DNA of 64,000 bases, taken from positions 11,867-75,866 of the forward strand of contig CBFIGY010000013.1 of assembly GCA_965662235.1 (NCBI GenBank). The letters run 5' to 3'. Every line of letters begins with the position of its first letter. The first letter of the stretch is position 1. The DNA comes from an uncultured bacterium. GTDB lineage: Bacteria; SAR324; NAC60-12. Both the position numbers and the translations under genes were made by a program. The notes beneath the pieces were generated by a model. It ran no database searches. It was not told the DNA's origin and saw only the letters and a program-made list of their open reading frames with translations. This document shows, one piece after another, positions 1 through 64,000 of this stretch.

Positions 1-340
1 GTTCGTCCAGAGGCGTTTCGGCCAGGCGTGGAAGCAGGTACGCGGCCCGGGAGACCGGGTTCCGGAGCGTCTCCACCGCCCGGTTGAGCAACGACGAAGA
101 CACCTCGCTCTGGTGCTGTTCACGGCGTCCGGAGGCCGCATAGAAATCCGGATGCAGCTCCACCACAAGCTGCTGAAAGCGTTCCTCCAGCTCGTTGAGG
201 TCCAGTGCATAGGACACCGGCAGACCAACGGCCTCAAAGTAACTCAGCGTGTGGGGAGGGTGCTGCAGGGTGTTGCAGGTGAAGCAGAACAGCCGAGACT
301 GCAGGGCTGCTTCACACTGCTCACAAGAGAAGGAACTCAA
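1..340 (-). CDS. hscB: Fe-S cluster co-chaperone HscB, 5' portion only (gene runs off window start); probable TTG start near 340
   Basis: Minus-strand translation of 1-340 gives SSFSCEQCEAALQSRLFCFTCNTLQ...SYFEAVGLPVSYALDLNELEERFQQLVVELHPDFYAASGRREQ. This is a J-domain-like HPD-type motif (HPDF) preceded by two CxxC pairs. It lies immediately downstream of iscU in the iscRSU order. No ATG is present; TTG sits at about 338-340. Confidence 0.55.
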   Translation of the reverse strand, partial: MSSFSCEQCEAALQSRLFCFTCNTLQHPPHTLSYFEAVGLPVSYALDLNELEERFQQLVVELHPDFYAASGRREQHQSEVSSSLLNRAVETLRNPVSRAAYLLPRLAETPLDE

Positions 341-344
341 GGGC

Positions 345-719
345 TCAGGCTCGAGACTTGTAGTCCTTGATCGCCGCCTTGATGGCGTCCTCGGCCAGGA
401 CCGAGCAGTGGATCTTGACCGGAGGCAGGGACAGTTCCTCAACGATCTCGGTGTTCTTGATGGCCATTGCTTCATCAAGGGTCCGGCCCTTGACCCACTC
501 GGTGGCCAAAGAGGAGGAAGCAATCGCGGAGCCGCATCCGAAGGTCTTGAACTTGGCGTCCACAATGCGGTCGTCTTCCACCTTGATCTGCAGCTTCATG
601 ACGTCTCCGCACTCCGGAGCGCCCACGAGTCCGGTGCCCACGCCTTCTTCTTCCTTACCGAAGCTTCCGACGTTCCGGGGGTCTTGGTAGTGGTCAACCA
701 CTTTTTCACTGTAAGCCAT
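345..719 (-). CDS. iscU: Fe-S cluster assembly scaffold IscU
   Basis: MAYSEKVVDHYQDPRNVGSF...GAPECGDVMKLQIKVED...FKTFGCGSAIASSS...HCSVLAEDAIKAAIKDYK. Near-identical in pattern to the E. coli IscU N-terminus, with the conserved Cys triad. Confidence 0.92.
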   Translation of the reverse strand: MAYSEKVVDHYQDPRNVGSFGKEEEGVGTGLVGAPECGDVMKLQIKVEDDRIVDAKFKTFGCGSAIASSSLATEWVKGRTLDEAMAIKNTEIVEELSLPPVKIHCSVLAEDAIKAAIKDYKSRA

Positions 720-743
720 TGAGTCTCCTGTATCAAAAAGGGA

Positions 744-1958
744 TTAGTGAGAGGTCCACTGGACCGTCGTGAGGTCAATGCCGTCTTGCACCATTTCATA
801 AAGCGGAGACATCTCTCGCAGGCGCTTGACGGCCTTGGTGACCTCAGCTGCTGCATAATCCACCTCCTCCAGAGTCGTGAAGCGACCCACGCCGAAGCGG
901 ATGGAGGAGTGGGCTAGGTCGTCTCCAACGCCCAGCGCGTGCAGCACATAAGAAGGTTCCAGGCTGGCGGAGGTGCAGGCGGATCCGGAGGAGACCGCAA
1001 TGTCTCCAATGCCCATCATCAGGCTTTCGCCCTCCACGTACCCGAAGCTCAGGTTCAGGTTGTTCGGAAGCCGCTCCGTGGGGTGCCCGTTGAGGAAGAC
1101 GTAATCCAGCTCAGCGGTCAGCTTGCTGTAAAGGCGCTGGCGGAGGCTGATCTGCCGCTCAGTTTCCGAAGCCATTTCCTCAGCACACAGCTCAGCGGCC
1201 TTGGCCATGCCCACCACACCGGTCACATTGAGGGTTCCGGAACGGAGGCCCCGCTCGTGGCCACCGCCAAACATCACCGGGGCCAGACGAGCCCGGGGAC
1301 GCTTCCGTCGGACGTACAGCGCCCCAACGCCCTTAGGTCCATACATCTTGTGACCACTCAGGGAGAGGAGGTCGATGTTCATCTCATCCACATTGATCGG
1401 AATCTTGGCGTAGGCCTGAGTGGCATCGGTGTGGAAAAGCACCCCGTGCTTGCGCGTGATGCGTCCAATCTCAGCCAGCGGATGCAGGGTGCCAATCTCG
1501 TTGTTTCCTGCCATCAGCGAAACCAGCACCGTGTCCGGACGGATGGAGCGTTCCAGCTGCTCCAGGTCAATGCAACCGTCCTTGTCCACGTCCAAGAAGG
1601 TCACGTCCCACCCCTGCTGCTCCAGCGCATGAAAGGGGTCAATGACCGCCTTGTGCTCAATGGGACTGGTGATCAGGTGCTTGCCCTTGCTCTTGTGAAA
1701 CTCGGCAGCGCCCAGAATGGCAATGTTGTTGGACTCCGTGGCTCCGCTGGTGAAGATGATCTCCTTGCCGGTGGCATGGATGACGCTTCCCAGCAGCTCA
1801 CGCGCGTCTTCCACAGCCTTCTCCGCCGTCCAGCCAAAGGAATGGTTCCGGCTGGCAGCATTGCCGTAGATTTCCGTGAAGTACGGGAGCATGGCCTCCA
1901 CCACCCGAGGATCCGTGGGGGTGGTGGCATTGTAATCAAGATAAATTGGCAGTTTCAT
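744..1958 (-). CDS. iscS: cysteine desulfurase IscS (start placed at [14 protein letters not shown], internal to the longer ORF)
   Basis: [19 protein letters not shown] matches the IscS N-terminus. PLP-lysine motif [20 protein letters not shown] and active-site loop [21 protein letters not shown] are present. The CAT at 1956-1958 was verified on the plus strand. Confidence 0.92.
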
Positions 1959-2385
1959 ACGGCTCTTTGGTACCTGAGGGAAGCACCGCTTCCTCAATGA
2001 TCGACGCAAGGGTGGTGTCTTCCATGAACGCTTGGATGCGCTGATGAAGCACCGTCAAGGGACCGCGGGTGGGACAATTTTGAGCCACCTGACAACGGTC
2101 CTCCTCATGAATGCATTCTACAAGTTGAAACTCCCCGTCCATGGCCCGCACCACCTCTGCCAGCGTAATGTCAACCGCCGGACGCGCTAGGACGTAACCG
2201 CCCCGTTGCCCCCGGATCGACTCGGCCACCCCGGCCCCCACGAGCTGCTTGAGGATGTTTGCCGCCATCGGCTGAGGCAGATGGTAGTGCGTGGCCACTT
2301 CCTGAGCACTCACGGGGACCTGAGACTCTCCAAGATGACTGAGCAGAATGATGGCGTAGTCGGTCTTTTTGGAAAGCTTCAACAT
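1936..2385 (-). CDS. iscR: Rrf2-family transcriptional regulator IscR
   Basis: [18 protein letters not shown]...[24 protein letters not shown]...[19 protein letters not shown]. Rrf2 winged helix plus Cys cluster. Sits upstream of iscS-iscU and overlaps the iscS start by 23 nt. Confidence 0.8.
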
Positions 2386-2423
2386 TGTCGGATTCCCTGA
2401 TGAATTTTAACCTGAAATCAAAT

Positions 2424-2442
2424 TAGCACTGGTTCGGTGCTA
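2424..2442. promoter_or_regulatory. perfect 6-bp-arm palindrome TAGCAC-N7-GTGCTA about 40-55 bp upstream of iscR; candidate IscR (Rrf2) operator
   Basis: attagcactggttcggtgctattt read directly from sequence. Location relative to iscR matches the autoregulated isc promoter architecture. Confidence 0.3.
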
Positions 2443-2586
2443 TTTCAAACAGAAATCCGCAGAAGGGGGAGAAATTCCTGAAGGGGACATGGAAGGAGGA
2501 CAAACGCCCAAGAGCCGTTTTCCGGGGCAGGACGCCCCTCCCTTGGAGATCGGGAAGGGGGGTTGGGTCAAGGCGAACCCGTTTGG

Positions 2587-2832
2587 TCAGGGACGCTCGG
2601 TGACCTCGAGGGCGGTGTTGACCATCAGGGCCGACTGCCCATCTCGGTTGAGCACCTCGATCTCCAGGGAGTCCGGAGCAATCTTGAAGTAGCGGGAAAT
2701 GACCTCGTACAGGTCACGCTTCATGGCGCCCTGATCGGCATCTGAAAGCTGGATCCGGTCCTTGCTGAGCACAAGCTGCAGCCGGTTTTTCGCTGCGCTG
2801 GCGCTCGGTTTCTTGCGCAATAGGCTAAACAT
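2587..2832 (-). CDS. minE: cell division topological specificity factor MinE
   Basis: MFSLLRKKPSASAAKNRLQLVLSKDR...DLYEVISRYFKI. Typical MinE N-terminal anti-MinCD helix. Located downstream of minD. Confidence 0.85.
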   Translation of the reverse strand: MFSLLRKKPSASAAKNRLQLVLSKDRIQLSDADQGAMKRDLYEVISRYFKIAPDSLEIEVLNRDGQSALMVNTALEVTERP

Positions 2833-2843
2833 GGGGGGCTCCT

Positions 2844-3623
2844 TTACCTTCCGAAGAGTTTGGCCAACAGTCCGCGTTTTTCCTCAAAGCTGGGAATCGC
2901 CAGGTCTTCTCCCATCAGGCGACGGGAGATGCGGTGGTAGGCTTGGCCAGCGGGAGAGTGCTCATTGAGCACGGCCGGAATGCCCTGGTTGCCGGAAACC
3001 ACGATTTCTGAATCTTCTGGAACCACGCCCAGCAGGTGAACGGAGAGGATGTCCACCACGTCTTCCTGACTCATCATCTCACCGGCCTCCACCATGCGGA
3101 CGGAGAGACGGTTGACCACTAGGTCCGTGTTGACGTCATGGTGCTGAAGGAGGCCGATGATGCGGTCGGCATCACGGACCGCAGAGACCTCTGGCGTGGT
3201 CACCACCAGTGCCCGGTCGGCTCCTGAGATCGCATTCCGGAAGCCCTGCTCAATGCCGGCCGGACAGTCGATCATGACAAAATCAAACTCCTGCTTGAGC
3301 TCCTGGTTGAGCTTTTCCATCTCTTCTGGAGAGACGGCGTTCTTGTCATCCACCTGTGAGGTCGCCAGGAGGAACAGGTTCGGGTTCCGCTTGTCCCGGA
3401 TCAGGGCCTGACGGGCCGAGCACCGTCCCTTGACCACATCCACAAGGTTGTAGACGATTCGGTTCTCCAACCCCATGATCAGGTCTAGGTTCCGTAAGCC
3501 GATGTCGGCATCGACCGCCACCACCTTCTTCCCAGCGTTGGCCAAAGCGGTGCTCAGGTTGGCCGTGGTTGTGGTTTTCCCCACCCCCCCTTTTCCGGAG
3601 GTGACGACAATGGCTTCACTCAT
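2844..3623 (-). CDS. minD: septum site-determining ATPase MinD
   Basis: MSEAIVVTSGKGGVGKTTTTANL deviant Walker A. Full-length ParA/MinD-type ATPase of about 259 aa with C-terminal amphipathic KLFGR. Confidence 0.95.
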   Translation of the reverse strand: MSEAIVVTSGKGGVGKTTTTANLSTALANAGKKVVAVDADIGLRNLDLIMGLENRIVYNLVDVVKGRCSARQALIRDKRNPNLFLLATSQVDDKNAVSPEEMEKLNQELKQEFDFVMIDCPAGIEQGFRNAISGADRALVVTTPEVSAVRDADRIIGLLQHHDVNTDLVVNRLSVRMVEAGEMMSQEDVVDILSVHLLGVVPEDSEIVVSGNQGIPAVLNEHSPAGQAYHRISRRLMGEDLAIPSFEEKRGLLAKLFGR

Positions 3624-3670
3624 GGAGTCCTCAATCGCTCAAAAAGTTGGCAGCGCGGCGCGCTACAGGG

Positions 3671-4546
3671 TCACAGTTTCAGGGTGCCTAGGGTGATCAG
3701 GGGCAGGCCGCTGCGGCCCATCCCCCGCTTCTTGTTTTCGTGACGGCGGGCTCCTTGGATCAACGCCTGCAGCTCCGACATTTCATAGGGCGGGCTTTCA
3801 ATGACAATCTGACCGTTTTCCACAAAGGCCTTTTCTGGCCCGAGGAGGTACGGGGAGGCTTCTTCGGCAGGAGGACGGGCATACAGGCCCCCGATGCGCA
3901 GCTGCGTCGGGGCCAGCCGCAGGGCAAACACCACCGCACTCAGGTCCCCGGAAGCACCGGCGTGCACCACCCCCCGGACGGCGCCCAGCACCATCACGTT
4001 GCCCTCAGAGACAATCTCGGCGCCCGCGTTCAGGTCTCCGAACAGCACCACCGACTCCTGGGTGTGCACCTTCTGTCCGGACCGCAGGGTCTGGGCGACA
4101 ATCAGTCCTGCTTCAGTCTGCAGTCCAGCCAGGGGGTCCTCTTCCTCCACCACCGGCACCTCCACTTCCACCACCTCCGCAGGCACCTCCAGGGTGGGGA
4201 GGGAGAGCTGAGCCTGAAGCGGCAGGGGTGGGGGTTCCGGGACCGCAGGAGGGGCAGTGGGCTCCGGAGGAAGGAGCTGCAGATCTCCTTCTTTCAGAAT
4301 GGACTGAAGGCTGTCAAACTCTTCCGAGGTGACCGGGCGTCCGGGACGGAGGCGGATGGGGGAGCCTTTGAAGAACCGGTGGATCGAGTGCTCCTGCACC
4401 AAGCGGCGTAGATCCTGCTGGACCCGGGCAAAGGGGACCGAATCGTCCAGCACCAGGCCCAAGGAGCCGCCATATCCCTTGATTTCCACCGAGCGTTCGG
4501 CCTCAGCCCAACCCATTTTCCATCCATTGAGTACTGTGGTTGCCAC
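3671..4546 (-). CDS. minC: septum formation inhibitor MinC
   Basis: C-terminal beta-helix domain GNVMVLGAVRGVVHAGASGD, Pro-rich interdomain linker, and position directly upstream of minD-minE. Confidence 0.75.
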   Translation of the reverse strand: MATTVLNGWKMGWAEAERSVEIKGYGGSLGLVLDDSVPFARVQQDLRRLVQEHSIHRFFKGSPIRLRPGRPVTSEEFDSLQSILKEGDLQLLPPEPTAPPAVPEPPPLPLQAQLSLPTLEVPAEVVEVEVPVVEEEDPLAGLQTEAGLIVAQTLRSGQKVHTQESVVLFGDLNAGAEIVSEGNVMVLGAVRGVVHAGASGDLSAVVFALRLAPTQLRIGGLYARPPAEEASPYLLGPEKAFVENGQIVIESPPYEMSELQALIQGARRHENKKRGMGRSGLPLITLGTLKL

Positions 4547-4639
4547 AAAGACCTCCTATATCTAGCACATGCTTGAAAAGACACAACTCTTTCACCTAGA
4601 CTTTCTCGACGCTGCGTCCGGACGGGACGCTGGAGGCGC

Positions 4640-5077
4640 ATGAGTTCTCTGGAGCTGGGACCGTGGGGACTGGTGGTGCTGGCTGGCGTGGCCCTGCTGG
4701 GACTCCTGGGCGCCCTGACGCTCGCCGTCCGGCACCGAGCGGTCCGGGCCAAAACCCGGTTTTCCCGCTGCGACCGGGTGGTCCGGGCGCCAGAGGCGGT
4801 GCTGTGGGGACGTCCGGTGGCCGACTGGGCCCTGGGGTTTTATGCCACTGCTCTGCTCAGTGTCGGGTTGGGGCTCTATCAGGACGCCCGCTGGCTGTGG
4901 CTTCTGGACGGGGCTGTTATTGTGGGGGTGGGAGCAACATGTTACTATGCGTTCGTTCTCTTGTTCCGACTCCGAGTGATGTGCCTCGGCTGCTTGAAAC
5001 TCTACTTCATCAACCTGTTGATGGCAGCCCTCCTGGTGGATTATCACTGGAATACGCTGATTCTTTTCTTCTCATAG
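4640..5077 (+). CDS. vitamin K epoxide reductase (VKOR)-family membrane protein
   Basis: 4-TM protein. SRCDRVVRAPEAVLWGRPVADWALGFY resembles the VKOR loop C..C..V..S....G.P.A..G...Y. CLGCLKLYFINLL matches the VKOR active-site CxxC-x3-Y-x-x-N. Confidence 0.55.
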   Translation: MSSLELGPWGLVVLAGVALLGLLGALTLAVRHRAVRAKTRFSRCDRVVRAPEAVLWGRPVADWALGFYATALLSVGLGLYQDARWLWLLDGAVIVGVGATCYYAFVLLFRLRVMCLGCLKLYFINLLMAALLVDYHWNTLILFFS

Positions 5078-5096
5078 ACTTCTTTCCAACGAGGCC

Positions 5097-7319
5097 ATGA
5101 TGGATGCATCCTTAAAGAGCTTGCTGACGCAGTCTGTCCAGCGGGACGTTTCCGATGAGATCTTTCCCTTCAGCACCTACCTGGAGTTGCTTCACCAAGA
5201 ACCGTGGGCGGCCCGGAACACCTTCCAGATGCTGCATGACATGATCCTGAGCAGTGGGGTCGAGCACGCCCTCATTTCCGGGAAGCCCATCAAGCACCAC
5301 TACCGGTTCTTTGAGAATGCAGAGATGATCGGCCCCTTTGTGGTGTTTGGGCAGCAGAAGGCCAAGGAAAACCTGATTGAAAAGATCAACAATGCCAGCC
5401 GCGGACTTGAGGCCTCCAAGCGCCTCTGGGTCCTGCTCGGTCCTCCGGGCGCTGCCAAGTCCCGCTCAATGGACGGCCTCAAGAACGCCCTCAAGGAGTA
5501 CTCCCTGAGCCCACAGGGCAAGACCTACACCCTGCTCCTGCCCACCGTCGATGAGCGTCTCAAGGACCGGGCTCTGTTTGAGGAAAACGGCGTCTGGTAC
5601 CTCCAGTCCCCCGTCTTTGAACGTCCGCTGCAGGTGATTCCAGAGTCGGCCCGCAAGGCCTTTGCGGCCCAGCTGACCCAAGAGCTTGACCGGACGGCTG
5701 TGGAGGAGTGGCTGCACCAGCACCCCCACTACGACGATGAGTTTGCCATCCAGATTTCCGGACGCCTGTCCCCCTTCTCAGACTACGTGCTGCAGGACTT
5801 CATGCGGGCGAAGCGCATTGGCTTTGTGGAGATGCTGGACTACCTCAAGGTCAAGCGCATGGTCTATGATGCGCAGACCAAGACCGGCATCGGCTCCTAC
5901 ACGCCCCGGGATGAGAAGAGCCAGGAGGCCGGGTCCCTGGTTGGAAACATCGACTACAGCCTGCTCCCCCGCTTCGGCTCAGAAAGCCACCCCCTCGTCC
6001 ACGACTACAAGGGGGAACTGTGTGCCGGGGCCAACGGGTTTGTGGAGATCCATGAGATCCTCAAGCTCTCAGACAAGTTCCTCTATGAGATGCTGTTTGC
6101 CACCCAAGACCGCTTCTTCAAGCCAGAGGGGCAGCCGCCCATTCCGTTCAACGGGGTCATCATTGGGCACACCAACTTCCATGAGTTCAACATGTTCATG
6201 GAAAACTCCTCGTTTGAGGCCCTGCGGTCCCGGACGACCTTCATTGAGATGCCGCTCTCCGTGGACTACCGGCAGGAGCAGAAGATCTATGAGTTCACCT
6301 ACGCCAACGCGAGCCGGAACTGGAGCAAGTCCAAGAAGCACCTGGCCCACACGGCTCCGCACAGCCTGACGCTGCTGAGCCTTGTCTCGGCCATGTCCCG
6401 CCTCTACGAAAGCAAGCAGAATCCGAACCTGACGTTGCTGCAGAAGGCCCTCATCTATGCCGGACGGGCGGACAGCGGGGTGGACAACAACCTGGCCAAG
6501 ATGATCATTGACGAGTTCGAGTTCACCAAGCCCTCCGAGGGAACCTTTGGGCTCGACCCCCGCTTCATTCAGAACGTCTTTGAAAACACGGAGCACTTCC
6601 AGATCAACGAGTATGCAGCCAACATCAAACGGCTTCAGGAAGAGTCTGGTGACCACGCGATGCTCACCTCCATTGCTCTGGAGAACCCCTGTGTGACACC
6701 GCTGGACCTCTACGTCCGCATGCAGAACAGCATCAAGGACAGCTTTGCTTCTCAGAAGTCCCGGCTCAATCACTACGTTGAGAAGATCCTTCCTCAGGCC
6801 AAGAGTTGGATCTTCGGACAGATTGCCAGTGACGTTTACAGCGCGATTTTACGGGACGATTCGGTGATTGAGACGACGTGGAAGAAGTACACCGACCACG
6901 TCCGGGCCTTTGTGCTCAACGCCAAGGTCAAGCATGAGGTCACGCAGACGGATGTGCAGCCTGATGAGAAGTTCATGCAGGCCATTGAGCAGTACCTGGG
7001 GGTTCCGGACAAGGATGTGTTCCGGAAGGAGCTCAGTGACGCCATTGCCAGCGTCAGCTACGGGGTCATTCTGGCCGATGAGCCGAGCTACCAGAATGCA
7101 ATCAAGAAGTATGTCTTTGAAAACGAGTTCAAGTCTGGGGAGAACATGAAGCTCCTGGGCTGGATCAAGAGCGGCACCAGCACCGCCGTGGTCAACGACA
7201 AGGAGCAGGAGCGGCTCAACGACACCATCCGCTACCTGGTGGAGGTCCAGGGCTACTGTGGGAAGTGTGCCTTCCAGGCGCTCACCATCACGGCCAACGC
7301 CTCCAGCATCACGCTCTAG
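5097..7319 (+). CDS. prkA: PrkA-family serine protein kinase (YeaG-like AAA+ kinase)
   Basis: LWVLLGPPGAAKSRSMDGLKNAL (P-loop) and NGVIIGHTNFHEFNMFMENSSFEALRSRTTFIEMPLSVDYRQEQKIYEF are collinear with E. coli YeaG motifs. 740 aa. Confidence 0.85.
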   Translation: MMDASLKSLLTQSVQRDVSDEIFPFSTYLELLHQEPWAARNTFQMLHDMILSSGVEHALISGKPIKHHYRFFENAEMIGPFVVFGQQKAKENLIEKINNASRGLEASKRLWVLLGPPGAAKSRSMDGLKNALKEYSLSPQGKTYTLLLPTVDERLKDRALFEENGVWYLQSPVFERPLQVIPESARKAFAAQLTQELDRTAVEEWLHQHPHYDDEFAIQISGRLSPFSDYVLQDFMRAKRIGFVEMLDYLKVKRMVYDAQTKTGIGSYTPRDEKSQEAGSLVGNIDYSLLPRFGSESHPLVHDYKGELCAGANGFVEIHEILKLSDKFLYEMLFATQDRFFKPEGQPPIPFNGVIIGHTNFHEFNMFMENSSFEALRSRTTFIEMPLSVDYRQEQKIYEFTYANASRNWSKSKKHLAHTAPHSLTLLSLVSAMSRLYESKQNPNLTLLQKALIYAGRADSGVDNNLAKMIIDEFEFTKPSEGTFGLDPRFIQNVFENTEHFQINEYAANIKRLQEESGDHAMLTSIALENPCVTPLDLYVRMQNSIKDSFASQKSRLNHYVEKILPQAKSWIFGQIASDVYSAILRDDSVIETTWKKYTDHVRAFVLNAKVKHEVTQTDVQPDEKFMQAIEQYLGVPDKDVFRKELSDAIASVSYGVILADEPSYQNAIKKYVFENEFKSGENMKLLGWIKSGTSTAVVNDKEQERLNDTIRYLVEVQGYCGKCAFQALTITANASSITL

Positions 7320-7858
7320 CTTGCCATGCGAGGAGGGGCCGGATACCGCTGCAGGATCCGCCCCTTCAGCGTCTCAATCAGCTGCTCTGCAGACGCCGAC
7401 ACAGGCGTAGAAAGCTCCCGTCCATAGTCCACCGACTCCGCTTCCACCAAGAATACCTTCACGTGCTGCGGGAAGCGGTCTGGGTAAAGCTGCCTTCCGG
7501 TCACCAGGGCCTGATCCCAGCGGAAGTCGTGCGAGTTGAAGGCCACCTCCGAGTGAGTCGGCAGCTCTTCCTCCGTCAGTTCCAGCAGCGTTCCGGCCGG
7601 AGCGTCACTGGTGCACGCGTCAATCACCCACAACTCCTCACACCCCTGGGCCAGGAACATCAGGTCGATTCCGGACGTCCCGGCCTCAACCAGATGCACC
7701 TCCGGAGGGAGGGTGGGCAGCTGACGCTGGAGGGCTTCAATTACATGCACCCCCACCCCGTCGTCCTGACGGTTCAGGTTGCCGCAACCGATCACTCCCA
7801 ACGGAGTTGACCCCGAACGGAGGTCGCGTTTTTTCTTCTTGCTGGAACCTCTTTGCAT
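7316..7858 (-). CDS. hydrogenase maturation endopeptidase (HyaD/HybD family); start uncertain because of a basic N-terminal extension
   Basis: LGVIGCGNLNRQDDGVGVHVIEALQ...VHLVEAGTSGIDLMF...LWVIDAC is typical of the family. No hydrogenase structural genes are in the window. Confidence 0.7.
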   Translation of the reverse strand: MQRGSSKKKKRDLRSGSTPLGVIGCGNLNRQDDGVGVHVIEALQRQLPTLPPEVHLVEAGTSGIDLMFLAQGCEELWVIDACTSDAPAGTLLELTEEELPTHSEVAFNSHDFRWDQALVTGRQLYPDRFPQHVKVFLVEAESVDYGRELSTPVSASAEQLIETLKGRILQRYPAPPRMAS

Positions 7859-7924
7859 TGTGCGCTAAGCTCATTGAATTGATTCAAAATGTGACACTCT
7901 TCAAGCAGTCCTCCCCTATCCAGT

Positions 7925-9124
7925 ATGCCCACAAATCTACGGAAGTATACCCCTCAATTTTCCCTCAAATACGGCTGCAATCCCCACCAGCAGCAAGCCG
8001 CGTTGCACACCCTGGGGGGCCTGTCGCTCCCGTTTCGGGTCCTCAACGGACAGCCCGGCTACATCAACCTTCTGGACGCGCTCAACGCCTGGCAGCTGGT
8101 GCAGGAGCTGGATGCAGCCCTAGGGCTCCCAGCCGCTGCGTCCTTCAAGCACGTCAGCCCTGCAGGAGCCGCTGTCGGCGTTCCCCTGAGCCACGAGCTG
8201 GAGCTTGCCTACGGAGTGTCCAATCGACGCCTGAGCCCCCTGGCTCTGGCCTACGTCCGGGCCCGAGGAGCCGACCCGATGTCGTCCTTTGGGGACTTCA
8301 TTGCGCTGAGCCGGACGGTTGATACCGAGACCGCAGAAGTGCTGCGGACCACGGTTTCCGATGGCGTCATTGCGCCCGGATACGACGCTGAGGCCCTCCA
8401 TGTGCTGCAGCAGAAGAAGCAGGGCAACTACCTGGTGCTGCAGGTGGAGGAAACCTACTCGGCGCCAGAGCAGGAATTCCGCGAGGTCTTTGGCGTGGGC
8501 TTCGAGCAAACCCGCAACACGCATCCTCTGACCGCTGAAACCCTGCTGCACACCCGGGTCACGGACCAGCAGGAGCTGCCCGACGACGCCCAGCGCGACC
8601 TCGTCCTGGCCTCCATCACCCTCAAGTACACGCAGTCGAACTCGGTCGGATACGCCCTGGGCGGTCAGATGATCGGCATTGGCGCCGGACAGCAGAGCCG
8701 GATCGACTGCACCAAGCTGGCAGGACGCAAGGCGGACCTCTGGTTCCTGCGGCAGCATCCCAAGGTGCTGGAGCTACCGTTTGCCGATCACGTCAAAGGG
8801 GTGGCACGGACCAATGCCCGCATCGCCTACATTGAAGGAGACCTGACGCCTCCGGAGCAGGCACGGTGGGAACAGCTCTTCCTCCAGGTCCCGACGCCCC
8901 TGAGGGCGCCCACCAAGCGGAAGTGGCTGAGTGCCCAGACCGGTGTAAGCCTGGCCTCCGATGCCTTCTTCCCCTTCCGGGACAACCTAGATCAGGCCGC
9001 TCGGCATGGAGTGTCGTATGTGGTCCAACCGGGAGGGAGCAATCGAGATGAGGAAGTGATTGAGGCGGCAAATGAGTATGGCATGGTGATGGCGTTCTCC
9101 GGCATCCGCCTCTTCCACCACTAG
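7925..9124 (+). CDS. AICAR transformylase-domain protein (PurH C-terminal domain homologue lacking the IMP cyclohydrolase/MGS domain)
   Basis: KYGCNPHQQ (PurH YGENPHQ motif) and SDAFFPFRDNLD (PurH C-terminal SDAFFPF motif). 399 aa. Confidence 0.7.
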   Translation: MPTNLRKYTPQFSLKYGCNPHQQQAALHTLGGLSLPFRVLNGQPGYINLLDALNAWQLVQELDAALGLPAAASFKHVSPAGAAVGVPLSHELELAYGVSNRRLSPLALAYVRARGADPMSSFGDFIALSRTVDTETAEVLRTTVSDGVIAPGYDAEALHVLQQKKQGNYLVLQVEETYSAPEQEFREVFGVGFEQTRNTHPLTAETLLHTRVTDQQELPDDAQRDLVLASITLKYTQSNSVGYALGGQMIGIGAGQQSRIDCTKLAGRKADLWFLRQHPKVLELPFADHVKGVARTNARIAYIEGDLTPPEQARWEQLFLQVPTPLRAPTKRKWLSAQTGVSLASDAFFPFRDNLDQAARHGVSYVVQPGGSNRDEEVIEAANEYGMVMAFSGIRLFHH

Positions 9125-9170
9125 CCCCTGAGGAACGCAGGTCGAGCCCCCCGCCTGCGCCCCATCAGCA

Positions 9171-10223
9171 TCAGAAGACCGACTGTCCTGTCGAGTCCGG
9201 ACGGGCGATGGCGTCAATGGCCATCTGCATCGTGATGCTTCCCACCACACTTCCCTTCTTGTCCAGAACCGGCACCGGAACATGGCCACTCTTGGCCAGC
9301 TTCGGCAGAGCGTCTTCCAGAGAGGATGTCACGGAAAGCCCGGAAGTGGCTTCTGGTTTGTTGTCGGGGTCCATCACGGCACGGACCAGCAGCACGCGAG
9401 CCCGGTTGATGTCCCGGACGAAGTCGGTGATGTAGTCATCGGCAGGTTTGAGGACGATCTGCTGCACCGTTCCCTGCTGAATCACCTCTCCGTCCCGGAG
9501 GATCGCAATCTTGTCTCCCAGACGCAGGGCCTCATCGAGGTCGTGGGTGATGAAGACAATGGTCTTGTGCAACTCCTCCTGCAGGCCCAACAGAATGCTC
9601 TGCATCTCAGAGCGGATCAGCGGATCCAGAGCGCTGAAGGCCTCGTCCATCAGCAGGATGTCGGCGTCGGTGGTCAACGCCCGGGCCAGGCCCACGCGCT
9701 GCTGCATGCCTCCAGAAAGCTTCGGAGGAAACTGGTCCTCAAAGCCAGACAGGCCCACGCGATCAATCCACTTTTCCGCCCGTCGCTTCCCTTCCTCCTT
9801 GGAGATGCCCTGGATGTCCAGGCCGTACATGACGTTCTCCAGAATGGTCCGGTGCGGCAGCAGAGCAAACTTCTGGAAGACCATGGACGCCCGGTGGCGT
9901 CGGAACTCCCGCAGCTGCTGCTTGCTCATGGAAAGCACCTCTTCGCCTCCGACGGTGATGCTTCCGGAGGTGGGCTCAATGAGGCGGTTGATGTGCCGGA
10001 TCAGGGTGGATTTACCGGAGCCGGACAGGCCCATCACCACCTGGAGGCTGTTGGCCGGCATTTCCAGATTGATGTTGTTCAGGCCGAGCACATGGTTGTG
10101 CTGGTCCAAAAGCTCCTGCTTCCCAATCCCGTCCTTGACCAGAGGCATCACCGACTGAGGGTCGGGGCCAAAGATCTTGTAGAGGTTTTCAATGTTGATG
10201 AGGATTTCGGGGGCCTCAGACAT
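9171..10223 (-). CDS. proV: glycine betaine/proline ABC transporter ATP-binding protein ProV, with C-terminal CBS pair (start at MSEAPEIL, GGGAGG RBS)
   Basis: GLSGSGKST Walker A, LSGGMQQRVGLARAL signature, and tandem CBS-like C-terminus. CAT verified at 10221-10223. Confidence 0.85.
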   Translation of the reverse strand: MSEAPEILINIENLYKIFGPDPQSVMPLVKDGIGKQELLDQHNHVLGLNNINLEMPANSLQVVMGLSGSGKSTLIRHINRLIEPTSGSITVGGEEVLSMSKQQLREFRRHRASMVFQKFALLPHRTILENVMYGLDIQGISKEEGKRRAEKWIDRVGLSGFEDQFPPKLSGGMQQRVGLARALTTDADILLMDEAFSALDPLIRSEMQSILLGLQEELHKTIVFITHDLDEALRLGDKIAILRDGEVIQQGTVQQIVLKPADDYITDFVRDINRARVLLVRAVMDPDNKPEATSGLSVTSSLEDALPKLAKSGHVPVPVLDKKGSVVGSITMQMAIDAIARPDSTGQSVF

Positions 10224-11112
10224 TCGGACCTCCCGCACGGTGCCGCTGCAGGCGTCGTCCGTACTCTTGAGAAACCCGGTCGAAGATGATGGCGAGGGCG
10301 ACAATGGCAATTCCGTTGAACAGCCCGAGCGCCAGGTACTGGTTCGAGATGGCCTTCAGCACGGGCTGTCCCAGTCCTCGAACGCCGATCATCGACGCAA
10401 TCACCACCATGGCCAGGGACATCATGATGGTCTGGTTGATGCCGGCAAAGATGTTCGGAAGCGCCAGCGGAATCTGCACCCCGGTCAGGCGCTGCCACGA
10501 GCTGGCTCCAAAGGCGTCTGCGGCCTCCAGCACCTGCTTGTCCACCAGGCGAATCCCTAGGTTGGTGAGGCGTACAATGGGGGGCAGGGCATAGATCACC
10601 ACGGCCAGCATGCCAGGCACCTTGCCAATGCCGAGCAGCATCACCACCGGAATCAGGTAAACGAAGCTGGGGATGGTCTGCATCACGTCCAGAACCGGTG
10701 TGATGAACGTCTGTGCCCGGTTCGAGCGCGCCATCATCACCCCAATGGGCATCCCCACGACAATGCAGATGAGGGTACACACCGTGATCATGCTCACAGT
10801 GCTCATGGTGTCCTCCCACATGTCCAGGTAACCAATCGCCAGCAGCGCCAGCACGGTTCCAATGGTAATGCGGACACTCCGGCTTCCCAACCAGGCCAGC
10901 CCGGCAGCCACCATCAGGATCAACGGCCAGGGCGCATGGGTGAGCAGGTTTTCCAACCAGATGAGGAATTGAAGGAGGGGGTCAAAGAAGTTCTCGAGGG
11001 CCTCCCCGTAGTGTCGGGAAAAACTCCGGAAGCCCTCGTCAACAACCTTTTTCAGCTGCAACAGGTCCCGGCGTCCCATGGTGGGAAAGCTGAGTAAAAA
11101 GTCAGAGTCCAA
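10216..11112 (-). CDS. proW: glycine betaine/proline ABC transporter permease ProW
   Basis: Multi-TM permease with ProW-like N-terminus. Sits in the proV-proW-proX order. Confidence 0.85.
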   Translation of the reverse strand: MDSDFLLSFPTMGRRDLLQLKKVVDEGFRSFSRHYGEALENFFDPLLQFLIWLENLLTHAPWPLILMVAAGLAWLGSRSVRITIGTVLALLAIGYLDMWEDTMSTVSMITVCTLICIVVGMPIGVMMARSNRAQTFITPVLDVMQTIPSFVYLIPVVMLLGIGKVPGMLAVVIYALPPIVRLTNLGIRLVDKQVLEAADAFGASSWQRLTGVQIPLALPNIFAGINQTIMMSLAMVVIASMIGVRGLGQPVLKAISNQYLALGLFNGIAIVALAIIFDRVSQEYGRRLQRHRAGGPNV

Positions 11113-11201
11113 GTCATTCTCCGTAAGAGGGTTACCTCAGAAGGGCGGTTGAAGGAGAGCCCGCAGGCTCTCCGGTTCACCAATTCTTCAGGAGATTTGG
11201 A

Positions 11202-12242
11202 TCAAAGGGCTCGCTTGACCTTTGCAGCCACGTCGGCCGACACCCAGGAGCTCCACATGGCTTCTTGAGTGGCCAGGAACTCATAGGCGGCATCTTCACC
11301 CGTGGCCTGGTTGGCGTCCATCCACTTCAGCATGCCTCCGAGTTCATCCAACGGAATCTTGCGGGCCTTGATGTACCCCAGCGCGTCAGAGTCGCTTTCC
11401 ATGAAGCGCTTGGTGACCACGGTGTTGACTTCAGACTTCGTCCAGGAGGACGGCTTGGGGTCCATGCACTCGTCTTCGCTCAGGGCGATGCAGTTGTTCC
11501 AGTTGTCTGCGTCGTACGGGGCGTTGAAGTCCACCGGCACCATCGGGTACTTTCCGAGGATCACGGTCGGGGCCCAGTAGTAACCGAGCCACGGCTCCTT
11601 GCGCTCATACGCCTTGGCAATCGATCCGTCCAGACCCGCACCGGAACCGGTGTCCACCAGGCGCCAGCCCTTGTCTTCCATGTCGAAGGCACGGAAGAGG
11701 TTGTTGGTGGCCAACTGACAGCCCCAGCCGGAGGGGCAGGTGTGCAGGGCGCCCTTGCTCGGATCTTCCGGGTGCGGGAAGAGGTCCGGACGCTTCATGA
11801 TGTCCTGCAGGGTCTTCAGCTCGGGGTGGGCTTCGGCAAAGTACTTCGGAATCCACCAGCCCTCACCGGCGCCCACGATCGGAGTCGCGTTCACCACCAT
11901 CAGGCGTCCCTCGCTCTCTGCCTTCTTGAGCGGGTTGCGGACGGCGTTCGCCCACAGCTCCGGAGCAATGTCCGGCTCCCCCTTCTCATCCATGGACGCA
12001 AACGACGTCATGGTCGCGCCAGCAATCAGCTCCACGTCACAGTTGTAGCCTTCCTCAAGAATGATCTTGTCCAGGTTGGCCATGAACTCGGCGGAGGCCC
12101 AGTTCATCTCTGCAATGGTCACCTTGCCACAGGCAGCAAATGCCGAAGGAGCCCAAAAGAGAATCAGCGCGAGGACCATTGGAAAAATGAATCTTTTGTT
12201 AAATCGATTCATTGAGTTCGGGGTGTTCGGAAAATCCGTCAT
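11202..12242 (-). CDS. proX: glycine betaine-binding periplasmic protein ProX (signal peptide)
   Basis: Signal peptide FIFPMVLALILFWAPSAFAACGKVTIAEMNWASAEF. ProX-type substrate-binding fold. Last gene of the proVWX string. Confidence 0.8.
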   Translation of the reverse strand: MTDFPNTPNSMNRFNKRFIFPMVLALILFWAPSAFAACGKVTIAEMNWASAEFMANLDKIILEEGYNCDVELIAGATMTSFASMDEKGEPDIAPELWANAVRNPLKKAESEGRLMVVNATPIVGAGEGWWIPKYFAEAHPELKTLQDIMKRPDLFPHPEDPSKGALHTCPSGWGCQLATNNLFRAFDMEDKGWRLVDTGSGAGLDGSIAKAYERKEPWLGYYWAPTVILGKYPMVPVDFNAPYDADNWNNCIALSEDECMDPKPSSWTKSEVNTVVTKRFMESDSDALGYIKARKIPLDELGGMLKWMDANQATGEDAAYEFLATQEAMWSSWVSADVAAKVKRAL

Positions 12243-12747
12243 TTCAATCCTTTAGTGAAGTTAGCGATGCGACCCCACTCCGTGGTGGCGTCTGGGGACC
12301 AGATGCGAAGAAAGAGGCATAGCGGGAGGGTCCCCTTGCGTTCAAGGCCTTGGGCCTAAAGACCGTCCTGGGTACTGAGCAAATCAAGGAGGTTTCGGGT
12401 ATGCGTGCGAGCATTGGCAACTCACGGAACATCCGCCTCCTTTTCGACACAAGCACGTGCCCCCGGGGGGCTTGCGGACGTGGGTTCTATGCCCTAGAGG
12501 GTATGTAATCTACAGAGCCCCTTGCCTTTTGTCAAATAAGTCACCGATAACGCTGAACTGCAAATTCCTGATTTTGGTTAATTATCCTCAAAAACCATTG
12601 TGACTTCGGTAAGATAGCCCGACTGGGGGGCGCTTGTGTTCGCCCAGAGATTTGATTAGACTGCAAGCGTTTTGATGCGAGCGAGTGAGCTTTTTTGAGG
12701 TCAGTCGCAGCGGTCCTGGTTCTCAACCCTTTAGTCAGAAAGTGGTC

Positions 12748-13392
12748 ATGCGGGTGACCCTGAAAGCGGCGGCCACTCTGGATGGCAAGATTGCCACCGC
12801 CACTGGAGAATCGAAGTGGATCACCGGCCCGGAGGCCCGTCAGTGGGGGCACCATCTGCGGGCAGAGCACGACGCCATTTTGGTGGGCATTGGCACCGTG
12901 TTGGCGGATGATCCGGCGCTGACCACCCGGGGCGTCCCAGGCGGGCGTTCCCCGGCCCGTGTGGTGCTCGACTCGCAGGGTCGCCTACCGGCTCACGCCC
13001 AGGTGCTGGCTCCGGATGGCCTCCCGGTTTGGGTCTTCACTGGCGCCGCTGCACCGCCTTCCCCTTCTCCCCTCCGTCCCCGCCTGCACTGGTGTGCGGC
13101 TCCCACAGCCCGTCCGGAAATCCCGTGGGTGCTTGAGCAGCTGGCCGATGCGGGAATCACCAGCGTTTTGGTCGAAGGCGGTGCCCAGGTTCATGCCGCC
13201 TTCCTAGCCGCCCAACGGGTCCATGAATTAAAACTTTTCCTTGCACCCAAAGTGATTGGGGGGCAAAATGCCTTGTCCTGGTGTGCCGACTGGGGGGTAG
13301 GGGCCCTCGCTGAGACGGAACGCTGGGAAATTAAAGGATCTCGCCTGCTGGGAAAGGACCTTCTGATAGAAGCTTCATATTTGATTTCTTAA
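12748..13392 (+). CDS. RibD C-terminal domain (dihydrofolate-reductase-like) reductase family protein; start at MRVTLKAAATLDGKIA
   Basis: MRVTLKAAATLDGKIATATGESKWITGPEARQ...DAILVGIGTVLADDP...VLVEGGAQVHAAFLAA. Characteristic of the RibD/RibG reductase domain. Confidence 0.65.
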   Translation: MRVTLKAAATLDGKIATATGESKWITGPEARQWGHHLRAEHDAILVGIGTVLADDPALTTRGVPGGRSPARVVLDSQGRLPAHAQVLAPDGLPVWVFTGAAAPPSPSPLRPRLHWCAAPTARPEIPWVLEQLADAGITSVLVEGGAQVHAAFLAAQRVHELKLFLAPKVIGGQNALSWCADWGVGALAETERWEIKGSRLLGKDLLIEASYLIS

Positions 13393-13574
13393 ATAGGTTG
13401 GTAGTTTTGCGAACTGATGGACCGGTTGAGGCCCCGTATCCTGTTCCTCGGCTTTGACCTGAAGCGGTTCTCATTTTTGTCCCTCTCTTCTTTTCCCTTC
13501 TGCAGGTACATTCGAAGTCATTCCGATAAATAACTGATTTCTGAATAAAAAGATCTTTTCCTGAAAAAAGCCCC

Positions 13575-16217
13575 GTGTTCCAAGCGTTGGTTGCGTTTCG
13601 TCCTTCCATTCAGCAGCAACTTTTTTTTCTTGTCGTTGTGGTCAGCGGCGTCCTCTGCTTTGCGATCGGAGGATTGGTGCACTTCCGGACCATTCAGTAC
13701 CTCGAAACGGTGCAGACGGAAGACATGGCTCGGCTTCGCTCCCTTGTGGCTCAGGACATTGGTCGATTCTTTGAACAGCACCACCACCCGAACCTTCAGG
13801 TGGGCCTGCCCACTCCCGCCTCACTGACGAAAGCAGGCAACCCGCAGAACCGTCTGCTGCTTCCGGAAACCAACCCCACTGACCCACTGAAACAGTGGGA
13901 AGCGTTCAACGAGTTTGAGACCACGCTGCTGCTCAACCAGCCCGAGGTCGCCCAGGCCCTCAAGCTGGCGCAGCGCGGAGAAAGTCTGCTCATCAAGACC
14001 AGTGTTCCCTCGCAGCCCTTGACCTTCTACCTTCATGTCTTCCGGGACGTTGGCCGCCAGAGCAACCACCTTGGTCTCTACGCCTTCTATCCCTCCGACC
14101 TGACTCGCATCCTCCAAGAGCACCTCAACTTTGAACGTCAGGACAACGGGCTGGTGTTCTGGCTCCGGGACGCTCAGGGGCATCCGCTGGCCTATGCCGC
14201 CGACCCTGGAGAGTTTCATGAATCGACCCCGACGCTTCCGCCCCTTTCGACCTCGGTGAACCTGTTGATTGGGGAGACCCCGATTCAGGTTCCGGGCAGC
14301 ACCTGGACCCTGACCACTGTCCGGGACCGCTCCGAGATCCTAGAACAGGCCTGGGAAATGGTGGCTCCGCTCTGGGGACTGCTCGTTTTTGTCTTCCTCG
14401 TCTTTGCCAGCGGAGGTTTCTTCCTTTCCCGAAAGATTGGCGTCAGCGTCAAAAAGGTGGTGGCCCAGGCAGAACGCCTGTCTGCGGGACGTTACCTCAC
14501 CCCTCAGGATCAGCCCCTGACGCGCCAGAATGAACTCGACGCCATCTGTCAGGCCCTGCTGCAGATCTCCGAGGGGTTGCAGGTGATGGAACACGAAGCC
14601 ACCCGCTTCATTGACGGCGAGGCCACCCGGATTGTCCAACCGCGTTCCTGCGAGGACAGCATGGCCTCCACCTTCAACCGCATGATTGAGGTCATTCACC
14701 AACGAGAAGCCCGGCTGAAGGAACAGGGGGAGCTGAACGAAACCATCCTCAACTCCCTCACCGAGGCCATCTTCATTGTCCGCCCCGATGGACAGATTCA
14801 ACGCGCCAACCCCGTGGGCGCCTCCTGGCTCGAGGGGGCTCCCCACGACGGACCGCAAAACCTGATGAACCTCTTTGCCGATGAACAGGCGCTGCATGAT
14901 CAGGTTCTCAAGCAGGTGCAGCATCAGCTGGAACTCCTTCAGGCGCAACCGGACGCGTTTCAGCAGACTCTGGAGGCCATCCCCCTCCCCATTGTCGGCA
15001 TCGCCCCAGACAGTTCCATTCAGTTGACAAACAGCCGCTTCCTCCAGGCGACCGGCTACCCCGATGGCCTGCAGCAGCAGCCCTTTAGCACCCTTCTGCC
15101 CCCGGCGCTGCAAGGCAAGCATGATCAGTTTGTCCAAGAGTTCTTTGAGTCCCACCAGACGCGTTCCATGGGGCAGGGCATTCGCTTCCCCATCGTTACC
15201 GCCGGTGGCGTCACCCGGCACTTCGAGGTCGCCCTCATCTCGCTGCATAGCCATCGCCCCCTTGCCTTGGCGTTCCTCGCGGACCCTGCCACGCAGGAAC
15301 GTTGGGAGATCTTCCGACTCGTTTTCTTCTCCAGCCTCTTTGAGAAAACCGAGAGCCAGCGCATCCACCGGCTGCAGAAATCCAGCGGAGAAGTCCTTCC
15401 GGTCCTCATCTCCTCTGCGCTTCTCAACGATTCCTCCGGAACCATCACCGGTGCGGTTGTGGCCATGCGGGACCTGACGAGCTTCCAAAAGGTTCAGCGT
15501 CAGCTTCAGCAGTCAGCCAAACTGGCCTCGCTTGGTGAAATGGCCACCGGAGTGGCGCATGAGATCAACCAGCCCCTGACCTTCATCAATGGCGTCCTCT
15601 TCGACCTGGTGGAAGACCTCAGCGAAGGCGTGACGCTGGATCCGGAACCGACGCTGCTGGACCTCAAGGAGAGTCAACGTCAGGTGCAGCGCATCACCCA
15701 GATCATTCAGCACATGCGTCTGTTTGGACGGCACCACTCCGATGCCCGCCACGCCGTCACCCTGAGCGACATTGTCAACAACGCGCTCCTGCTGCTGGGC
15801 AAGAGCCTCCGGAACGCCAACATTGAAGTGGAGGTTGTGCTGCCTGAGGAGGAGGTGCTGGTGCAGGCCAACCCGATCCAGATGGAGCAGGTCCTCATCA
15901 ACCTCCTGCAGAACGTTGTGGACGCCATGACGGAGCTGACCACGCCACGCGAGCAGAAGGTCCGGATTGAGCTCAAGCGGGTGCGCAACAGTGGGGTGCT
16001 GACCCTTGAAGACAACGGCCCCGGCATTCCGGAAGACGTTCAGGAACGCATCTTCGACCCCTTCTTCACCACCAAGGGCCCCAGCAAGGGAACCGGACTG
16101 GGCCTTTCCATCTCCCTCGGCATCATTGAGGCGCACGGTGGGAACCTCCAGTGTCGTTCTCAGGAAGGCACCGGGACCACTTTTGAAATCACCCTTCCCC
16201 TGGGTTTTGAGTCATGA
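13575..16217 (+). CDS. membrane sensor histidine kinase with periplasmic domain, HAMP, PAS repeats, HisKA and HATPase (GTG start)
   Basis: Two TM segments flank a periplasmic region of about 230 aa. H-box [12 protein letters not shown] and G-box LEDNGPGIP...GTGLGLSIS are present. Confidence 0.85.
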
Positions 16218-17938
16218 CGTCTTCCCCTCCCAAGGTGCTGATCATTGATGATGAGCCACTGGTGCGCCGTACCATTGAGCGCGCCCTCCGGAACCTTGAG
16301 GTGCAGCTGCACGCCGCAGAGGATGGGGAGGCCGGGCTTGAGCAGATTCAGACGCTGGCGCCGGATGTGGTGGTTCTGGACCTACGCATGCCCGTCATGG
16401 ACGGTCTGCAGGTGCTGAAGCAGCTGGAGCTCCGCGCCGACTCTCCTCTCAATGTCATTGTCCTCACCGGACATGGCGATGACGATGAGCTCCGGGAGTG
16501 CTACGCCCTGGGCGCCCGGGCCTTCCTCAAGAAGCCCTTCAATCCCATTGAGATGCGGGCGCTGGTGCAGCAAAGCCTCGCCGTCCTGCACGCCCAGCAG
16601 GCCCTGCTGGAGGTCAATCAGCAGCTGGAGCAACGGGTGCTGGAACGGACCCGCGACCTGAACCAGCTCAATGACGCCTTTCGGCGCTTTGTCCCTCGGC
16701 AGTACCTGGAACGGGCCGAGGCGTCTGAGATGGAGGTCTTCCGGCCTGGGCACTTCCATGTGGAGCCGATGACGGTGCTGTTCCTCGACCTCCGGGACTT
16801 CACCAATCTGACGGAACCCCTCACGCCACTGGAGACGTTGGAGTTCCTCAACCGCTTCTTCGGCCTCCTGGTTCCTGTGATTGAGGCACACGATGGTTTT
16901 GTGGACAAGTTCATGGGCGATGGCCTGATGGCCCTGTTCGACCGGGAGGAAGGAGCCGCACATGCCGTGCAGGCAGCGTTGCAGATGCATGAGCAGCTGC
17001 AGCTCCACAATGCCGAGCGTGAGAGCCTGCAGCAGCGTCCGCTGCGGTTTGGAGTGGGCATTCACACCGGACTTGTGGTGGTGGGCACCATTGGATCCGA
17101 GTCCCGCCTCGACTCCACGGCCATCGGCGACACCATCAACTCTGCATCCCGCCTGGAGCAGCTGACCAAGCAGTACGGCAGCTGGCTGCTCATCACCGAA
17201 ACCACCCGCAAGGGGTTGGATCCACAGCACTTCCAGACCCGGATGGTGGACTGCATCCGCTTCCGGGGCAAACGCAACCCGCTCCGCATCTACGAGGTCT
17301 TTGACCACCTCAGCCGACCCGCACAGGACCTCCGGCACCAGCAGGCTCCGCTCTTCAACGAGGGCATGGCGCTCTATCAGCAAGGACAGTTTGAGCAGGC
17401 CCTAGAGGCCTTTGAACGTTGCCTGGCCGTGGATCCGGAGGACACGATTGTGGTGGAGTACCTCCGCCGCTGCCACACCTTCCTCAAGTACCCTCCGGAG
17501 CACTGGGAAGGGATCATGGACGCCAGCGACGAGCTGCTGCAACGGGCCCGACGCCGCACCGCCCCCCGGCTTCCCTTCATGATCCCAGCCTCTGTGCAGC
17601 GGAGCCCTCAACACGTCGTCTCCGCCCAAACCCTCGACCTCTCCCGCTACGGTCTGCGGCTTGCGTTGGAGGAAGCGGCCGGCATCGGCGAGATCCTCAT
17701 GGTCCGGATTGACCCCGATCACCTGCAGATGGAGCTGGGGCTGGGTCGTCCCTTTGAGATGCTCTCACAGGTGGCCTGGACCCGAGAGGCCCCCAGTGAG
17801 GCTCCAACGCTGCCCTGGCAGATTGGAGTGGAGTTTGTCACCCTCGATCCGGAGCAGGAGATCTGGCTCAACCGCGTCCTCATCAACCTCTCCGAAAACG
17901 CGCCTCCTTCCCCCTCTTCCGGAGTGGCTCATGCCTAA
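16214..17938 (+). CDS. response-regulator receiver + class III adenylate/guanylate cyclase + TPR-like segment + C-terminal PilZ-like domain
   Basis: REC motifs: VLIIDDEP, VVVLDLRMP, LTGHGD, LKKPF. CHD motifs: LFLDLRDFT...FVDKFMGDGLMALF...IGDTINSASRLE. C-terminus: RRRTAPRLPF (RxxxR) ... DLSRYGLRL (DxSxxG). The ATGA overlaps the upstream HK stop. Confidence 0.75.
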   Translation: MTSSPPKVLIIDDEPLVRRTIERALRNLEVQLHAAEDGEAGLEQIQTLAPDVVVLDLRMPVMDGLQVLKQLELRADSPLNVIVLTGHGDDDELRECYALGARAFLKKPFNPIEMRALVQQSLAVLHAQQALLEVNQQLEQRVLERTRDLNQLNDAFRRFVPRQYLERAEASEMEVFRPGHFHVEPMTVLFLDLRDFTNLTEPLTPLETLEFLNRFFGLLVPVIEAHDGFVDKFMGDGLMALFDREEGAAHAVQAALQMHEQLQLHNAERESLQQRPLRFGVGIHTGLVVVGTIGSESRLDSTAIGDTINSASRLEQLTKQYGSWLLITETTRKGLDPQHFQTRMVDCIRFRGKRNPLRIYEVFDHLSRPAQDLRHQQAPLFNEGMALYQQGQFEQALEAFERCLAVDPEDTIVVEYLRRCHTFLKYPPEHWEGIMDASDELLQRARRRTAPRLPFMIPASVQRSPQHVVSAQTLDLSRYGLRLALEEAAGIGEILMVRIDPDHLQMELGLGRPFEMLSQVAWTREAPSEAPTLPWQIGVEFVTLDPEQEIWLNRVLINLSENAPPSPSSGVAHA

Positions 17939-19067
17939 GAATCGCATCCTTCTTGTCGATGATGAGCGCATTGTGCGCGACACGGTCCGCCGAGCCCTGC
18001 GTCATGAGACGGTAGACGTGGCAGAAGCCGAAAACGGTCAAGAGGCCGCCACCCTCATTGAAAGCTGGAAGCCTGAGGTCATCTTCCTCGACCTGCGCAT
18101 GCCGGTGCTGGATGGCCTGGGGCTGCTTCGGCAACTGCACCTCACCTCTGACTCCCCCTTTCAGGTGATTGTCCTCACCGGACACGGAGACGATGACGAG
18201 CTCAAGGCGTGTTACGACCTAGGCGTCCGGGCCTTTCTCCGCAAGCCCTTCAACCGGATTGAGATCCGGTCCCTCATGCACCAGAGCCTCGCCTTCCTGA
18301 AGTCCCAGCGCCAGCTGCAGCTGGCCCTCTCGCTGCGTTCCGAGCAGTTGGAGCAAGCCGAGGCCGAGCTCTTTCAGGCCTCCAAGCTGACCCTCTTGGG
18401 GGAGTTTACAGCAAGCATGGTGGAAGACATCAGTCAGCCGCTGGGCCTCATCAGCCTCGCAGTGGAGAGCGGACGTCGGGCGCTGGAGCAGCAGAACTGG
18501 GACCGGATGGAACGGGTGATCGGACGTCTGGAGCAGGGAACCCAAAGCACGGTCGACCTCCTCAACCGCATGCGCGCCTTTGGTCAGCAGAAGCTGGAGT
18601 CCCCCTACCCCCTCCGGCTCAATGACGTCCTCAGGCAGGCCCTAGAATCCATGCAGCAGCCCCTGGAAGAGGCCCAGATTGAGCTCCACCTGGACCTGCA
18701 GCGTGACCTTCCCGAGGTGCATGCCGTGTCCGGACAGCTGGTGCAGGTCTTCACCCACCTGCTGCTCAATGCCAAGGAGGCACTCAGTCAAAAGCCAGCA
18801 ACCGCTCCCCGGACCCTCCACCTGAAGACCTGGAGCACCCCCACCGACATCAGGGCTTCTGTCCGAGACAACGGGGGCGGCATTCCGGAAGACCTCCTCC
18901 CTCACCTGTTTGAAACCCTCTACACCACCCCGGACAAGCAGGTTGGTGCCGGACTTGGACTCTCCATCAGCAAACGCTTGCTCGGACTTTATGAGGCTGA
19001 TATCATAATTAACAATTATCCCAATGAGGGAGCTGAATTTCTCCTCACGTTCCCTCTCAAATCCTGA
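17931..19067 (+). CDS. hybrid response regulator-histidine kinase (N-terminal REC, then HisKA/HATPase)
   Basis: MPKNRILLVDDERIV...IFLDLRMP...LTGHGDD...LRKPF, then coiled-coil and HATPase RDNGGGIPEDLLPHLFE...GAGLGLSIS. ATG at 17931 verified. Confidence 0.8.
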   Translation: MPKNRILLVDDERIVRDTVRRALRHETVDVAEAENGQEAATLIESWKPEVIFLDLRMPVLDGLGLLRQLHLTSDSPFQVIVLTGHGDDDELKACYDLGVRAFLRKPFNRIEIRSLMHQSLAFLKSQRQLQLALSLRSEQLEQAEAELFQASKLTLLGEFTASMVEDISQPLGLISLAVESGRRALEQQNWDRMERVIGRLEQGTQSTVDLLNRMRAFGQQKLESPYPLRLNDVLRQALESMQQPLEEAQIELHLDLQRDLPEVHAVSGQLVQVFTHLLLNAKEALSQKPATAPRTLHLKTWSTPTDIRASVRDNGGGIPEDLLPHLFETLYTTPDKQVGAGLGLSISKRLLGLYEADIIINNYPNEGAEFLLTFPLKS

Positions 19068-19122
19068 ATCTCCCGTCCCCAGCTCCTTCTGGAAGGAACC
19101 CCCACTTGTGGATGCACTTGTC

Positions 19123-19884
19123 ATGAAAAAGCCTAATTTATTGCTGGTGGATGATGATACCAACATGCTGGCCTCGCTTCAGGACCTCCTCGAAGACGAC
19201 TACACCGTCTTCATGGCCCACAATGGAGAGGCGGCGCTGGAGCTCCTTCGGACCTCTGGGATGGATTTTCCGGTGGTGGTTTCGGATCAGAGCATGCCCC
19301 GTCTGCAGGGGCACGAGCTGTTCCGCATCATTCACCGCGAGTTCCCTGACACCCTGGGGATTCTGTTTACGGGTTTTCCTGAGGTGGAGAGTCTGATTCA
19401 GGCGGTCAATGAGGGGCACATCTACGGATGCCTGCGCAAGGACTTCCAGTCGCAGGACCTGGTGCAGCTGGTCAACCGGGCCTACCAGTGGCAAGAGAGC
19501 CTCCGGGGCCTCAAGGCCCAGGCGGGACTGGGTGTCACCGATCAGCTCGAGCAGGAGCTGCAGCGGGCCTGGCGGTATGGCTTGGAGTATGTGGGGGTGT
19601 TGATCGACTGGTCGGGACCCGCAGCTCCGGAACGCCTGAAGCAGCGGTTGCGCAAAAGCGATGTGGTGGGAAACCTCAATCACTCCCGGAGCCTGGTTCT
19701 GCTGACGCACACGCCACTGGACAAGGCCAAGCCGGCGCTGGACCGCCTTCTGACCACCTGCCCCGAATGCCAACTGGGCATCCTCAAGCCCAGTTCGGAG
19801 CAAGAGCCTTCGGTTGAAGCCTACCTGCTCACCCTGAGCACTGAGCCGTTGCAAACGGTCACCACAGCCCTGACTGGAGCTTAG
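19123..19884 (+). CDS. response regulator: receiver domain plus uncharacterized C-terminal domain of about 120 aa
   Basis: REC motifs: LLLVDDDTNM, VVVSDQSMP, LFTGF, CLRKDF. The C-terminal region RAWRYGLEYVGVLIDW is not recognised. Confidence 0.65.
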   Translation: MKKPNLLLVDDDTNMLASLQDLLEDDYTVFMAHNGEAALELLRTSGMDFPVVVSDQSMPRLQGHELFRIIHREFPDTLGILFTGFPEVESLIQAVNEGHIYGCLRKDFQSQDLVQLVNRAYQWQESLRGLKAQAGLGVTDQLEQELQRAWRYGLEYVGVLIDWSGPAAPERLKQRLRKSDVVGNLNHSRSLVLLTHTPLDKAKPALDRLLTTCPECQLGILKPSSEQEPSVEAYLLTLSTEPLQTVTTALTGA

Positions 19885-20240
19885 AGGTCCTCCAGGATCT
19901 GCATCAGGTCCGGGACCTTGAACGGTTTGTCCAGAAACCGCCACACGTCCAGCTCCTTGAAGAGGTGCTTGAAGCTCACCCCCTTCACATCGGCCCCACC
20001 AGACATGACAATGACCCGAAAGGTCATGCCCTGCCCTCGGACCACCCGCAGCAGTTCCTCTCCATCCATCTCTGGCATGATGTAATCCGTGATCATCAGG
20101 TCCGGATGCCCTGCCTCCAGGGCGATCAAGGCTTCCTTGCCGTTGGTCACGCCCCGCACCTCATGGTCCAGGGTTTCTAGGATGTCGATGAGAACGTCTC
20201 GGAAGACGGCGCTGTCCTCTACTACCAGTATTTTAGCCAT
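19881..20240 (-). CDS. single-domain CheY-like response regulator (last gene of the long minus-strand string)
   Basis: MAKILVVEDSAVFRDVL...LMITDYIMPEMDG...VIVMSGGAD...LDKPF. Confidence 0.8.
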   Translation of the reverse strand: MAKILVVEDSAVFRDVLIDILETLDHEVRGVTNGKEALIALEAGHPDLMITDYIMPEMDGEELLRVVRGQGMTFRVIVMSGGADVKGVSFKHLFKELDVWRFLDKPFKVPDLMQILEDL

Positions 20241-21867
20241 GCAGGGTCTCAGGTGGATCGACGGGTTGTTTGGGAAGTTGAATGCAGAAGCAGGCCCCCG
20301 GCCCCTGGTTCTCCACCGTGAGGCGTCCGCCTAGGTGCTGCTCCACAATCATCCGGGACATGTGCAGGCCAAGGCCAGTGCCCTGGCGGTCTCGTTTGGT
20401 GCTGAAGTACGGTTCAAAGATACGCTCCCTCAGGTCCTCCGGAATGCCTCCTCCGGAGTCACAGACCGTCAGCAGGAGGAGGGCCTCCTGATCCTGCAGG
20501 GTAAAGGTGAGGGTACGTTTGTCGTCTGGGATATTCTGCATCGCGTCCACCGCATTGCTGATGAGGTTCAGCAGCACCTGCAGCAGTTCGCTGGGAAGGG
20601 ACTCAATGAGTGGTGCTTCCTCAAATAGCACAGACACCTCCACCTGAAACCGCTGGAGCCGCTGTTCCATTAGGCTCAGGGCCTGGTTGCAGACCGCGAC
20701 GAGGTCTGTTGGCTGCGGCTGCTGCTCCGCCTGCAGCATCTTCCGGAAGTCCTCAATTGTCTGGGAGAGGTACTCCGTTTGAGCCTGAATCTTATCCAGT
20801 CCTTCCGCCATGCCTTCATCGGTGAGCTTCTTCAGCTGCCGTTTGAGGATCATGCCCTGCGCTAGGGTGCTGATGACGGCCAGGGGCTGACGCCACTGAT
20901 GGGCCACCATGCCGAGCACTTCTCCCATGGTCGCCAAACGTGTGGCCTGCCGGAGTTGCCGCTGCGACTCCACCAGCGCCTCATTGGACTGCTTCAGTTC
21001 GGTGTTTGATTCCTCTAGGTCGCTTTCTGCCTGCGCCCGTTCCTCCATCAGGTGCACCATGGTCTGCTGGTACACCTGCACCGCCTCCACCAGCTGCATC
21101 ACCTCAAAGGTCGTGATCTGCTTCGGATCAAAGGTCATGGGTCGCAGGTAGTGGGTTCCGTTGAGGTTCCGCCACCGCAGGCTGTGGTCCGTGATCTTAT
21201 CGGCAAGCCCCACCAGCGGACGACTGAGGCGTCGAGAGAGGTAACTCACCAGCGCCAGGGAGAAGATCAGCGACACCCCCAGCATGATCATGAGGTTGCG
21301 CATCTCTCGCTGCAGAATCTCTTGCTCAAAGTCATCATTGAACAGCACCATCAACCGTCCCAGCGGAGCACCTCGGTTGTTGAGCAGCACCGAAATCTCC
21401 AGCAGCCGCTCACCTGCCTGAAGCTCCTGGCCCTTGAGCTTCAGGCGTTCCTGCAGCTCAATCGTTTTGCTGAAGAACCCCTGTGCCCGGTACCCCTGCA
21501 GAGGAACAGAACCGCTCTGCAGCAGCCCCACTACCTTGCGACGGGGAAGGTGGTTTTCCTGAAAAAACGACGGATCGGATGCATCCAGAATAGTGCCCTC
21601 CTGATCCAGCACATACGCCAATTCCACCTGCGGCAACGCGCTCATCTCCCCGAGGGTGATGTTCAGCAACGCCCAGTTTCGCGACAGCACCGAGTCCGTG
21701 CAGTCCCGGACAAAGGTCATCACCAACCACTGGTTCAGCTCCAACTGCTGCCGCTGCTGGGCCTGAGCGGCATACCAGAGCTGGTAGGCAAACAGAAGGG
21801 CGGCTGTCAACGACAGCAGGCCTCCAAACCAAAGAAACAGCTGTGCCTGAATCCGGAGTCGCTTCAT
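20233..21867 (-). CDS. membrane sensor histidine kinase (periplasmic domain of about 170 aa, HisKA, HATPase)
   Basis: Two TM segments. H-box GMVAHQWRQPLAVIS. HATPase motif CDSGGGIPEDLRERIFEPYFSTK...GTGLGLHMS. Confidence 0.85.
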   Translation of the reverse strand: MKRLRIQAQLFLWFGGLLSLTAALLFAYQLWYAAQAQQRQQLELNQWLVMTFVRDCTDSVLSRNWALLNITLGEMSALPQVELAYVLDQEGTILDASDPSFFQENHLPRRKVVGLLQSGSVPLQGYRAQGFFSKTIELQERLKLKGQELQAGERLLEISVLLNNRGAPLGRLMVLFNDDFEQEILQREMRNLMIMLGVSLIFSLALVSYLSRRLSRPLVGLADKITDHSLRWRNLNGTHYLRPMTFDPKQITTFEVMQLVEAVQVYQQTMVHLMEERAQAESDLEESNTELKQSNEALVESQRQLRQATRLATMGEVLGMVAHQWRQPLAVISTLAQGMILKRQLKKLTDEGMAEGLDKIQAQTEYLSQTIEDFRKMLQAEQQPQPTDLVAVCNQALSLMEQRLQRFQVEVSVLFEEAPLIESLPSELLQVLLNLISNAVDAMQNIPDDKRTLTFTLQDQEALLLLTVCDSGGGIPEDLRERIFEPYFSTKRDRQGTGLGLHMSRMIVEQHLGGRLTVENQGPGACFCIQLPKQPVDPPETLHG

Positions 21868-21871
21868 GCGT

Positions 21872-22795
21872 TTACTTCACCCGGATGCTCTCAAGGTGGA
21901 AGAAGGCCTCCAGTTTATTCGGAAACAGAGCGGCCGTCGCCGTCGCTGGTTGCACAGGGAGGACAACAAACCCGCCTCCAAACGTCTCCGGAATGGGGTT
22001 GCCTTCAAGGGAGTAGGCCACCAGGACCTGACTCAGATCGGTTTCTGGAGGAAGCAACAGGGAGCTTCCCAGGGTGGAGTGCAGCTCCAGGCTCTGATTG
22101 GCGGGCCGATGGGGAACCAGATGGTGGAGCGCGACCACGCCCACATCGGTGCTTTCATTGGGAACCATCACCCCCTTGCGCACCCCCCGGGGGATGGGCA
22201 GGACACGAGCCAGCTTGGCTTGAGGCGCCCGCATCAAGCGCTCACGGCTCCACTCTTCCACAGCGTCTCCCTGCTGAACCTGAACGGCCGGCACCAGGTC
22301 CAGGTGTCCAAAGAGAACCCTCTCGACGTACCAGGTGTAAAGCCCAATGTCTCGATTCTGCTCACTGACCACCTTCAGCGGTCCCCCCCGACGCGGAGAG
22401 ATGGGCTTACCGTTCTGCTCAAACGCGAGCAGGGCGCCCGCCTGGATCAGGTCTTCTAGGGGCTCATGGGTGCTGTAACCGTCATTGGCCAGCATGGTCA
22501 CGTCACCCTCAAATTCAGTCAGGCCGAGCAATTCCGGGAGCTTGGCAATGGGGATGCCGCCAAACTGCTGGGGGCCATCTTTGGCAAAAATGGGATCGGT
22601 GATCTCAATGGTCGTGAGGTACGGACGCAGGTCCGCTTCCTCAACCACCACCTCCTGAACCTCTAGGTTGGCGTTGCGGGCATAAAGACGCAGCTCAAAG
22701 TGGACGGCCTGCGCTGGCGTGGCCATCAGGGCCAGGCCGAACAGGCTCAGCAGCAGGAGGCTCCGGACAAAGCCGGATCGGTGTAACGGATGCAT
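21872..22795 (-). CDS. secreted protein with oxidoreductase-molybdopterin-binding-like fold but no obvious Mo-ligating Cys; tightly coupled upstream of the HK at 20233-21867
   Basis: Signal peptide. GIPIAKLPELLGL...VTMLANDGYSTHEPLEDL...ALLAFEQNGKPISPRRGGPLKVVSE is collinear with the YuiH/YedY/sulfite-oxidase Mo-domain. Only 4 nt separate its stop from the HK start. Confidence 0.5.
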   Translation of the reverse strand: MHPLHRSGFVRSLLLLSLFGLALMATPAQAVHFELRLYARNANLEVQEVVVEEADLRPYLTTIEITDPIFAKDGPQQFGGIPIAKLPELLGLTEFEGDVTMLANDGYSTHEPLEDLIQAGALLAFEQNGKPISPRRGGPLKVVSEQNRDIGLYTWYVERVLFGHLDLVPAVQVQQGDAVEEWSRERLMRAPQAKLARVLPIPRGVRKGVMVPNESTDVGVVALHHLVPHRPANQSLELHSTLGSSLLLPPETDLSQVLVAYSLEGNPIPETFGGGFVVLPVQPATATAALFPNKLEAFFHLESIRVK

Positions 22796-22807
22796 GGGGT
22801 CCTTAAG

Positions 22808-24301
22808 TTAAGGGGAAACAACAGGAAAGATGATCTGTACCAAAGTGCCGTGGTTCTCCTTGCTCTGGAGATGAAAGACGCCATCTTGGTCGGCAATGAT
22901 GCTCCGGCAAATGGAAAGCCCGAGTCCGGTGCCCTTGCCGGCCTCTTTGGTGGTAAAGAAGGGGTCTTCAATCCGCTGAAGGAGCTTTTTCGGAATTCCG
23001 GGGCCTGTGTCTTCCACTTCTAGGTAAACCTGATCCTCGTTGCGGTACACCCGGAGGATGAGTTGTTTGGGGCCGTTGAAGTGCTGGAAGGCGTCTCGGG
23101 CGTTGCTGACCACCTCCACCAGCACATGCTGCACCTGCCCAGGAATGCAGCGGATGGTGCACGGCTCATCGGTGTACTCTTCGAGCAACTCAATGCCTCG
23201 TCCCACAAACTGCTGACGGTGCAGGTCTGAAGTGGCTCGGGCGAGGTTCCGGGGGTCTTCTTCCACAAAGTCGGTCTGATTGGAGACCTGAGCAAAGTGC
23301 CGCAGTTGCTGAATGACGACGGCAATCCGGTCCACGTGTTCGTCAATGCGTTCCAGCGAGCCCCGGACCTTCTCAGGGCGTTTTTCCAGCTGCCCCATGG
23401 CCCCACTGACCGAGAGCTTGATGATGCCGAGCGGGTTGTTGATTTCATGGGCCAGTCCGGTGGCAATGCTTCCCAGCGACGAGAGCTTGGTGCTCTGCAC
23501 CAGCTGACGCTGCAGGGCCACGCTGTCTCGCTGGTGCCGGACCAAGCGGGCGTGATTTTCCAGACGGGCCAGCATCTCTTCCCGGGAGAAGGGCTTGACG
23601 AGGTAGTCGTTGGCGCCGGCCTTGAGGGCCTCAATGACCACCGAGTACTCTCCTGCTGCCGTGAGGATGATCACCGGCAGTTCCGGACGGTCGAGGGGTC
23701 CTCGAATGGTCCGGCACAGCTCAATGCCGTCCATCTTCGGCATCACAAAGTCCGTCACCACTAGGTCCACCGGGTGCTGCTCAAGCAGGGCAATCGCCTC
23801 TTCCCCGTTGGCAGCATCCAGCACCCGGGCGCCGCGCTTGCGGAGGATGCGGGCCAGGATGGTTCGGATGGAACGGGAATCGTCCACCACCAGGATGTTG
23901 ATGTCCTCCAACGAGCTTTCATCTGCCAGCAGCTCCTCCAGGTACTCCTTGAGGCTTCCTGGGGCAAAGGGCTTGCGGATGAACTCCACGGCGCCAGCGT
24001 GGAAGGCCCGGGCGTTCAGGTTGGGCTCCTCTTTGCTGGAAATGACGATGATCGGAATGTGCGAACACTGCGGGTAGTAGCGGATGCGCTGGATGGTTGT
24101 GATGCCGTCAATCTCCGGCATCTCCACGTCCATGGTGATGGCGTCGGGCTCCAGCTCAATCGCCAGGCTCATGGCCTCGCGACCACTCTCAGCCTCATAA
24201 ATTTCCGCATTGGCCAGGCTCGAGAGTTCCTCGCGGATGATCTTCCGGGAGCTGGGGCTGTCATCAACAATCAAAATTTTCAGGGGGACCATCTTTCTCA
24301 T
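22808..24301 (-). CDS. hybrid histidine kinase with two N-terminal receiver domains (REC-REC-HisKA-HATPase)
   Basis: REC1: ILIVDDSPS...ITMDVEMPEIDG...KPF. REC2: ILVVDDSRS...VVTDFVMPKMDG...LVKPF. H-box GLAHEINNPLGII. HATPase EVEDTGPGIP...GTGLGLSI. Confidence 0.85.
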   Translation of the reverse strand: MRKMVPLKILIVDDSPSSRKIIREELSSLANAEIYEAESGREAMSLAIELEPDAITMDVEMPEIDGITTIQRIRYYPQCSHIPIIVISSKEEPNLNARAFHAGAVEFIRKPFAPGSLKEYLEELLADESSLEDINILVVDDSRSIRTILARILRKRGARVLDAANGEEAIALLEQHPVDLVVTDFVMPKMDGIELCRTIRGPLDRPELPVIILTAAGEYSVVIEALKAGANDYLVKPFSREEMLARLENHARLVRHQRDSVALQRQLVQSTKLSSLGSIATGLAHEINNPLGIIKLSVSGAMGQLEKRPEKVRGSLERIDEHVDRIAVVIQQLRHFAQVSNQTDFVEEDPRNLARATSDLHRQQFVGRGIELLEEYTDEPCTIRCIPGQVQHVLVEVVSNARDAFQHFNGPKQLILRVYRNEDQVYLEVEDTGPGIPKKLLQRIEDPFFTTKEAGKGTGLGLSICRSIIADQDGVFHLQSKENHGTLVQIIFPVVSP

Positions 24302-24355
24302 TTCTCCTACTCACTCAAGGAGCGGTTGTCGCCATCGTCACGCCTCGCACACCCC

Positions 24356-25594
24356 TCAGTCCCAGAGCGTTTGCTTGGCAAAAAAATCAAGAATCTGGTT
24401 GAGCAGGGTCTGCTCCTCCGGAGCAACGTAAAGGAACTCAATGCCGAACTCCCCCCGCCCTTCCACGGAACGGTTCCAGATGGTGGTGCCAATCACCTCC
24501 AGCGGAGCCAGATCGGGAATCACCGGACGTCCCTGGTCCCAGTACACCGTCATCCGCACCGTCACTCCCACCGGAAGCGACTGCTCCGACTTGACCCGTG
24601 CCCCGGAGCGGGACAGGTCCAGCAGCTCTCCTGTGGAAAGGACCGTTTGCTTCTGGGTGCTCCGGCGCTCCTCAAACGTCACCGGGACCAGGACGTTGTA
24701 GCGCTCGGCTCGGCTGGTCCGGGCATTGAAGAAACGCTCTTCTGCTTCACAGAGCACCTCCTCGGAGTGCATGCCCTCCGGAGGGTTCTCCCGGAAGTAG
24801 TTGCAGCGCTTGATGTAGTTGATCGTCACCGGATCTTCAGGAAAACGCTCCAGACACTCCCGAAACGGGTGCAGCGCCTCCTCAAAGAGCCACGCCTTGT
24901 ACAGGGCCATTCCCTGAAAGAGCAGCATCTGCGTCTCACGCTTCACGGCCTGCAGCGCCTCAGAGTCGGTGGCAAACACCTCATACACATTCACCAGCCG
25001 CTGCCGGCCCCGAACCCGGAGCGTGTCCACCTCCCGGACCGCCTGGGCCTGCGTCTTCAGGGCGGCATGCGTGTGATGAGAAATGAGGATCCGGGAGCCA
25101 AACGACTTGGTCAGGCTTTCCAGACGTGCAGCCAAGTTGACGGCATCTCCCACCACCGAAAGGTGCTTGCCGCGCAGGTTCCCCACCCAGCGGTGTCCGA
25201 CAATCACAGGACCGGTGTTGATGCCAATGCCCGCCCGGAACTGCCGAGCCCGAGGGCGGGCGTTGAACTCATCCAACCGTTGCTGCATGGCCACTGCCGC
25301 TTGGACGGCATGGTCAGCGCTGAACTTTCCCTCAAAGAGGGCCATGAGGGCGTCGCCCATGAACTTGTCCACGACACCATGATGCCGCTCGACCTCGAGG
25401 ACCAGGGCATCAAAGATCGCATTGAGCATGCGGAACCCCGTCTTCGGGGTGGTGGACTCGACATGCGTGGTGTAGCCACGGATGTCCAGAAACAGAATGG
25501 ACAGCTTCATCTCGCGCAGAGGAGCGTTGTCTTCGCTCAGGGCGTCGGTGCTGGCAATCCAATGGAGTCCTCGTTTCCTAGAAGAATTCGACAT
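24356..25594 (-). CDS. class III adenylate/guanylate cyclase + TPR-like segment + C-terminal PilZ-like domain (paralogue of 16214-17938 without REC); start uncertain
   Basis: CHD: LSILFLDIRGYT...VVDKFMGDALMALFEG...VGDAVNLAARLE. C-terminus: DLSRSGARV (DxSxxG), beta-rich GIEFLYVAPEEQ. Confidence 0.7.
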   Translation of the reverse strand: MSNSSRKRGLHWIASTDALSEDNAPLREMKLSILFLDIRGYTTHVESTTPKTGFRMLNAIFDALVLEVERHHGVVDKFMGDALMALFEGKFSADHAVQAAVAMQQRLDEFNARPRARQFRAGIGINTGPVIVGHRWVGNLRGKHLSVVGDAVNLAARLESLTKSFGSRILISHHTHAALKTQAQAVREVDTLRVRGRQRLVNVYEVFATDSEALQAVKRETQMLLFQGMALYKAWLFEEALHPFRECLERFPEDPVTINYIKRCNYFRENPPEGMHSEEVLCEAEERFFNARTSRAERYNVLVPVTFEERRSTQKQTVLSTGELLDLSRSGARVKSEQSLPVGVTVRMTVYWDQGRPVIPDLAPLEVIGTTIWNRSVEGRGEFGIEFLYVAPEEQTLLNQILDFFAKQTLWD

Positions 25595-27372
25595 CGTCTA
25601 ATAGGTCTTCCTCGCTCGCCTCCGCTGGTGCGGTCTCCGCTTGCTTCTCAGCCGGGTCCCAGCCCTCAAACAGTCGACTCAGGACCTCCTGAAAGGGTTC
25701 CTGCAGACAGGACTGATGAATGGTCCGTTCCACATCTCGGGAGTAGAGGTGTTCCAGCTCTGAGAGATCCAGGGGGGAGGGAACCTCGGTTTCCGGTTCC
25801 AGCGTGTGTTCCAGCTCGGCGTGGAGGAGTTCAATGAGTTGATACGTGAGGCGGACGCGGAGTTCCACCTGTTCCCCAAAGGAAAGATTTTCCAACAAGG
25901 TGAGGATTCCGCCAGCTAATTTCCACGTCTCCCGTGACACGGCCCCCGTCCGGGCCAGCATGGCCACGCTTGCCTCCCGGAATCCCTGCAGGCGCTCATT
26001 GAGCGATGCCCGGGTCCGGCCTACGGATTCGAGCTGCTGATCCAGAGACTGCTCCAGCGCTTCCTGGAAGCCAGCAATCAGCTCCAGCCCCTCCTGCAGG
26101 GTGGAGACTTCTCGAGACAGCAGGGTCTGTGCTTCCTCAGAACGGTGGATGACCTCATGGCTCAGTTTTTCCAGGTGCAGCGACTGCTCTCCGGCATCAT
26201 TCGGAAGCAGCATCGCGTTCACGGACATGCGGCGCAGGTCGTTTCCAATGTCCTCAATGGACTCCAGGTGCTCCCGGGTCAGGCGCAGCCGTGCATTGAC
26301 CTCCTCCATGGCCTCCAGCACACGCCGCGTCACCCCTTCACTGCGTCGGAGCGTCTGCAGCAGCGCCTGCAGGGCCAGGTCAAGCTGCCGGACGCCGGCA
26401 CTCAACGGACCTTCCAGCCCCAGGATTTCTCCGACTCGGGAAACCTGATTCTGCGCCCGCTCCGAAATGTCCCGGAACCGGGCGTCCACCTGCTGCTCCA
26501 CCTCATCGGTCTTGTGGAGCACATACGCCAACTGCCCCAGCTGAATTTCCAGACACTGCTTGGCCCAACGCCGGGACGCCACCGTCCCGTCTTCCAGGCG
26601 CGTTCCTGCGAGGAGGAGGGCCTGAGAAACGTGCTCCATCTGCTGACGGGTGATGTCATGGAACTGCACCGCCATCACCACCTGGTTGAGGTAGGGGACG
26701 ATTTCCTCTGAGTCCTTGCGGATCCAGCTGCAGGAGCTGACCACCTTGCGCATCAGGCTGCGCATCTCCCGGACCCCATCTTCCACCTGACGCTGCAGGG
26801 CCTCTGCTTCCAGAGGCATCAGTTCGCTCAGGCGGACCTGCCGCATGACGGTAAAGAACTCCTCCTGTGCCTGTTCCGCGCTCCAGGTCATGGAAAGCCG
26901 GGTGTCGGCCATGTGTCCGGCGAGGGTGGTGATGCCCTCAGACAGCTGAACAAAAGCCCGGGGGTGCGAATGCTGCTGCCCCTGCAGGTTCATGAGGACC
27001 CCGATGATGCGGACCGCGTGGGCAAGGCGCATGAGGAAGCCCCCCACCTGTTCCAGAGACTGGGTCCGTCCGGTCAGGTCGTGCAGACTGGGCAGGGTCC
27101 CGGTGAGCAGGGTGGTGCTGTCTCCCACCTCCCGTCCTCCTTCCCGGAACAGCGTCTCTACCTCATCAAGCTGCCACCCCTCGCCCGACTGAATCCGGGC
27201 TTCGACGTCGCCCACTTCAGCCGAGTTGTTCTTGAACTGGGTGGAGACGCCGTAGATCTGGTCTCCGAGCAAGAGGAAGTCCTGCTCCGTTTCCGCAGAG
27301 ATGCTCATCAGTCCCTCTGCAGCCTGGCGCAGGAGGGCGGTTCCGGAGGTCAAGTCAAAGGAGGCGGTCATG
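25578..27372 (-). CDS. coiled-coil protein, possibly a divergent soluble chemoreceptor-like protein (start placed at MTASFDL)
   Basis: Q/L/E-rich heptad-rich sequence. Segment RRMSVNAMLLPNDAGEQSLHLEKLSHEV weakly recalls the MCP tip [21 protein letters not shown]. Acidic C-terminus EEDLLDDVEFF. Confidence 0.4.
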
Positions 27373-27378
27373 GTCTCT

Positions 27379-27999
27379 TCAATCCCACAAATCGACATCC
27401 ACAGGACGCTGCGGACGTTGCTGTTTCTCTCGTTCACGCTGAACCTCCCGGATGAAGCTCCGGTCGCGCTCAACGACTTCAGACACTTCCGTACGCTGGA
27501 CCTTCCGGACGTACACGGAATAGTCCCGCGAGTCAAAGTAAATGACGCGGCCAAACACCCCCTCTAGGTCGGCCGCCACCACCGGAATGCGGTCCTCTTG
27601 AAGGAAGTTCACCACAAAGCGGGCGTTCCGGCCCCCAACGTCCAGCATGGGCGCCGCGTGTTGGTTGATCTGAAGCACCGCCGCGCCGCCAAAGACCTTG
27701 GCCTTGAGGTGCTTGCGCTGGGCGCCCAGTTTCATCATCCGGTTGATGAGCAGTTCCATGGCGTTGATGCCGTATCGTCCAGCATCACTCTTGAGCATGA
27801 GGTCCTGACTGCTGTACGACTGCGTGCTCAGCAGAAAGTGGTTCATGCCCACAATGTGATTGACCGGATCGTACAAACAGGCCGAGACACACGACCCCAG
27901 CAAGGTGATGAGCACCACGTCTTTTTCAGACGCATGATACTCACCCGGCTGTACGCGTATCTTCATGCGACTGTCGAACAGTTTCGGAGCTCTTGACAT
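27379..27999 (-). CDS. cheD: chemoreceptor glutamine deamidase CheD
   Basis: ITLLGSCVSACLYD (CheD catalytic Cys motif) ...VGMNHFLL...KVFGGAAVL. Confidence 0.8.
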   Translation of the reverse strand: MSRAPKLFDSRMKIRVQPGEYHASEKDVVLITLLGSCVSACLYDPVNHIVGMNHFLLSTQSYSSQDLMLKSDAGRYGINAMELLINRMMKLGAQRKHLKAKVFGGAAVLQINQHAAPMLDVGGRNARFVVNFLQEDRIPVVAADLEGVFGRVIYFDSRDYSVYVRKVQRTEVSEVVERDRSFIREVQREREKQQRPQRPVDVDLWD

Positions 28000-28020
28000 G
28001 TAAAAAAACCTTTCCGTATT

Positions 28021-29100
28021 TTAAGATCCGGAGTGTGCTTTCCGGAGCACGGCGACGGGAATTGAATCCAGTGGCAGCACCTGATGGGCGCCTCCCAGTT
28101 CAATGGCTTCTCGGGGCATCCCAAAGACCACACAGCTTTCCTCATCCTGGGCAAAGTTGTAGGCTCCGGCCTCAGCCATTTCCTTCATGCCCTTGGCGCC
28201 GTCATCGCCCATGCCGGTCAGGATGACCCCGAGGGCATTCTTGCCCGCGTACCGGGCGGCAGAGCGAAAGAGGACATCCACCGAGGGACGGTGTCGGGAG
28301 ACCAGGGGGCCCTCACGGACCTCCACAAAGTATCGGGCGCCGCTGCGTTTGATCAGCGTGTGGTGGTTGCCGGGGGCAATCAGGGCCTGCCCAGGCAGCA
28401 CACTATCGTTGTTCTGAGCCTCCTTCACCGTGATGCGGCAGAGGGAGTTCAGCCGTTCCGCAAAGGACCGGGTGAAGTGCTCTGGCATGTGCTGCACCAC
28501 CACAATGCCCGGACACTGCACCGGCATCTGTTCCAGAAACACCCGCAGGGCCTCGGTGCCTCCGGTGGAGGCTCCCACCACAACCACCTTTTCTGTGGTC
28601 TGCACCATGGCGTGGCTGCTCGCTGCCGGCAGCACAGCGTCTGCGGTCAGCTTCGGAGTCACCGTCATGGAGCCAGCTCCCGGAGGACGCCTCATGCGAG
28701 AAAGCTTTGCTGAAGCAGCCGCCCGGACCGCGTCTCCCATGAGGATGCGGGACTCTTCAAAGAAGTCTCGGACCCCAATCCGGGGCTTGAAGATCACCTC
28801 CACGGCACCATACTCCAGAGCCTTCAGCGCAGTCTCCGACCCCCTTTCCGCCAGGCTGGAGCAGATGATGACCGGAAGCGGGTGCTGGGTCATGATCTTC
28901 TTCAAGAACGTCAACCCATCCATGCGGGGCATCTCCACATCCAGAATGATCACATCCGGAACCTTGCTGCGCAGACGCTCGGCCGCCACAATGGGGTCCG
29001 GTGCCAGCACCGAGACCTTGATATCGGGGAGCGAATCCAACACCTCCTTCAACCCTTGACGCACCAGGGCGGAGTCATCAACGATCATCACATCAATCAT
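28021..29100 (-). CDS. cheB: protein-glutamate methylesterase/response regulator CheB
   Basis: REC: [13 protein letters not shown]...[12 protein letters not shown]. Methylesterase: [17 protein letters not shown]...[15 protein letters not shown]...GMGDDGAKG. Confidence 0.9.
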
Positions 29101-29116
29101 GACCTTCCTTCAACAC

Positions 29117-30583
29117 TCATAAGAGCCACACCCCTTTCGGGAGTTCCATCCGCAGCACCGTGCCGCGTCCAATGCGAGACGAGGCGCTCAGCTGCCCACC
29201 ATGTTCTTCTACAATGCCATAGGCGACTGCCAGTCCCATTCCGGCACTCCGTCCAACCTTGGTGCTGAAAAATGGTTCAAACACCCGTGGCAGGTGTTCT
29301 GACTCAATGCCACAGCCGGTGTCCTCCACCTCCAGCACCACCTGTTCTTCGGTCTCAAAGCTCCGGAGCCTCAGCTTCCGGGTCTCCTGCGCCTGCATCG
29401 CCTCTAGGGCGTTGAGGAGCAGCTGAAACACGGCCAGCTCCAGGGCGGCTGAGTCACAGATCACCTCCGGCTCGGGGTCAACCCACTCCTGCTCAATGGC
29501 AATGGCGTCCTCCTCAAAGCGAGCCCGGAGCAGCTCCAGGGCATGCTTAACGATGCTCTGCAGCCCCACCCGCTCCCGCTCCGTCCGGGGGTTGCGTCGG
29601 GAGAAGGCCTCCATGCTTTCCAGCAAGAACCGGATGTTCTCCAGTGCCGCCTGAACCGACTGCCCCTCGGATTCCTCAAGGCAGGGGGCTTCCTTCAACA
29701 CGTTGTTCAGGACCTGCAGCGAGTCGTCCAGCACCTCAGACAGCGACGACGAAAGGGTCCGCAAGGCGCTCATCAGCGACGAGAGCTGCTCCTGCTTCCG
29801 CTCCTGCAGCTGCTGACGCCTCAGATGGATGAGCCGGACCTCGTTCTTCAGACGGGCCTTCAGCTCTTCCCGGGAGAACGGTTTGGTGAGAAAATCCGAG
29901 GCGCCATTCCGCAGCGCCTCAATCATCGACTCCTGCTCATTGAGCGAGGTCAGGACCAGGATCGGCGCCTCCTGGTAGTGCTCATTTTCGCGGACCTGCT
30001 TGCAGAGTTCCAGGCCATCAACGTGCGGCATGAGGAGGTCCGTGAAGAGGATGTCCACCGGATGATGTCGCAGCAGCTGCAGGGCCTGCCGTCCGTCTTC
30101 GGCTGTCAGAACGCTGGCGCCATTGTGTTCCAGCAGCCGCTGCAGGAGGTTCCGCACCGATGGGGCATCATCCACGACCAGGCACCGGATGCTTTCCAGA
30201 AAGCGTTCCTGCTCCAGCAGCTCCCCGGCATAGGCCGCTAGGCTTCCTTCCAGAAAGGGCTTGAGGAACAGCTCCACCACTCCGGTTTCAAACGCCCGCT
30301 CTCGGATGGAATCCGACTCGGCAGAGGTGATGAGGATGACCGGGATGTGCGCGGTCTCCGGCTGCTGCCGAAGCTGCTGCACAAACGCCAGCCCGTCCAT
30401 GCCTTCAATCTCCAGATCGGTGGTGATCAGGTCCGGCACCCATTCCAGTGCCAGCGCCAGCGCTTCATCGGCAGAAGCCGCCTCCTCGACGGTCACTGCC
30501 TCCAGCGTCTCCAACTCCATCCGGATGAACACCCGGGCCGATGCGCTGTCATCGAGCACCAAAATGCGTCGAGGGGCTGTCAT
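29117..30583 (-). CDS. hybrid histidine kinase with two N-terminal receiver domains (REC-REC-HisKA-HATPase), paralogue of 22808-24301
   Basis: REC1: ILVLDDSASARVF...LITTDLEIEGMDG...LKPF. REC2: CLVVDDAPSVR...ILFTDLLMPHVDG...LTKPF. HATPase: VEDTGCGIESEHLPRVFEPFFSTK...GMGL. Confidence 0.85.
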   Translation of the reverse strand: MTAPRRILVLDDSASARVFIRMELETLEAVTVEEAASADEALALALEWVPDLITTDLEIEGMDGLAFVQQLRQQPETAHIPVILITSAESDSIRERAFETGVVELFLKPFLEGSLAAYAGELLEQERFLESIRCLVVDDAPSVRNLLQRLLEHNGASVLTAEDGRQALQLLRHHPVDILFTDLLMPHVDGLELCKQVRENEHYQEAPILVLTSLNEQESMIEALRNGASDFLTKPFSREELKARLKNEVRLIHLRRQQLQERKQEQLSSLMSALRTLSSSLSEVLDDSLQVLNNVLKEAPCLEESEGQSVQAALENIRFLLESMEAFSRRNPRTERERVGLQSIVKHALELLRARFEEDAIAIEQEWVDPEPEVICDSAALELAVFQLLLNALEAMQAQETRKLRLRSFETEEQVVLEVEDTGCGIESEHLPRVFEPFFSTKVGRSAGMGLAVAYGIVEEHGGQLSASSRIGRGTVLRMELPKGVWLL

Positions 30584-31419
30584 AACCGCTTGTAGGTCGC
30601 AGGCGCCACAATCCGCAACGGCAGATCAAACTCATGCAGGGTTTCCGAGTGCCCCACAAACAGGTACCCGCCACGCTTCAGGTGCGCACAGAGCCGCTGC
30701 AGCACCTGATACTGAGTTGGTTTGTCAAAGTAGATCATCACGTTCCGGTAAAACGTCACATCTGTGGAGTAGGGCATCCGGTACTGCTCATCCATGAAGT
30801 TGAGCGCAAAGAACTCCGCCCGCGACCGCAGCTGCGGGACCACCCGGACCTTTGGCAGGTCGCGGTTCTTGCTCCTCAGGAAGTACCGCTTGAGCAGAGG
30901 CAGCGGAATCCCGGTGGTTCGGTTTTCTGAATAAATGCCCTGGAGCGCCGTCTGTACGGACCCGCTGGAGACATCGGTGCCCAGAATGGAGTAGGGGTGC
31001 TTGGTCGGGACCGGGTGCTTGCGGAAGTACTCCTCCATTACCATTCCCAACGTGTACACCTCCTCTCCGGTGGAGCACCCGGCGCTCCAGATCCGCAGAG
31101 GGTACGTCCGTCCCGGAATGCGGACGAGTTCTGGAAGCACCACCTCGGCCAGGTACGTGAAGTGGTCGGGCTCCCGGAAGAAGTCCGTCTTGTGCGTGGT
31201 GACCAGGTCCACCATGAACGCCAGCTCTTCCACCGCTTCATCCTCAAAGAGGTGGTCGAGGTACTGTCCAAAGGAGGTCATGTGCAGCGCCCGGAGGCGT
31301 TTCTGGAGGCGGGTTTCCAGCATCACCCGCTTTGTCGCTGGCATCTTGACCCCCAGGTTCTCTTCAATCCAGGCGCCCAGGACCTTAAAATCAGCGGTTT
31401 GTAAGTGAATAAAACTCAT
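30580..31419 (-). CDS. cheR: chemotaxis protein methyltransferase CheR
   Basis: TTHKTDFFREPDHF...RIWSAGCSTGEEVYTLGMV...YLFVGHSE. Confidence 0.9.
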   Translation of the reverse strand: MSFIHLQTADFKVLGAWIEENLGVKMPATKRVMLETRLQKRLRALHMTSFGQYLDHLFEDEAVEELAFMVDLVTTHKTDFFREPDHFTYLAEVVLPELVRIPGRTYPLRIWSAGCSTGEEVYTLGMVMEEYFRKHPVPTKHPYSILGTDVSSGSVQTALQGIYSENRTTGIPLPLLKRYFLRSKNRDLPKVRVVPQLRSRAEFFALNFMDEQYRMPYSTDVTFYRNVMIYFDKPTQYQVLQRLCAHLKRGGYLFVGHSETLHEFDLPLRIVAPATYKRL

Positions 31420-31443
31420 GATGCGTCCAACAAAAAAACCGTG

Positions 31444-33984
31444 TCAGAGGGACTCCTGAGACGGCTGAGAAGGCTCAAACGAGCTCGGTAAGTCATCCAC
31501 CCACGCCTGCAACGCCTCCTGACTGGCCTGTGGGAGCTCAAGAAATCGGTTGACGTTACGGTCCTTGAGCATGTCCAAGGGGACGGTAAACTCGGTGATC
31601 AGACGATCATCGGTGTTGCGTTCCAGGGGGTTCAGCGTCTTGAGGTACCGGACCACTTCATGGTCCCCCATCAGGAACAGCTGAGGTAAGAACGTTTCAG
31701 GCTTCAGGCCAAAACGCTTCAAGGTGGCCGCCACCTGCGGACGGGAGGCACGACGGACCACATCGGCGTACTTGAGTCGGAAGTCGGGAGACTTGGAAGC
31801 AATCATCAGCAGGTCTCCCGGAACCGTCGAGCGCCACAGGGACACCTGGGGAAACACGGAACGGAGCGTGTAGATGAGGATCTTCAGGTTCCGGGGAGAC
31901 ATGTGGTAGGCCGGAAGCCACTGGGCCAGCATGCCGTTGGCCGACAGGCTCTGCTCCACCTGCTCGTACCATTCCAGCGAAAGCAGACTCGACTCTCCCT
32001 TGATCCAGGGATTCGAGGGCTGTGAGATGATCAGGTCAAACGGTTCCTTCTCACTGATGAGGAAGCTCCGGGCATCCCGAGCCACCACCGTGGAGCGGGC
32101 GTCATGAAGAACACCGTGGTTGTAGCGCTCAAAGAAGGAGGCTGCCCGGACCACAGCAGGCGAGATTTCCGCGGTGATCAGGGTTTCTGGATCGTGCAGC
32201 AACGCTGTGCCACTGGTGATGCCACTGCCCAGGCCCACCACAAACACGCGCTCCGGATTGGGGTGCAGGATCATCGGAAGCGAAGCCAACAGGGTCTGGG
32301 TGGGCATGTCGCCACTTCCCCCGGCACTCGCATCCACCTTGCCGTTGATCATCAGGCTCCGTTTGCCCTCGGCACTGTCCATGACCGCCACGGTTGCCAC
32401 TGGGCCCATCTCGTAGTAGACCATCTCAAACTTCCGCATCGCGGCTTCCCACACCAGCGACTGCTTCGCCTGCGACACATCCTCTCGCTCCAGGGCCATC
32501 AGGTTGTAGTTCCGGGAGGAGTCGTAGTACTGGTTGGCATAGAGGTAAACACCACTGCTCATCAACCGAGGCGACCACGGCTGATTCAGCAACAGGCTCA
32601 ACGCCGCCACAAAGGTCGTGGGAATCGCCCACCGGAGCCGAAGCCCCGGGGTCCACTCCGGGTGACTCATGAGGATCGCTAGGCCGATGGCAAAGCTGAT
32701 CACCGCTCCCAGCGTGACGGTGCCCTGCATGCCCATGCCGGGAACCAGGACCACTCCGGCGAGCGCGGCTCCGATCATGGCGCCCATTGTGTTGACGCCG
32801 AACACACGGCCCACGGCCTTGCTCGGAGAACGCGTGTTGGCCCCCAGTGCCGCACAGACCGTGGGGAACATCATTCCCATGGCAATCGTGGGGACCAGCA
32901 TCACCAGTGCGGCCAAAAGGAAACGCAGCACCTGCACGCCTCCCCAGGTGTCCAACAGCTCGCGGTGCAGCGACAGGTACAGGAACGGCAACCGCTCCAT
33001 GAGGATGTTTGCAACGAGCACCGATACGGCCAGCACCAGCTGCAGGAGCACATAGAGGGTCCGGGGCGAAAGACGTTGGTCCAGGTGCCGGTAGGCGTAG
33101 CTCCCAATGGCAATGCCCAGGAGAAACGTTGCCAAAATGGTGGTGAAGGCATACGACGTGGTTCCCAACAGCATGCTCAGGGTCCGGTTCCAGGCAACCT
33201 GGTACCCGAGCGCAACCGCGCCAGAGAGGCCGTAGCTCCAGAAGATGAGCCGAGCATTGAAGGAAAGACGGGGCAGCGGCTCCTCATGCAGCGGCAGGGT
33301 CGAATCGGCTCCCCCCTTGCGCTGGTGCAGCATCCAGAATCCCACCCCAATCAGGAGGTTGAGGGAGGCGGCAATCCAGGTGGTCCCAGAGTGTCCCAAA
33401 AACCGGAGCAGCAGGTACCCGGTCACCAGGGTTCCGGTGAGGGCCCCAAAGGTGTTGGCAGAGTACAGCCGCGCCGTGTTGACCGCCAGCAGACGCTCAG
33501 TCCGGGTCAGGTACCGGCTCATCAGCGGCAGCGTTCCTCCCATCAAGAACGTCGGTGGCGCCAGCAGCAGCACCCCAAAGAAGAAAGGCACCAGGGTCCG
33601 GGACTCGGCCAGGAGCGGAAACTGCTGATACAGCATCGCATGCAGCGCCTGGGCGCCCTCCACCAGAAAGGGGAAGAGGAGGGCGTAACCGCCAATCCCC
33701 CCTTCGAGGAAGGCATACGTTCGAGCCAGCTGAGTTTCCCCCCAGAGGTCCCCCTGCTTCCCAAACCACCAGCCCCCCCAAGCCAGCCCCCCCATGAAGC
33801 CCGTCAGGATCACCGTCACTGCGGTTGTGGACGACCCTAAAAAGTTGGTCAGGGTCCGGATCCAGATCACCTCATACGCGAGGCTGGCGGCCCCGGAACC
33901 AAAGAAGAACAGCGTCAGCCACTGCTCAAGCTTCAGGCCCAAGAGGGTCGCATTGAGGGGGGTGCGGGCGGGGGAGGGTGTCAT
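31444..33984 (-). CDS. fused polytopic membrane domain + spermidine synthase-like (aminopropyltransferase fold) protein
   Basis: About 12 predicted TM helices in the N-terminal 450 aa. C-terminal PABS-like fold: ERVFVVGLGSGITSGTAL...DLIISQPSNPWIKGESSLLSLEWYE. Confidence 0.75.
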   Translation of the reverse strand: MTPSPARTPLNATLLGLKLEQWLTLFFFGSGAASLAYEVIWIRTLTNFLGSSTTAVTVILTGFMGGLAWGGWWFGKQGDLWGETQLARTYAFLEGGIGGYALLFPFLVEGAQALHAMLYQQFPLLAESRTLVPFFFGVLLLAPPTFLMGGTLPLMSRYLTRTERLLAVNTARLYSANTFGALTGTLVTGYLLLRFLGHSGTTWIAASLNLLIGVGFWMLHQRKGGADSTLPLHEEPLPRLSFNARLIFWSYGLSGAVALGYQVAWNRTLSMLLGTTSYAFTTILATFLLGIAIGSYAYRHLDQRLSPRTLYVLLQLVLAVSVLVANILMERLPFLYLSLHRELLDTWGGVQVLRFLLAALVMLVPTIAMGMMFPTVCAALGANTRSPSKAVGRVFGVNTMGAMIGAALAGVVLVPGMGMQGTVTLGAVISFAIGLAILMSHPEWTPGLRLRWAIPTTFVAALSLLLNQPWSPRLMSSGVYLYANQYYDSSRNYNLMALEREDVSQAKQSLVWEAAMRKFEMVYYEMGPVATVAVMDSAEGKRSLMINGKVDASAGGSGDMPTQTLLASLPMILHPNPERVFVVGLGSGITSGTALLHDPETLITAEISPAVVRAASFFERYNHGVLHDARSTVVARDARSFLISEKEPFDLIISQPSNPWIKGESSLLSLEWYEQVEQSLSANGMLAQWLPAYHMSPRNLKILIYTLRSVFPQVSLWRSTVPGDLLMIASKSPDFRLKYADVVRRASRPQVAATLKRFGLKPETFLPQLFLMGDHEVVRYLKTLNPLERNTDDRLITEFTVPLDMLKDRNVNRFLELPQASQEALQAWVDDLPSSFEPSQPSQESL

Positions 33985-34071
33985 GAGAATGCTGTTTCGT
34001 CCGTTTCAGGGAAGGGGGAAAAGGAAAGAGGAGGGAAGCTCCCTCCCCCAGTCAAGGTGCTAGAGGAAGCC

Positions 34072-34581
34072 CTACTGATCTTCAGGCAGGGCGACTTCGC
34101 TGAGGTTCTGAGCCAGGCTCAGTTCATCCAGGGTGAAGATCTTTTCCAGATCCAGGATGGTGATGAAGCGCTCATCGCGCTTTCCCATCCCCCGGATGAA
34201 GTCGATGTGCAGCCGCGTTCCCAGCCGTGGAGGCGGGGTGATGTCCTCGGTGTCGAGGTCGATCACTTCCTGAACCGAGTCGGCCAGGGCTCCCAGCATG
34301 GTGCTTTCGCCGTCAATGGTGACTTCAATGACAATGACGCTGGTGTTGACCGTTTTTTCCACACGGCCGATGCCAAACTTCAGGCGCATGTCCACCACCG
34401 GCACCACGCTGCCCCGGAGGTTGATGATGCCCCGCATGAAGTCCGGCGTTTTCGGCACCTTGGTCACACTGTCAAACTGCAGAACCTCCCGGACGTTGCT
34501 GATGGAAAACGCATAGATTTCCTGGTCCAGCACAAAGGTCAGGTACTGATTGGAGATCGTCGACTGATCTTCTTCGCTCAT
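34072..34581 (-). CDS. cheW: chemotaxis coupling protein CheW
   Basis: YLTFVLDQEIYAFSISNVREVL...RGIINLRGSVVPVVDMRLKFG. Single CheW domain, 169 aa. Confidence 0.9.
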   Translation of the reverse strand: MSEEDQSTISNQYLTFVLDQEIYAFSISNVREVLQFDSVTKVPKTPDFMRGIINLRGSVVPVVDMRLKFGIGRVEKTVNTSVIVIEVTIDGESTMLGALADSVQEVIDLDTEDITPPPRLGTRLHIDFIRGMGKRDERFITILDLEKIFTLDELSLAQNLSEVALPEDQ

Positions 34582-34651
34582 ATCACTCCTTAATGTTCGT
34601 CAAACCGCAGAAACCGGGTGACCTCCCCCTCCGTAGAGGGGGAGGGGCGAC

Positions 34652-36784
34652 TCAGAACCGCTCGAAGTCCTCATCTGCAGAGTCGGCTCCGCCCATGTCG
34701 AGGTCCACTCCACCACTCTTCTGCGATCCGCTCTTCTTTGGAGGAGCAATCTGCTTCGGTTTGTCTCCACCCGACTTGGCGCCACCGCCCTGGCTCTTTG
34801 AGGACGGGTGATGCGGAAGGTGCGCAATCTTGGTGTGCGCTCCCTGTCGGTGGAGGCTATGCCGGGAGCTCTCCAACTTGAAGAACAGCATGGCCTGCTG
34901 CAGCTGCTCGGCCTGAGAGCTCATTTCCTCTGTAGTGGAGGCGAGTTCCTCAGAGGCCGCCGCGTTTTGCTGCACCACCTGGTCCAGCTGCTGGATGGCG
35001 GCATTGATCTGCTGGGATCCGGAGTTCTGCTCCCGGGACGCAGCACTGATTTCCTGGACCAGCTCGGCCGTCCGTTGGATATCAGGTACCAGTTGCTCCA
35101 GCATCTTTCCTGCCGTCTGTGCCACCTCAACGCTGCTGCTGGCCAGGGTGTTGATCTCAGCAGCAGCCGTTTGGCTCCGTTCCGCGAGCTTCCGGACCTC
35201 AGAGGCCACCACGGCAAAGCCCTTGCCATGCTCACCAGCCCGGGCAGCTTCAATGGCCGCGTTGAGGGCCAGCAGGTTGGTCTGCCGGGCGATCTCTTCA
35301 ATGATGGAGATCTTGTCAGCAATCTGGTTCATCGCTGTCACCGTGTTGACCACAGCGTCTCCTCCCTCACGGGCGTCATCCGCCGCCTTGCGGGCAATCT
35401 TCTCCGTCTGCACCGCGTTGTCGGTGTTCTGCTGAATGTTGGACCCCATTTCCTCCATGGAGGAGGAAACTTCCTCGACCGATGAAGCCTGTTCCGAAGC
35501 TCCCTGCGAGAGCTCCTGTGCCGTGGAGCTGACCTCCTGGGCTCCTGAAGCAACGTTGTCCGAGGCGTTCCGGACCGTCTCCACAATCTCACGGAGCCGC
35601 TCCGTCATCTGCTCAATGGACGCCAGGATGCCGGAGTTCCGTTTCCCTGCACGGCCCTGGTTGAAGTCCACATCCAGGTCTCCGCCAGCCACCTTGTCCA
35701 CCATGATCCCAATCTCAGCAGGTTCTCCTCCCACCTGTCGGACAATGGACAGAACCACCCAGAGGGCAATCCCCAGCCCCAGGATCAGGCTCACGACAAT
35801 GAGGATGAGCAGGTTGTTCCGGGTGTCTTCATAGAGGGCGTCACTGGAAAGCTTGATGGTCTCCAAGTCATCTTCGTTCTTCTGAACAATGTTGGCCATG
35901 ATGGCAATCGACTTGTCGTTCAGCTCCCGGCCTTGGCCAACTGAGAGGTTGAAGGCCTTGGTGTTTCCGTTCTCCCGGGTGATGGACTGCACCTCCTGAT
36001 TATGACTGAGGTAGTCCTGATAAAGGGGGCGGAATTCCCGGATGAGGGCCCGTCCCTGATTGGAGGAAACCTGCTCCAGCTCGTTGAGCCGCGACTCCAG
36101 TTCCTTCCGGATTTGCTCGGTCGCTTGGGCGTACTGATCCATGTCCTTGTCGGTGGTGGAGAGAATGACGTTCTTCTCCGCCCGTTGCAGCTCGACTAGG
36201 TTCTGGTTGATGCGAGCCCCCAGCTTGATGCGGTTGACGATCACCCGGAGGGTCTCCAGGTCCAGGGCTTCATCGGCCTGCCGGTCATTGAGGTCCACCA
36301 CCTGCGTCATCACCGCTGCCGCCTTGTCAAAGGCAGCGCGGGAGTCATTTTTGGAAAGCTCCTGTGCCCGGACGTTCGAGTTCAGACGTGAGAAGCTTCG
36401 GACCTCCTGATGGACCTTCATGTAGTCGTTGAAGGCGGTACCAAAGGAGTCCAGCTCTCGCTTTCCGGCTTCATCGGCCAGTTCCCGGAGTTCTCCGCGC
36501 CGCGAGTCCATATCCGCTCGGATGCCATCAATTTCCTTGGCATAGACATCCATGTCCTCCTGGGTCTTGGCCAGGATCATGTTCTTCTCCGCCCGGGAGA
36601 TGGCCACAATGCCCTGGTTGATCCGGGCCGCCAGTTTGATCTTGACGGCTGTGTTATCAGCCACAAAGTTCAGCTGATCATTGACCCCGCCGAGCCCATT
36701 GATTCCCATCCAGGAGCTGATCGCCATCAGGACCAGGATGATGATGAATCCACCGAAGAGCTGCGTCTTCATGTTGATTCGCAT
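34652..36784 (-). CDS. methyl-accepting chemotaxis protein (TM sensor, HAMP, signalling domain, long flexible C-terminal tether)
   Basis: [37 protein letters not shown] (canonical MCP tip). HAMP: [14 protein letters not shown]-terminal Lys/Gly/Ser-rich tether of about 50 aa ending DEDFERF. Confidence 0.9.
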
Positions 36785-36827
36785 AAGTACCTCATCAGAT
36801 GAAGTGTTGGAAAAGCATGGATGGGAA

Positions 36828-37118
36828 CTAGCCTCTCACCCAATTCAAGTAACCAAAGCCCCCCTCCTCAAGTGCCTCACCCAAGGCACCAGGCAGGGGT
36901 CGCTCCAGTTGCAGGTCAATGCCCTTGCTGCGGGCGAGCAAGTAAGCGGCATGGATCAGCTGCACGCCCGCAACATCGGCCCGCTCCATGGAACCCCATG
37001 CGATCCGGATCTCCTCCGGATTCTGCTGAAAGGCATTCAGGAGTGTTTGTTGATGACGTGCCACTGTGTGGATGGTCAGGTCCCCCTGCAGCGAGACCGT
37101 CTGCGGATTGGAACTCAT
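36828..37118 (-). CDS. STAS-domain protein (anti-sigma-factor-antagonist-like), translationally coupled to the cheA upstream
   Basis: 96-aa SpoIIAA-like pattern [12 protein letters not shown]...[23 protein letters not shown]. Its start overlaps the stop of the cheA at 37115 by 4 nt. Confidence 0.65.
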
Positions 37119-39322
37119 GACGCCTCCTGATTTTTGGAGCCCCCCGCCTTTTGCGTCAGCGTGAGGACGTCCAAGATGAGGGCGATGCCACCATCGCCCA
37201 AAATCGTTGCCCCGGAGATGCCGACCACGTTCTTGTACAGCGATCCGAGGTTCTTGATCACCGTCTGGTGCTCTCCCACCACGTAGTCGACAACAAAGCC
37301 AATGGGCGCCCCTTCGTCAATGATCACCACCTGCTGAATCGCAGGAGGGGTTCCGGAGACATCAAACATCTCACGGATGTAGAGGTAGGGGACGAGGTCG
37401 TCCCGAACCTGCATGACCTGACCACGGGTGCTGTTTTCAATCTCTGTGGTCCGGAGCTCCACCACCTCGTCCACAGAGGAGAGGGGGATGATGAAGCTCT
37501 CGTCGCCGACCCGTACCAGCATGCCTTCAATGATGGCCAGGGTCAGGGGGAGACGGAACGACAGCTTGGTGCCGGCGCCCATTGTGCTGGAAAGGCTCAC
37601 GTGTCCGCCGAGGGACTCGATGTTGCGCTTGACGACGTCCATGCCCACCCCTCTTCCGGAGAGGCTGCTGACGGACTTGGCGGTTGAGAAGCCCGGCATG
37701 AAGATCAGCTCATGCAGCTCCTGCTCAGTCAGCTCAACATCCGGACGGATGAGGCCCCGTTCAATGGCTTTTTTCTTGATGACCTCGGCGTCCAGCCCCC
37801 CACCGTCATCACTCACCTCAATGACCACCTTGGCCCCCACGTGTCGGGCGCTGAGGTGAATGTGCCCCTGCCGAGGCTTACCCTTCGCTTGGCGGGCTTC
37901 TGGATCCTCAATGCCGTGTCCCATGCTGTTGCGGATGATGTGGACCAGCGGATCATTGAGCTGCTCAATCACGGACTTGTCCAGCTCCGTGTCTTCTCCC
38001 TCCGTCGTCAGCCGAACCTCCTTCCCCAGCTCCGAGGAGAGGTCTCGGATGAGGCGCTTGAAGCGGCCAAACAGGGTTCCGATGGGGAGCATGCGGATGC
38101 CCATGGTCGTGTCCCGCAGATCAGCGGTGAGGCGCTCCACCTCTTCCGAGAGCAGCAGCAGCTCCGAATCGCTGCGGTGCTTGACGGTCTGGCTCAGACG
38201 GGCCTGCACGGTCACCAATTCTCCCACCAGGTCCACCAGCGTGTTGAGCTTCCAGAAGGGCACCCGGATGGTGGAGGTGTTGGCCTGCTCCCGGGTCCGC
38301 TCCTGCTCCCGTCGGTGCTCCTGCTCCCGGTTGCGGAAAAGCTGCTGCTCGTTGAGGGCCGAGACAATGTGTCCTTCATCCACCCCTTGCTCCAGCAGGA
38401 TCTCACCGATGCGGCGCTCATCGTCTTCCTCAATCTCCCGGATCTTCAGATCACAGTCGTCTTCCACAAACATGAAGACGTCCCGGACGGCATTGATGCC
38501 CCGGTCGGTCCGGAGGAGGATCTCCCAGTACACCCGGCACTCCTCGGGGTTGAACTGATCAAGGGGGAGGATCTTTTCGGTTTGGGCCACCACGTTGCCT
38601 TCGCCCAGCTCCAGCAGCTCCCGTAGGAGCAAAAGCGGGTTGGTGCCCCCCTTGAAGAGCTGAGGCTCCGGCTTGAAGCTGATGCGGTAGGTCTGGTTGG
38701 CCTTTTCTTCATCTGGACTTTCGGCGTCCAGGTGTGGCTGGGGCGCTTGCGGTAGGTCTTCAAAGAACCCGTAGCCCAGGTCTTCTTCGGCAGAGGCCGG
38801 TTCTGGTTCTGGGGCGGCCACCGGTTCTGGTGCAGCGGCAGATTCAGAGGCTTCCACAGGAGCCGGAGTCGCCACCGGCTCGGCCACAGGAGCTGGCTTC
38901 GGAGCCGCAGAGGCCGGGACGTCATCGTCAACGCCCTGAGCGAGAAAGTCCCGAAGGCGCTGAATCAAGCCACTCAGAGCCCCCGAGTCACTTTCCTGTC
39001 CCCCTTCCACTTCCTCCAGCATGCGGTTGAGGCGGTCATGAACCTCCAGCGTCAAGCCGATCAGGTTGTGCGTCACCCGGCGGGTGCCGACCCGGACCTG
39101 GTCGAAGATGGTTTCCATCTCATGAGTGAGCGAGGCGATCTTATCGAACCCGAACATGGAGCCCGACCCCTTGAGGGTGTGCATGACGCGGAAGGTCCGG
39201 TTGACCAGTTCCGGATTGTCCGGATCCTCCTCCAACTCCAGGAGCAGCTGCTCCAGCTCGTCGTTCAGCTCACGTGCTTCCTCGAGGAAGACGAGCCGTC
39301 CTCGTTCAAATGCCGAAGCCAT
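37115..39322 (-). CDS. cheA: chemotaxis histidine kinase CheA (P1 HPt, Pro/Ala linker, P3, P4 HATPase, P5 CheW)
   Basis: HPt: FRVMHTLKGSGSMFGF. HATPase: LVHIIRNSMGHGIE...SGRGVGMDVV. C-terminal CheW-like domain. The TAATG stop/start overlaps cheY. Confidence 0.9.
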   Translation of the reverse strand: MASAFERGRLVFLEEARELNDELEQLLLELEEDPDNPELVNRTFRVMHTLKGSGSMFGFDKIASLTHEMETIFDQVRVGTRRVTHNLIGLTLEVHDRLNRMLEEVEGGQESDSGALSGLIQRLRDFLAQGVDDDVPASAAPKPAPVAEPVATPAPVEASESAAAPEPVAAPEPEPASAEEDLGYGFFEDLPQAPQPHLDAESPDEEKANQTYRISFKPEPQLFKGGTNPLLLLRELLELGEGNVVAQTEKILPLDQFNPEECRVYWEILLRTDRGINAVRDVFMFVEDDCDLKIREIEEDDERRIGEILLEQGVDEGHIVSALNEQQLFRNREQEHRREQERTREQANTSTIRVPFWKLNTLVDLVGELVTVQARLSQTVKHRSDSELLLLSEEVERLTADLRDTTMGIRMLPIGTLFGRFKRLIRDLSSELGKEVRLTTEGEDTELDKSVIEQLNDPLVHIIRNSMGHGIEDPEARQAKGKPRQGHIHLSARHVGAKVVIEVSDDGGGLDAEVIKKKAIERGLIRPDVELTEQELHELIFMPGFSTAKSVSSLSGRGVGMDVVKRNIESLGGHVSLSSTMGAGTKLSFRLPLTLAIIEGMLVRVGDESFIIPLSSVDEVVELRTTEIENSTRGQVMQVRDDLVPYLYIREMFDVSGTPPAIQQVVIIDEGAPIGFVVDYVVGEHQTVIKNLGSLYKNVVGISGATILGDGGIALILDVLTLTQKAGGSKNQEAS

Positions 39323-39684
39323 TACCCAAGCACTTTCTTGGTCACCGCGATCAGACGCTGGGGATCAAAGGGTTTGATAATCCATCCGGTGGCGCCGACT
39401 TCCTTGGCCTCTTGCTTCTTGGTGGCTTCAGACTCCGTTGTCAGGACAATCACCGGCACAAACTTGTAGTCAGGGTGCTGCCGCACAGCCTGAATGACTC
39501 CAATGCCGTTGAGGTTGGGCATGTGCAGGTCCGTAATCACCATGTCAATCTGCCCACTCAGCCGGTTGACGGCATCCTGCCCGTCCTCTGCGGCCTCCAC
39601 GGTATAGCCGGCCTCTTCGAGAGTCAGGCGGACCATCTGCCGGACGCTGTTGGAGTCGTCAGCGATGAGGATACGTTTGCTCAT
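39322..39684 (-). CDS. cheY: chemotaxis response regulator CheY
   Basis: MSKRILIADDSNSVR...MVITDLHMPNLNG...VIVLTTES...IIKPF. Confidence 0.9.
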   Translation of the reverse strand: MSKRILIADDSNSVRQMVRLTLEEAGYTVEAAEDGQDAVNRLSGQIDMVITDLHMPNLNGIGVIQAVRQHPDYKFVPVIVLTTESEATKKQEAKEVGATGWIIKPFDPQRLIAVTKKVLG

Positions 39685-39737
39685 ATGCTGGTCTCAGTTA
39701 CTTGATGAAATGCCGCTGATGGACCCGACACGCGGGA

Positions 39738-40619
39738 TCAGCTGTGCCCCGACGGTGGAGTGAGGGCATGAATGAAAGAAGTGGAATCCAGCAGCACCAC
39801 CGCGGGCCTGTTGTCCTTCCGGTTGAAAAAAAGCCCCGGGGTGGGGTTCTGAAACAAGGCCGCCTGCGCCTCCGGAAGCGGTTCCCCGTCTTCCAACGCC
39901 AGCCACTCCAGTCCCAACGGGTGCCCCAGCACCTCCACCTCCTGACCCTCCTGCTGCAGGAGCAGGAGGCTAGGGGGATCGTGAGGACGGGTGGACGTCA
40001 CCCCAAGCACGTCGTGCAGCACAGGGGCCGAGGCGTCTGCAGGTGCAGCGGCCACACGACGCACACAGGCGGCTTCTAGGGCAACCGGAGGTTCTGTGGC
40101 CAGCCGCAGGGCCAGCACCTCCTGTTGCGGAGGACGGGCGTCTGCGTAGTGCGGCACCGTGCGTTGAATTTCCCGAGACTCGGTCTCAAGGGTGAAGAGT
40201 TGTTCCACATTGAGCAGCGGCACCGATTGTTCCCGGTAGCTCAGCATCCGTTGCACCAGCGCGCCCAGCTGCGGGGGAGGGGAGCCCGCCGGTTGCTCGT
40301 CGGGCTCTCCCACGCCAATGACCTGTTCCACCAGCAGCCCCCAGATGAGCCGGTCCTGCTCCACCACCACGACATTCCCATCCAGGTGCTCCTGGGTCAG
40401 TCCCAGCTTGCGCGAGGCCATCACAACCGGAAGCGCCTCGCCCCGGAGGTTCATGACCCCCAGCAGCTCCGGCGGCGCGTTGGGAACCGGTGTCCACGGA
40501 TTGAGGCGCTGCACCTCCAGCACCGATCGACGGGGCAGGGCCATCAGCTTGCCGGCGATGCGGAAGAAGAGCATCTTGCGGGCAGTGGTCTTCTCTTCCA
40601 GCAGGGTTGCACCCATCAC
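39738..40619 (-). CDS. tandem CheW-like domain protein (second domain divergent)
   Basis: N-terminal domain: MLFFRIAGKLMALPRRSVLEV...LLGVMNLRGEALPVV. C-terminal half repeats the pattern: PVLHDVLGVTSTR...VVLLDSTSF. Confidence 0.65.
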   Translation of the reverse strand: MMGATLLEEKTTARKMLFFRIAGKLMALPRRSVLEVQRLNPWTPVPNAPPELLGVMNLRGEALPVVMASRKLGLTQEHLDGNVVVVEQDRLIWGLLVEQVIGVGEPDEQPAGSPPPQLGALVQRMLSYREQSVPLLNVEQLFTLETESREIQRTVPHYADARPPQQEVLALRLATEPPVALEAACVRRVAAAPADASAPVLHDVLGVTSTRPHDPPSLLLLQQEGQEVEVLGHPLGLEWLALEDGEPLPEAQAALFQNPTPGLFFNRKDNRPAVVLLDSTSFIHALTPPSGHS

Positions 40620-42088
40620 GACACCTGATCGCGAAGTTGTGTGAGCTGCTGCTCCGTGCTCGACAGGCGTTCCGACTCAGAGCGCAGCGACTGCTGGACC
40701 TCGCTGAGGCGGTTGCGGTCCTGCCGGACGGACTCCAGGACGGAGTGGGCATCGGCAAGCACCAGTTCCAGGGTCTCGCGGCAGTAGTTGAGGTTTTCCA
40801 ACTGGTGCTGCTCCCGGTCAAGGAGGTGCTCCAGTTCCAAGCTCTGCCCCCGCAGTTCCAGACGGAAGTGCCGAAGCTGCTCCTGAACCTGACCAGCCAC
40901 CGACGACGCATTGCCCGCCAGCTGACGAGCCTCCTGGATGAGGTTGAGGACCGCCTGACGCTCCTCGTCATCCAACGTGTCGGCGCTCCCGCTATGAGCA
41001 GAAAGCAGTTCCGTCTGCACACACGCCTGTAGCCACTCCTCCAGCTCCCCCTCCATGCGCCACGCGTGCTGAATGAGCGCGCCCAGGTCATGCAACAGGG
41101 TCCGGAGGTGCTCATGAGACGCCTGAGCCGAGGTGGCCATGTGGCTGAGGACCACCAAGCTCTGGGTGAGGCGTTTGATCTCATCATCAAGGTGCTTGCG
41201 GGTCTGTTCTGTGACCGCTGACATCGACTGAAACTCCTGCTCCAGCTCCAGCCCCAGTCCACGGGCCCGGAGGATCAGGTCCCGTTGCCGTCCCAATTCC
41301 TGCTGCAGGAGGTGGGTGGTTTCGGTTTCCAGCTGCTCCGCGTTTTGACTTTCTGGCGCCACCAGTGTGAGCCGTTGTGCTTCCCGGAAACGGTCGAGGG
41401 GACGCAGGGCACAGGCTTCTGCCGCCAGTTCCGTGAAGTGCAGCACCTCCTGCTCCTGCCCCCGGAGCACCCGAGAGGCCCAGGACACTCCGTCTCGGAG
41501 CAACAGGACATCGGTCTTGATGCGGATCAGGCCTTCCGGGTGGTAGAGCGAGGCATGGTCCTCCACCTGACGCAACGTCGTGAAGCGCTCCCGCCAGCCG
41601 TTGAGCTGCGAGGCTCCCTGAGTGACCCACTCGGAAAGGGAAAGCAGCATCTGCTCACTCACAGCAGAGAGGGTGGAGGTGACCTCGGCAATGTGCCCTA
41701 GGTTCCGGACACGCTGCTTGCGAGACGTTTCCAGAGCGGCATTCATGGCCAGAAAGCGAACCTCCCCGTCCAGCCGGGACACGGAGGAGTGAAGGTGCTC
41801 CTGCACCTCCTGCCGGATGTCATCCAACGCCTGGGCGCTTTCTGCCACCTTGGTGTGCAGGGCACTGGAGACCTCCATGGCGGAGTGCAGGGCAGAGAGG
41901 TTCTGGGCCAGCTCCTGAGCAAGCCCCCGGAGGCTGTGGAAGCGGGCACCGGTCTCCAGCAGCTCCTGGCTGCTCTGCCGGACCTGCTCCCGAATCGCTT
42001 GGGAGGAGGCTTTGAACTCACGGAGGTCCGCAGTCAGGGTCGTAAGAGACGTCCCCAGCTGCTCGGCCTGCTGGAGGGACTGAGGCAT
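40616..42088 (-). CDS. coiled-coil protein with a degenerate MCP-signalling-tip-like segment (cytoplasmic chemoreceptor-like?)
   Basis: RFLAMNAALETSRKQRVRNLGHIAEVTS, compared with the MCP tip [27 protein letters not shown]. The rest is heptad/Q-L-E rich with no TM segment. Confidence 0.45.
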   Translation of the reverse strand: MPQSLQQAEQLGTSLTTLTADLREFKASSQAIREQVRQSSQELLETGARFHSLRGLAQELAQNLSALHSAMEVSSALHTKVAESAQALDDIRQEVQEHLHSSVSRLDGEVRFLAMNAALETSRKQRVRNLGHIAEVTSTLSAVSEQMLLSLSEWVTQGASQLNGWRERFTTLRQVEDHASLYHPEGLIRIKTDVLLLRDGVSWASRVLRGQEQEVLHFTELAAEACALRPLDRFREAQRLTLVAPESQNAEQLETETTHLLQQELGRQRDLILRARGLGLELEQEFQSMSAVTEQTRKHLDDEIKRLTQSLVVLSHMATSAQASHEHLRTLLHDLGALIQHAWRMEGELEEWLQACVQTELLSAHSGSADTLDDEERQAVLNLIQEARQLAGNASSVAGQVQEQLRHFRLELRGQSLELEHLLDREQHQLENLNYCRETLELVLADAHSVLESVRQDRNRLSEVQQSLRSESERLSSTEQQLTQLRDQVS

Positions 42089-42441
42089 TACGCTGCTCCA
42101 CTCGATTTGAAGTCCCAGATGGCCTGGTCTTCAGTTTCATGAATCTTGATGAACCGGGAGAACCCGCAAATGTCGAGGATCTCGTGCACCTGCTCTCCCA
42201 CCTGCACCAGCGCAAAGCCACGGCCCTGGGCCTTGAGCTGCTTGTAGCAGTCGGCCACCAGGCCAATGCCACTGGAGGTGATGTAGTTCAGCTCACTGCA
42301 GTCGAGGATCAGGCCGGTGCTCTCGGCATCCTCCAGGAAGGTGTTCAGCTCCTCCCGGGTTTCCCGGGAGGCTTCGAGCCCCAGCTGTTCCCCCAGGGTC
42401 ACAACGTGCACAGAGTCAACGGTTCGGTGTTTCAACGGCAT
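42088..42441 (-). CDS. STAS-domain anti-sigma-factor antagonist-like protein, immediately downstream of the second cheA
   Basis: VHVVTLGEQLGLEASRETREEL...LILDCSELNYITSSGIGLVADCY...ALVQVGEQVHEILDICGF (SpoIIAA-like, with the conserved Ser region). Confidence 0.75.
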   Translation of the reverse strand: MPLKHRTVDSVHVVTLGEQLGLEASRETREELNTFLEDAESTGLILDCSELNYITSSGIGLVADCYKQLKAQGRGFALVQVGEQVHEILDICGFSRFIKIHETEDQAIWDFKSSGAA

Positions 42442-42454
42442 CAGGCGGTCTCGG

Positions 42455-44614
42455 TTAAAGTAACAGGCTCAGGTCTTCACCCGTGAGGACCAGTAAGGGG
42501 GCTCCCGTGCCCATAACGATGCACCCTTCAAAGCCTCCCTCTGCCAGGAAGGGGTGCAGGAAGGGACGGATGACGCCCTGTGTGAACTTGAGGATCCGGT
42601 CAGCATGGAAGGCCACCTGCTGCCGACGGGAATCTTCGAGCACCAGGATCACCCCCGTCTGAGGCACCGGAGGCGCCGATCCCAGACCCAATCGGGCCTG
42701 CAGGTCCAGGTAGTGGCAGGTGATGCCCCGGTGCTTGAACACCCCCTGCTCTGGAACCGTGGGGTGCAGCGACAGGTCCACAATCTCCCGGATGACGTCG
42801 TAGCGGATGGCCACGGTTCGGCCGGCCAGTTCCACCACCAGCACCTTGCGGGACTGCAGTCCCAGCCGGAGGGGGCAGAACAGGGTGATCTCAGATCCCT
42901 TGCCCAGCTCAGAGGTAATGCGCACGTCACCACCATGGTGCCGGATGGTGCTGGCCACCACATCCATGCCAACTCCCCGTCCTGACACGTTGGTTACCTT
43001 CTCCGCCATGGAGAATCCAGGCGCCATCAGCAGCTCAAACGCCTCCTCATCGGTGTACTCCGTGTTGGGCTGCGCCAGTCCACGCTCCAGGGCCTTGCTC
43101 AGCACCCGCTGAACGTCAATGCCGTTTCCGTCATCAGAGACCGTGAGGCGCAGCATCTCCGGCTCCAGCCGAGCTGCCACCCGCAGGTTCCCCACTTCTG
43201 ACTTGCCCCGCTGCTTACGGACGTCCGGGGTTTCAATGCCATGGTCAAGGGAGTTCCGGATCAGGTGCACAAACGGGTCACCCAGCAGATCAATGACCGA
43301 GCGGTCCACCTCCAGGTGCTCCCCGCGGAGCTCCAGGGAAACCCGCTTCCCGAGGTCCCGCTCCAGCTGCCGAAGCATCCGGGGCAGGCGGTCAAACAGT
43401 TCACTCAGGCGAGAGGCCCGCAGCTGCTGCAACGACTCCTGCAGGCCACCAAACCGCTGCTGCACCCGCTGCACCGCGCCTCGCATCTCCATCGACATCC
43501 GAGGGTCCAGGCTCTGACGCGTCTCCTGTTCCAAGGCGTCCAGGTGGTTCAACTCCGTCACCACCTCTTCAGCATGGCGGGTGAACTCATTGAGGTCGTC
43601 CATGCTGATGCGCATCATCTCCCGACGCGTGGCCTGTGCCTCGTTGGTGGCCGCAGGAGCGCTCGGTGCTGCCGGGGTCCGAGCCGAGCCAATCCCGAGC
43701 ATCTCCAGAGCAAACTCGCTGGCGTCATGAGACCGGACGTTGCACTTGCGTTCCAGGCCCTCCACCCAAAACTGTTTCCAGAACTGCTCCACCATGTCCG
43801 GAACCAGACGGGCCAAGGCGCTGAGCGAATCCCAGTCCAGCACCGGCTCCGGAGCATCCGGGTAGAGCAGCTTGTCCATCTGGAGCACCAGCGGCTCGTA
43901 GCGTTCAATGCCATCCGGAGGCAGCCCGGCTCCTGCAGCAATCAGCTCCTCCAGTCCAATCAGCACCTCCCGGACTGCGGGGGTGATGTCCTCGCCCTCC
44001 GACGTAAGCACCGACTCCAGCAGCACGCTCCGGACGACCACATCCACCTCCAGGGACTGCTTCTTGGTGAAGTACGTTTCCAGCGTGTCTAGGGCATCCA
44101 GCACCTCCTGAGGCGGAGGCGCCGCGGCGCTGCGGGCCCGTCCCGACTCGGCCTGTTCCACCAGGTTCCGGAGGCGGTCGGCCAGGGGCTCCACCTTCTC
44201 CTCCGAAGGCTCTTCCTTGTTGAGGTTCTGGAGGAAGCGCTCAAAGCGGTCATCCAGCTTCATCTCCTGCTGCCGCATGCGCTCCAGCGCATCCTGAAGC
44301 AGGTCCACGCCCTCCAGCACCCGAGACTGTTCACTGTCCCGTAGCGCCCGGCTCTGGCCCTTGAGCTGCTGCAGGTAGCTTTCAAAGACGTGCGCAAAGG
44401 ACTGCAGGGCCATGAGGTCGAAGAAACCAGCGGTTCCCTTGACGGTGTGGACCCAGCGGAAGATCGCCGCCAGGGTCTCAATCGGCTGTTCCTCGAGTCG
44501 CTCCAGATCCTCCTGAATCAGCTCCAGACCATTGAGGGATTCCTCCACAAAGGCCTGAATGATCTCCGGATCAAAGAAGGATGCGCTGATGTCGGCAGAG
44601 ACGGTTTCGGTCAT
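42455..44614 (-). CDS. cheA: second chemotaxis histidine kinase CheA (start at MTETVSADIS; the upstream part of the ORF is Gly/Pro-rich and non-coding-looking)
   Basis: HPt: FRWVHTVKGTAGFFDL. HATPase: FVHLIRNSLDHGIE...SGRGVGMDVVASTIRHHGG. C-terminal CheW domain. Its start overlaps the stop of the upstream gene by 4 nt. Confidence 0.85.
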   Translation of the reverse strand: MTETVSADISASFFDPEIIQAFVEESLNGLELIQEDLERLEEQPIETLAAIFRWVHTVKGTAGFFDLMALQSFAHVFESYLQQLKGQSRALRDSEQSRVLEGVDLLQDALERMRQQEMKLDDRFERFLQNLNKEEPSEEKVEPLADRLRNLVEQAESGRARSAAAPPPQEVLDALDTLETYFTKKQSLEVDVVVRSVLLESVLTSEGEDITPAVREVLIGLEELIAAGAGLPPDGIERYEPLVLQMDKLLYPDAPEPVLDWDSLSALARLVPDMVEQFWKQFWVEGLERKCNVRSHDASEFALEMLGIGSARTPAAPSAPAATNEAQATRREMMRISMDDLNEFTRHAEEVVTELNHLDALEQETRQSLDPRMSMEMRGAVQRVQQRFGGLQESLQQLRASRLSELFDRLPRMLRQLERDLGKRVSLELRGEHLEVDRSVIDLLGDPFVHLIRNSLDHGIETPDVRKQRGKSEVGNLRVAARLEPEMLRLTVSDDGNGIDVQRVLSKALERGLAQPNTEYTDEEAFELLMAPGFSMAEKVTNVSGRGVGMDVVASTIRHHGGDVRITSELGKGSEITLFCPLRLGLQSRKVLVVELAGRTVAIRYDVIREIVDLSLHPTVPEQGVFKHRGITCHYLDLQARLGLGSAPPVPQTGVILVLEDSRRQQVAFHADRILKFTQGVIRPFLHPFLAEGGFEGCIVMGTGAPLLVLTGEDLSLLL

Positions 44615-45045
44615 GTGCTCCCCTTTTGCACCTCCCGAGCTAGTTGGAGCCAGTAGTTCCGGCGTCGGAGCATGGTCTGGATGGCCTGCCCAAAGGGCTC
44701 CCAGTCCAGTGGAAAGAAAAACAGGTAGTCCGCGCCCTGTCGGTTGCTCCGGGCCACCGCCTCCAGGTCCCGCTCCCGGGCCAGGAAGATGAGGCTGGTG
44801 GAAGGCGCCAGCTGCCGCGCCCGCTTCTTCCACTCGAAGCCATCGAAGCTGCTGCTGTTGATCTCAATGATCAGCAGGTGGCAGGGGTTGCGGCTGAGGA
44901 AGCTCATGAAGCCCTTGGGCGTGTGGTGGTAGATCACCTCAAAGTCCTGCTTGAAGAAGGACTTCAGCTCCTCATTGGTCTCGGTTTCGGCCAGGGTGGC
45001 CACCACAAACGAGGGTTGAGGGGCGTCACTCATGCGTCCTCCCAT
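44611..45045 (-). CDS. pseudo-receiver (degenerate REC-fold) protein
   Basis: Beta-alpha pattern of a receiver (FVVATLAE ... HLLIIEINSS ... SLIFLA ... DYLFFFPLDWEPF), but the acidic pocket, phospho-Asp and Lys are replaced. Confidence 0.5.
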   Translation of the reverse strand: MGGRMSDAPQPSFVVATLAETETNEELKSFFKQDFEVIYHHTPKGFMSFLSRNPCHLLIIEINSSSFDGFEWKKRARQLAPSTSLIFLARERDLEAVARSNRQGADYLFFFPLDWEPFGQAIQTMLRRRNYWLQLAREVQKGST

Positions 45046-45911
45046 CGCTTGGTCATGGTGATGCGGTTGCCGCTGTCGCTCCAGTCCACCGAACTCATGA
45101 TGCCCTTGATGAGCAGCAGCCCCCGCCCATGCGTCTGGGTCGGACTGGCGTTGACGTCACCGCGGTAGGCAGAGGGGTCAAATCCGGGGCCTTCATCTTC
45201 CAAGGAGACCCGAAGCATCTCAGCATCCATGTCCACCTGAATCCGGACCTGCCGGTCCTTGTAGTCAGGATCCTCTGAGCGGGTTCCCACCATGGCTTCA
45301 AACCGTTCCCACGACTGGTCCTTGAGGGAGGACGGGAGTTCCAGGTTCCCGTGGATGATGGAGTTCGTGAGCGACTCCTGCAGGCAGAGGTCAATGAGGT
45401 GCACCGGGACCTGGTTGCTTTCACAGAGGGGACGGTAGAGGGACCGGAGCGTCTGCACCGTGGCGGCAATCAGGTCCGGACGACTGGGCACCAGCAGGCG
45501 CAGCTTGAGGTTGCTGACGGCCAACAGCTCCGTCTGGCGGCTGCTTTCCTGCTGCCGCACCTGCAGGCGCTCCAACGCTGACTGGAGGACATGGAAGGCA
45601 AAGGGCTTGAGGATCAGGTCCACGGCGCCGAGCTTCAGGGCTTCCACAGAAGTCTGCACGTCACCGTGCCCGGTGATGAGCAGCGTCGGAGTGTTCATGC
45701 GCGACCGGACCATGCGTCGCAGCAGCTCCATGCCGTCCATGACGGGCATGCGGATGTCTGAAAGCACGGCGTCAAAAGGAGGCCCAGCTTTCAGCAGCGC
45801 CAGGGCTTCTTCGCCATTGCCTGCAGACGCCACTTCATAATCGGCATCCTCCAGCAACTCTACCAATGAGTCCCGCCATCCGGGCTCATCGTCCACCACC
45901 AGCAGTCTCAT
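45030..45911 (-). CDS. response-regulator receiver fused to an RsbW/RsbT-like GHKL serine kinase (anti-sigma-factor-type HATPase_c_2)
   Basis: REC: MRLLVVDDEPGWR...VLSDIRMPVMDG...LLITGHGD...LILKPF. C-terminus: LCLQESLTNSIIHGNLE...DEGPGFDP...GRGLLLIKGIMSSVDW. Confidence 0.7.
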   Translation of the reverse strand: MRLLVVDDEPGWRDSLVELLEDADYEVASAGNGEEALALLKAGPPFDAVLSDIRMPVMDGMELLRRMVRSRMNTPTLLITGHGDVQTSVEALKLGAVDLILKPFAFHVLQSALERLQVRQQESSRQTELLAVSNLKLRLLVPSRPDLIAATVQTLRSLYRPLCESNQVPVHLIDLCLQESLTNSIIHGNLELPSSLKDQSWERFEAMVGTRSEDPDYKDRQVRIQVDMDAEMLRVSLEDEGPGFDPSAYRGDVNASPTQTHGRGLLLIKGIMSSVDWSDSGNRITMTKRWEDA

Positions 45912-47110
45912 GAGACCCTCTCCTCCTGAGTCGCATGCACCTCAATGCCCATCAAGGTTGCATCGTCATCAAAGCGGTCCTTCCCCGCAAAGTTCAGCAC
46001 CGACTGCATGATCTTTTGAGTCATGTTTGAAAGGTTCTCCTCCCGGAGGCTAGAGAGGGTCTTGCGCAAACGGGGCTCCCCAAACAGCTCGGAGCTGCGG
46101 CTCTTGCCCCAGGCCGGATTGGTCTCCAGCAGCGCATCCGTGTAGATCAGCACCCGGTCCCCGGGACTCAGCTGCACCTTTCCCTCGCCATACTGCACGA
46201 GGTCACTGGGCAGCACCCCCAGCACCACTCCATCGGTGGAGAGGCTGGTGATCTCCTCGGTCCCCTGACGGATCAGGTACGCCGGAGGATGCCCCGCACA
46301 GGTGTAGGTCAATTCCTGCGACTGCTCATCAAAGATCATGTAAAAGAGGCTCGCGAAGCGTCCCGGAGGCATGTAGTCATTGAGGGTGTCGTTGATCCGG
46401 GAAATCGCTTCCTGTGTGGAACTAAGCCCGCCTCCCACCTGCCGGAAGGTGAGGCGCAGCATCATGGCAATCATCGAAGCCGACAAGCCGTGCCCGGTGA
46501 CATCCGCCACCACCATGCCAATGAGGTGATCGTTGAGGCGCAGAACGTCATAGAAGTCTCCACCCACCTCATCCATGGGAATGAACTCCGTCTGAATCTG
46601 CAGGCAGGTAGAAACATCTAGGCTATGTGGAAGCAGAAGCTCCTGAGCCACCCGGGCCTGTTCCAGGTCGTAGCGACTCTGCTTCTGCAACGAAATCAGG
46701 TGCTCATTGAGCATCTCCACCATCTCTAGGTGCCCGTTCATCCGCCGGTTTTCCTGCAGCAGGGAGTGGTGCTCCAAGAAGAGCGCAATCAGTTCATCAG
46801 CAAACTGCTCCGGATGCTCCTGCAGCAGCGAGGTCTGCAACAGCCCCGGCTGACTTCCCTCCGAGAGGGCACCAATCGCAACCGCCAGTGTTTCCGGGAA
46901 CTTTTGCTGAAAACGCTGCAGCTCCTCCGCGTTGGTTCCAATGATCAGCGTCGGAGAAGCCCCTCCTGGACGAAGTGCCCCCAGGGCCTGTTCCACCTCC
47001 TGATAGAGTTCAACCGTGAAGCACCGGCCCAGGTGACGCTCCAGCGTCGCCAGTTCGGGAGTGGAGCCAAGGAGGAGGATCAGGTTGGGTTTGATGGTCT
47101 GTGGACTCAT
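45908..47110 (-). CDS. PP2C-family serine phosphatase (SpoIIE/RsbU-like) with degenerate N-terminal receiver-like domain
   Basis: GGDFYDVLRLNDHLIGMVVADVTGHGLSASMIAMM...CAGHPPAYLIR...GDRVLIYTDALLE. The N-terminal 120 aa are REC-like (LILLLGSTPE...TLIIGTNA) without the conserved Asp. Confidence 0.8.
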   Translation of the reverse strand: MSPQTIKPNLILLLGSTPELATLERHLGRCFTVELYQEVEQALGALRPGGASPTLIIGTNAEELQRFQQKFPETLAVAIGALSEGSQPGLLQTSLLQEHPEQFADELIALFLEHHSLLQENRRMNGHLEMVEMLNEHLISLQKQSRYDLEQARVAQELLLPHSLDVSTCLQIQTEFIPMDEVGGDFYDVLRLNDHLIGMVVADVTGHGLSASMIAMMLRLTFRQVGGGLSSTQEAISRINDTLNDYMPPGRFASLFYMIFDEQSQELTYTCAGHPPAYLIRQGTEEITSLSTDGVVLGVLPSDLVQYGEGKVQLSPGDRVLIYTDALLETNPAWGKSRSSELFGEPRLRKTLSSLREENLSNMTQKIMQSVLNFAGKDRFDDDATLMGIEVHATQEERVS

Positions 47111-47113
47111 GAG

Positions 47114-47458
47114 TCAGCTGGCAATGCGGTCGAGGGCAACGTCAAGGGAGGGGGTGACCTGGAGGAAGCGGTCGATCTGCGTCAACGCGATCGTCTGCCG
47201 GACCACTTCATTGGGGCCACTGAGGAAGAAGGGAACCCGCTGGTTGAGGGAGAGTTTTGCCCCATACAGGATGATGCCAATGCCCGAGGAGTCGAGAAAG
47301 TCCAGGCTTTCCAGGTCCAGGACCAGGCCCGAAGGGGTCTCCTTCAGCAACGACTCCAGCTGCTGCTTGAGCTTGGACACATTGGAACTCTCCAAGGTTC
47401 CGGACAGGGTGACCACCTGGACGGATCCGTTCTTTGTAACATCAATCTGTAGGAACAC
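47114..47458 (-). CDS. STAS-domain anti-sigma-factor antagonist (first gene of the operon, directly upstream of the PP2C phosphatase)
   Basis: VQVVTLSGTLESSNVSKLKQQL...LVLDLESLDFLDSSGIGIILYGAKL (SpoIIAA-like with the phosphorylatable Ser region DSSGIG). Confidence 0.8.
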   Translation of the reverse strand: MFLQIDVTKNGSVQVVTLSGTLESSNVSKLKQQLESLLKETPSGLVLDLESLDFLDSSGIGIILYGAKLSLNQRVPFFLSGPNEVVRQTIALTQIDRFLQVTPSLDVALDRIAS

Positions 47459-47667
47459 GGCTGCTTCTTCTTTAATGATCGAAAAAGATGCAATTTATTT
47501 TTATTTTTTGATTTTTTCCCTGAATTTCAGGAAAGAGCGCTATCATACGTATCCAATTTATTATCTCAAGATGATATTTCTCAGGAAGGAGACGGAAGCG
47601 GACGGGTCAGGACCCTTGTGGTGGGGAAAGCATTGGGGGCTTTTTCAGGGGAGGCTGGCAACGGTGG
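47459..47667. promoter_or_regulatory. AT-rich intergenic promoter region for the STAS-PP2C-kinase-che string; contains perfect palindrome CCTGAA-T-TTCAGG at 47519-47531
   Basis: About 209 bp, much lower in GC than the surrounding sequence (ttttattttttgattttttccctgaatttcaggaaagag). It is the only sizeable gap in the 30-kb minus-strand gene string. Confidence 0.35.
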
Positions 47668-49518
47668 TTAGATTTCATAGTGCATCCCCTGAGCTTGCAG
47701 GGTCACCACAAAGCAGGCCCCTGACGGCATTGGCTCGCAGCGGAGCTCTCCTCCTTGCTCCCGCATCAGCCCGTGGGCAATCGCAAGCCCCATCCCCCGG
47801 CCCTTCCCCAGGGGCTTGGTGGTAAAAAAGGGCTCAAAGACCCGTTCCTTCAGAGCCTCCGGGACACCTGGCCCTGAATCCTGCACCCGGACCTCTAGCA
47901 TTTCTGACCCTGAAGACGCTTTTCGCACCTGGACCCTGAGGTCAATCTGCCGCCGAGGCTGCTGCCGCATGGCATCAATGGCATTGCTCAGAAGGTTCAC
48001 AAACACCTGCTCCATTTTACTGGGCACTCCCAAGGCCCACGGCAGGTCAGCAGGGCACTCTTTTTTCAGCTGAACCTGATGCGTCAGCAGCCGCGACCGC
48101 AGGACGTTCTCGGAGCGCTGCAGCACCTCCTTCAGGGAAAACACGGAGTTGCCCTGACCTTCTTGAAAGCGCCCAAACGTCCGGATGTCTTCAATGATCT
48201 GGGAGATGTGCTTGCACGCCTGCTGCGCTCGCTCTAGGCTCCGGACCAGACGACTCTTGCGGATGTCCGCCCGCTCCAGTTCCAGAAGAACCTGATCCAG
48301 CGTCAAGTAAACCTGGGCCAGGGGGCTGTTGATTTCATGGGCCATGGCCGTGGTGATTTCTCCAAGGGAGATCAGCCGAGCCTGCTTCTGGACCACTTGA
48401 CTGAGCTCCTGACTCCGGGTGCTCCAGGTGTTCAGGACACGCAGCCCCCACCCAACCAGCAGCATCAGCGCCAACCACGCCCCGGCCGCACTCCAGGCCA
48501 GTTGAGTCCGCAGCGTGGTGTTCTGTTGCTGAAAGGCCTCTGCGGAAAGAAAGGTCACAAAGAACCAAGGGGCCTCGGTGCGACGCTCCAGCTGCAGGAC
48601 GCCTGCTTGCTGCCGTGCGGTCCGGATGGGCGCATAAGGCGTGGAGCAAAACAACCCCTCTTCATTGGCGCCACACTGCGGTGTCGCGGAACGGACCGTC
48701 TCCCAGGTGAGCGGATGCTCCGCCTGCAGGCGATCCCCCCAGTCCCCGGCCTCCAGGAACCCCCACTGCTTCTCCGAGCCAAACCCAACAAAGAGGCGTC
48801 CCTGTGTATCCAGCAGCAGCTCCTGTGTTTCCTGAGAGGCACTCACCCGAGTCAAGCTGTTGAGCAGGCCGCTGCCCAGGTAGTTCATCACCACCATTCC
48901 TGCACGAACGCCAGCAGGATCAAACACAGGCGCCACCACCCGGATCACGGGCTTGTAGGGTTCTTCCACCACCCCATTCTCCTGGTTCAGGTCCAACTCT
49001 GAAAAGAGCACCGTCCCTCTCGGAAGCAGCTGCCCCTCCTGAAAGTACTCCCGCTGTGACTTGTCCTGCAGTTCCTCCGTGGGCACCACTCGGGGAGCCC
49101 CAGCGGAAAAGTTGACGCGGCTCACTTCCTGCCCGGTGTTGCTGAGCAACCGGATCTGATCGTACCCCTGTGACGCTTCTCCAAAGTACAGAAACTCTTC
49201 GGCAATCCGGGCACTTGCTCCTTCTTGATTGAGCAGACGCTCCGTGTTCACCCGGACGTGCCTGACTTCATCGAGCAGGCGCAGCATCCGTTCCTCCCAA
49301 ACCTCCTTGGCGGCAATGTGAAACTGCTGACGGTTCTGCCAGTTCTCCCTCTGGAGCTGCAGGATCGACTGGTCTTCGAGAAACCACACCAGCCCGGAGC
49401 CTGCTGTGATCAGCAACAGCAGCAGCCAACCACGGACCTGAAGCCAAGACGTCACGGCCTGGATGAGTGGCGTCACGCCCCTGTTCCTCTCGGTAACGGT
49501 TTCCAAACAGCTCGGCAA
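47668..49518 (-). CDS. membrane sensor histidine kinase with a large periplasmic (Cache-like) domain
   Basis: TM, then a periplasmic region of about 290 aa with YKPVIRVVAPVFDPAGVRAGMVVMNYLGSGL, then TM, H-box TTAMAHEINSPLAQV and HATPase VQDSGPGVPEALKERVFEPFFTTK...GRGMGLAI. Confidence 0.85.
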   Translation of the reverse strand: MPSCLETVTERNRGVTPLIQAVTSWLQVRGWLLLLLITAGSGLVWFLEDQSILQLQRENWQNRQQFHIAAKEVWEERMLRLLDEVRHVRVNTERLLNQEGASARIAEEFLYFGEASQGYDQIRLLSNTGQEVSRVNFSAGAPRVVPTEELQDKSQREYFQEGQLLPRGTVLFSELDLNQENGVVEEPYKPVIRVVAPVFDPAGVRAGMVVMNYLGSGLLNSLTRVSASQETQELLLDTQGRLFVGFGSEKQWGFLEAGDWGDRLQAEHPLTWETVRSATPQCGANEEGLFCSTPYAPIRTARQQAGVLQLERRTEAPWFFVTFLSAEAFQQQNTTLRTQLAWSAAGAWLALMLLVGWGLRVLNTWSTRSQELSQVVQKQARLISLGEITTAMAHEINSPLAQVYLTLDQVLLELERADIRKSRLVRSLERAQQACKHISQIIEDIRTFGRFQEGQGNSVFSLKEVLQRSENVLRSRLLTHQVQLKKECPADLPWALGVPSKMEQVFVNLLSNAIDAMRQQPRRQIDLRVQVRKASSGSEMLEVRVQDSGPGVPEALKERVFEPFFTTKPLGKGRGMGLAIAHGLMREQGGELRCEPMPSGACFVVTLQAQGMHYEI

Positions 49519-49567
49519 CCTCCCTGGCCCTTTCGAGGGGGAAGCAGCTGTCCTTTTGAAGGGGGAA

Positions 49568-49963
49568 TCAAGCGCGCGCCTGCAAGGCGGCCTGGAGGGT
49601 TTCTGTCAGCACATTGAAGCCGACCGGTTTACGGAGCAGGGCAAAGGCTCCCAGACTGAGGCAGTGTTGCTCAACGCGAGCATCTAAGTGCCCGGAGTGG
49701 ATGACAACCCGAGAGGCCTTCACGGTCTCGGGCGTAAGGGATTCCAGCACTTCAATCCCGGTGAGGACCGGCATGTTGATGTCCAACAGAACCAGCTGAG
49801 GAGGCTGCTGCTGACGGAGGCACTGCAACGCTTCTCCCCCATCCTGGGCCTCAATCACCTGATAGTCCTCTTCTAGGAGCATCACCATGGCTTCCCTGAG
49901 GTCGTGATTGTCTTCGGCGATCAGAAGCGTCGCCTTGGAATTCAGTGAGTCAGGATCGGTCAT
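49568..49963 (-). CDS. single-domain response regulator
   Basis: ATLLIAEDNHDLRE...LVLLDINMPVLTG...VVIHSGH...LRKPV. Confidence 0.8.
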   Translation of the reverse strand: MTDPDSLNSKATLLIAEDNHDLREAMVMLLEEDYQVIEAQDGGEALQCLRQQQPPQLVLLDINMPVLTGIEVLESLTPETVKASRVVIHSGHLDARVEQHCLSLGAFALLRKPVGFNVLTETLQAALQARA

Positions 49964-50573
49964 GAAAATGCGGTCACTTCAGCCGTCAACAGAGCTTCAC
50001 CGGAGGGGCCCTGTTTCTGGGATTGCGGCACTCAATCCAGCATCCCTCTCCGGATCCGTGCTCTTGCCTGTTTGACGTTGAGCCGTTTTGTCCAAAAAAC
50101 AGTCTTACAAAACGAATGTAAAGCTTACTTGAAAAGCGGAGTCAATCAAGAAAATCTTTTCAAAAAAAAAAAAAACCAAGCATAATCAAAGTGCTAAATC
50201 TGTAAAACCCATGAAACAGCTGTTCTTCACCCGGGTTGCCCCCTTGGAAGAGCGGCCAGTTTTCTGAAAACCGGAACTTGTTAATTTTCCTCAAAAAGAT
50301 TCTTTTCAGGAAAATTGAAGAATTTACTTTCCTGAGAGGGAGGGGGGCCGCCCCACCTGACTGGGCATGAGCCGTCAGAAGGTTCCGAAAAAGGAACTCC
50401 TTCCGCACGACTTTCTCGGAGGCGCCGCCAAAGTGGGGATTGATCTGGGGATTCCGATGCCCCAATTCGATTGTTTGTCGAGGCGTCTCCTGCTAGGATG
50501 GGGACTTTCCTGCTCAGAGCCCGCGATGCAGGACCCAATTGAACCTCATCACTATCATGTTTCAGGAGTCTGG

Positions 50574-51203
50574 ATGAAGAAACTCGGTATTCTGTTTGTA
50601 ACCCTGGCGACCAGCCTCTTGCTGGCAAGCGCGGTGCAGGCCGCAGGAGACCCCGCCAAAGGGAAAGCCCTTTATGGCGTCTGTGCCTCTTGCCATGGAG
50701 CCAATGGCGAAGGCAATCAGGCCTTGAATGCCCCGATGATTGCAGGGCAGCAGGAGTGGTACACGGCCCGGCAGTTGAACAACTACAAGGCGGGCGTTCG
50801 GGGCACCCACCCGGAGGATACCTATGGCGCGCAGATGCGTCCCATGTCCATGACCCTGGCCAATGAGCAGGCGGTCAATGACGTTGCGGCCTACATTGCG
50901 TCCCTGCCAGCCGCAGCGCCTCAGGTGACCCTGGGAGGAAACGCTGGAGCCGGAAAAGCCATGTATGGCGTTTGTGCCTCTTGCCATGGCGCCAACGGAG
51001 AGGGCAACCAAGCCCTGAATGCGCCCCGGATTGCGGGTCAGCACGACTGGTACACGGCTCGCCAGCTGAATCATTTCAAGAAGGGCATCCGTGGCACCAA
51101 CCCGAAGGACACCTACGGCATGCAGATGCGCCCCATGTCCATGACGCTGCCCGATGATGCAGCCGTCAACAACATGGCCGCCTACCTCGCTTCCCTGAAG
51201 TAA
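50574..51203 (+). CDS. dihaem cytochrome c4-type protein (periplasmic), start at MKKLGILFV with AGGAG RBS
   Basis: Signal peptide plus two repeats, each with GVCASCHGANGEGNQALNAP (CxxCH) and a downstream Met ligand region (MRPMSM). Confidence 0.85.
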   Translation: MKKLGILFVTLATSLLLASAVQAAGDPAKGKALYGVCASCHGANGEGNQALNAPMIAGQQEWYTARQLNNYKAGVRGTHPEDTYGAQMRPMSMTLANEQAVNDVAAYIASLPAAAPQVTLGGNAGAGKAMYGVCASCHGANGEGNQALNAPRIAGQHDWYTARQLNHFKKGIRGTNPKDTYGMQMRPMSMTLPDDAAVNNMAAYLASLK

Positions 51204-51210
51204 GCTCCTG

Positions 51211-51235
51211 GGCTCCCTGCGGGGAGCCTTTCCCT
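51211..51235 (+). terminator. candidate intrinsic terminator after the cytochrome c4 gene
   Basis: GGCTCCC-tgcg-GGGAGCC hairpin followed by TTTCCC, located 8 nt after the stop codon. Confidence 0.35.
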
Positions 51236-51369
51236 TCCCCCAGCCCGCTTCCGGCGACAAAATCCTTGTCATTCTTGCCGGATTTCTTTAGGTTTTCCTG
51301 CATCCGCGACCCCCCTTTTGGGTCTTCCCTTGGAAGGTCTCGCCACCCTCCCATCCCAGACGTGGTCTC

Positions 51370-52449
51370 TTGTTGAACCTGCAATTTTCCCTTGAAAAGC
51401 GAGCCAACCCCACCCTCACTGGACGGGCGGTGGTCCTCAGCTTGGCGCTGTTGCTCTCTCTGGCAATGGGGGGACTCTTCTTGTGGGCTGTGTCCATTCC
51501 GCCCCTGGAGGCCTACGGACTGGTCTGGCAGGAGGTGTTTGTCTCTCCGTACGGGCAGCAGGACCTGATGGTCAAGCTGACGCCGTTGCTGCTGACCGGA
51601 GTCGCCGTGGCCGTGGCCGCACAGATGAAGCAGTGGAACATTGGGGCCGAGGGACAGTTTCACATGGGCACCTTTGCTGTCACCTGGGTAGCGCTCAACG
51701 TGTCCGGACTTCCTCAAGGCGTGATGCTGGTGCTGATGGGACTGGCCGCTTGCGTGGGAGGAGGACTCTGGGGCGCGCTTCCGGGATGGCTCAAGGCTCG
51801 CTTGGGGGTGAATGAGATCATCACCTCCTTGCTGCTGAACTACGTGGCTGCAGCGTGGATCGACTACCTGCTCTTTGGAGAGTGGAAGGACCCCGGAAGC
51901 AACAACTTCCCCATCACCCCCACCTTTGACGCCAGCGCCCGGCTTCCATTGCTCGGACAAACGAGCGTGCATGCGGGGCTGCTGATGGCCCTGGTGGTGA
52001 TGCTGCTGGTGGCTTGGGTGATGCAGAAGACCCGGCTCGGATTTCAGATTCGCTTGGCGGGTGACAACCTAGACGCGGCACGCTACTCCGGGATCTCCAC
52101 CCAGCGCCTGGTGCTGTTCGTCTTCACCGTCAGCGGCGCCATTGCCGGGCTTGCCGGATTTGGCGAGGTGGCCGGCATTCACTACCGGCTGCAGCAGGAC
52201 ATTTCCATCGGCTACGGCTACACCGGAATCATTGTCGCCTGGCTGGCCCGCAACCACCCCCTTGGGGTGCTTCCCAGCGCGCTGTTCCTGGCCAGCATCT
52301 TTGTCAGCGCCGAGGTTCTGCAAATCGACTACGGACTCCCCATCTCCATGGTTTACCTCTACCAGGGGGTGATCCTCTTCACCGTCCTGGGGTCTGAGAT
52401 CTTCACCGAGTACCGCCTGCGGATCAGGCGCCTCTCCTCCTCTGTCTAG
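51370..52449 (+). CDS. ABC transporter permease, BMP/simple-sugar/nucleoside (YufP-like) family
   Basis: Polytopic. NIGAEGQFHMG motif typical of this permease family. Confidence 0.75.
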   Translation: MLNLQFSLEKRANPTLTGRAVVLSLALLLSLAMGGLFLWAVSIPPLEAYGLVWQEVFVSPYGQQDLMVKLTPLLLTGVAVAVAAQMKQWNIGAEGQFHMGTFAVTWVALNVSGLPQGVMLVLMGLAACVGGGLWGALPGWLKARLGVNEIITSLLLNYVAAAWIDYLLFGEWKDPGSNNFPITPTFDASARLPLLGQTSVHAGLLMALVVMLLVAWVMQKTRLGFQIRLAGDNLDAARYSGISTQRLVLFVFTVSGAIAGLAGFGEVAGIHYRLQQDISIGYGYTGIIVAWLARNHPLGVLPSALFLASIFVSAEVLQIDYGLPISMVYLYQGVILFTVLGSEIFTEYRLRIRRLSSSV

Positions 52450-52457
52450 CGGATCGC

Positions 52458-53387
52458 ATGGAGTTCTTCACCCAACTGCTGATTGCCACCATTGAGATGG
52501 GCACCCCGTTGCTCTTTGCTGCCCTGGGAGGGGTGCTGAGCGAGCGGTCGGGGGTCATCAATCTGGGCATGGAGGGACTGATGCTGGTGGGCGCCCTGCT
52601 GGCCTTTGTCGTGAAGCTGCACACCGGATCCTTTGCGCTCGCCCTGGCCGCTGCGGCAGGAGTCGCCGGACTCGTGACCATGGTCCATGGCTTCGTTTGC
52701 TTGGTGCTCCGGGCCAACCAGATTGCCTCTGGACTGGCGTTGACGCTCTTTGGCACCGGACTGAGCAGCATCTTTGGGAACACGCTGGTGGGCAAGACCT
52801 TTGAGGCGCTCCCGCATTGGACGATCCCGGGACTGAGTGCACTTCCGGTGATTGGCCCAGCCTTCTTCGACCGTGATCCACTGGTCTATGCCTCCTACCT
52901 GCTGGTCGCCGCGCTTTCCTTCCTCTTCTACCGGACCCGTATGGGCCTGACCATCCGTTCCATGGGCGAGGCACCAGAGGTCTGTGACTCCCTGGGACTG
53001 TCTGTGATCGGCTGGCGGTTTGCGTGTGTGGTCGTGGGGGGCATGATGGCTGGCATCGGCGGGGCGTACTTTTCGCTGGTCCTCAACCCCTTTTGGGTGG
53101 ACAACATCACTGCCGGACGAGGCTGGATCGCCGTGGCCCTGGTCATCTTTGCCTTCTGGGATCCTGTCCGGGCTGTCTTTGGGGCCTACTTGTTTGGGCT
53201 GGCCATTGCGCTGGAGCTCCGGTTTCAGCTCCTTGGGGTCACGCTTTCACCGTACCTGTTGAAAATGCTCCCGTACGCCCTCACCATTTTTGTCCTCACG
53301 CTGGTGACGCTCCGCAACAATCGCCTCGGCATTCAGGTGATGCCGGCAGCGCTGGGGCGTGTCTTCTTCCGGGGTGAAAAGCACTGA
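52458..53387 (+). CDS. ABC transporter permease, BMP family (YufQ-like)
   Basis: INLGMEGLMLVGAL motif. Adjacent to the first permease. Confidence 0.75.
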   Translation: MEFFTQLLIATIEMGTPLLFAALGGVLSERSGVINLGMEGLMLVGALLAFVVKLHTGSFALALAAAAGVAGLVTMVHGFVCLVLRANQIASGLALTLFGTGLSSIFGNTLVGKTFEALPHWTIPGLSALPVIGPAFFDRDPLVYASYLLVAALSFLFYRTRMGLTIRSMGEAPEVCDSLGLSVIGWRFACVVVGGMMAGIGGAYFSLVLNPFWVDNITAGRGWIAVALVIFAFWDPVRAVFGAYLFGLAIALELRFQLLGVTLSPYLLKMLPYALTIFVLTLVTLRNNRLGIQVMPAALGRVFFRGEKH

Positions 53388-53391
53388 CCCG

Positions 53392-54258
53392 TCAGCGGGC
53401 CTGAGCGGTCTCGGGTCCTGATGCCGGAAGCAGTTGCTCCAGCTCCACCGCATACTCTTCCAGCTTGACCGCCGCGTGCTGCCGCTGCTCCGGTTTCAGG
53501 AGGGCGTCAATGGCCAGCACCCGCTGCTCATACCGTCCCCCCTTCCAGTTGTTTGGCACCGGATTCGTCCACCCAGCCTGCCACTCCCGGAGCCAGGCTT
53601 CCGCCTCTGCTACTGAGGGGCGTCCTTCCAAAAGACGAAGGAAGGAATCCTGCGTCTGCTTGCGACGTTCCATACGGATCAGGGTTTGGTCTTCAGGCGC
53701 CGAGGTCTGGTCGTACACGTCTCCAAAAGCCTCCCGTTGCGCGGTGCTCACGTCTCCAAACCAATCCTCTAGGGTGGTCAGGGTTTCTTCGCGACGCTCC
53801 TCGCGGCGGTCCTCTCGGGGCTCCTTCAGGCGGTCCTCCCACTCCTCGTTGTCCTCCGCAATCCGTTCCTTGAGGTAGTCGATCTGCTCCGGCTCCAACC
53901 GAGCCAGCAGCGCGGCAGCATCTGGACGCAGACGGTCAAAGAGCCGATCCCGACCCGCCTCCACGTCCGCCAGCCCCGTCCGCCACTCAGCAGAGGTCAG
54001 GCCGTCCTGACCGTCTTCCTGCACACGCCGCAGGAACGCAACGTACTGGGGAAGTTCCGTGCTCCGGTGCCACTCAAGGTGCTGAGCCAGTTGCTCGTTG
54101 AGCCAGTCTTCCTGCTCATCCGTGAGGTTGAAGTAATCGTCCACCTCCCAGCGGATGAGGCGGTCTAGGTTGTTGTAGCCCATGCCAATGAAGGTGCACC
54201 CGCTGAGGCTCAGGGCCCCGATTCCAAGCAGCAGGACTTTCCATTGCTTCTGCGCCAT
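53392..54258 (-). CDS. acidic lipoprotein of unknown function (start at MAQKQWKVLLLGIGALSLSGC)
   Basis: Lipobox LSGC after a hydrophobic h-region. The remainder is rich in E/R/D/W repeats (EEWEDRLKEPREDRREERREE). Confidence 0.5.
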   Translation of the reverse strand: MAQKQWKVLLLGIGALSLSGCTFIGMGYNNLDRLIRWEVDDYFNLTDEQEDWLNEQLAQHLEWHRSTELPQYVAFLRRVQEDGQDGLTSAEWRTGLADVEAGRDRLFDRLRPDAAALLARLEPEQIDYLKERIAEDNEEWEDRLKEPREDRREERREETLTTLEDWFGDVSTAQREAFGDVYDQTSAPEDQTLIRMERRKQTQDSFLRLLEGRPSVAEAEAWLREWQAGWTNPVPNNWKGGRYEQRVLAIDALLKPEQRQHAAVKLEEYAVELEQLLPASGPETAQAR

Positions 54259-54462
54259 AATTCCTTTTTTTGAGACTGTTTGGAAAAATTTCCTCCAGCC
54301 TACCGCATCACCGACACAGCACAAGTAACCATGCGTATCGGTCTTTTTCCAAAACCGATGCAACATTGCTTGAATGTTTTCCATCCTTCTCCTACTTTCT
54401 TGAGACCTATTGATCCCAAATTGTCTCACACCTGCCATCCATTTGTTACCGGGGACCCCTTC

Positions 54463-55704
54463 ATGCCGTTGACCGATTCACCGGAGTTCATCGCCCAGAC
54501 CAAGCACGCCTTCCGGAAGCAGGGCGACCTCGCCGCCGCCTTTGCCTCGCTGACCGAATTCCTTGAGGCGGAAGTGGCCGAAATCGTTGCGGAGCAGGCA
54601 GCAGGACAGTCGCCGATTCCGGAGCTTTCCTACACCGAGCTGGCTCAGGGAACCGTCTCAGACGCCCAGCGGGCGCAGGTTCAGAAGCGTGGCTGCGTCA
54701 TCATCCGGGGGGTGTTCGATGCGGCAGAAACCGAGGCCTGGAACGAGCAGCTGGTGGACTACATCGAGCAGAACCACTACTACGAGCGTGCGCAGGAGAA
54801 GGCCGGAATTGACCAGTACTTCAGCCAGCTCAAGGCAGACCGACCCCAGGTGTTTGGCCTCTACTGGTCCAAGCCGCAGATGTGGGCCCGGCAGGCGGAA
54901 AGCATGGCGCAGACGAAGCGTTGGCTCAACGGGCTCTGGCAGGTCGAAGGACCCCAGGGCCCCGTCTTCGATCCGAACCGTGAGTGCACCTACGCCGACC
55001 GCATCCGACGCCGGGAGCCCGGTGACAACACCCTCGGCCTCTCTCCCCACGTGGACAGCGGCTCCATTGAACGCTGGCTCGACCCTGGTTTTCAGCAGGT
55101 CTATGCCTCCCTCTTCTCAGGAGACTGGCAGGCGTACGATCCGTTCAACGCCGCCCACCGTCTGGACACAGAAGAAGTGCCCTCTCCCGCTGTCTGTCAC
55201 ATGTTCCGGACCTTTCAGGGCTGGACGGCCCTGACGCCTCAGGGTCCGGGAGACGGGACCCTGCAGCTGGTGCCCTCGCTGATGGCCATTCCGTGGATGC
55301 TGCTCCGGGCCCTGCAAACGGATGTTCCCGAAGGCGACCTCTGTGGCGCTCAGGCCGGACGGGCCCTGCGGGTTTCAGAAGAGTACCACGCTCTGGTCCT
55401 CAAGGGGCTGGTCCCCATCCCTCGCGTGTTTCCCGGCGACACCGTTTGGTGGCACCCGGACGTGGTCCATGCGGTGGAAGACGAGCACCAGGGTTCCGGA
55501 TACAGCAACGTCATGTACATTGGCGCCTCTCCCCATTGTCCCAAAAACGTCGCCTTTCAGGAGCGGCAGAAGCCTGCGTTCCTGGAGGGAAAATCCTGTC
55601 CGGACTTTGCGCCGGAGGACTATGAAGTCGCGTTCACTGGACGCGCCACGCTGGACGACCTGAGTGACCTCGGGCGGCAGCAAATGGGATTTGTTCCCTG
55701 GTAA
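54463..55704 (+). CDS. conserved hypothetical protein of about 413 aa (possibly DUF1479/YbiU-like; not confirmed)
   Basis: High GC3, no TM segment. Start at MPLTDSPEF (ATG 54463 verified). Confidence 0.45.
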   Translation: MPLTDSPEFIAQTKHAFRKQGDLAAAFASLTEFLEAEVAEIVAEQAAGQSPIPELSYTELAQGTVSDAQRAQVQKRGCVIIRGVFDAAETEAWNEQLVDYIEQNHYYERAQEKAGIDQYFSQLKADRPQVFGLYWSKPQMWARQAESMAQTKRWLNGLWQVEGPQGPVFDPNRECTYADRIRRREPGDNTLGLSPHVDSGSIERWLDPGFQQVYASLFSGDWQAYDPFNAAHRLDTEEVPSPAVCHMFRTFQGWTALTPQGPGDGTLQLVPSLMAIPWMLLRALQTDVPEGDLCGAQAGRALRVSEEYHALVLKGLVPIPRVFPGDTVWWHPDVVHAVEDEHQGSGYSNVMYIGASPHCPKNVAFQERQKPAFLEGKSCPDFAPEDYEVAFTGRATLDDLSDLGRQQMGFVPW

Positions 55705-55735
55705 ATTTTCCCCTCTTTCCTTTTTGGAGTGAAGC

Positions 55736-56182
55736 ATGAGCCGATTGGTCTACATCCTCAATGGTCCCAACCTCAACCTGTTGGGCAAGCGGCAACCGGA
55801 AATCTATGGGCACGAGACCCTTGCTGACGTGGAGGCTCAGTGTCAGGCGGAGGCCCAGCCACTGGGACTGGAGGTTCAGCTCCGGCAGACCAATGCGGAG
55901 TTTCAGCTCATCGACTGGATCCATGAGGCCCGGGAAACCGCTGGGGGCATCATCATCAATCCGGCCGCCCTCTCTCACACCTCGGTTGCGGTGCTCGACG
56001 CCCTCAACACCTTCGAGGGCCCTGTGCTGGAGGTCCACATCTCCAACATTCACAAGCGCGAGGCCTTCCGGCACCACTCCTTCGTTTCCTCCCGCGCAGA
56101 GGGCGTCATTGCCGGCTTTGGCATCGAAGGTTACGTCCTCGCGGTCCGCCGCATGGGCACCCTGCTCCAAGGAGCTTCCTGA
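55736..56182 (+). CDS. aroQ: type II 3-dehydroquinate dehydratase
   Basis: [18 protein letters not shown]...[19 protein letters not shown]...[18 protein letters not shown]. Confidence 0.9.
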
Positions 56183-56189
56183 GGCGCCC

Positions 56190-56855
56190 TTGAACTCTCC
56201 CACTCCTCCCCGCCGGAAACGGGATCCCGAACGGGTACGCGCCAACATTCTGGAAGTCGCCTCACGCGAAATTGCCGCTCACGGACTGAACGGGGTCCGG
56301 ATTGACGAAATTGCGGCCAAGACGCAGACCTCGAAGCGGATGATTTATTACTACTTTGGGGACAAGGAAGGGCTGTATCAGCAGGTGCTGGAGGAGGCTT
56401 ACCGGACGGTCCGGGAGCAGGAGCAGGCGCTCCAGCTGCCCCACCTCCCGGCCGTGGAGGCCCTGAAACGGTTGGTGATGTTTACCTTTGACCACCACCG
56501 GAACTTCCCAGAATTCATCCGCTTGGTGATGGTGGAGAACATTCATGAGGGACGGCACCTCAGCCGCTCTTCGGTCATCCACCGCCTCAATCAGAACGCC
56601 ATTCGGCACCTCAGTGCCGTTTACCAGCGGGGCCTCTGTGAGCAGGTCTTTCGGGAGGGCCTCACACCGCTGGAGCTGCACTGGGAGATCAGTGCCCTGT
56701 GCTTCTTTTACGTTTCCAACCAGACCACCTTCTCCACCATCTTTGGCAACCGTTTCTGGACTCCGGACGGGATGCTCCGGCACCGGCGGCAGGTTCTGGA
56801 AATGGTCCTGCGCTTTACCCTGCGTCCGGAGTGCCTGGACCAGCACCTCGCTTAA
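56190..56855 (+). CDS. TetR-family transcriptional regulator (probable TTG start; the longer ORF 55761-56855 is a frame artefact over aroQ)
   Basis: RVRANILEVASREIAAHGLNGVRIDEIAAKTQTSKRMIYYYFGDKEGLY (TetR HTH). AGGAG lies 14 nt upstream of the TTG. Confidence 0.7.
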   Translation: MNSPTPPRRKRDPERVRANILEVASREIAAHGLNGVRIDEIAAKTQTSKRMIYYYFGDKEGLYQQVLEEAYRTVREQEQALQLPHLPAVEALKRLVMFTFDHHRNFPEFIRLVMVENIHEGRHLSRSSVIHRLNQNAIRHLSAVYQRGLCEQVFREGLTPLELHWEISALCFFYVSNQTTFSTIFGNRFWTPDGMLRHRRQVLEMVLRFTLRPECLDQHLA

Positions 56856-58164
56856 CCGCCTCTGGCGCCGGCTTCAGCAACCACGGCAGGCACCGGTCGG
56901 CAGCGCCCTGCTGTGATTCAATCAGAGCCTGTGCCTGTGCGCCCTGCGTCTGAGCAACGTCCGGATGCTGCAGCCAGCCCTTCAGCACCGCGGCAAACGC
57001 CTCTGGGGTTTCCACTGAGTGAGCCACTCCGGCCTCCACCATGCGCCGGGCCTCCAGCGCGTTGTCAAACCGAGGGCCAAACACCACCGGCAGACCACGT
57101 GCCGCAGGCTCCATGGTGTTGTGAACTCCGGTGGTGAACGCTCCTCCCACGTAAGCGGCATGGGCGTGGTGGTAGATTCCGGCCAGCACCCCCACCGCAT
57201 CCACCAGCAGCACCCGCGTCTCCGGCGTCAACGCCTCACGCTGGCTCCAGCGCAGGACGGGTCCCTGAGAGGAAAGGCGAGCTTCCAGCTCCTGAAGGTG
57301 TGGCTCATGCGGCTCATGCGGCACCAGAATCGCCAACAGCTCCGGATGCGACGCCAGGGCCTGTTCCAGTCCCGGAAGGAAGCAAGCTTCATCGGCCGGC
57401 CAGGTGCTTCCAGCGACCCAGACAAAACGCTGCTGCAGCCACGCCGGGAGCTCCGGAGGCGTCAGGCGGTCCCGACGCTCTAGGACGCTGTCGCAGCGGG
57501 TGTCACCCATGACCGTCAGGGGCTGTGCGGCAGGCCAGCTTCGGCGGATGCGGGCGGCGTCTTCTTCTGAGACAGCATGGAGGCTGTTGAAGCAGCGGTA
57601 GAGGGTTCGGTAGAGGCTCCGGCCCAGCGGGTGGGCTTCCCGGAAGGAACCGGCGTGGACGATGGCAGAGATGAGGTGCAGCGGCACCGATGCACGGGCG
57701 ACCTCCCAGATCAGTCCGGGCCAGAGGTCGTAGCTGACAAACACCACCTGCTGAGGCCGGATGAGGCGCAACAGGCGCTGGGCGTTGGCCAAGGTGTCTT
57801 CTGGCAAAAACGACGTGAAGCACAGGGTCTGGGACCCGGCTTCCCGCTCCAGCCAACGGTCTGCATTGATGGAGCTGTACGTCAGCCCACACTGCCACCC
57901 CTGCGCCTGAAGGCGTTCCATCACCGGGAGGGCCTGCAGGTACTCCCCGGCACTGGCCACATGAAACCACGCCAGTGGCTGGTCCGGGTTCCGGTTCTGC
58001 AGTTGCTCCTCAAGCCGGTCCCACAGCCCCTGAAGGCCTTCCAGCCGAAGTCGCAGGTTCTCCCGTGTTCGGGCCTGACGACGGACCACGATCAGCAGCA
58101 GTTGCAGCAACAGGGGGTAGATGCCTTGCCAGAGGCGGGTTTCCAGGGCAGACCAAACGGACAC
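56815..58164 (-). CDS. waaA: 3-deoxy-D-manno-octulosonic acid (Kdo) transferase WaaA
   Basis: LAWFHVASAGEYLQALPVMERL (GT30 N-terminal motif) and the overall 449-aa GT-B layout. Confidence 0.8.
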   Translation of the reverse strand: MSVWSALETRLWQGIYPLLLQLLLIVVRRQARTRENLRLRLEGLQGLWDRLEEQLQNRNPDQPLAWFHVASAGEYLQALPVMERLQAQGWQCGLTYSSINADRWLEREAGSQTLCFTSFLPEDTLANAQRLLRLIRPQQVVFVSYDLWPGLIWEVARASVPLHLISAIVHAGSFREAHPLGRSLYRTLYRCFNSLHAVSEEDAARIRRSWPAAQPLTVMGDTRCDSVLERRDRLTPPELPAWLQQRFVWVAGSTWPADEACFLPGLEQALASHPELLAILVPHEPHEPHLQELEARLSSQGPVLRWSQREALTPETRVLLVDAVGVLAGIYHHAHAAYVGGAFTTGVHNTMEPAARGLPVVFGPRFDNALEARRMVEAGVAHSVETPEAFAAVLKGWLQHPDVAQTQGAQAQALIESQQGAADRCLPWLLKPAPEAVKRGAGPGTPDAG

Positions 58165-58167
58165 GGC

Positions 58168-59508
58168 TTAGCGGGACGAGGGGGCGTTTTGGAAGGAGCT
58201 TGGGAGGATGTTGAACGGGAGCAGGCGGATGACGATGGGCAGCAGCACGGTGCCTCCGGGGAGGGCAAACAGCGCGAGTGCCGGAACCGCCTTGAGGACA
58301 TCCTGGATCTGCTCCGAAACGCGCTTCCACTCCTCCTCCGTCAGCGGCGTCACGGTGGCCTTCATCAGCAGGTCATACAGTTCCTTGGTCTCCTGCACCT
58401 CCTGGATGATGCGGTTGAGGTTGAGCTTGATGAGCTTGATGATGTTTTCCTCCACATACTCCTGCATCTGCCGGACGGCGGGGTTGTTGTGCAGGAAGGC
58501 AAAGCGGTGCCCATGCTGCTCAAAGAAGCGGGCCACTGAGGCATAAAGCAGCTCTCGCTCCGCAGGAGTCATGCCCACCTTTTCAGCAACAGCGGCAATC
58601 AGCGAACGTTCCTCCCAGGCCTCATTGTTGTCAATGAGGGAGAGCAGGATCATCTGCTCCACCAGGTACCGCCGGAGGATGGGGGAGTGAAAATGAAACG
58701 TGACGTGCTCCAGCCGGTAAGGCTCCCGGAGGGACCGTTGCAGCTCCTCTAGGTCCGCAGCCGGCAACCCGGACTGCCCGAGGTAGTTGTTGACCACCTG
58801 ACGTTCGGTGTCGCTAATGACGTGATCAGCCCAGATGACGGCAATCAGCGCCTGCAGCAGCCCTTTGCGGAAGCGCAAGTCCTCTTCCAGGATCGGGGCC
58901 AGCGGGGCCTCCGGATCCTGCCGCAAGGCCCGGGACCAGCGGAGGAAGGTGTGCAGGTTGAGGAAGACAAAGGCGTTCTGCCGTGGATCTGAAGAGTAGC
59001 CCGCCACTGCGACTCGGTTCAGCAGCACCTTCTCCAGCCGAAACAGGCTTTCCTGAAACACCTCGGAGGTGGCCAGCAGCTCCGGCAGAGACAGTTCCTC
59101 CGGAAACCGGTAGTAACTCTGCGGCAAAAAGAACCGGAGCAGGCGCAGCGTCACCTGCTTCACTTGCTCTCCCGGCTCCGGACGCGTCAGCTGCGTCCGC
59201 TCTTCCTCCGCCAGGGTCAGGCCGAACAGGGTTTCCAGAAACAGCAGCAGCGGCCCCCCTTGTGGATACGGAAAGGCCAGTGCCTCGCAGCGCGCCCACA
59301 GCTCTTCTGAAACCACAGGGCACCCCAGGAGCATGCCGGTGCGGTGCAGCTGCTCATACGCCTCCAGCTCCAGTTCCTCCTCGGTCGGAGGCGGGGGCGG
59401 GGGATAGAAGACCGGGCGGACGCTGGGGAACGGATGATCGTGGCGGAAGTGAAGGTAGCGTGCCAGCCACCCCGGAGTGCGTGGCATCAGTTTCTGCATG
59501 GATTGCAC
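58168..59508 (-). CDS. protein with TerB-like middle region and C-terminal LETM1-like ribosome-binding-domain segment
   Basis: The C-terminal LPGGTVLLPIVIRLLPFNILPSSFQ parallels the LETM1 motif ([33 protein letters not shown]). Pro-rich N-terminus. Confidence 0.45.
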   Translation of the reverse strand: MQSMQKLMPRTPGWLARYLHFRHDHPFPSVRPVFYPPPPPPTEEELELEAYEQLHRTGMLLGCPVVSEELWARCEALAFPYPQGGPLLLFLETLFGLTLAEEERTQLTRPEPGEQVKQVTLRLLRFFLPQSYYRFPEELSLPELLATSEVFQESLFRLEKVLLNRVAVAGYSSDPRQNAFVFLNLHTFLRWSRALRQDPEAPLAPILEEDLRFRKGLLQALIAVIWADHVISDTERQVVNNYLGQSGLPAADLEELQRSLREPYRLEHVTFHFHSPILRRYLVEQMILLSLIDNNEAWEERSLIAAVAEKVGMTPAERELLYASVARFFEQHGHRFAFLHNNPAVRQMQEYVEENIIKLIKLNLNRIIQEVQETKELYDLLMKATVTPLTEEEWKRVSEQIQDVLKAVPALALFALPGGTVLLPIVIRLLPFNILPSSFQNAPSSR

Positions 59509-59641
59509 GGGCCCTAGTTGATGGAATGTCGTTTGCTTGGCAAACTGTACCCAAAATGCGGCAGAGAGTCAGCATATTTTTCATCCTCCTCTGGCTGCCG
59601 CCCGTTTTTGCCTTCAGGCGCTGTTTCTTCCACTAGGCTTC

Positions 59642-61009
59642 ATGAAAAAATTCCTGCTCCTCGCCTCCTTGGGTCTCCTTGGTACCATGCTGGCCCTGGC
59701 CGCCACCCACACCTTTCTGGACCAGGCCATGAAGTACCGGGACCAGGCGGTTCACAACTTTGTGACCTACTTGGTGAAGGGGGAGCGGTACCCGATGATG
59801 CATGCCATCTACGAGCTGCGCTTCACGGTGCTCAAGCAGGAGCTGGGCATCAGCGCCCGGGCCGACACCCGCGAATGCGCCCTGCGCCGGACCTACAGCA
59901 GGGAGGTTCCAGCAGACAAGCTGGACTTCTGCAGCCGCTACGACACCGTGGTGGACTTTGCCCGGGAGAACGTGATGACGCCTCACCTGTTTGAGGCCGC
60001 CTACCTGGTGACCGAAGCCACCCTGATGGGCGAGTTGGAGAAGCAAAAGGCCCGCAAGGAGATGCGTGTTTGGATCAAGCAGAAGCTCAACTGCCTGAAC
60101 GACCCATTCCGGTGCGGACGTGATGAGCGGGCGCTGCTGGAACGCCTCAACGGCTTTGCTCCTGAAAACACCCGCCTCTTCATCACCCTCCTTGCCAACC
60201 TGGAGCGCAAGCTGTTTCCGGAGGAGCAGCAGCTCTCCGATGCCTTTCAGGAACCCATTGAAACCCGCTGCATGGTAGTGCCAGCCGGCTTCCGGGACTC
60301 CATTCAGAGCGGCATGGCCTTCATTCCAGGAGGAGCATTTCTGATGGGAGGAGGAGACGAAGCCATGCGGGAGGTCAAGGTGGATGGGTTCTGGATCGAC
60401 CGGTGCGAGGTGACCAATTACGACTACGTCCGCATGGCCGCTCAGGATCCTTTTCTGCGCAAGAGCACCTTCCCCCGGAAGTTCCATGACGGAGGGTACC
60501 TGAACCACTGGACGGATGACCTGCAGCCTCCGTTTGGCGAGGAGCTGCGTCCGGTGGTGAACGTGTCGTGGTATGCCGCCCGTTACTACTGCAACGCGGT
60601 GGGCAAGCGTCTGCCCTCAGAAGCCGAATGGGAAAAAGCCGCCCGCGGAGGCGATGAACAGCTGTACTCCTTTGGCGCCGATCCAGCTTTCCTCAAGGAC
60701 TATGCGTGGTACCGTCCCAACGCCCTGGGGAGTCCCCGACAGATCGCCGAGCTGCTGCCCAACGGCTTTCAGCTCTATGACGTGCACGGCAACGCACAGG
60801 AGTGGGTGTATGACTGGTTTGCCCCACGTCGGGTCCTGAGCACCGAAAATCCGCAGGGGCCGTCGATTGGGAAGTACCGGGTGATCAAGGGGGGTAGCTG
60901 GAACGATGACGCCCGCCACCTAGAGGTCGGCCGCCGCCGGGACGCATTGCCCATGATGACCACTCGGACCACCGGGTTCCGCTGCGCCTCCGATCTCCCT
61001 CCGGAGTAA
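59642..61009 (+). CDS. secreted protein with C-terminal formylglycine-generating-enzyme (FGE/SUMF1) sulfatase-modifying domain
   Basis: Signal peptide MKKFLLLASLGLLGTMLALA. C-terminus: GFWIDRCEVTNYDYVRM...VVNVSWYAARYYCNAVGKRLPSEAEWEKAARGG...HGNAQEWVYDWF...KGGSWND...GFRCA. Confidence 0.8.
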   Translation: MKKFLLLASLGLLGTMLALAATHTFLDQAMKYRDQAVHNFVTYLVKGERYPMMHAIYELRFTVLKQELGISARADTRECALRRTYSREVPADKLDFCSRYDTVVDFARENVMTPHLFEAAYLVTEATLMGELEKQKARKEMRVWIKQKLNCLNDPFRCGRDERALLERLNGFAPENTRLFITLLANLERKLFPEEQQLSDAFQEPIETRCMVVPAGFRDSIQSGMAFIPGGAFLMGGGDEAMREVKVDGFWIDRCEVTNYDYVRMAAQDPFLRKSTFPRKFHDGGYLNHWTDDLQPPFGEELRPVVNVSWYAARYYCNAVGKRLPSEAEWEKAARGGDEQLYSFGADPAFLKDYAWYRPNALGSPRQIAELLPNGFQLYDVHGNAQEWVYDWFAPRRVLSTENPQGPSIGKYRVIKGGSWNDDARHLEVGRRRDALPMMTTRTTGFRCASDLPPE

Positions 61010-61014
61010 GCCGT

Positions 61015-61257
61015 TTAGCTGACGCCCTTGACCGCTTTGAGGGCCTGCACGGCCTTGTGGAGCCGGAACTTTTCGGTCCAGCCAAACTCCTGATACTCCG
61101 GCTTCTCCACGTGGTAGCCGAAGACACCGCTGCCGATCCACAGCGCTACCCCGCTTTGGTGACGAGCCCAGTACTCATCCATCCGCCACTCCTGGGGCTT
61201 GTTGTTCATGCTGTTGATGATGACATCGAGGTTGTTCTTACGTGCCATGAGAGCCAA
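61015..61257 (-). CDS. small hypothetical protein of about 77-80 aa
   Basis: High GC3 codon usage consistent with real coding. W/Y-rich. No recognised motif. Confidence 0.35.
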   Translation of the reverse strand: MALMARKNNLDVIINSMNNKPQEWRMDEYWARHQSGVALWIGSGVFGYHVEKPEYQEFGWTEKFRLHKAVQALKAVKGVS

Positions 61258-61663
61258 ACGTCAAGGGGCCTCCGTCCTGCTGTCAGGAGGGAGGAGGGCG
61301 CTTAGAGGAACCTTCCTCGTGTTGATGATGGGAGTGATGGGGTGCCAGGCGCCCATCCTAGTGCAGGAGCGCCTGCCCCGGTATCCGGAGTGCTGGGAGG
61401 AGTACCACGCTGCAGCCATCGACGACTGTGAACGGGCCCATGACGCGCGTCAGCGGGTGGAGATTCGGAGTGCCATGCAGCGGAGCTGGCGCATCCAGGA
61501 GCGGATCTACAACGCCAAAGACGCCTGCGAGCGGAACCCAAGCCTGGTGCGTCCGGACAGCTGCTACGTCTCGCTGCAGCCCAGCCGCCTGCCCAAGCCC
61601 CCCTTTCACCTCAAGGGCTCCGGCCCCTTCATTCCCAAGCCCAAGGAGAAGAATCAGCCGTAG
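61247..61663 (+). CDS. Cys-rich putative lipoprotein (start uncertain, between 61199 and 61325)
   Basis: LVLMMGVMGCQAP lipobox-like. Six Cys residues. Lys/Pro-rich C-terminus. High GC3. Confidence 0.35.
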   Translation: MRAKRQGASVLLSGGRRALRGTFLVLMMGVMGCQAPILVQERLPRYPECWEEYHAAAIDDCERAHDARQRVEIRSAMQRSWRIQERIYNAKDACERNPSLVRPDSCYVSLQPSRLPKPPFHLKGSGPFIPKPKEKNQP

Positions 61664-61953
61664 CCACCATCTTCAATGAAGACCTCCACCTGCCCCTCGC
61701 AAAGGTCCTCGCGCTGGAAGATCTTGAAGGCTTCACGCTGGATCATGATCTTGTCCTCCATGTCCAGCTTCCCGTCTCCGGTTACGTCCTGAAAGACGTG
61801 GATGTGGTCCATGAGGCCATCGTGTTCTCGGTCGATGGCCACCGCGATGCCGCGGCCCTGCGGATCGAGAAAAGAGATCATGTCCACCTTGCCATCATCG
61901 TTGAGGTCCAGTAAGTTGGCGTAGATGTAAACACCACGTTCTTCAGTTGCCAT
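61654..61953 (-). CDS. small EF-hand-like calcium-binding protein
   Basis: Two DxDxDG loops: DLNDDGKVD and DVTGDGKLD. Confidence 0.45.
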   Translation of the reverse strand: MATEERGVYIYANLLDLNDDGKVDMISFLDPQGRGIAVAIDREHDGLMDHIHVFQDVTGDGKLDMEDKIMIQREAFKIFQREDLCEGQVEVFIEDGGYG

Positions 61954-62113
61954 CGTTCTTCATCAGTCGTCCCTCGACGAGGGAGGTTGTGGGGATACGA
62001 GCGAAATGAACGTTACCTTAATTTTCCCGCAGGGGAAACACAATGCAAAACCGCGGACAGGAGGAGGCACGGGCACCGGTGGCTTCTTGGGGTCCCGGAG
62101 AGGAGAAGGCATC

Positions 62114-62548
62114 ATGCCAATTTGGCAGCATTGGAGCATCTGGGCCATCCTAGCGGCGGTCTTTGCCGCCCTCACGGCGCTCTTTACCAAGCTGGGGGTG
62201 GAGGGAGTGGATTCGGACTTTGCCACCTTGGTCCGGACCTTCATGGTGGCGGGGGTGCTGGTGGTGCTGGTGAGTGGGTTGGGCAAGTGGCAAAACCCCT
62301 TGACCCTGTCGGGAAAAACCTGGCTGTTTCTGGGACTCTCGGCGCTGGCCACGGGCGCCTCCTGGCTCTGTTACTTCCGGGCGATGCAGCTGGGACCGGT
62401 GTCCAAGGTGGCCCCGGTGGACAAGTTCAGCCTGGTGCTGGCGACCCTCTTTGCTGTCGCCTTCCTTGGGGAGCGTCCGGAGCCACGGGAGTGGTTCGGG
62501 ATCGCCCTGGTCGCCACAGGTGTGCTGGTCCTTGCCTTTCGTTCCTGA
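62114..62548 (+). CDS. EamA/DMT-superfamily small membrane transporter (start at MPIWQHW; AGGAGA RBS)
   Basis: Four to five TM helices. GERPEPREWFGIALVATGVLVL is an EamA-type C-terminal helix. Confidence 0.6.
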   Translation: MPIWQHWSIWAILAAVFAALTALFTKLGVEGVDSDFATLVRTFMVAGVLVVLVSGLGKWQNPLTLSGKTWLFLGLSALATGASWLCYFRAMQLGPVSKVAPVDKFSLVLATLFAVAFLGERPEPREWFGIALVATGVLVLAFRS

Positions 62549-62700
62549 GTCCCTCCCCTGCTTCCCGGCTTTGGTCTTTTTCTTGCTTTGACGAGGAAGG
62601 ACCTGTCCTCCTCTGGAACCGGGACCACAGGTTCCTCCATCGCAACAACGCTCCTTAGAAGCGGCACGACCACTTCCGCACGACTCACTCTTAGACGTTA

Positions 62701-63960
62701 ATGTACCGACTGACCCGTTGCTTGCTGCTCGTTTTTTCCGCGCTCCTCCTCGTGTCTGCTTCTGCCTCGGCGCAAGCCAACCTGAACCTGAACGACCCCT
62801 TCGCCTTTGAGCGAGAGCTCGTCAGTGGCTTCAGTGAAGACGGACGGATCAAGGTCCTCCTCCTGACCCTGCTTCCGACGGGGATGACGGAGACCGCCGC
62901 AGAGGAGATTTCCAAGGCCCTGCAGCTCAACCTCTTCAACACGAACCACTTCACCGTGGTGGGTCCGGGAGAGTGGAACGCCCAGATCCAGGAGCGTGAC
63001 CCGACCCTGGCCGACTGTCACGACGTCTCCTGCGGCGTCCGGGTGGGCAAGCTCTTCAATGCCGACAAGGTCCTCATTGGCAACATTCAGAGCAGCACCA
63101 TTCTGGACGGCAACGGCAACGAGATTGCCGGCATGGACCTGACCATCCGCATGGTTGATGTGGTCACCAACATTTCGGACTTTGAGGATGAGATCCAGTT
63201 CAACGATGCGCAGATGCACGAAGCGCTCTTCCGGCTGGCCACCCGTATTTCGGAAAACACCCTGCTGCGGGGTTACGTCATTTCGGTCCGTCAGAACGGA
63301 CTCACCCTGGACCTGGGACGGGCGCATGGCCTGAAGTCCGGGAACCAGATTGTCATCTTCCGCCCCATCTCCACCAACGCGTCCCTAGAAGGACAACCGC
63401 TGGAACTTTCCAATGAGAGCATTGCCATTGCGGAACTGATCCGGGTCAATGACATGTCCTCAGATGCAGTCCTCAAGCAGCAGTTCTCTCCGATCAACTC
63501 CGGTGACCAGATCAAGACCTTTGTGAACGTCAACAAGCGGGTGACTCTCATTTCAGAGACACGTCGTGAACTGGACACCCGGAAGCGTTTGCAGCCCAAA
63601 ACACGGCCCCTTGAGCTTACTCCTGAGGTGGTGGTCAGTGACAATGGGAAGGAAGAGTGGGCCCGCCGCTTCATCAGTGCTCGGAACCAACAGGAACGCT
63701 GGATGTTCATCACCGCTGGAGCAGGTGCCCTGACGCTGGTGCTACTTGCAGACGGATCCTCCTCGCTTGGCGGCGACCTGGGCACCTACCTGCCCTGGCT
63801 CAGCGGAGGCGTGGCGCTTTATGCGGGTTACAACTTCCAGCAGTCTCAACGCCTTCTTGATGAGTTGACCGTGGAAGGCCGGACCCGCGGATTCCTCAGT
63901 CACCTCAACCTCCAGGTCACCCCAAACGGGCCGCAGCTTCAGTTCAGCTACGATTTCTGA
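62701..63960 (+). CDS. secreted protein of unknown function (signal peptide; CsgG/LpoB-like N-terminal fold possible)
   Basis: MYRLTRCLLLVFSALLLVSASASAQA signal. C-terminal hydrophobic stretch ITAGAGALTLVLLA. Confidence 0.5.
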   Translation: MYRLTRCLLLVFSALLLVSASASAQANLNLNDPFAFERELVSGFSEDGRIKVLLLTLLPTGMTETAAEEISKALQLNLFNTNHFTVVGPGEWNAQIQERDPTLADCHDVSCGVRVGKLFNADKVLIGNIQSSTILDGNGNEIAGMDLTIRMVDVVTNISDFEDEIQFNDAQMHEALFRLATRISENTLLRGYVISVRQNGLTLDLGRAHGLKSGNQIVIFRPISTNASLEGQPLELSNESIAIAELIRVNDMSSDAVLKQQFSPINSGDQIKTFVNVNKRVTLISETRRELDTRKRLQPKTRPLELTPEVVVSDNGKEEWARRFISARNQQERWMFITAGAGALTLVLLADGSSSLGGDLGTYLPWLSGGVALYAGYNFQQSQRLLDELTVEGRTRGFLSHLNLQVTPNGPQLQFSYDF

Positions 63961-64000
63961 TCCCCCTCCAGCGGGCCCTGCCCGCTCCCCAAAAGCCTTT

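Follow-up and report, generated by a model that had tools for sequence, protein, structure and literature searches.

We judge it likely, as one joint explanation, that the two CheA-STAS gene pairs described here arose separately and probably differ in role, that the whole region around them is a single chemosensory operon combining a che pathway with a partner-switching module, and that the second kinase, CheA-2, came to lie beside its STAS neighbour by rearrangement and not as an ancient pairing. Judged by profile scores and motifs, the two STAS proteins are of different kinds, STAS-1 belonging to a che-linked STAS family and STAS-2 being SpoIIAA-like. All positions refer to the window, which is the whole stretch of 64,000 nucleotides that was analysed.

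The open reading frames of both pairs are all encoded on the minus strand, within a single long cluster that resembles an operon (Table 1). All four are present where a sequence-only reading of this DNA had placed them, and Pfam confirms their STAS and CheA types. The 1:1 pairing of CheA with STAS that this reading had proposed does not hold strictly, as there is a third STAS gene, STAS-3, in the same cluster. As a consensus match, the promoter-like site 5' of STAS-3 is a possible start of the transcription unit. Directly upstream of the cluster, both in the window and in the close relative L005, lie a dCache histidine kinase and a receiver. The two genes 3' of cheD, encoding the helical protein of about 600 aa and the cyclase-like protein, occupy the same place in the locus L036 of a moderately related genome, where the second is annotated as Guanylate_cyc plus PilZ. 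A look through the signalling genes at 13.5-25.8 kb revealed no sigma factor gene, and no sigma target was identifiable in the window. The C-terminal half of the 293-aa CheW-domain protein (CheW293), outside the CheW domain, has no assigned family, and the extra genes of the cluster include one for a spermidine-synthase-like membrane protein.

Table 1. Features of the chemosensory cluster in the window, listed from its 5' end on the minus strand.
Feature	Position	Strand	Basis or remark
Promoter-like site TTGAGA-16-TATGAT, 5' of STAS-3	47542..47569	-	10/12 consensus positions; consensus match only
STAS-3, SpoIIAA-type anti-sigma-factor antagonist, DSSGIG motif	47114..47458	-	Pfam STAS 66.9 bits; TIGR00377 72.9 bits
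PP2C/SpoIIE-type Ser phosphatase, RsbU-like	45908..47110	-	Pfam SpoIIE 8.6e-44
Response-regulator receiver fused to RsbW/SpoIIAB-like Ser kinase (HATPase_c_2)	45030..45911	-	Pfam Response_reg 2.2e-29, HATPase_c_2 2.3e-16
Pseudo-receiver, 144 aa	44611..45045	-	Weak Response_reg match; Glu replaces phospho-Asp
CheA-2, 719 aa, rare divergent CheA	42455..44614	-	P1, degenerate P3, P4, P5
STAS-2, SpoIIAA-type antagonist, 117 aa	42088..42441	-	Pfam STAS PF01740 69.5 bits, 2.4e-19; TIGR00377 71.1 bits
Orphan all-helical 490-aa protein	40616..42088	-	ORF; no Pfam family above cut-off
CheW293, CheW-domain protein, 293 aa	39738..40619	-	Pfam CheW 9.5e-27; domain at 16-143
CheY	39322..39684	-	Pfam Response_reg 1.5e-27
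CheA-1, 735 aa	37115..39322	-	Pfam P1, P3, P4, P5; divergent P2 (~208-301)
STAS-1, che-linked CheS-like STAS_2 protein, 96 aa	36828..37118	-	STAS_2 PF13466 47.5 bits
Transmembrane 4HB methyl-accepting chemoreceptor (MCP)	34652..36784	-	Domain scan
CheW	34072..34581	-	Domain scan
Terminator-like hairpin and T-run directly 3' of cheW	34027..34049	-	Consensus match only
CheR	30580..31419	-	Domain scan
REC-REC-HATPase	29117..30583	-	Domain scan
CheB	28021..29100	-	Domain scan
CheD	27379..27999	-	Domain scan
Helical protein of ~600 aa without Pfam domain	25578..27380 or longer	-	Part of conserved cluster tail
Cyclase-like protein, 412 aa	24356..25594	-	Assigned by motifs and synteny

In L005, a metagenome-assembled genome (MAG), the whole cluster is syntenic with that of the window and CheA-1 is 88% identical. 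The order in L036 is STAS3-PP2C-REC/RsbW-pREC-STAS2-CheY-CheA1-STAS1-MCP-CheW-CheR-CheB-CheD-X658, with proteins 47-78% identical to those of the window (CheY 78%) except for X658 (32%). This cluster is devoid of CheA-2, the 490-aa open reading frame and CheW293, and its STAS-2 gene precedes cheY-cheA-1.

The stop of CheA-1 and the start of STAS-1 share an ATGA, giving the 4-nt overlap previously reported, and an AGGAGG lies 7 nt upstream. The CheY stop in turn shares 1 nt with the start codon of CheA-1, and in L036 the STAS-1 gene overlaps cheA-1 by 8 nt. CheA-1 has all five CheA domains, P1, P3, P4 and P5 being recognised by Pfam and P2 by profile only. Residues 208-301 had been considered as a novel domain; this was rejected, since a profile of them matches the known PF07194 P2 domains of two other CheA proteins, P0083 (168-253, against 170-249 by Pfam) and P0079.

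STAS-1 is a single-domain protein in which STAS_2 spans residues 8-87, its score standing against a cut-off of 29.2 bits. The motif ADVAGVQL takes the place of DSSGxG, leaving STAS-1 without the phosphorylatable serine, and on the anti-sigma-factor antagonist model TIGR00377 it reaches 17.3 bits, far under the cut-off of 53.45. With no phospho-Ser and such a score, nothing ties STAS-1 to the partner switch. Its family was analysed with local phmmer and hmmsearch runs on open reading frames from the fetched loci. A profile built from 22 che-linked STAS proteins, six of them from Rhizobiaceae, with the sequences of the window, L005 and L036 left out, gave 57.6 bits for STAS-1, 18.2 for STAS-2 and 13.8 for STAS-3. 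Direct phmmer comparison from STAS-1 matched five of the six Rhizobiaceae proteins. These comparisons cover che-linked STAS proteins of Rhizobiaceae, and on them STAS-1 may share a family with CheS proper. A word-indexed homologue search with STAS-1 returned only the query itself, no relative of it was found in the PDB, and no CheS model was present in NCBIfam.

The linkage of this family to cheA is conserved across phyla. Among loci gathered by similarity to CheA-1, which are not phylogenetically independent, a gene of the STAS-1 family accompanies 29 of 32 CheA proteins with the divergent P2 and none of the nine without it. In those 29 loci, from Desulfobacterota, Bacteroidota, Acidobacteriota, Rhizobiaceae and Vibrio, it lies at most one gene from cheA. 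A small STAS gene is found near cheA in 20 of 25 CheA-1-like loci from at least five phyla, mostly as STAS-cheY-cheA; most loci other than L005 and L036 have either this order or STAS-cheA. The STAS-cheY-cheA arrangement, with STAS upstream, occurs in many phyla, including all six plasmid or chromid loci from Rhizobiaceae, which are secondary che clusters of the order STAS-CheY-CheA-CheW-MCP. A STAS gene downstream of cheA and overlapping it was seen in three genomes, those of the window, L005 and L036. In the window STAS-1 follows cheA rather than preceding cheY, and for this reason its positional equivalence to CheS rests on family membership.

A described counterpart of such an arrangement is CheS of Sinorhizobium meliloti. 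According to Dogra et al. 2012 (cited in PMC12654446 and PMC4214558), this STAS-only protein co-purifies with CheA as a complex and increases the binding of CheY1 roughly 100-fold. CheS, in S. meliloti and Agrobacterium fabrum, and STAS-1 are both single STAS domains of about 100 aa encoded in a che operon at most one gene from cheA, adjoining cheY within one gene and translationally coupled to their neighbours, and the Rhizobiaceae che-linked STAS proteins match the STAS-1 family profile. The gene orders differ, being cheY-cheA-STAS in the window and MCP-cheS-cheY1-cheA in the documented alpha-proteobacterial systems, and the window has one single-domain CheY, whereby the two-CheY phosphate-sink role of CheS may not apply. 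By family and gene neighbourhood, STAS-1 is probably a known kind of chemotaxis accessory, widespread and already described; the CheS precedent and the conserved linkage thus argue against the view that a CheA-linked STAS protein would be unusual. On the same grounds a stoichiometric complex of CheA-1 and STAS-1 is plausible.

It has to be weighed whether STAS-1 could instead be a non-phosphorylatable antagonist or decoy of the RsbW-like kinase domain, or of some other STAS client, serving as a constitutive arm of the switch and neighbouring cheA by chance. According to a review, the usual role of STAS-only proteins is to antagonise RsbW-like kinases, and the equivalent gene of the published F7 stage 1 clusters is named an anti-sigma-factor antagonist (PMC7184735). 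We nevertheless regard this as improbable: the family stands beside cheY-cheA in many loci with no partner-switch genes in the fetched flanks, for example in Rhizobiaceae and Bacteroidota, its presence tracks the P2 type of CheA, and CheS binds CheA experimentally according to the literature citing it.

STAS-2 and STAS-3 are of the other kind, both passing the TIGR00377 cut-off. In an alignment to 1TH8/1TID, Ser56 of STAS-2 coincides with the phospho-Ser of SpoIIAA, and STAS-3 keeps the serine of DSSGIG. Their predicted cognate HATPase_c_2 kinase and SpoIIE PP2C are encoded beside them, in a module of the order STAS-3, PP2C, REC-RsbW-like kinase, pseudo-receiver, STAS-2, which is syntenic in L005 and L036 with the STAS-3 orthologue as its first gene. 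The receiver of the kinase, whose L036 orthologue is 59% identical, shows the canonical DD / D / T / K residues in translation; the phosphatase, 52% identical in L036, has an uncharacterised N-terminal region of about 190 aa. The word-indexed search with STAS-2 found one homologue, P0124 (59%), whose gene in L036 has the pseudo-receiver on one side and cheY on the other. By gene neighbourhood, STAS-2 is linked to the module of PP2C and RsbW-like kinase and not to CheA-2.

CheA-2 itself does not have the complete P1-P5 architecture, and the description of both kinases as full P1-P5 proteins holds for CheA-1 only. Pfam recognises P1, P4 and P5; neither Pfam nor the P2 profile gave a P2 match, and for P3 no H-kinase_dim match appeared even at E = 10, only the second P3 helix aligning to CheA-1. 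The ATG at 44614 is confirmed as its start: it forms an ATGA overlap with the stop of the upstream pseudo-receiver gene, and homologues measure 717-721 aa. CheA-2 is rare: a word search of 5.8 billion proteins gave only five clusters at 38% or more full-length identity, and a metagenome scan found nothing with CheA-2 alone and one locus when rerun with an alignment. All four loci with other relatives of CheA-2 (L032, L033, L034/L035 and L045) are without a STAS neighbour, and a pseudo-receiver homologue lies directly upstream in three of them (L032, L034/L035, L045). The pseudo-receiver also occurs in L036 without CheA-2. Adjacency of CheA-2 and STAS-2 was found elsewhere only in L005. From these comparisons, namely a syntenic L036 cluster without CheA-2 and four CheA-2-relative loci without STAS, the adjacency is a lineage-specific insertion; the conservation expected of CheA-STAS neighbours is thus seen across phyla for CheA-1/STAS-1 and breaks down for CheA-2/STAS-2.

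The spacer between CheA-2 and STAS-2 measures 13 nt, not 14 as first given, and has no clear Shine-Dalgarno sequence. On its other side the STAS-2 stop overlaps the 490-aa coiled-coil open reading frame by 1 nt (TAATG), a coupling at least as tight as that to CheA-2. In two genomes the STAS-2 gene is closely flanked by CheA-2 and the orphan gene, and this may reflect a newly evolved physical association.

The proposal that every CheA is bound 1:1 by the STAS protein encoded beside it, and that these complexes tether the arrays physically to the partner switch, draws on the tight gene spacing in both pairs, the conservation of both in L005 and the CheA-CheS complex known, through the citing literature, from S. 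meliloti. It is unlikely to hold, as STAS-1 and STAS-2 come from different subfamilies, STAS-1 is without the serine needed for a kinase/phosphatase switch, STAS-2 adjoins no CheA-2 in L036 while the four other loci of the CheA-2 lineage are without STAS, and CheA-2 has no P2 of the type that co-occurs with the che-linked STAS family.

We likewise give little credence to the recruitment of STAS-2 into a new cytoplasmic complex with CheA-2, the 490-aa protein and CheW293, by which the state of the kinase array would directly control the availability or phosphorylation of the antagonist. The string of CheA-2, 13 nt, STAS-2, 1-nt overlap, 490-aa ORF, 4-nt overlap and CheW293 is conserved in L005, and the 490-aa protein is all-helical with a short stretch, LAMNAALETSR, that is similar to the tip motif of chemoreceptors. 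This likeness to receptors does not reach significance, however, the AF2 single-sequence model is of low confidence (pLDDT 58.7), and the arrangement is confined to one clade. An exhaustive HMMER search of 1.84 billion representatives found no relative of the 490-aa protein at E <= 0.001; its gene is present in L005 and absent from L036. There is a correspondingly slim chance that, with a rare P2-less CheA spliced in after the pseudo-receiver and the 490-aa and CheW-domain proteins added beyond STAS-2, the tight coupling marks a new cytoplasmic kinase complex that physically holds or gates STAS-2, which would structurally bridge a chemosensory-type array and the control of a sigma factor. That the 490-aa protein might be a degenerate chemoreceptor was also considered and set aside as speculation, given the absence of HMMER relatives, the model confidence and BLASTP comparisons with the MCP of the window and with the 600-aa tail protein that were not significant.

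Che clusters linked to partner switches have been described before, in Shewanella CrsR/CrsA and in F7 stage 1 clusters, and STAS-only genes appear in published gene orders of F classes. The F7 stage 1 clusters are gamma-proteobacterial and comprise an antagonist, cheY, cheA, two cheW, an Aer2-like receptor, cheR, cheD, cheB, a McpA-like receptor, an antagonist and a Ser phosphatase, as set out by Ortega et al. 2020 (PMC7184735). This order recurs in the Vibrio aquimaris locus L044; the first STAS protein there is STAS-1-like (VDAAGIQLL), and the second is STAS-2-like (IDSAGLG) and adjoins a REC-PP2C-HATPase gene. The window shares with it both STAS types, as well as a Ser phosphatase accompanied by an anti-sigma-type kinase, and STAS-1 corresponds to the first antagonist. 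All component types of F7 stage 1 are present in the window except the Aer2-like receptor, but the cluster differs in order and make-up: the partner-switch module is at the 5' end instead of the 3' end, STAS-1 now stands behind cheA, a 4HB transmembrane MCP serves as receptor, the PP2C and REC-kinase genes are split, and there are two SpoIIAA-type antagonists. CheA-2, the orphan ORF, CheW293, the spermidine-synthase-like membrane protein and REC-REC-HATPase are insertions relative to those clusters.

In Shewanella oneidensis, the Che1 locus carries the CrsR/CrsA partner switch controlling RpoS, a functional connection of a che system with such a switch that is already in print (as described in PMC9855816 and references therein). 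Both that locus and the window have a REC-containing anti-sigma-type kinase/phosphatase and a STAS antagonist inside a che cluster; CrsR is a single REC-PP2C-HATPase protein, whereas the window has these functions on two genes and, unlike the Shewanella module, an embedded second CheA. The likeness extends to the SpoIIAA/SpoIIAB/SpoIIE and RsbV/RsbW/RsbU switches in the retained phospho-Ser of STAS-2 and STAS-3 and in the accompanying HATPase_c_2 kinase and SpoIIE-type PP2C, the differences being the N-terminal receiver on the kinase, the two antagonists and the absence of an adjacent sigma factor gene.

Under the preferred explanation, in which the two pairs arose separately, STAS-1 would be a CheS-like accessory of CheA-1, a non-phosphorylatable STAS_2 protein translationally coupled to its kinase. 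Binding to CheA-1 is probable, perhaps on the divergent P2 or close to it, and STAS-1 may tune phosphotransfer to CheY or other receivers as CheS does in S. meliloti. In STAS-2 and STAS-3, the REC-RsbW-like kinase probably phosphorylates the conserved serine and PP2C probably reverses this, with the receiver domain of the kinase as the likely place where a phosphoryl signal sent by a CheA would enter; the target at the end of the pathway, whether a sigma factor or some other partner, would be encoded outside the window. A functional link between the che system and the partner switch is likely in this cluster, the receiver of the RsbW-like kinase being its more probable route. CheA-2 would have been inserted into the module in the lineage of the window, where its pseudo-receiver partner was already in place, as in L036, and the 490-aa orphan and the CheW-domain protein would have entered on the other side of STAS-2.

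If this explanation is true, the cluster is a Desulfobacterota-type example of two themes already in the literature, CheS-like accessories of CheA and che clusters wired to partner switches, and the main use of the finding is comparative. The insertion of CheA-2 beside STAS-2 would be a natural experiment in rewiring that requires no new mechanism. The che-linked STAS family, present in Rhizobiaceae, Vibrio, Bacteroidota and Acidobacteriota alike, tracks one divergent type of P2, which offers a testable guess for the docking site of CheS-like proteins.

The genes of both CheA-STAS pairs (CheA-1/STAS-1, pair 1; CheA-2/STAS-2, pair 2) lie, by ORF positions and translations, in a single minus-strand cluster that begins near 50 kb and ends near 24 kb, and the four ORFs stand where the sequence-only reading had placed them. 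An ATGA junction with AGGAGG upstream accounts for the 4-nt overlap that it described in pair 1, whereas CheA-2 and STAS-2 are separated by 13 nt rather than 14 nt, without a clear ribosome-binding site. The pseudo-receiver and CheA-2 genes also overlap by ATGA, and STAS-2 shares 1 nt with the 490-aa ORF, which shares 4 nt with the CheW293 gene. By consensus matching only, a promoter-like site lies 5' of STAS-3, a terminator-like hairpin lies 3' of cheW, and no minus-strand terminator-like site falls between them. Two genes inserted within the che operon, one for the spermidine-synthase-domain membrane protein and one for a REC-REC-HATPase protein without HisKA, are kept in the closely related locus L005 and missing from the syntenic cluster of the moderately related L036; a REC-REC-HisKA-HATPase paralogue is encoded at 22808-24301.

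Gene cluster in window positions, listed in the direction of transcription
Gene	Position	Strand	Type assigned by	Placement
Receiver	49568-49963	-	Pfam
dCache histidine kinase	47668-49518	-	Pfam
STAS-3	47114-47458	-	Pfam
PP2C/SpoIIE phosphatase	45908-47110	-	Pfam
Receiver + HATPase_c_2 (RsbW-like) kinase	45030-45911	-	Pfam
Pseudo-receiver, 144 aa	44611-45045	-	Pfam
CheA-2	42455-44614	-	Pfam
STAS-2	42088-42441	-	Pfam
Helical ORF, 490 aa	40616-42088	-
CheW-domain protein CheW293, 293 aa	39738-40619	-	Pfam
CheY	39322-39684	-	Pfam
CheA-1	37115-39322	-	Pfam
STAS-1	36828-37118	-	Pfam
4HB chemoreceptor, then CheW		-	Pfam	3' of STAS-1
Spermidine-synthase-like membrane protein, 846 aa	31444-33984	-		after CheW
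CheR, then REC-REC-HATPase protein (29117-30583), CheB, CheD		-	Pfam
~600-aa helical protein, no Pfam domain	25578-27380	-		cluster end

Both kinases had been described as full P1-P5 proteins, which holds for CheA-1 and not for CheA-2. Pfam detects P1, P3, P4 and P5 in CheA-1, and residues 208-301 match nothing in Pfam or PDB; because a profile made from this region of related CheAs falls correctly on the PF07194 P2 domains in P0083 and P0079, CheA-1 has the complete set of five domains, its P2 being divergent. This domain (window 38420-38700, residues ~208-301) escapes PF07194 itself, yet its conservation extends from Vibrio and Rhizobiaceae to Bacteroidota. CheA-2 has P1, P4 and P5, lacks a recognisable P2 and gives no H-kinase_dim match, its alignment to the CheA-1 P3 being limited to the second P3 helix.

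Judged by sequence, the STAS proteins of the window are of two kinds, STAS-1 versus STAS-2 and STAS-3. The anti-sigma-factor antagonist model TIGR00377 (cut-off 53.45) gives 71.1 bits for STAS-2, 72.9 for STAS-3 and 17.3 for STAS-1, and a profile of 22 che-linked STAS proteins, from which window, L005 and L036 sequences were excluded, gives 18.2, 13.8 and 57.6, respectively. The phosphorylated Ser of SpoIIAA aligns with Ser56 of STAS-2, and the motif at this site is DSSGIG in STAS-3 and ADVAGVQL in STAS-1. That STAS-1, encoded in the same cluster as the RsbW-like kinase, is a decoy antagonist of that kinase is improbable.

Scanning with CheA-1, one genome per species, yielded 27 loci, 25 of them with a full or partial CheA (L005-L029), including a Deltaproteobacteria MAG (L005) in which CheA-1 is 88% identical and the whole cluster has identical order. 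A small STAS ORF stands beside the kinase in 20 of the 25, spanning Desulfobacterota, Bacteroidota, Acidobacteriota, Melioribacteraceae and Spirochaeta, usually as (~600-aa receptor-like protein)-STAS-cheY-cheA, and six Rhizobiaceae plasmid or chromid loci have STAS-cheY-cheA with 4-nt overlaps. In Vibrio aquimaris the order STAS-CheY-CheA-CheW-CheW-MCP-CheR-CheD-CheB-MCP-STAS-(REC-PP2C-HATPase) is exactly that of F7 'stage 1' (Ortega et al. 2020, PMC7184735), with a first STAS of STAS-1 type and a second of STAS-2 type. The che-linked family accompanies 29 of 32 CheAs with the divergent P2 and none of nine without it, in a CheA-1-seeded, phylogenetically non-independent sample. Published accounts (PMC12654446, PMC4214558, citing Dogra et al. 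2012) describe the S. meliloti and A. fabrum protein CheS as STAS-only, with gene order mcp-cheS-cheY1-cheA, and report that it complexes with CheA and increases CheY1 binding about 100-fold. Given this precedent and the family's conservation near cheA, STAS-1 is best read as a CheS-like accessory whose gene was relocated from before cheY to after cheA; its identity with CheS proper is putative. What had been proposed as an unusual accessory of the chemotaxis kinase thus restates, for pair 1, known biology. Proteins of ~600 aa weakly similar to that at 25578-27380, which closes the cluster both here and in L036, are encoded directly upstream of STAS/cheY in L007, L009, L011, L013, L016 and L029, from other phyla; this site is the receptor gene (icpA/mcp) position in alpha-proteobacterial che operons.

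The CheA-2 lineage is rare, with likeness over most of the length only in P0003 (93%) and P0004-P0006 (38-41%), plus a partial P0007. No STAS gene occurs in the loci of CheA-2 relatives, L032, L033, L034/L035 and L045 (the last from a second metagenome scan), which contain ParA-like and HSP70/MreB-like genes. In L032 and L033 these clusters also include another CheA, which is longer (864-867 aa), together with HEAT-repeat, multi-CheW and CheW-REC proteins, and in L033/L036 such a cluster divergently adjoins the partner-switch/che cluster. A pseudo-receiver homologue lies directly upstream of the CheA-2 relative in three of the four loci (L032 9573-12166, L034 9589-12163, L045 1-2362), and it is the pseudo-receiver (window 44611-45045) that seems to be genuinely conserved as a partner for CheA-2. 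Counting the window, this ~140-aa protein, with Glu for the phospho-accepting Asp, precedes and overlaps the P2-less lineage at four loci of differing context; L036 has it with no CheA-2 beside it.

The sole STAS-2 homologue found, P0124 (59% identity), lies in L036, ordered STAS3-PP2C-REC/RsbW-pseudo-receiver-STAS2-CheY-CheA1-STAS1-MCP-CheW-CheR-CheB-CheD-600-aa protein-cyclase/PilZ, with 47-78% identity to the window proteins except the 600-aa protein (32%); CheA-2, the 490-aa ORF and CheW293 are missing from that cluster. Because STAS-2 sits there in a partner-switch module without adjacent CheA-2, and the loci of these other CheA-2 relatives are free of STAS, STAS-2 belongs with the partner-switch module, and its position beside CheA-2 is the outcome of insertion in the window's lineage. 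The idea that both pairs form stoichiometric complexes is accordingly unlikely as a whole: conserved adjacency and the CheS precedent favour it in part for pair 1, and for pair 2, where the pairing is not conserved, it lacks support. A new complex of CheA-2, STAS-2, the orphan 490-aa ORF and CheW293, neighbours here, is similarly doubtful. The orphan has no relatives among 1.84 billion representative proteins, is conserved in L005 only, and is all-helical in a low-confidence single-sequence model; a short stretch, LAMNAALETSR, is similar to the tip motif of chemoreceptors, but not significantly so.

The original observation is real and partly over-stated, and the cluster is a rearranged version of a known cluster type. 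Its most likely mechanism, held with reasonable though not high confidence, places STAS-1 on CheA-1, with a STAS-2/STAS-3 switch and REC-kinase input. STAS-1 would bind CheA-1 and, like CheS, modulate phosphotransfer; co-occurrence alone makes the divergent P2 a candidate docking region. STAS-2 and STAS-3 would alternate between phosphorylated and unphosphorylated states through the REC-RsbW-like kinase, whose receiver residues are canonical, and PP2C. Input to this kinase would probably come from a CheA, as has been suggested for CrsR/CrsA of the che1 locus of Shewanella (PMC9855816). No target of the partner switch is identifiable in the 64-kb window, and a look for a sigma factor gene near the cluster found none among the signalling genes at 13.5-25.8 kb. 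A 412-aa ORF (24356-25594) carries motifs like those of class III nucleotide cyclases and overlaps the 3' end of the 600-aa tail gene; its 411-aa L036 counterpart, noted at 20270-20345, is annotated Guanylate_cyc + PilZ, and a second protein, REC-cyclase-TPR-PilZ (16214-17938), lies 8 kb away. The che pathway may have one of its outputs here.

Follow-up and report, generated by a model that had tools for sequence, protein, structure and literature searches.

The gene cluster around an orphan helical protein

In the window, by which we mean the whole 64,000-nucleotide stretch of DNA that was analysed, a chemosensory gene cluster includes four minus-strand genes in the order CheA', STAS, cc and tandem CheW (here CheW-CheW), of which cc is the subject of this report. 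The genes referred to below are as follows, with positions numbered from the start of the window.

42455..44614, minus strand: CheA', with Hpt, HATPase_c and P5/CheW domains; HxxKG motif present
42088..42441, minus strand: STAS gene of the anti-sigma-antagonist type, 117 aa (Pfam STAS 2.4e-19; TIGR00377 6e-20)
40616..42088, minus strand: cc, encoding a soluble, all-helical orphan protein, 490 aa, ATG start
39738..40616, minus strand: tandem CheW gene, 292 aa, two CheW domains (Pfam CheW 9.5e-27, 2 stretches)
34652-36784: canonical 4HB-MCP, 710 aa, in the same window

Pfam confirms this gene order, and with it the placement of cc in the original prediction, between the STAS and tandem CheW genes and downstream of CheA'. 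The cc gene is translationally coupled to both of its neighbours through one-base overlaps, TAATG at the STAS stop and cc start, and TGATG at the cc stop and tandem CheW start. The STAS protein retains a phosphorylatable TSSG motif. CheA' likely starts at the ATG at 44614 rather than at the listed GTG at 44833; the gene call of its ortholog is 718 aa long. Further upstream is a module encoding STAS, PP2C and REC-RsbW-type kinase proteins, and downstream is a second CheA/MCP sub-cluster. No canonical MCP adjoins CheA' or CheW-CheW, the sole MCP of the window being in the second CheA sub-cluster, and CheR, CheB and CheD are encoded in the cluster beside it.

Two general properties of cc proposed at the outset are borne out. 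First, there is no transmembrane segment, with the highest Kyte-Doolittle mean over 19 residues being 0.97, compared to 2.99 in the transmembrane helix of the neighbouring MCP. Secondly, the Q/L/E-rich heptad pattern is confirmed by the composition (L 16.5%, E 11.2%, Q 10.2%, A 9.2%), and heptad periodicity is clear across residues ∼1–100 and 255–490. The core is rich in leucine, in contrast to the alanine-rich MCP bundle.

Among 5.8 billion proteins searched through a word index, and 1.84 billion representatives searched exhaustively with HMMER, the only sequences recovered were cc itself and one ortholog, 88% identical, from a 'Deltaproteobacteria bacterium' MAG. A genome scan with the cc alignment recovered the ortholog MAG and nothing else, and a phmmer search with cc of 1,774 ORFs from 80 metagenomic loci gave nothing under E = 0.1. 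For cc and this ortholog (in locus L001), the two sequences on which all conservation figures for cc rest, dN/dS is 0.080 at a dS of 0.89, and cc is therefore a real coding gene under strong purifying selection. The dN/dS values of CheA and the MCP are the same as that of cc at 0.08, and CheW-CheW is less constrained at 0.21. Both genomes preserve an uninterrupted frame of 490 aa as well as the translational coupling.

Domain searches and comparison with a DosM profile

Searches with the MCPsignal profile PF00015 (Pfam gathering threshold 34.6 bits) give no match to full-length cc at E≤1, with the gathering threshold not reached, and none to a fragment spanning residues 246–490 at E≤10. Residues 1–186 searched as a fragment give a weak match of 13.8 bits that is out of register (cc 3–91 against profile positions 83–171), and the hhalign probabilities of 0.7–3.2% are not significant; the match to MCP signalling domains on which the original prediction had staked itself thus failed to appear. 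Searches of the PDB with the single sequence (phmmer) and with a two-sequence profile return nothing at E≤10, and the NCBIfam matches are all coiled-coil noise of the SMC and similarly unspecific types. With a generic single-domain MCP profile, full-length cc has a non-significant score that 2.5–5% of decoys equal, and the C-terminal half has no match.

We also constructed a profile from 34 DosM-type receptors with double signalling domains; because it is home-made, its significance is judged from decoys. The score of cc with this profile is 24.5 bits, made up of two colinear pieces that either stop at a tip or run across one. The maximum among 12,000 decoys, including 7- and 14-residue block shuffles that preserve the heptad phase, is 15.3 bits, and none reaches 24.5; reversed cc scores −6.7 bits and other helical proteins of the cluster 1–2 bits. 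Ranked among 2,136 natural ORFs, cc is 36th, right behind 35 true MCPs. Its score climbed from 6.4 to 24.5 bits as the diversity of the profile was increased, as is expected of true remote homology. At the level of sequence, cc has a similarity to both DosM signalling domains that is weak, but colinear and validated by decoys.

These searches bear on whether cc might have no relationship to MCPs and be a coiled-coil adaptor of this lineage alone, which tethers or partners either CheW-CheW or the STAS protein, with tip motifs that arose by chance or convergence in a helix rich in L, A, E, Q and R. The failure of Pfam, NCBIfam and the PDB to call cc an MCP, the non-significant hhalign result and the leucine-rich core are all in keeping with such an adaptor, and many unrelated families of coiled coils, among them ATG17_like, DUF1664, BLOC1_2 and SMC, give equal or better weak matches; furthermore, another helical protein of the cluster (25578-27554) contains a tip-like string identifiable by eye that lacks profile support, which illustrates how easily such strings are seen. 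We nonetheless consider an unrelated adaptor unlikely, because none of the 12,000 decoys and no non-MCP natural ORF comes near the DosM score of cc, the two matches are colinear with the DosM domains and depend on the tips, the score grows with profile diversity, and cc occupies the dosM position (see below).

Tip-like sites and the two halves of cc

The following segments of cc, all on the minus strand, are relevant to its possible relationship with MCPs.

41720..42016: residues 25–123, DosM HMM alignment with signalling domain 1 (N-arm and N-helix of the tip)
41675..41758: residues 111–138, the 'tip' originally proposed, RFLAMNAALETSRKQRVRNLGHIAEVTS, with the N-helix motif L.A.NAA.E..R kept
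41381..41551: residues 180–236, the most conserved block, with 1 substitution in 57 residues of the ortholog alignment
41345..41359: residues 244–248 (VAPES), a midpoint break between AF2 helices, used here as the boundary of the two halves
40682..41248: residues 281–469, DosM HMM alignment with signalling domain 2 (both of its arms)
40916..41020: residues 357–391, a second tip-like site, VQTELLSAHSGSADTLDDEERQAVLNLIQEARQLA, aligned to DosM VQTNML...

In the first of the two tip-like sites, FLAMNAALETSR is identical to the canonical MCP tip N-helix at 7 of 12 residues, with N116, E120 and R123 present. The same identity is reached by 1.4% of composition-matched shuffles, so that taken by itself the motif exceeds chance expectation only weakly. 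Both the generic MCP profile (11.1 bits, cc 6–123) and domain 1 of the DosM profile (12.9 bits, hmm 98–195 against cc 25–123 with a single insertion) terminate on LAMNAALETSR, aligned to tip 1, and masking of residues 106–140 abolishes the domain 1 match. The original proposal of an MCP tip is supported as regards the position of the N-helix motif, but PF00015 misses this tip and the Gly-rich turn (AGExGRGF) is lost, with RK-QRVRNLGH in its place. Residues 111–138 are invariant between cc and its ortholog.

A stronger MCP-like signal, overlooked in the original prediction, is at residues 357–391, at the centre of what is modelled as a symmetric hairpin of the C-terminal half. Domain 2 of the DosM profile matches here with 16.8 bits (hmm 404–592 against cc 281–469) and almost without gaps, and the pattern VQTELLSAHSGS...E.R.LA aligns to the variant second tip of DosM, of which only QT.LL and E.R.LA are kept. 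Masking of residues 352–395 abolishes the domain 2 match, and the top matches in composition-corrected BLASTP and hhalign searches are all within residues 301–460. Neither tip of cc has the Gly-rich U-turn or the 'GRGF' motif. With a second tip-like site, cc seems to resemble the two-tipped DosM and not a lone MCP that has degenerated.

Structural modelling with AF2 was performed without a DosM-containing MSA, which would have been circular. The full-length monomer (mean pLDDT 57) is predicted to form helices at residues 2–127, 134–243 (kinked), 249–364 and 374–489, placing breaks at about one quarter, one half and three quarters of the length. In the C-terminal half the break at 365–373 is exactly midway between its two helices (pLDDT 65–70), whereas the N-terminal break at 128–133 has pLDDT<50 in the full-length model, and the N-terminal half modelled alone is a single helix (2–182) in which that turn is not reproduced. 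Part of the model superposes on the soluble chemoreceptor TM14 (3g67_B: TM 0.70, rmsd 4.0 Å, 219 columns), although there is no Foldseek match in the PDB at E≤0.001, and the top entries mix MCPs, ClyA/MakA-type toxins and SMC coiled coils, so the superposition reflects hairpin geometry only. A Chou-Fasman scan for helix breaks was not discriminating, and comparison of the two halves for internal duplication was not significant (p = 0.17).

In the two-sequence comparison, substitutions accumulate at least 100 residues from both putative tips (24% of positions, compared to 4–12.5% elsewhere) and cluster at residues 237–259, and the tip placement that best accounts for this pattern is at residue 127–141. 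The highly conserved block at 180–236 contains P184 and P230, and corresponds to predicted kinked helices at 184–226 and 229–243. It has no detectable DosM counterpart and is outside every HMM alignment.

The halves differ in the strength of their signals, and it could be argued that only the C-terminal half (∼249–489) is an MCP-derived hairpin, the N-terminal half being a different helical input or adaptor module in which LAMNAALETSR is coincidental, and cc a degenerate single-domain soluble receptor. Searched separately with the DosM profile, the C-terminal half (19.6 bits) outscores the N-terminal half (14.2 bits); the BLASTP and hhalign matches at 301–460, the clean symmetric hairpin of pLDDT 65–70 in the C-terminal half alone, the lack of a turn at the motif when the N-terminal half is modelled by itself, the p of ∼0.014 for the motif identity count, and residues 134–245, which carry prolines and have no DosM-like alignment, all point the same way. 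We doubt this explanation, however, because the N-terminal half alone gives 12–14 bits with both the DosM and generic MCP profiles, always ending on LAMNAALETSR, and masking the motif removes the match. In addition, the position of the motif at one quarter of the length mirrors that of the second tip at three quarters, and the C-terminal half fits the DosM-specific second-domain variant (AVSGS) rather than generic MCPs, which points to a two-domain ancestor.

Proposed relationship to DosM-type scaffolds and possible roles

A DosM-type receptor forms an extended rod with one tip in each of two CheA/CheW baseplates, and such proteins have been catalogued so far by their two recognisable MCP domains; to our knowledge they are the only proteins that bridge two chemosensory baseplates. 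DosM (VC1403) is soluble and sensor-less with two MCP signalling hairpins in tandem (PMC7534058, PMC9321776), and DosM together with CheW3 is the signature of the F9 class, with 98% of DosM homologs lacking sensor domains (PMC9321776, PMC7534058). Like DosM, cc is soluble, has no sensor domain, appears to consist of two tandem halves and is encoded immediately upstream of a gene for concatenated CheW domains; it also has weak colinear similarity to each DosM signalling domain, with the variant form of the second tip (QT.xL..SGS) included, and its model suggests long helices folding back at one quarter and three quarters of the length. The location of cc directly upstream of a CheW gene is the dosM position, with a partner of two CheW domains, not three. 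Of about 15 metagenomic loci with a multi-domain CheW gene, 11 have a same-strand gene for a double-domain MCP directly upstream of it, and the DosM-like gene of locus L003 is likewise directly upstream of a multi-domain CheW gene. In L006 and L015, which have the best relatives of CheW-CheW, an NlpC/P60 protein is encoded beside an orphan CheW3 gene and a cc-like gene is absent.

There are several departures from DosM. First, MCPsignal is undetectable in either half of cc, whereas the DosM-like protein of L003 matches at 8e-52 with two domains. Secondly, cc lacks the Gly-rich U-turns, and its core is rich in leucine where that of DosM is rich in alanine. Thirdly, the arms of cc are estimated at about 17 heptads in a protein of 490 aa, compared to about 21 heptads and ∼640–675 aa in DosM. 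The cluster also differs from the F9 class in the number of CheW domains of the partner (two compared to three), in the STAS gene between CheA' and cc, and in having a partner-switching module upstream of cc and a second CheA/MCP sub-cluster downstream. The F9 CheA of L003 matches CheA' with 148 bits and CheA2 with 253 bits, so CheA' is no closer to it. We also rejected the idea that CheA' or CheW-CheW leans specifically towards F9, as single-domain CheW matches F9 CheW3 equally well or better. With surroundings that differ (STAS, PP2C, REC-RsbW kinase) and a CheA' that shows no F9 preference, the cluster does not look like a typical one of the F9 class.

With canonical MCPs (PF00015) cc shares the N-helix tip motif L-A-x-N-A-A-x-E-x-x-R at residues 113–123 and modelled arms of about 120 residues, the C-arm of the MCP in the window being 119 residues (17 heptads), an estimated length match at roughly 34H; the hairpin of the cc model superposes on that of Thermotoga maritima TM14 (3g67). 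However, cc is below every curated threshold, lacks the 'AGExGRGF' turn, shows no obvious methylation-site pairs, and would consist of two hairpins without HAMP, transmembrane or sensor domains. In Rhodobacter sphaeroides, which also has a membrane array, the cytoplasmic array receptors TlpT and TlpC are soluble and work with CheW proteins of their own and a second CheA; unlike cc, these are recognisable single-domain MCPs.

Our preferred explanation is that cc is a degenerate, strongly diverged and lineage-specific DosM-like scaffold for CheA' and CheW-CheW, a reading whose prospects we regard as evenly balanced. The divergent soluble receptor or scaffold of the original prediction survives here as the best explanation and gains from the dosM position, but its single-MCP picture, drawn without the second tip, is replaced. 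We infer that cc would form dimers shaped as an extended rod, both ends of which present a surface resembling a receptor tip, and that the N-helix determinants retained are L113-A-M-N116-A-A-L-E120-x-x-R123 at one end and Q358-T-x-L-L...G367 with E386-x-R388-x-L-A at the other. These determinants may serve as docking sites for CheW-CheW, the adaptor translated together with cc, and for the CheA' P5 domain, so that the rod would hold together a kinase assembly independent of the membrane. Rather than binding a ligand itself, cc would more likely receive input from the phospho-switchable STAS protein encoded immediately before it, and from the STAS, PP2C and REC-RsbW-type kinase module further upstream. 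It is very improbable that cc is instead a non-functional relic, the product of a decaying but still translated dosM pseudogene, since in spite of the lost canonical tip residues and Gly-rich turns its dN/dS of 0.08 at dS 0.89 matches CheA and the MCP and is tighter than that of CheW-CheW (0.21), and the 490-aa frame and translational coupling are maintained in both genomes.

If cc does derive from DosM, strong selection does not prevent such scaffolds from eroding until Pfam no longer detects them, and surveys that count cytoplasmic arrays or 'receptor-less' CheA/CheW modules would miss some of them. A DosM origin would also separate the dispensable tip residues from those that are kept (L-A-x-N-A-A-x-E-x-x-R; QT.LL; E.R.LA), a natural candidate for the minimal set in CheW/P5 docking, and the tight coupling to STAS would offer a concrete system for the wiring of partner-switching to chemosensory signalling. 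We further speculate, as a distinctly improbable extension, that CheA', STAS, cc and CheW-CheW constitute a receptor-less cytoplasmic kinase array, in which a DosM-derived rod has neither ligand-receptor partners nor canonical tips, and STAS phosphorylation, set by the PP2C and REC-RsbW kinase proteins, would switch CheA' in place of conformational signalling by a chemoreceptor; such an array would be a hybrid of a chemosensory array and a partner-switching cascade.

Gene neighbourhood of the coiled-coil protein

The 490-residue coiled-coil protein under study (cc; ATG start) is encoded within a long minus-strand signalling cluster, whose order of transcription is as follows, with (-) for the minus strand.

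REC
sensor histidine kinase
45030-47458 (-): STAS; PP2C (SpoIIE); REC-HATPase_c_2 (RsbW-type kinase)
44611-45045 (-): weak REC
42455-44833 (-): CheA', a kinase (Hpt, HATPase, P5)
42088-42441 (-): STAS (117 aa)
40616-42088 (-): cc
39738-40616 (-): CheW-CheW, a tandem two-domain CheW
CheY
CheA
36828-37118 (-): STAS_2 (96 aa)
4HB transmembrane MCP
CheW
31444-33984 (-): MFS/spermine-synthase-like protein
CheR
REC-REC-kinase
CheB
CheD

The original description of cc as a soluble, heptad-rich ORF in this place is borne out in its coordinates, hydropathy, heptads and neighbours. There is no TM segment (top 19-residue hydropathy 0.97, versus 2.99 in the neighbouring MCP), the composition is rich in L, E, Q, S, A and R (Leu-rich, not Ala-rich), and heptad periodicity is clear at about residues 1–100 and 255–490. 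The STAS stop and cc start have one base in common (TAATG), as do the cc stop and CheW-CheW start (TGATG), so the three genes are translationally coupled.

A complete partner-switching set, consisting of a STAS protein (FLDSSGIG), a PP2C/SpoIIE phosphatase and an REC-HATPase_c_2 (RsbW-type) kinase, lies upstream of CheA', and the STAS between CheA' and cc is a second phosphorylatable one (YITSSGIG), retaining the TSSG motif. This arrangement suggests that CheA' phosphotransfer controls STAS phosphorylation, or vice versa; STAS genes within chemosensory clusters have been noted earlier, without experimental follow-up (PMC9239204). The listed CheA' ORF (792 aa, GTG start) is over-extended; translation likely begins with the ATG at 44614, in an ATGA overlap with the stop codon of the preceding degenerate REC-like protein (140–144 aa; Pfam Response_reg E 4e-4, below threshold). 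The small STAS_2-type protein right after the second CheA is without a phosphorylatable Ser motif, and an 83-aa protein follows the CheA of the F9 cluster at comparison locus L003 (15222-15473); a small protein so placed may resemble CheS of Sinorhizobium.

Comparison with MCPs and DosM

The whole of cc is unmatched by Pfam MCPsignal, and a 13.8-bit fragment match, which sets cc 3–91 on the C-arm of the model (positions 83–171) and away from the tip, is one among many coiled-coil noise matches. PDB sequence searches gave no match at E<=10. At the motif originally aligned by eye to the MCP tip (LAMNAALETSR, within residues 111–138), FLAMNAALETSR shares 7/12 identities with a 12-residue MCP tip sequence, a number equalled by 1.4% of shuffles, and the Gly-rich turn is missing. 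The profile match to an MCP signalling domain proposed as a check was non-significant with both Pfam MCPsignal and hhalign.

The closest non-orthologous relative of CheW-CheW is a triple-CheW protein (P0005), whose upstream neighbour at L003 is a DosM-type receptor, a soluble 640-aa protein in which Pfam recognises a canonical MCPsignal domain twice (8e-52, two stretches). DosM, an extended rod that carries signalling tips at both ends, bridges two CheA/CheW baseplates; DosM and CheW3 together are the signature of F9 systems, and 98% of DosM homologs are without sensor domains (PMC7534058, PMC9321776). A metagenome scan seeded with CheW-CheW yielded 80 loci, about 15 with multi-domain CheW, and in 11 of these the gene immediately upstream, on the same strand, encodes a double-domain MCP (646–676 aa); cc holds this slot. 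By E-value the best metagenomic relatives of CheW-CheW are orphan triple-CheW genes without chemosensory neighbours (L006 6941-8446 and L015 6941-8446, also L010 and L011), which adjoin an NlpC/P60-SH3b protein, an aminotransferase and a 5'-nucleotidase.

Both BLASTP (E 0.48) and hhalign (probability 0.7%) place cc ~301–460 on the second DosM domain, pairing cc VQTELLSAHSGS with DosM VQTNMLAVSGS. With a HMMER profile built from 24 alphaproteobacterial DosM homologs the matches were weak but colinear, at a score reached by 2–15 of 4,000 decoys. Broadening this home-made profile with 10 metagenomic DosM sequences (32–50% identity) lifted cc from 6.4 bits to a score of 24.5 (bias term 17.3; nominal single-target E 5e-10), and the ortholog described below scored 27.6. 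The first piece (12.9 bits, hmm 98–195 against cc 25–123) ends with LAMNAALETSR on the DosM tip, and the second (16.8 bits, hmm 404–592 against cc 281–469) spans both domain-2 arms with one insertion and one deletion. Masking residues 106–140 abolishes the first piece and masking 352–395 the second; with both masked the score is -1.3. None of 12,000 decoys (full shuffles, and shuffles in 7- and 14-residue blocks that keep the heptad phase) reached the cc score (maximum 15.3), reversed sequences scored -6.7 and -9.7, and other helical proteins of the cluster 1–2 bits. In a ranking of 2,136 natural ORFs cc comes 36th, right behind 35 genuine MCPs, with the next non-MCP at 12.9. Against a generic single-domain MCP profile, cc 6–123 scores 11.1 bits in an alignment that also ends on LAMNAALETSR, and the total is non-significant; this profile leaves the C-terminal half unmatched, and therefore the second half resembles specifically the second-domain variant of DosM.

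Predicted architecture, selection and alternative readings

The most economical reading, to which we give about even weight, is that cc derives from DosM and is a scaffold with two tips and no sensor; this reading draws on the home-made profile and synteny, from two sequences of one uncultured lineage. The N-helix face of each tip would be retained and the canonical turns lost. Such a protein would dimerise into a rod, bind CheW-CheW and P5, take input from STAS, and serve the CheA'/CheW-CheW pair, which otherwise lacks a dedicated receptor gene. To the specialist, a DosM-like scaffold that escapes Pfam and is tied to a STAS switch would be noteworthy. The original prediction of a divergent soluble receptor or scaffold is right in spirit, but failed its own Pfam/HH comparison and was incomplete, overlooking the second, stronger tip (residues 357–391).

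A low-confidence AF2 model (two-sequence alignment, mean pLDDT 57) has helices at residues 2–127, 134–174, 184–226, 229–243, 249–364 and 374–489, and its main breaks match the aligned tip 1 (128–133), the midpoint (244–248) and the aligned tip 2 (365–373). The last two helices, 116 residues each, reach pLDDT 65–70. Arms of about 120 residues (~17 heptads) are as long as the C-arm (119 residues) of the MCP in the window, whereas those of the L003 DosM are ~145–150. Modelled alone, residues 1–248 form a single helix (2–182) with no turn at LAMNAALETSR, so the N-terminal hairpin is unconfirmed. That only the C-terminal half is MCP-derived would fit this model; the halves score separately at 14.2 and 19.6 bits with the DosM profile, and we think this reading unlikely.

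A portion of the model can be superposed on TM14, a soluble chemoreceptor (TM 0.70, rmsd 4.0 A); ClyA-type toxins and SMC coiled coils give similar scores, and thus the superposition reflects hairpin geometry, not homology. With the broader alignment hhalign probability rose to 3.2% and no further. This low probability would suit an unrelated coiled-coil adaptor whose similarity to DosM is not homology, an explanation that we doubt in view of the decoy scores and shared gene order.

The sole other cc sequence in the collections searched is an ortholog (88% identical, identical synteny) in a 'Deltaproteobacteria bacterium' MAG; exhaustive HMMER of 1.84 billion representatives matched nothing but cc itself. 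Between the orthologs dN/dS is 0.080 at dS 0.89, comparable to CheA (0.064) and MCP (0.070) of the same genome pair and below the adjacent CheW-CheW (0.209), so cc is neither fast-drifting filler nor relic, and a decaying relic is highly improbable. Substitutions cluster at the N-terminus, midpoint and C-terminus, which in a two-tipped rod would be the centre, and a tip at residue 127–141 best accounts for their distribution; any two-domain protein would also fit. The most conserved block, residues 180–236 (41381-41551, minus strand; one substitution in 57 residues), holds P184 and P230, has no aligned counterpart in DosM or MCPs, and may serve as an interaction site particular to this lineage, for instance for STAS.

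Other proteins of the cluster

Directly downstream of CheD, a helix-rich ORF (25578-27554, minus strand; ~600–658 aa) contains VQFHDITRQQ, a CheZ-like DxxxQ motif (Pfam CheZ E ~0.005), and the string IEDIGNDLRRMSVNAMLLPNDAGEQSLHLEKLSHEV, which matches the MCP tip by eye with N...AGE spacing kept. It has no MCPsignal match and scores ~1–3 bits with home-made MCP/DosM profiles. This may be another eroded component of chemotaxis, or else a warning about tip motifs picked by eye. The 846-aa protein between CheW and CheR joins an MFS-like membrane region to a spermine/spermidine-synthase-like domain, which is unusual for such a cluster, and is kept in the ortholog locus. Two class III nucleotidyl cyclase-PilZ fusions, one also with REC and TPR, flank the cluster (24356-25594, minus strand; 16214-17938, plus strand), and two near-duplicate REC-REC-kinase proteins are present (29117-30583 and 22808-24301), which hints that the output includes cNMP or c-di-GMP signalling.

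Follow-up and report, generated by a model that had tools for sequence, protein, structure and literature searches.

Known systems

In Bacillus, the operons of the Rsb and SpoIIA partner switches co-encode the sigma factor. Vibrio fischeri SypE-SypA is a partner switch with a non-sigma output and a STAS-type effector, SypE being a kinase-REC-PP2C protein. In Shewanella, the che1 locus contains crsR and crsA, and CrsR sequesters RpoS; the ten genes listed for this locus do not include rpoS (PMC9855816). Ancestral F7 chemosensory clusters carry anti-sigma antagonists together with a serine phosphatase, and more than one STAS gene per cluster has been described in those of stage 1 (PMC7184735). 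In Pseudomonas aeruginosa, HsbA is phosphorylated on Ser56, the outputs of the HptB-HsbR-HsbA pathway (FlgM/FliA, HsbD and RpoS) are encoded elsewhere, and HsbR has been found to interact with RpoS, though accounts of HsbR long gave it no sigma target (PMC6482189). SiaABCD, from the same species, is a partner switch with a non-sigma output and a STAS-type effector, as cited in a genome survey. Leptospira LvrC (PDB 9QIH) serves in the LvrA/LvrB pathway as an anti-sigma factor regulated by its Rec domain; the Rec-controlled histidine kinase LvrB phosphorylates it, and it has been proposed to sequester a sigma factor. The che operons of Sinorhizobium meliloti and Agrobacterium encode CheS, a small STAS-only protein that binds CheA and modulates CheY binding (PMC12654446). 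The locus described here is a split form of the arrangement known from Shewanella, Pseudomonas, Vibrio and Leptospira, and not a new kind of system.

Organization of the locus and domain assignment

The window (the whole stretch of 64,000 nucleotides analyzed) contains a co-directional che string of 24 genes with every intergenic gap of 87 bp or less. As claimed in the earlier note, four genes head it, and their ORFs on the minus strand (47458-44611) have exactly the ends first reported:

47114-47458, minus strand: STAS1, 114 aa, a stand-alone STAS protein of the anti-sigma-antagonist type
45908-47110, minus strand: SpoIIE/PP2C serine phosphatase, 400 aa, whose N-terminal domain (about residues 1-100) is receiver-like but degenerate, and with a coiled linker
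45030-45911, minus strand: REC-kinase, 293 aa, a genuine receiver (D52) with an RsbW/SpoIIAB-type GHKL serine kinase/anti-sigma domain
44611-45033, minus strand: pseudo-receiver, 140 aa, with a C-terminal RRxYW helix (144 aa in the program-made ORF list, which starts it four codons earlier)
47542..47569, minus strand: candidate sigma-70-like promoter, TTGAGA-16-TATGAT, with 10/12 consensus matches

The candidate promoter lies in a 209-bp AT-rich gap upstream of STAS1, beyond which a dCache histidine kinase (47668-49518) and a single-domain receiver are encoded directly upstream on the same strand. Overlaps of 4 bp join the PP2C, kinase, pseudo-receiver and CheA1 genes (the REC-kinase start, for instance, overlapping the PP2C stop). 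Judged by these gene ends, the partner-switching genes are translationally coupled to one another and, through the overlap of the pseudo-receiver and CheA1 genes, to cheA1.

Pfam and NCBIfam searches upheld the domain calls made from the letters alone (STAS, PP2C, REC-RsbW and pseudo-receiver), and every catalytic and acceptor residue needed for a partner-switch cycle is present. STAS1 matches Pfam STAS (1.5e-18) and NCBIfam TIGR00377 "anti-sigma factor antagonist" (72.9 bits, cutoff 53.45); its DSSGIG motif spans residues 56-61, and Ser57, aligned to SpoIIAA Ser58, is kept in orthologues. The STAS proteins are not sulfate-transporter fragments, but stand-alone proteins of the anti-sigma-antagonist type. 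The phosphatase matches SpoIIE over residues 194-391 (8.6e-44), with the metal-binding set present (GGDFYD 183-188, DVTGHG 203-208, YTD 323-325, DDD 381-383). Its N-terminal 128 aa gave no match in the Pfam search; in an alignment with REC-PP2C homologues this region falls in register with their receivers, although neither the acceptor Asp nor the Lys nor a DD pocket is present. An AF2 model of it (pLDDT 78.7) has a beta-alpha fold, whose best Foldseek matches in the PDB are receiver domains (TM 0.5-0.64).

The REC-kinase contains both Response_reg (2.2e-29) and HATPase_c_2 (2.3e-16), and bears D7/D8, D52, T80, K102, E179, N183, H187, D239xGxG and G262-R-G, its catalytic residues being invariant among 40 homologues. 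It is RsbW-like, as first proposed, and not a canonical histidine kinase, HATPase_c reaching just 18.8 bits, below the cutoff, with no HisKA/DHp domain. It matches LvrC (PDB 9QIH) over its full length (E 2.4e-28). The pseudo-receiver scores 4.2e-4 for Response_reg, under the Pfam cutoff, and carries Glu57 instead of Asp at the acceptor position, with neither the acidic DD pocket nor the conserved Lys.

Compared with a 90% identical relative, dN/dS is 0.08-0.18 for all four head genes (0.14 for STAS1; 0.30 and 0.09 for the N- and C-terminus of PP2C), and purifying selection is seen on every component of the set. None of the ORFs scanned across the window yielded a sigma-factor domain, whether of the sigma-70, the sigma-54 or another type. 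The earlier note's remark that no sigma factor is nearby is thus correct for the window, but it carries no weight in view of CrsR, HsbR and LvrC; a missing nearby gene is uninformative because Che1-CrsR/CrsA controls an RpoS encoded elsewhere.

The CheA1 block and the remaining chemosensory genes

The string continues as follows:

42455..44614, minus strand: CheA1, a variant CheA of 719 aa with Hpt, middle region, dimerization region, HATPase and CheW-like domain (Pfam)
42088-42441, minus strand: STAS2, 117 aa, with phosphorylatable Ser56 in TSSGIG (Pfam STAS 2.4e-19)
40616..42088, minus strand: coiled-coil protein of 490 aa, member of the CheA1 block
39738..40619, minus strand: CheW-domain protein of 293 aa with a C-terminal extension, member of the CheA1 block (CheW 9.5e-27)
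39322..39684, minus strand: CheY-type single-domain response regulator with intact acceptor motifs (Response_reg 1.5e-27)
37115..39322, minus strand: CheA2, a complete CheA with Hpt, dimerization domain, HATPase and CheW-like domain
36828-37118, minus strand: STAS3, 96 aa, with DVAGVQ (STAS_2 2e-12)
27379..36784, minus strand: remainder of the core che genes (gaps -4 to +87 bp), encoding a 4HB transmembrane MCP, CheW, a fused MFS/spermidine-synthase-like protein, CheR, REC-REC-HATPase, CheB and CheD
19881..27554, minus strand: distal genes of the same co-directional string, encoding a 658-aa protein without assigned function, a class III cyclase-PilZ protein, REC-REC-HisKA-HATPase, a molybdopterin-oxidoreductase-domain protein, a histidine kinase and a receiver

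CheA1 has the H-box, N, G1 and G2 motifs; its middle region is lineage-specific and conserved, its dimerization region divergent. NCBIfam CheA spans residues 322-705, and identity with the orthologue at locus L092 is 41% over the full length. No Pfam or NCBIfam family was above cutoff for the 490-aa coiled-coil protein, which is kept in the 90% relative (dN/dS 0.08).

Orthologues of the pseudo-receiver are scarce (about five among 1.84 billion representatives), and its farther relatives are true receivers, from which the alignment shows it to descend. It is always found in che clusters, adjoining a CheA1-type kinase and/or a STAS2-type protein, and it recurs with both even where the genes for STAS1, PP2C and the kinase are missing or lie far off. 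As judged from this recurrence, the pseudo-receiver, CheA1 and STAS2 form a separate conserved sub-unit, the pseudo-receiver keeping company with these two and not with the kinase and the phosphatase. The four head genes, described beforehand as one module, are indeed contiguous, but they do not constitute a single evolutionary module.

The two additional STAS genes announced further down are both present, and they differ. STAS2 scores above the TIGR00377 cutoff, aligns to SpoIIAA around Ser58 as STAS1 does, and keeps its Ser in five orthologues (dN/dS 0.075). STAS3 is devoid of a phospho-Ser, with Val at that position in 3/3 orthologues, and its gene begins within the last 4 bp of cheA2; by analogy, it is probably a CheS-like accessory or partner of CheA2.

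Conservation in relatives

Gene order in the 90% relative (L006) is identical, the upstream histidine kinase-receiver pair included. A 59% relative (L008) shows the order STAS-PP2C-REC-kinase-pseudo-receiver-STAS-CheY-CheA-STAS_2-MCP-CheW-CheR-CheB-CheD, its sequence ending just after CheD; it keeps STAS2 but is missing CheA1, and the upstream pair is absent although che linkage is retained. Linkage to che genes is also kept in three further lineages reached via the pseudo-receiver: L092, for example, has REC-PP2C, pseudo-receiver, CheA, STAS and REC-HATPase_c_2 within a single che cluster, and L093 has kinase-pseudo-receiver-CheA. In a SAR324 locus (L028), kinase and phosphatase are fused into one protein, REC-HATPase_c_2-REC-SpoIIE, a Rosetta-stone fusion whose gene neighbors encode STAS, CheB, CheR, two MCPs, CheW and CheA. 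The functional coupling to the Che system put forward in the earlier note is supported by this fusion and by the conserved synteny. Among 80 more distant homologues, 2 have at least two che gene families within 10 kb, and STAS and PP2C are both nearby in only 3; the che coupling is therefore a lineage-specific arrangement rather than a property of the family, whose LvrC-like members mostly adjoin (hybrid) histidine kinases.

Proposed signal flow and alternative explanations

We favor, with modest confidence, the interpretation that an RsbW-type kinase/anti-sigma factor, a PP2C phosphatase and phosphorylatable STAS proteins are genetically wired into a chemosensory array. Domains and residues, operon overlaps, conserved che linkage, the SAR324 fusion, purifying selection, the homology to LvrC and the described precedents speak for it; against it count the adjacent dCache kinase and receiver (a possible alternative phosphodonor), the 2/80 distant che linkage and the CheS-type action of STAS proteins on CheA. 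Signal flow and output can be inferred from the gene set as follows. The receptor-CheW-CheA array (CheA2, and CheA1 where present) would phosphorylate the LvrC-like receiver-kinase on Asp52, as well as CheY and CheB. Phosphorylation of the receiver may alter the behavior of the RsbW domain, either its phosphorylation of STAS1 (at Ser57) and STAS2 (at Ser56) or its hold on a partner; PP2C would reset the STAS proteins, and its receiver-like domain, since it cannot be phosphorylated, is probably docking or regulatory. An unphosphorylated STAS protein would bind the RsbW domain and displace that partner, most probably a sigma factor whose gene lies elsewhere in the genome, in line with CrsR/HsbR-RpoS and the LvrC proposal. 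With this output as the leading candidate, the array would control a transcription programme on top of any CheY-mediated output.

The STAS proteins might instead act inward, STAS2 and STAS3 binding CheA1 and CheA2 in the manner of S. meliloti CheS, and the kinase and phosphatase setting the phosphorylation of STAS1 and STAS2 so as to tune CheA activity or to decide which response regulator CheA serves. In that case the module would not be the output of the chemosensory pathway, but a Ser/Thr-based device controlling its gain or routing. The overlap of the STAS3 gene with cheA2 and its lack of a phospho-Ser, the constant position of STAS2 after a CheA1-type gene or pseudo-receiver, the effect of CheS on CheY binding (PMC12654446), and the proposal in a published genome survey that a REC-PP2C-kinase might act on a chemoreceptor via its STAS target fit such a role. 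We nonetheless consider it unlikely: STAS1 and STAS2 are classical anti-sigma antagonists above the curated cutoff, the kinase domain is of the anti-sigma type, with closest characterized relatives that sequester sigma factors, and L008 retains STAS2 without CheA1.

We consider it quite unlikely that the output is something other than a sigma factor, with STAS1 or STAS2 binding, according to its phosphorylation state, an enzyme or a regulator, as in HsbA-FlgM/HsbD (PMC6482189) and, as cited in the genome survey, SiaC-SiaD. Two Guanylate_cyc-PilZ proteins encoded in and beside the operon are candidate targets, and the SAR324 locus L004, with a 38% kinase homologue, has a cyclase gene followed by a weak-PilZ gene; however, the cyclase genes lie apart from the module, and no cyclase gene was found in the retrieved parts of L008, L090 and L092.

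It is likewise rather improbable that the input is conventional two-component signaling from the dCache histidine kinase and/or the many hybrid kinases of the window, with the che genes merely co-transcribed and adjacency reflecting co-regulation or a shared regulon instead of CheA phosphotransfer: the upstream pair lies on the same strand and is kept in L006, most LvrC-like homologues are neighbors of (hybrid) histidine kinases, and LvrC itself is phosphorylated by LvrB, but the pair is missing from the 59% relative, where che linkage persists, it is separated from STAS1 by the gap with the promoter-like site, the kinase gene is translationally coupled to cheA1 via the pseudo-receiver, and the SAR324 fusion protein also lies inside a che cluster.

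Comparison with known systems

The same three biochemical roles and signature motifs are found in RsbU/RsbV/RsbW and SpoIIE/SpoIIAA/SpoIIAB of Bacillus, whereas here no sigma factor is co-encoded, the kinase bears a receiver, and the input would be a chemosensory or a two-component phosphorelay. SypE-SypA and SiaABCD differ in domain order, and neither is known to be linked to che genes. STAS3 resembles CheS in size, position and STAS-only make-up, but CheS systems have no associated kinase or phosphatase. The REC-kinase shares with LvrC a REC and a Bergerat-fold RsbW/SpoIIAB-like domain with conserved N, G1 and G2 motifs; the source paper of LvrC contains no occurrence of STAS, whereas here STAS and PP2C flank the gene, which is coupled to cheA. 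The analogy to HsbR/HsbA drawn in the earlier note is apt, both systems having a receiver-controlled PP2C and RsbW-type kinase acting on STAS, with His-Asp phosphorelay input (PMC6482189), although HsbR unites its three domains in one protein and receives its input from Hpt and hybrid kinases rather than from a CheA array, and in the Pseudomonas system there is a single STAS protein and no pseudo-receiver. As in Shewanella oneidensis Che1-CrsR/CrsA (F7 stage 1/2; Vibrio, Pseudomonas, Shewanella), a kinase, a phosphatase and a STAS antagonist lie here within a che cluster with CheY, CheA, CheW, MCP, CheR, CheD and CheB. In contrast to CrsR, a single REC-PP2C-kinase, kinase and phosphatase are split, each with a receiver-type domain of which one is functional; a pseudo-receiver, a second CheA and a non-phosphorylatable STAS protein are added, the receptor is a 4HB transmembrane MCP and not Aer2-like, and the organism belongs to an uncultured lineage that is not gammaproteobacterial, the nearest named homologues being found in SAR324, KSB3 and Leptospiraceae MAGs. 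The idea of che-linked STAS proteins and a serine phosphatase is itself not new, being preceded by the ancestral F7 clusters and Shewanella che1.

Organization of the locus

The earlier note had set a four-gene partner-switching module at the head of the chemosensory operon, with no sigma factor nearby, and the limits of this module (44611-47458) coincide exactly with four minus-strand open reading frames; what the note observed holds true and is clearly not a matter of chance. These genes, and the two further STAS genes that were also claimed, are as follows.

Module genes and further STAS genes (domain matches in brackets)
47114-47458, minus strand: STAS1, 114 aa, stand-alone (Pfam STAS, 1.5e-18)
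45908-47110, minus strand: PP2C, 400 aa (SpoIIE/PP2C domain at residues 194-391, 8.6e-44)
45030-45911, minus strand: REC-kinase, 293 aa (receiver, 2.2e-29; HATPase_c_2, 2.3e-16)
44611-45033, minus strand: pseudo-receiver, 140 aa (receiver, 4.2e-4, weak and below cutoff)
42088-42441, minus strand: STAS2, with a TSSGIG motif
36828-37118, minus strand: STAS3 (STAS_2, 2e-12)

The module heads a co-directional string of 24 genes from 47458 to 19881, with intergenic distances ranging from overlaps to +87 bp; overlaps of 4 bp join PP2C, the kinase, the pseudo-receiver and CheA1 in turn, and the 209-bp AT-rich gap 5' of STAS1 holds the candidate site TTGAGA-16-TATGAT. The pseudo-receiver is followed by CheA1, STAS2, a 490-aa coiled-coil protein, a long CheW, CheY, CheA2 and STAS3, and these by a 4HB transmembrane MCP, CheW, a fused MFS/spermidine-synthase-like protein, CheR, a REC-REC-HATPase protein, CheB and CheD. 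A 658-aa protein, a cyclase-PilZ protein, a hybrid kinase, a molybdopterin-oxidoreductase-domain protein, a histidine kinase and a receiver complete the string. The MCP is the receptor of the operon, and its C-terminal arm (~119-126 residues) is 34H/36H-sized. All components are under purifying selection (dN/dS 0.08-0.18 against the 90% relative, L006), and identical copies of the four module genes are present in three metagenome assemblies. No sigma-factor domain was found by Pfam scans in the open reading frames across the window, as the earlier note had stated, although this provides no evidence for an output other than a sigma factor; tRNA and Rfam matches are likewise missing from the window.

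Other genes show features of their own. The MFS/spermidine-synthase-like gene (31444-33984, minus strand; an 846-aa membrane protein, NCBIfam NF037959, 117 bits), situated between cheW and cheR, is missing from the corresponding position in the 59% relative, L008. Within the CheA1 block, the 490-aa coiled-coil protein (40616-42088, minus strand) is conserved, with a dN/dS of 0.08; a conserved protein of ~600-658 aa after cheD (25578-27554, minus strand) gives a weak CheZ-like match (E 0.005), and its true start probably lies downstream of the listed one, which overlaps cheD by 176 nt. Class III nucleotidyl cyclases fused to PilZ are encoded at 24356-25594 (minus strand) and 16214-17938 (plus strand), and one of the two has a receiver at its N-terminus and also carries a TPR repeat; cyclases of the cAMP/cGMP type are not usually paired with PilZ, a domain that binds c-di-GMP, and in a SAR324 locus (L004) a cyclase gene and then a weak-PilZ gene lie near a kinase homologue. 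Elsewhere in the window are a very strong match to the Gig2-like family, here in a bacterial genome (54280-55704, plus strand; PF07350, E 1.4e-131), and a PrkA-type AAA serine protein kinase unrelated to the operon (5097-7319, plus strand).

The phosphatase and its N-terminus

The assignment of the second gene as a PP2C phosphatase is borne out by its domain match and by the metal-binding Asp motifs, all in place (GGDFYD, DVTGHG, YTD, DDD). Its N-terminus, which had been described as a degenerate receiver, has no Pfam match and, by sequence, is restricted to the three closest relatives. On alignment, it falls in register with the receivers of REC-PP2C homologues (LILLLGSTPE on ILVVDDE, TLIIG on the acceptor strand, LAVAIG on ILLTG), an alignment in which the acidic pocket, the acceptor Asp and the Lys are all missing. 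The AF2 model (pLDDT 78.7) is a beta-alpha fold without helix 4 and with a long terminal helix, and its top PDB matches are receiver domains (TM 0.5-0.64), among them that of RssB from P. aeruginosa, which is itself a REC-PP2C protein. As profile-profile comparison with receivers gave a weak score (probability 6.7%), although in the correct register, and as true receivers in the AF2 alignment may have biased the model to the receiver fold, the description as a degenerate receiver is moderately supported. The N-terminus is also more relaxed than the other components (dN/dS 0.30 against the 90% relative).

The REC-kinase

The third gene encodes, as claimed, a genuine receiver fused to an RsbW-type kinase: the receiver is canonical (D7/D8, D52, T80, K102), and a linker of ~30 residues separates it from an HATPase_c_2 domain that scores 60.4 bits, versus 18.8 bits, below cutoff, for HATPase_c. 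Domain search found no HisKA/DHp domain, and these scores rule out a canonical histidine kinase. Across 40 homologues, D52, K102, E179, N183, H187-G-N, D239xGxG and G262-R-G are invariant. The nearest named homologues (35-38% identity) belong to Leptospiraceae, KSB3/Vecturithrix and SAR324 MAGs, and the protein is a full-length homologue of PDB 9QIH (phmmer E 2.4e-28, query 1-289 versus chain 4-293), the Leptospira LvrC, which consists of a receiver and a Bergerat-fold RsbW/SpoIIAB-like domain (PMC13269768). The two proteins thus have the same build, with a canonical receiver ahead of an RsbW-like domain of the Bergerat fold. The kinase LvrB phosphorylates LvrC, whose proposed role is to sequester a sigma factor that has yet to be identified (PMC13269768). 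LvrB is a Rec-controlled histidine kinase; in the window, the genes next to the module are cheA1 on the downstream side and, upstream, a dCache histidine kinase that is not Rec-controlled.

The STAS proteins

STAS1 exceeds the cutoff of the NCBIfam "anti-sigma factor antagonist" model TIGR00377 (72.9 bits, cutoff 53.45), and its DSSGIG region, noted earlier as a phospho-Ser region, aligns to the DSSGLG of SpoIIAA, with Ser57 falling on SpoIIAA Ser58 and kept in orthologues. STAS2 also scores above the TIGR00377 cutoff; its Ser56 aligns to the same residue, and the Ser is kept in five orthologues. In STAS3, by contrast, this position is Val in all three orthologues, so that STAS3 cannot be a phospho-switch. 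Transporter-type STAS fragments of the SLC26/SulP kind are ruled out, as the open reading frames (96-117 aa) each have a start of their own and stand alone in relatives too; anti-sigma-antagonist models match instead, and no Sulfate_transp domain lies nearby.

The pseudo-receiver, CheA1 and STAS2

Only ~5 orthologues of the pseudo-receiver were found among 1.84 billion representative proteins. In these, Glu replaces the acceptor residue and both the DD pocket and the Lys are gone, in agreement with the earlier description as a pseudo-receiver. Acceptor, pocket and Lys are all retained in the relatives at the next remove, which have the C-terminal RRxYW helix in common; this indicates derivation from a real receiver family. 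A 792-aa GTG-started reading frame (42455-44833, minus strand), overlapping the pseudo-receiver gene by 220 nt, was rejected as the real CheA1, because in relatives the gene calls place the CheA start at the ATGA where this gene overlaps that of the pseudo-receiver; a start at 44614 yields a protein of 719 aa.

From the loci of the pseudo-receiver orthologues, we conclude that the pseudo-receiver, CheA1 and STAS2 make up a conserved sub-unit of their own, separate from the trio of STAS1, PP2C and kinase, and that both units recur within two-CheA chemosensory clusters. The four genes do not, thus, make up a single module as first proposed, the pseudo-receiver belonging with CheA1 and STAS2.

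Conservation in other genomes

Homologous loci are arranged as follows.

Homologous loci and their gene order
L006, kinase 90% identical: gene order as in the window, upstream receiver and dCache kinase included
L008, kinase 59% identical: STAS1-PP2C-kinase-pseudo-receiver-STAS2-CheY-CheA-STAS3-MCP-CheW-CheR-CheB-CheD
L090, pseudo-receiver 43% identical: pseudo-receiver-CheA1-type-STAS
L092, pseudo-receiver 37% identical: single che cluster with REC-PP2C, CheZ, pseudo-receiver, CheA1-type kinase, STAS, second CheA, CheY, REC-HATPase_c_2 and FliG
L093, pseudo-receiver 40% identical: kinase-pseudo-receiver-CheA1-type

CheA1 is 41% identical to the CheA1-type kinase of L092 over its full length. 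L008 lacks both the block of CheA1, coiled-coil protein and long CheW and the upstream kinase, and the che linkage therefore outlasts them. Among 80 more distant kinase homologues from many phyla (28-38% identity), most stand alone or beside hybrid histidine kinases; a STAS gene lies within 3 kb in 11, a PP2C gene in six and both in three, and at least two che gene families lie within 10 kb in two. One of these two che-linked homologues (L028:9920-12124; SAR324 MAG PL24a_bin.25, JANQHV010000129) is a single 734-aa REC-HATPase_c_2-REC-SpoIIE protein, i.e., a fusion of the third and second genes of the window, encoded beside STAS, CheB, CheR, two MCPs, CheW and CheA. This fusion argues strongly that the kinase and phosphatase of the window would also function together, and with a Che system. 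Its order, REC-kinase-REC-PP2C, differs from the REC-PP2C-kinase of HsbR/CrsR and from that of SypE, which is kinase-REC-PP2C. An iterative search with a CheA model drifted to generic histidine kinases and was left out.

A recurring che module was also observed near pseudo-receiver clusters in four lineages (L008:1-7963, L090:11699-17209, L092:223-7839, L094:1634-9143), comprising an HSP70/MreB-like ATPase, a cytoplasmic MCP-like protein of ~640 aa, a multi-CheW protein of 510-650 aa, CheB and a CheW-REC protein (CheV); the HSP70/MreB-like gene was not found in the retrieved part of L008.

Proposed mechanism and alternatives

The first interpretation was largely right in kind, and the best-supported reading is a partner switch in four steps, fed by the CheA(s) of the array. 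These would phosphorylate Asp52 of the LvrC-like kinase; this phosphorylation would switch the RsbW domain, either toward phosphorylating Ser57 of STAS1 and Ser56 of STAS2 or toward holding a partner; PP2C would reset the STAS proteins; and unphosphorylated STAS would displace the partner of the RsbW domain. By analogy with CrsR, HsbR and LvrC, a sigma factor whose gene lies elsewhere is the most likely candidate for the displaced partner. The data show that every residue needed is in place, that the genes are coupled in an operon, that synteny is conserved, that the fusion exists and that selection is purifying; which protein donates the phosphate, which way the signal runs and what the switch acts on are inferred.

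The STAS proteins may instead act back on the CheAs, as does CheS, known from S. meliloti and Agrobacterium, which consists of STAS alone and binds CheA, changing the affinity of CheA for CheY (PMC12654446). STAS3 is also STAS-only and encoded beside cheA, its start overlapping the cheA2 stop by 4 bp; the likeness is one of domain, size and position, and STAS3 found no match in PDB or by plasmid tblastn. The module may also be fed by the upstream dCache kinase or by other kinases: directly upstream, on the same strand (47668-49963, minus strand), are the genes for a single-domain receiver and for a histidine kinase of the dCache/HK_sensor type, a possible alternative phosphodonor for the REC-kinase; the pair is kept in the 90% relative and not in the 59% relative. 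The output may likewise be other than a sigma factor, e.g., the cyclase-PilZ proteins. Finally, we regard as unlikely that the pseudo-receiver, CheA1-type kinase and STAS2 would constitute an undescribed signaling sub-unit of chemosensory arrays, in which a CheA paralogue is gated by Ser-phosphorylated STAS and a Glu-locked pseudo-CheY, with the LvrC-like kinase and PP2C reciprocally coupling His-Asp and Ser/Thr signaling (CheA to kinase receiver, kinase to STAS2, STAS2 to CheA1).

Comparison with known systems

The window holds the components of an RsbV/RsbW/RsbU-type partner switch, namely phosphorylatable STAS antagonists, an RsbW-type kinase without HisKA and a SpoIIE phosphatase, and earlier papers have already described partner switches linked to che genes. 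In S. oneidensis, the che1 locus itself holds crsR, encoding a REC-PP2C-anti-sigma kinase, and the STAS gene crsA (PMC9855816); RpoS is under CrsR and CrsA control, while the ten genes given for che1 do not include rpoS (PMC9855816; PMC6482189). The switch thus lies inside a chemosensory cluster, as in the window. HsbR and CrsR join REC, PP2C and kinase in one polypeptide, whereas here, as the earlier note had recognized, a 400-aa phosphatase and a 293-aa kinase are encoded by separate reading frames with a 4-bp overlap. STAS genes also appear within che gene orders in a survey of Campylobacterota, which proposes links from REC-PP2C-kinase to STAS to receptor (PMC9239204).

The oldest F7 clusters contain an anti-sigma antagonist, cheY, cheA, two cheW, a receptor, cheR, cheD, cheB, a second receptor, another antagonist and a serine phosphatase, according to Ortega et al. 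(2020), who call the function of these stages unclear (PMC7184735). All gene types of F7 "stage 1/2" are in the window (antagonists, cheY, cheA, cheW, receptor, cheR, cheD, cheB, serine phosphatase), a likeness by gene content; the F7 receptor is Aer2-like (PAS-HAMP, 36H), in contrast to the 4HB transmembrane MCP found here. The output of such ancestral, non-motility systems (F7 stage 1/2, Shewanella Che1) is still described as unclear, and the present locus speaks for partner switches as one possible recipient of signals from chemosensory arrays.

The value of the locus is incremental, refining a known theme without opening a new one. New are the split architecture, with an LvrC-type kinase and a PP2C with a dead receiver, the triad of pseudo-receiver, CheA1 and STAS2, which is a small, testable new piece, and the occurrence of the pattern outside Gammaproteobacteria. 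The naturally split version makes the kinase, the phosphatase and the three STAS proteins separately studiable, and it places an LvrC-type receiver-anti-sigma protein with likely STAS and PP2C partners, of which the LvrC paper reports none for Leptospira.
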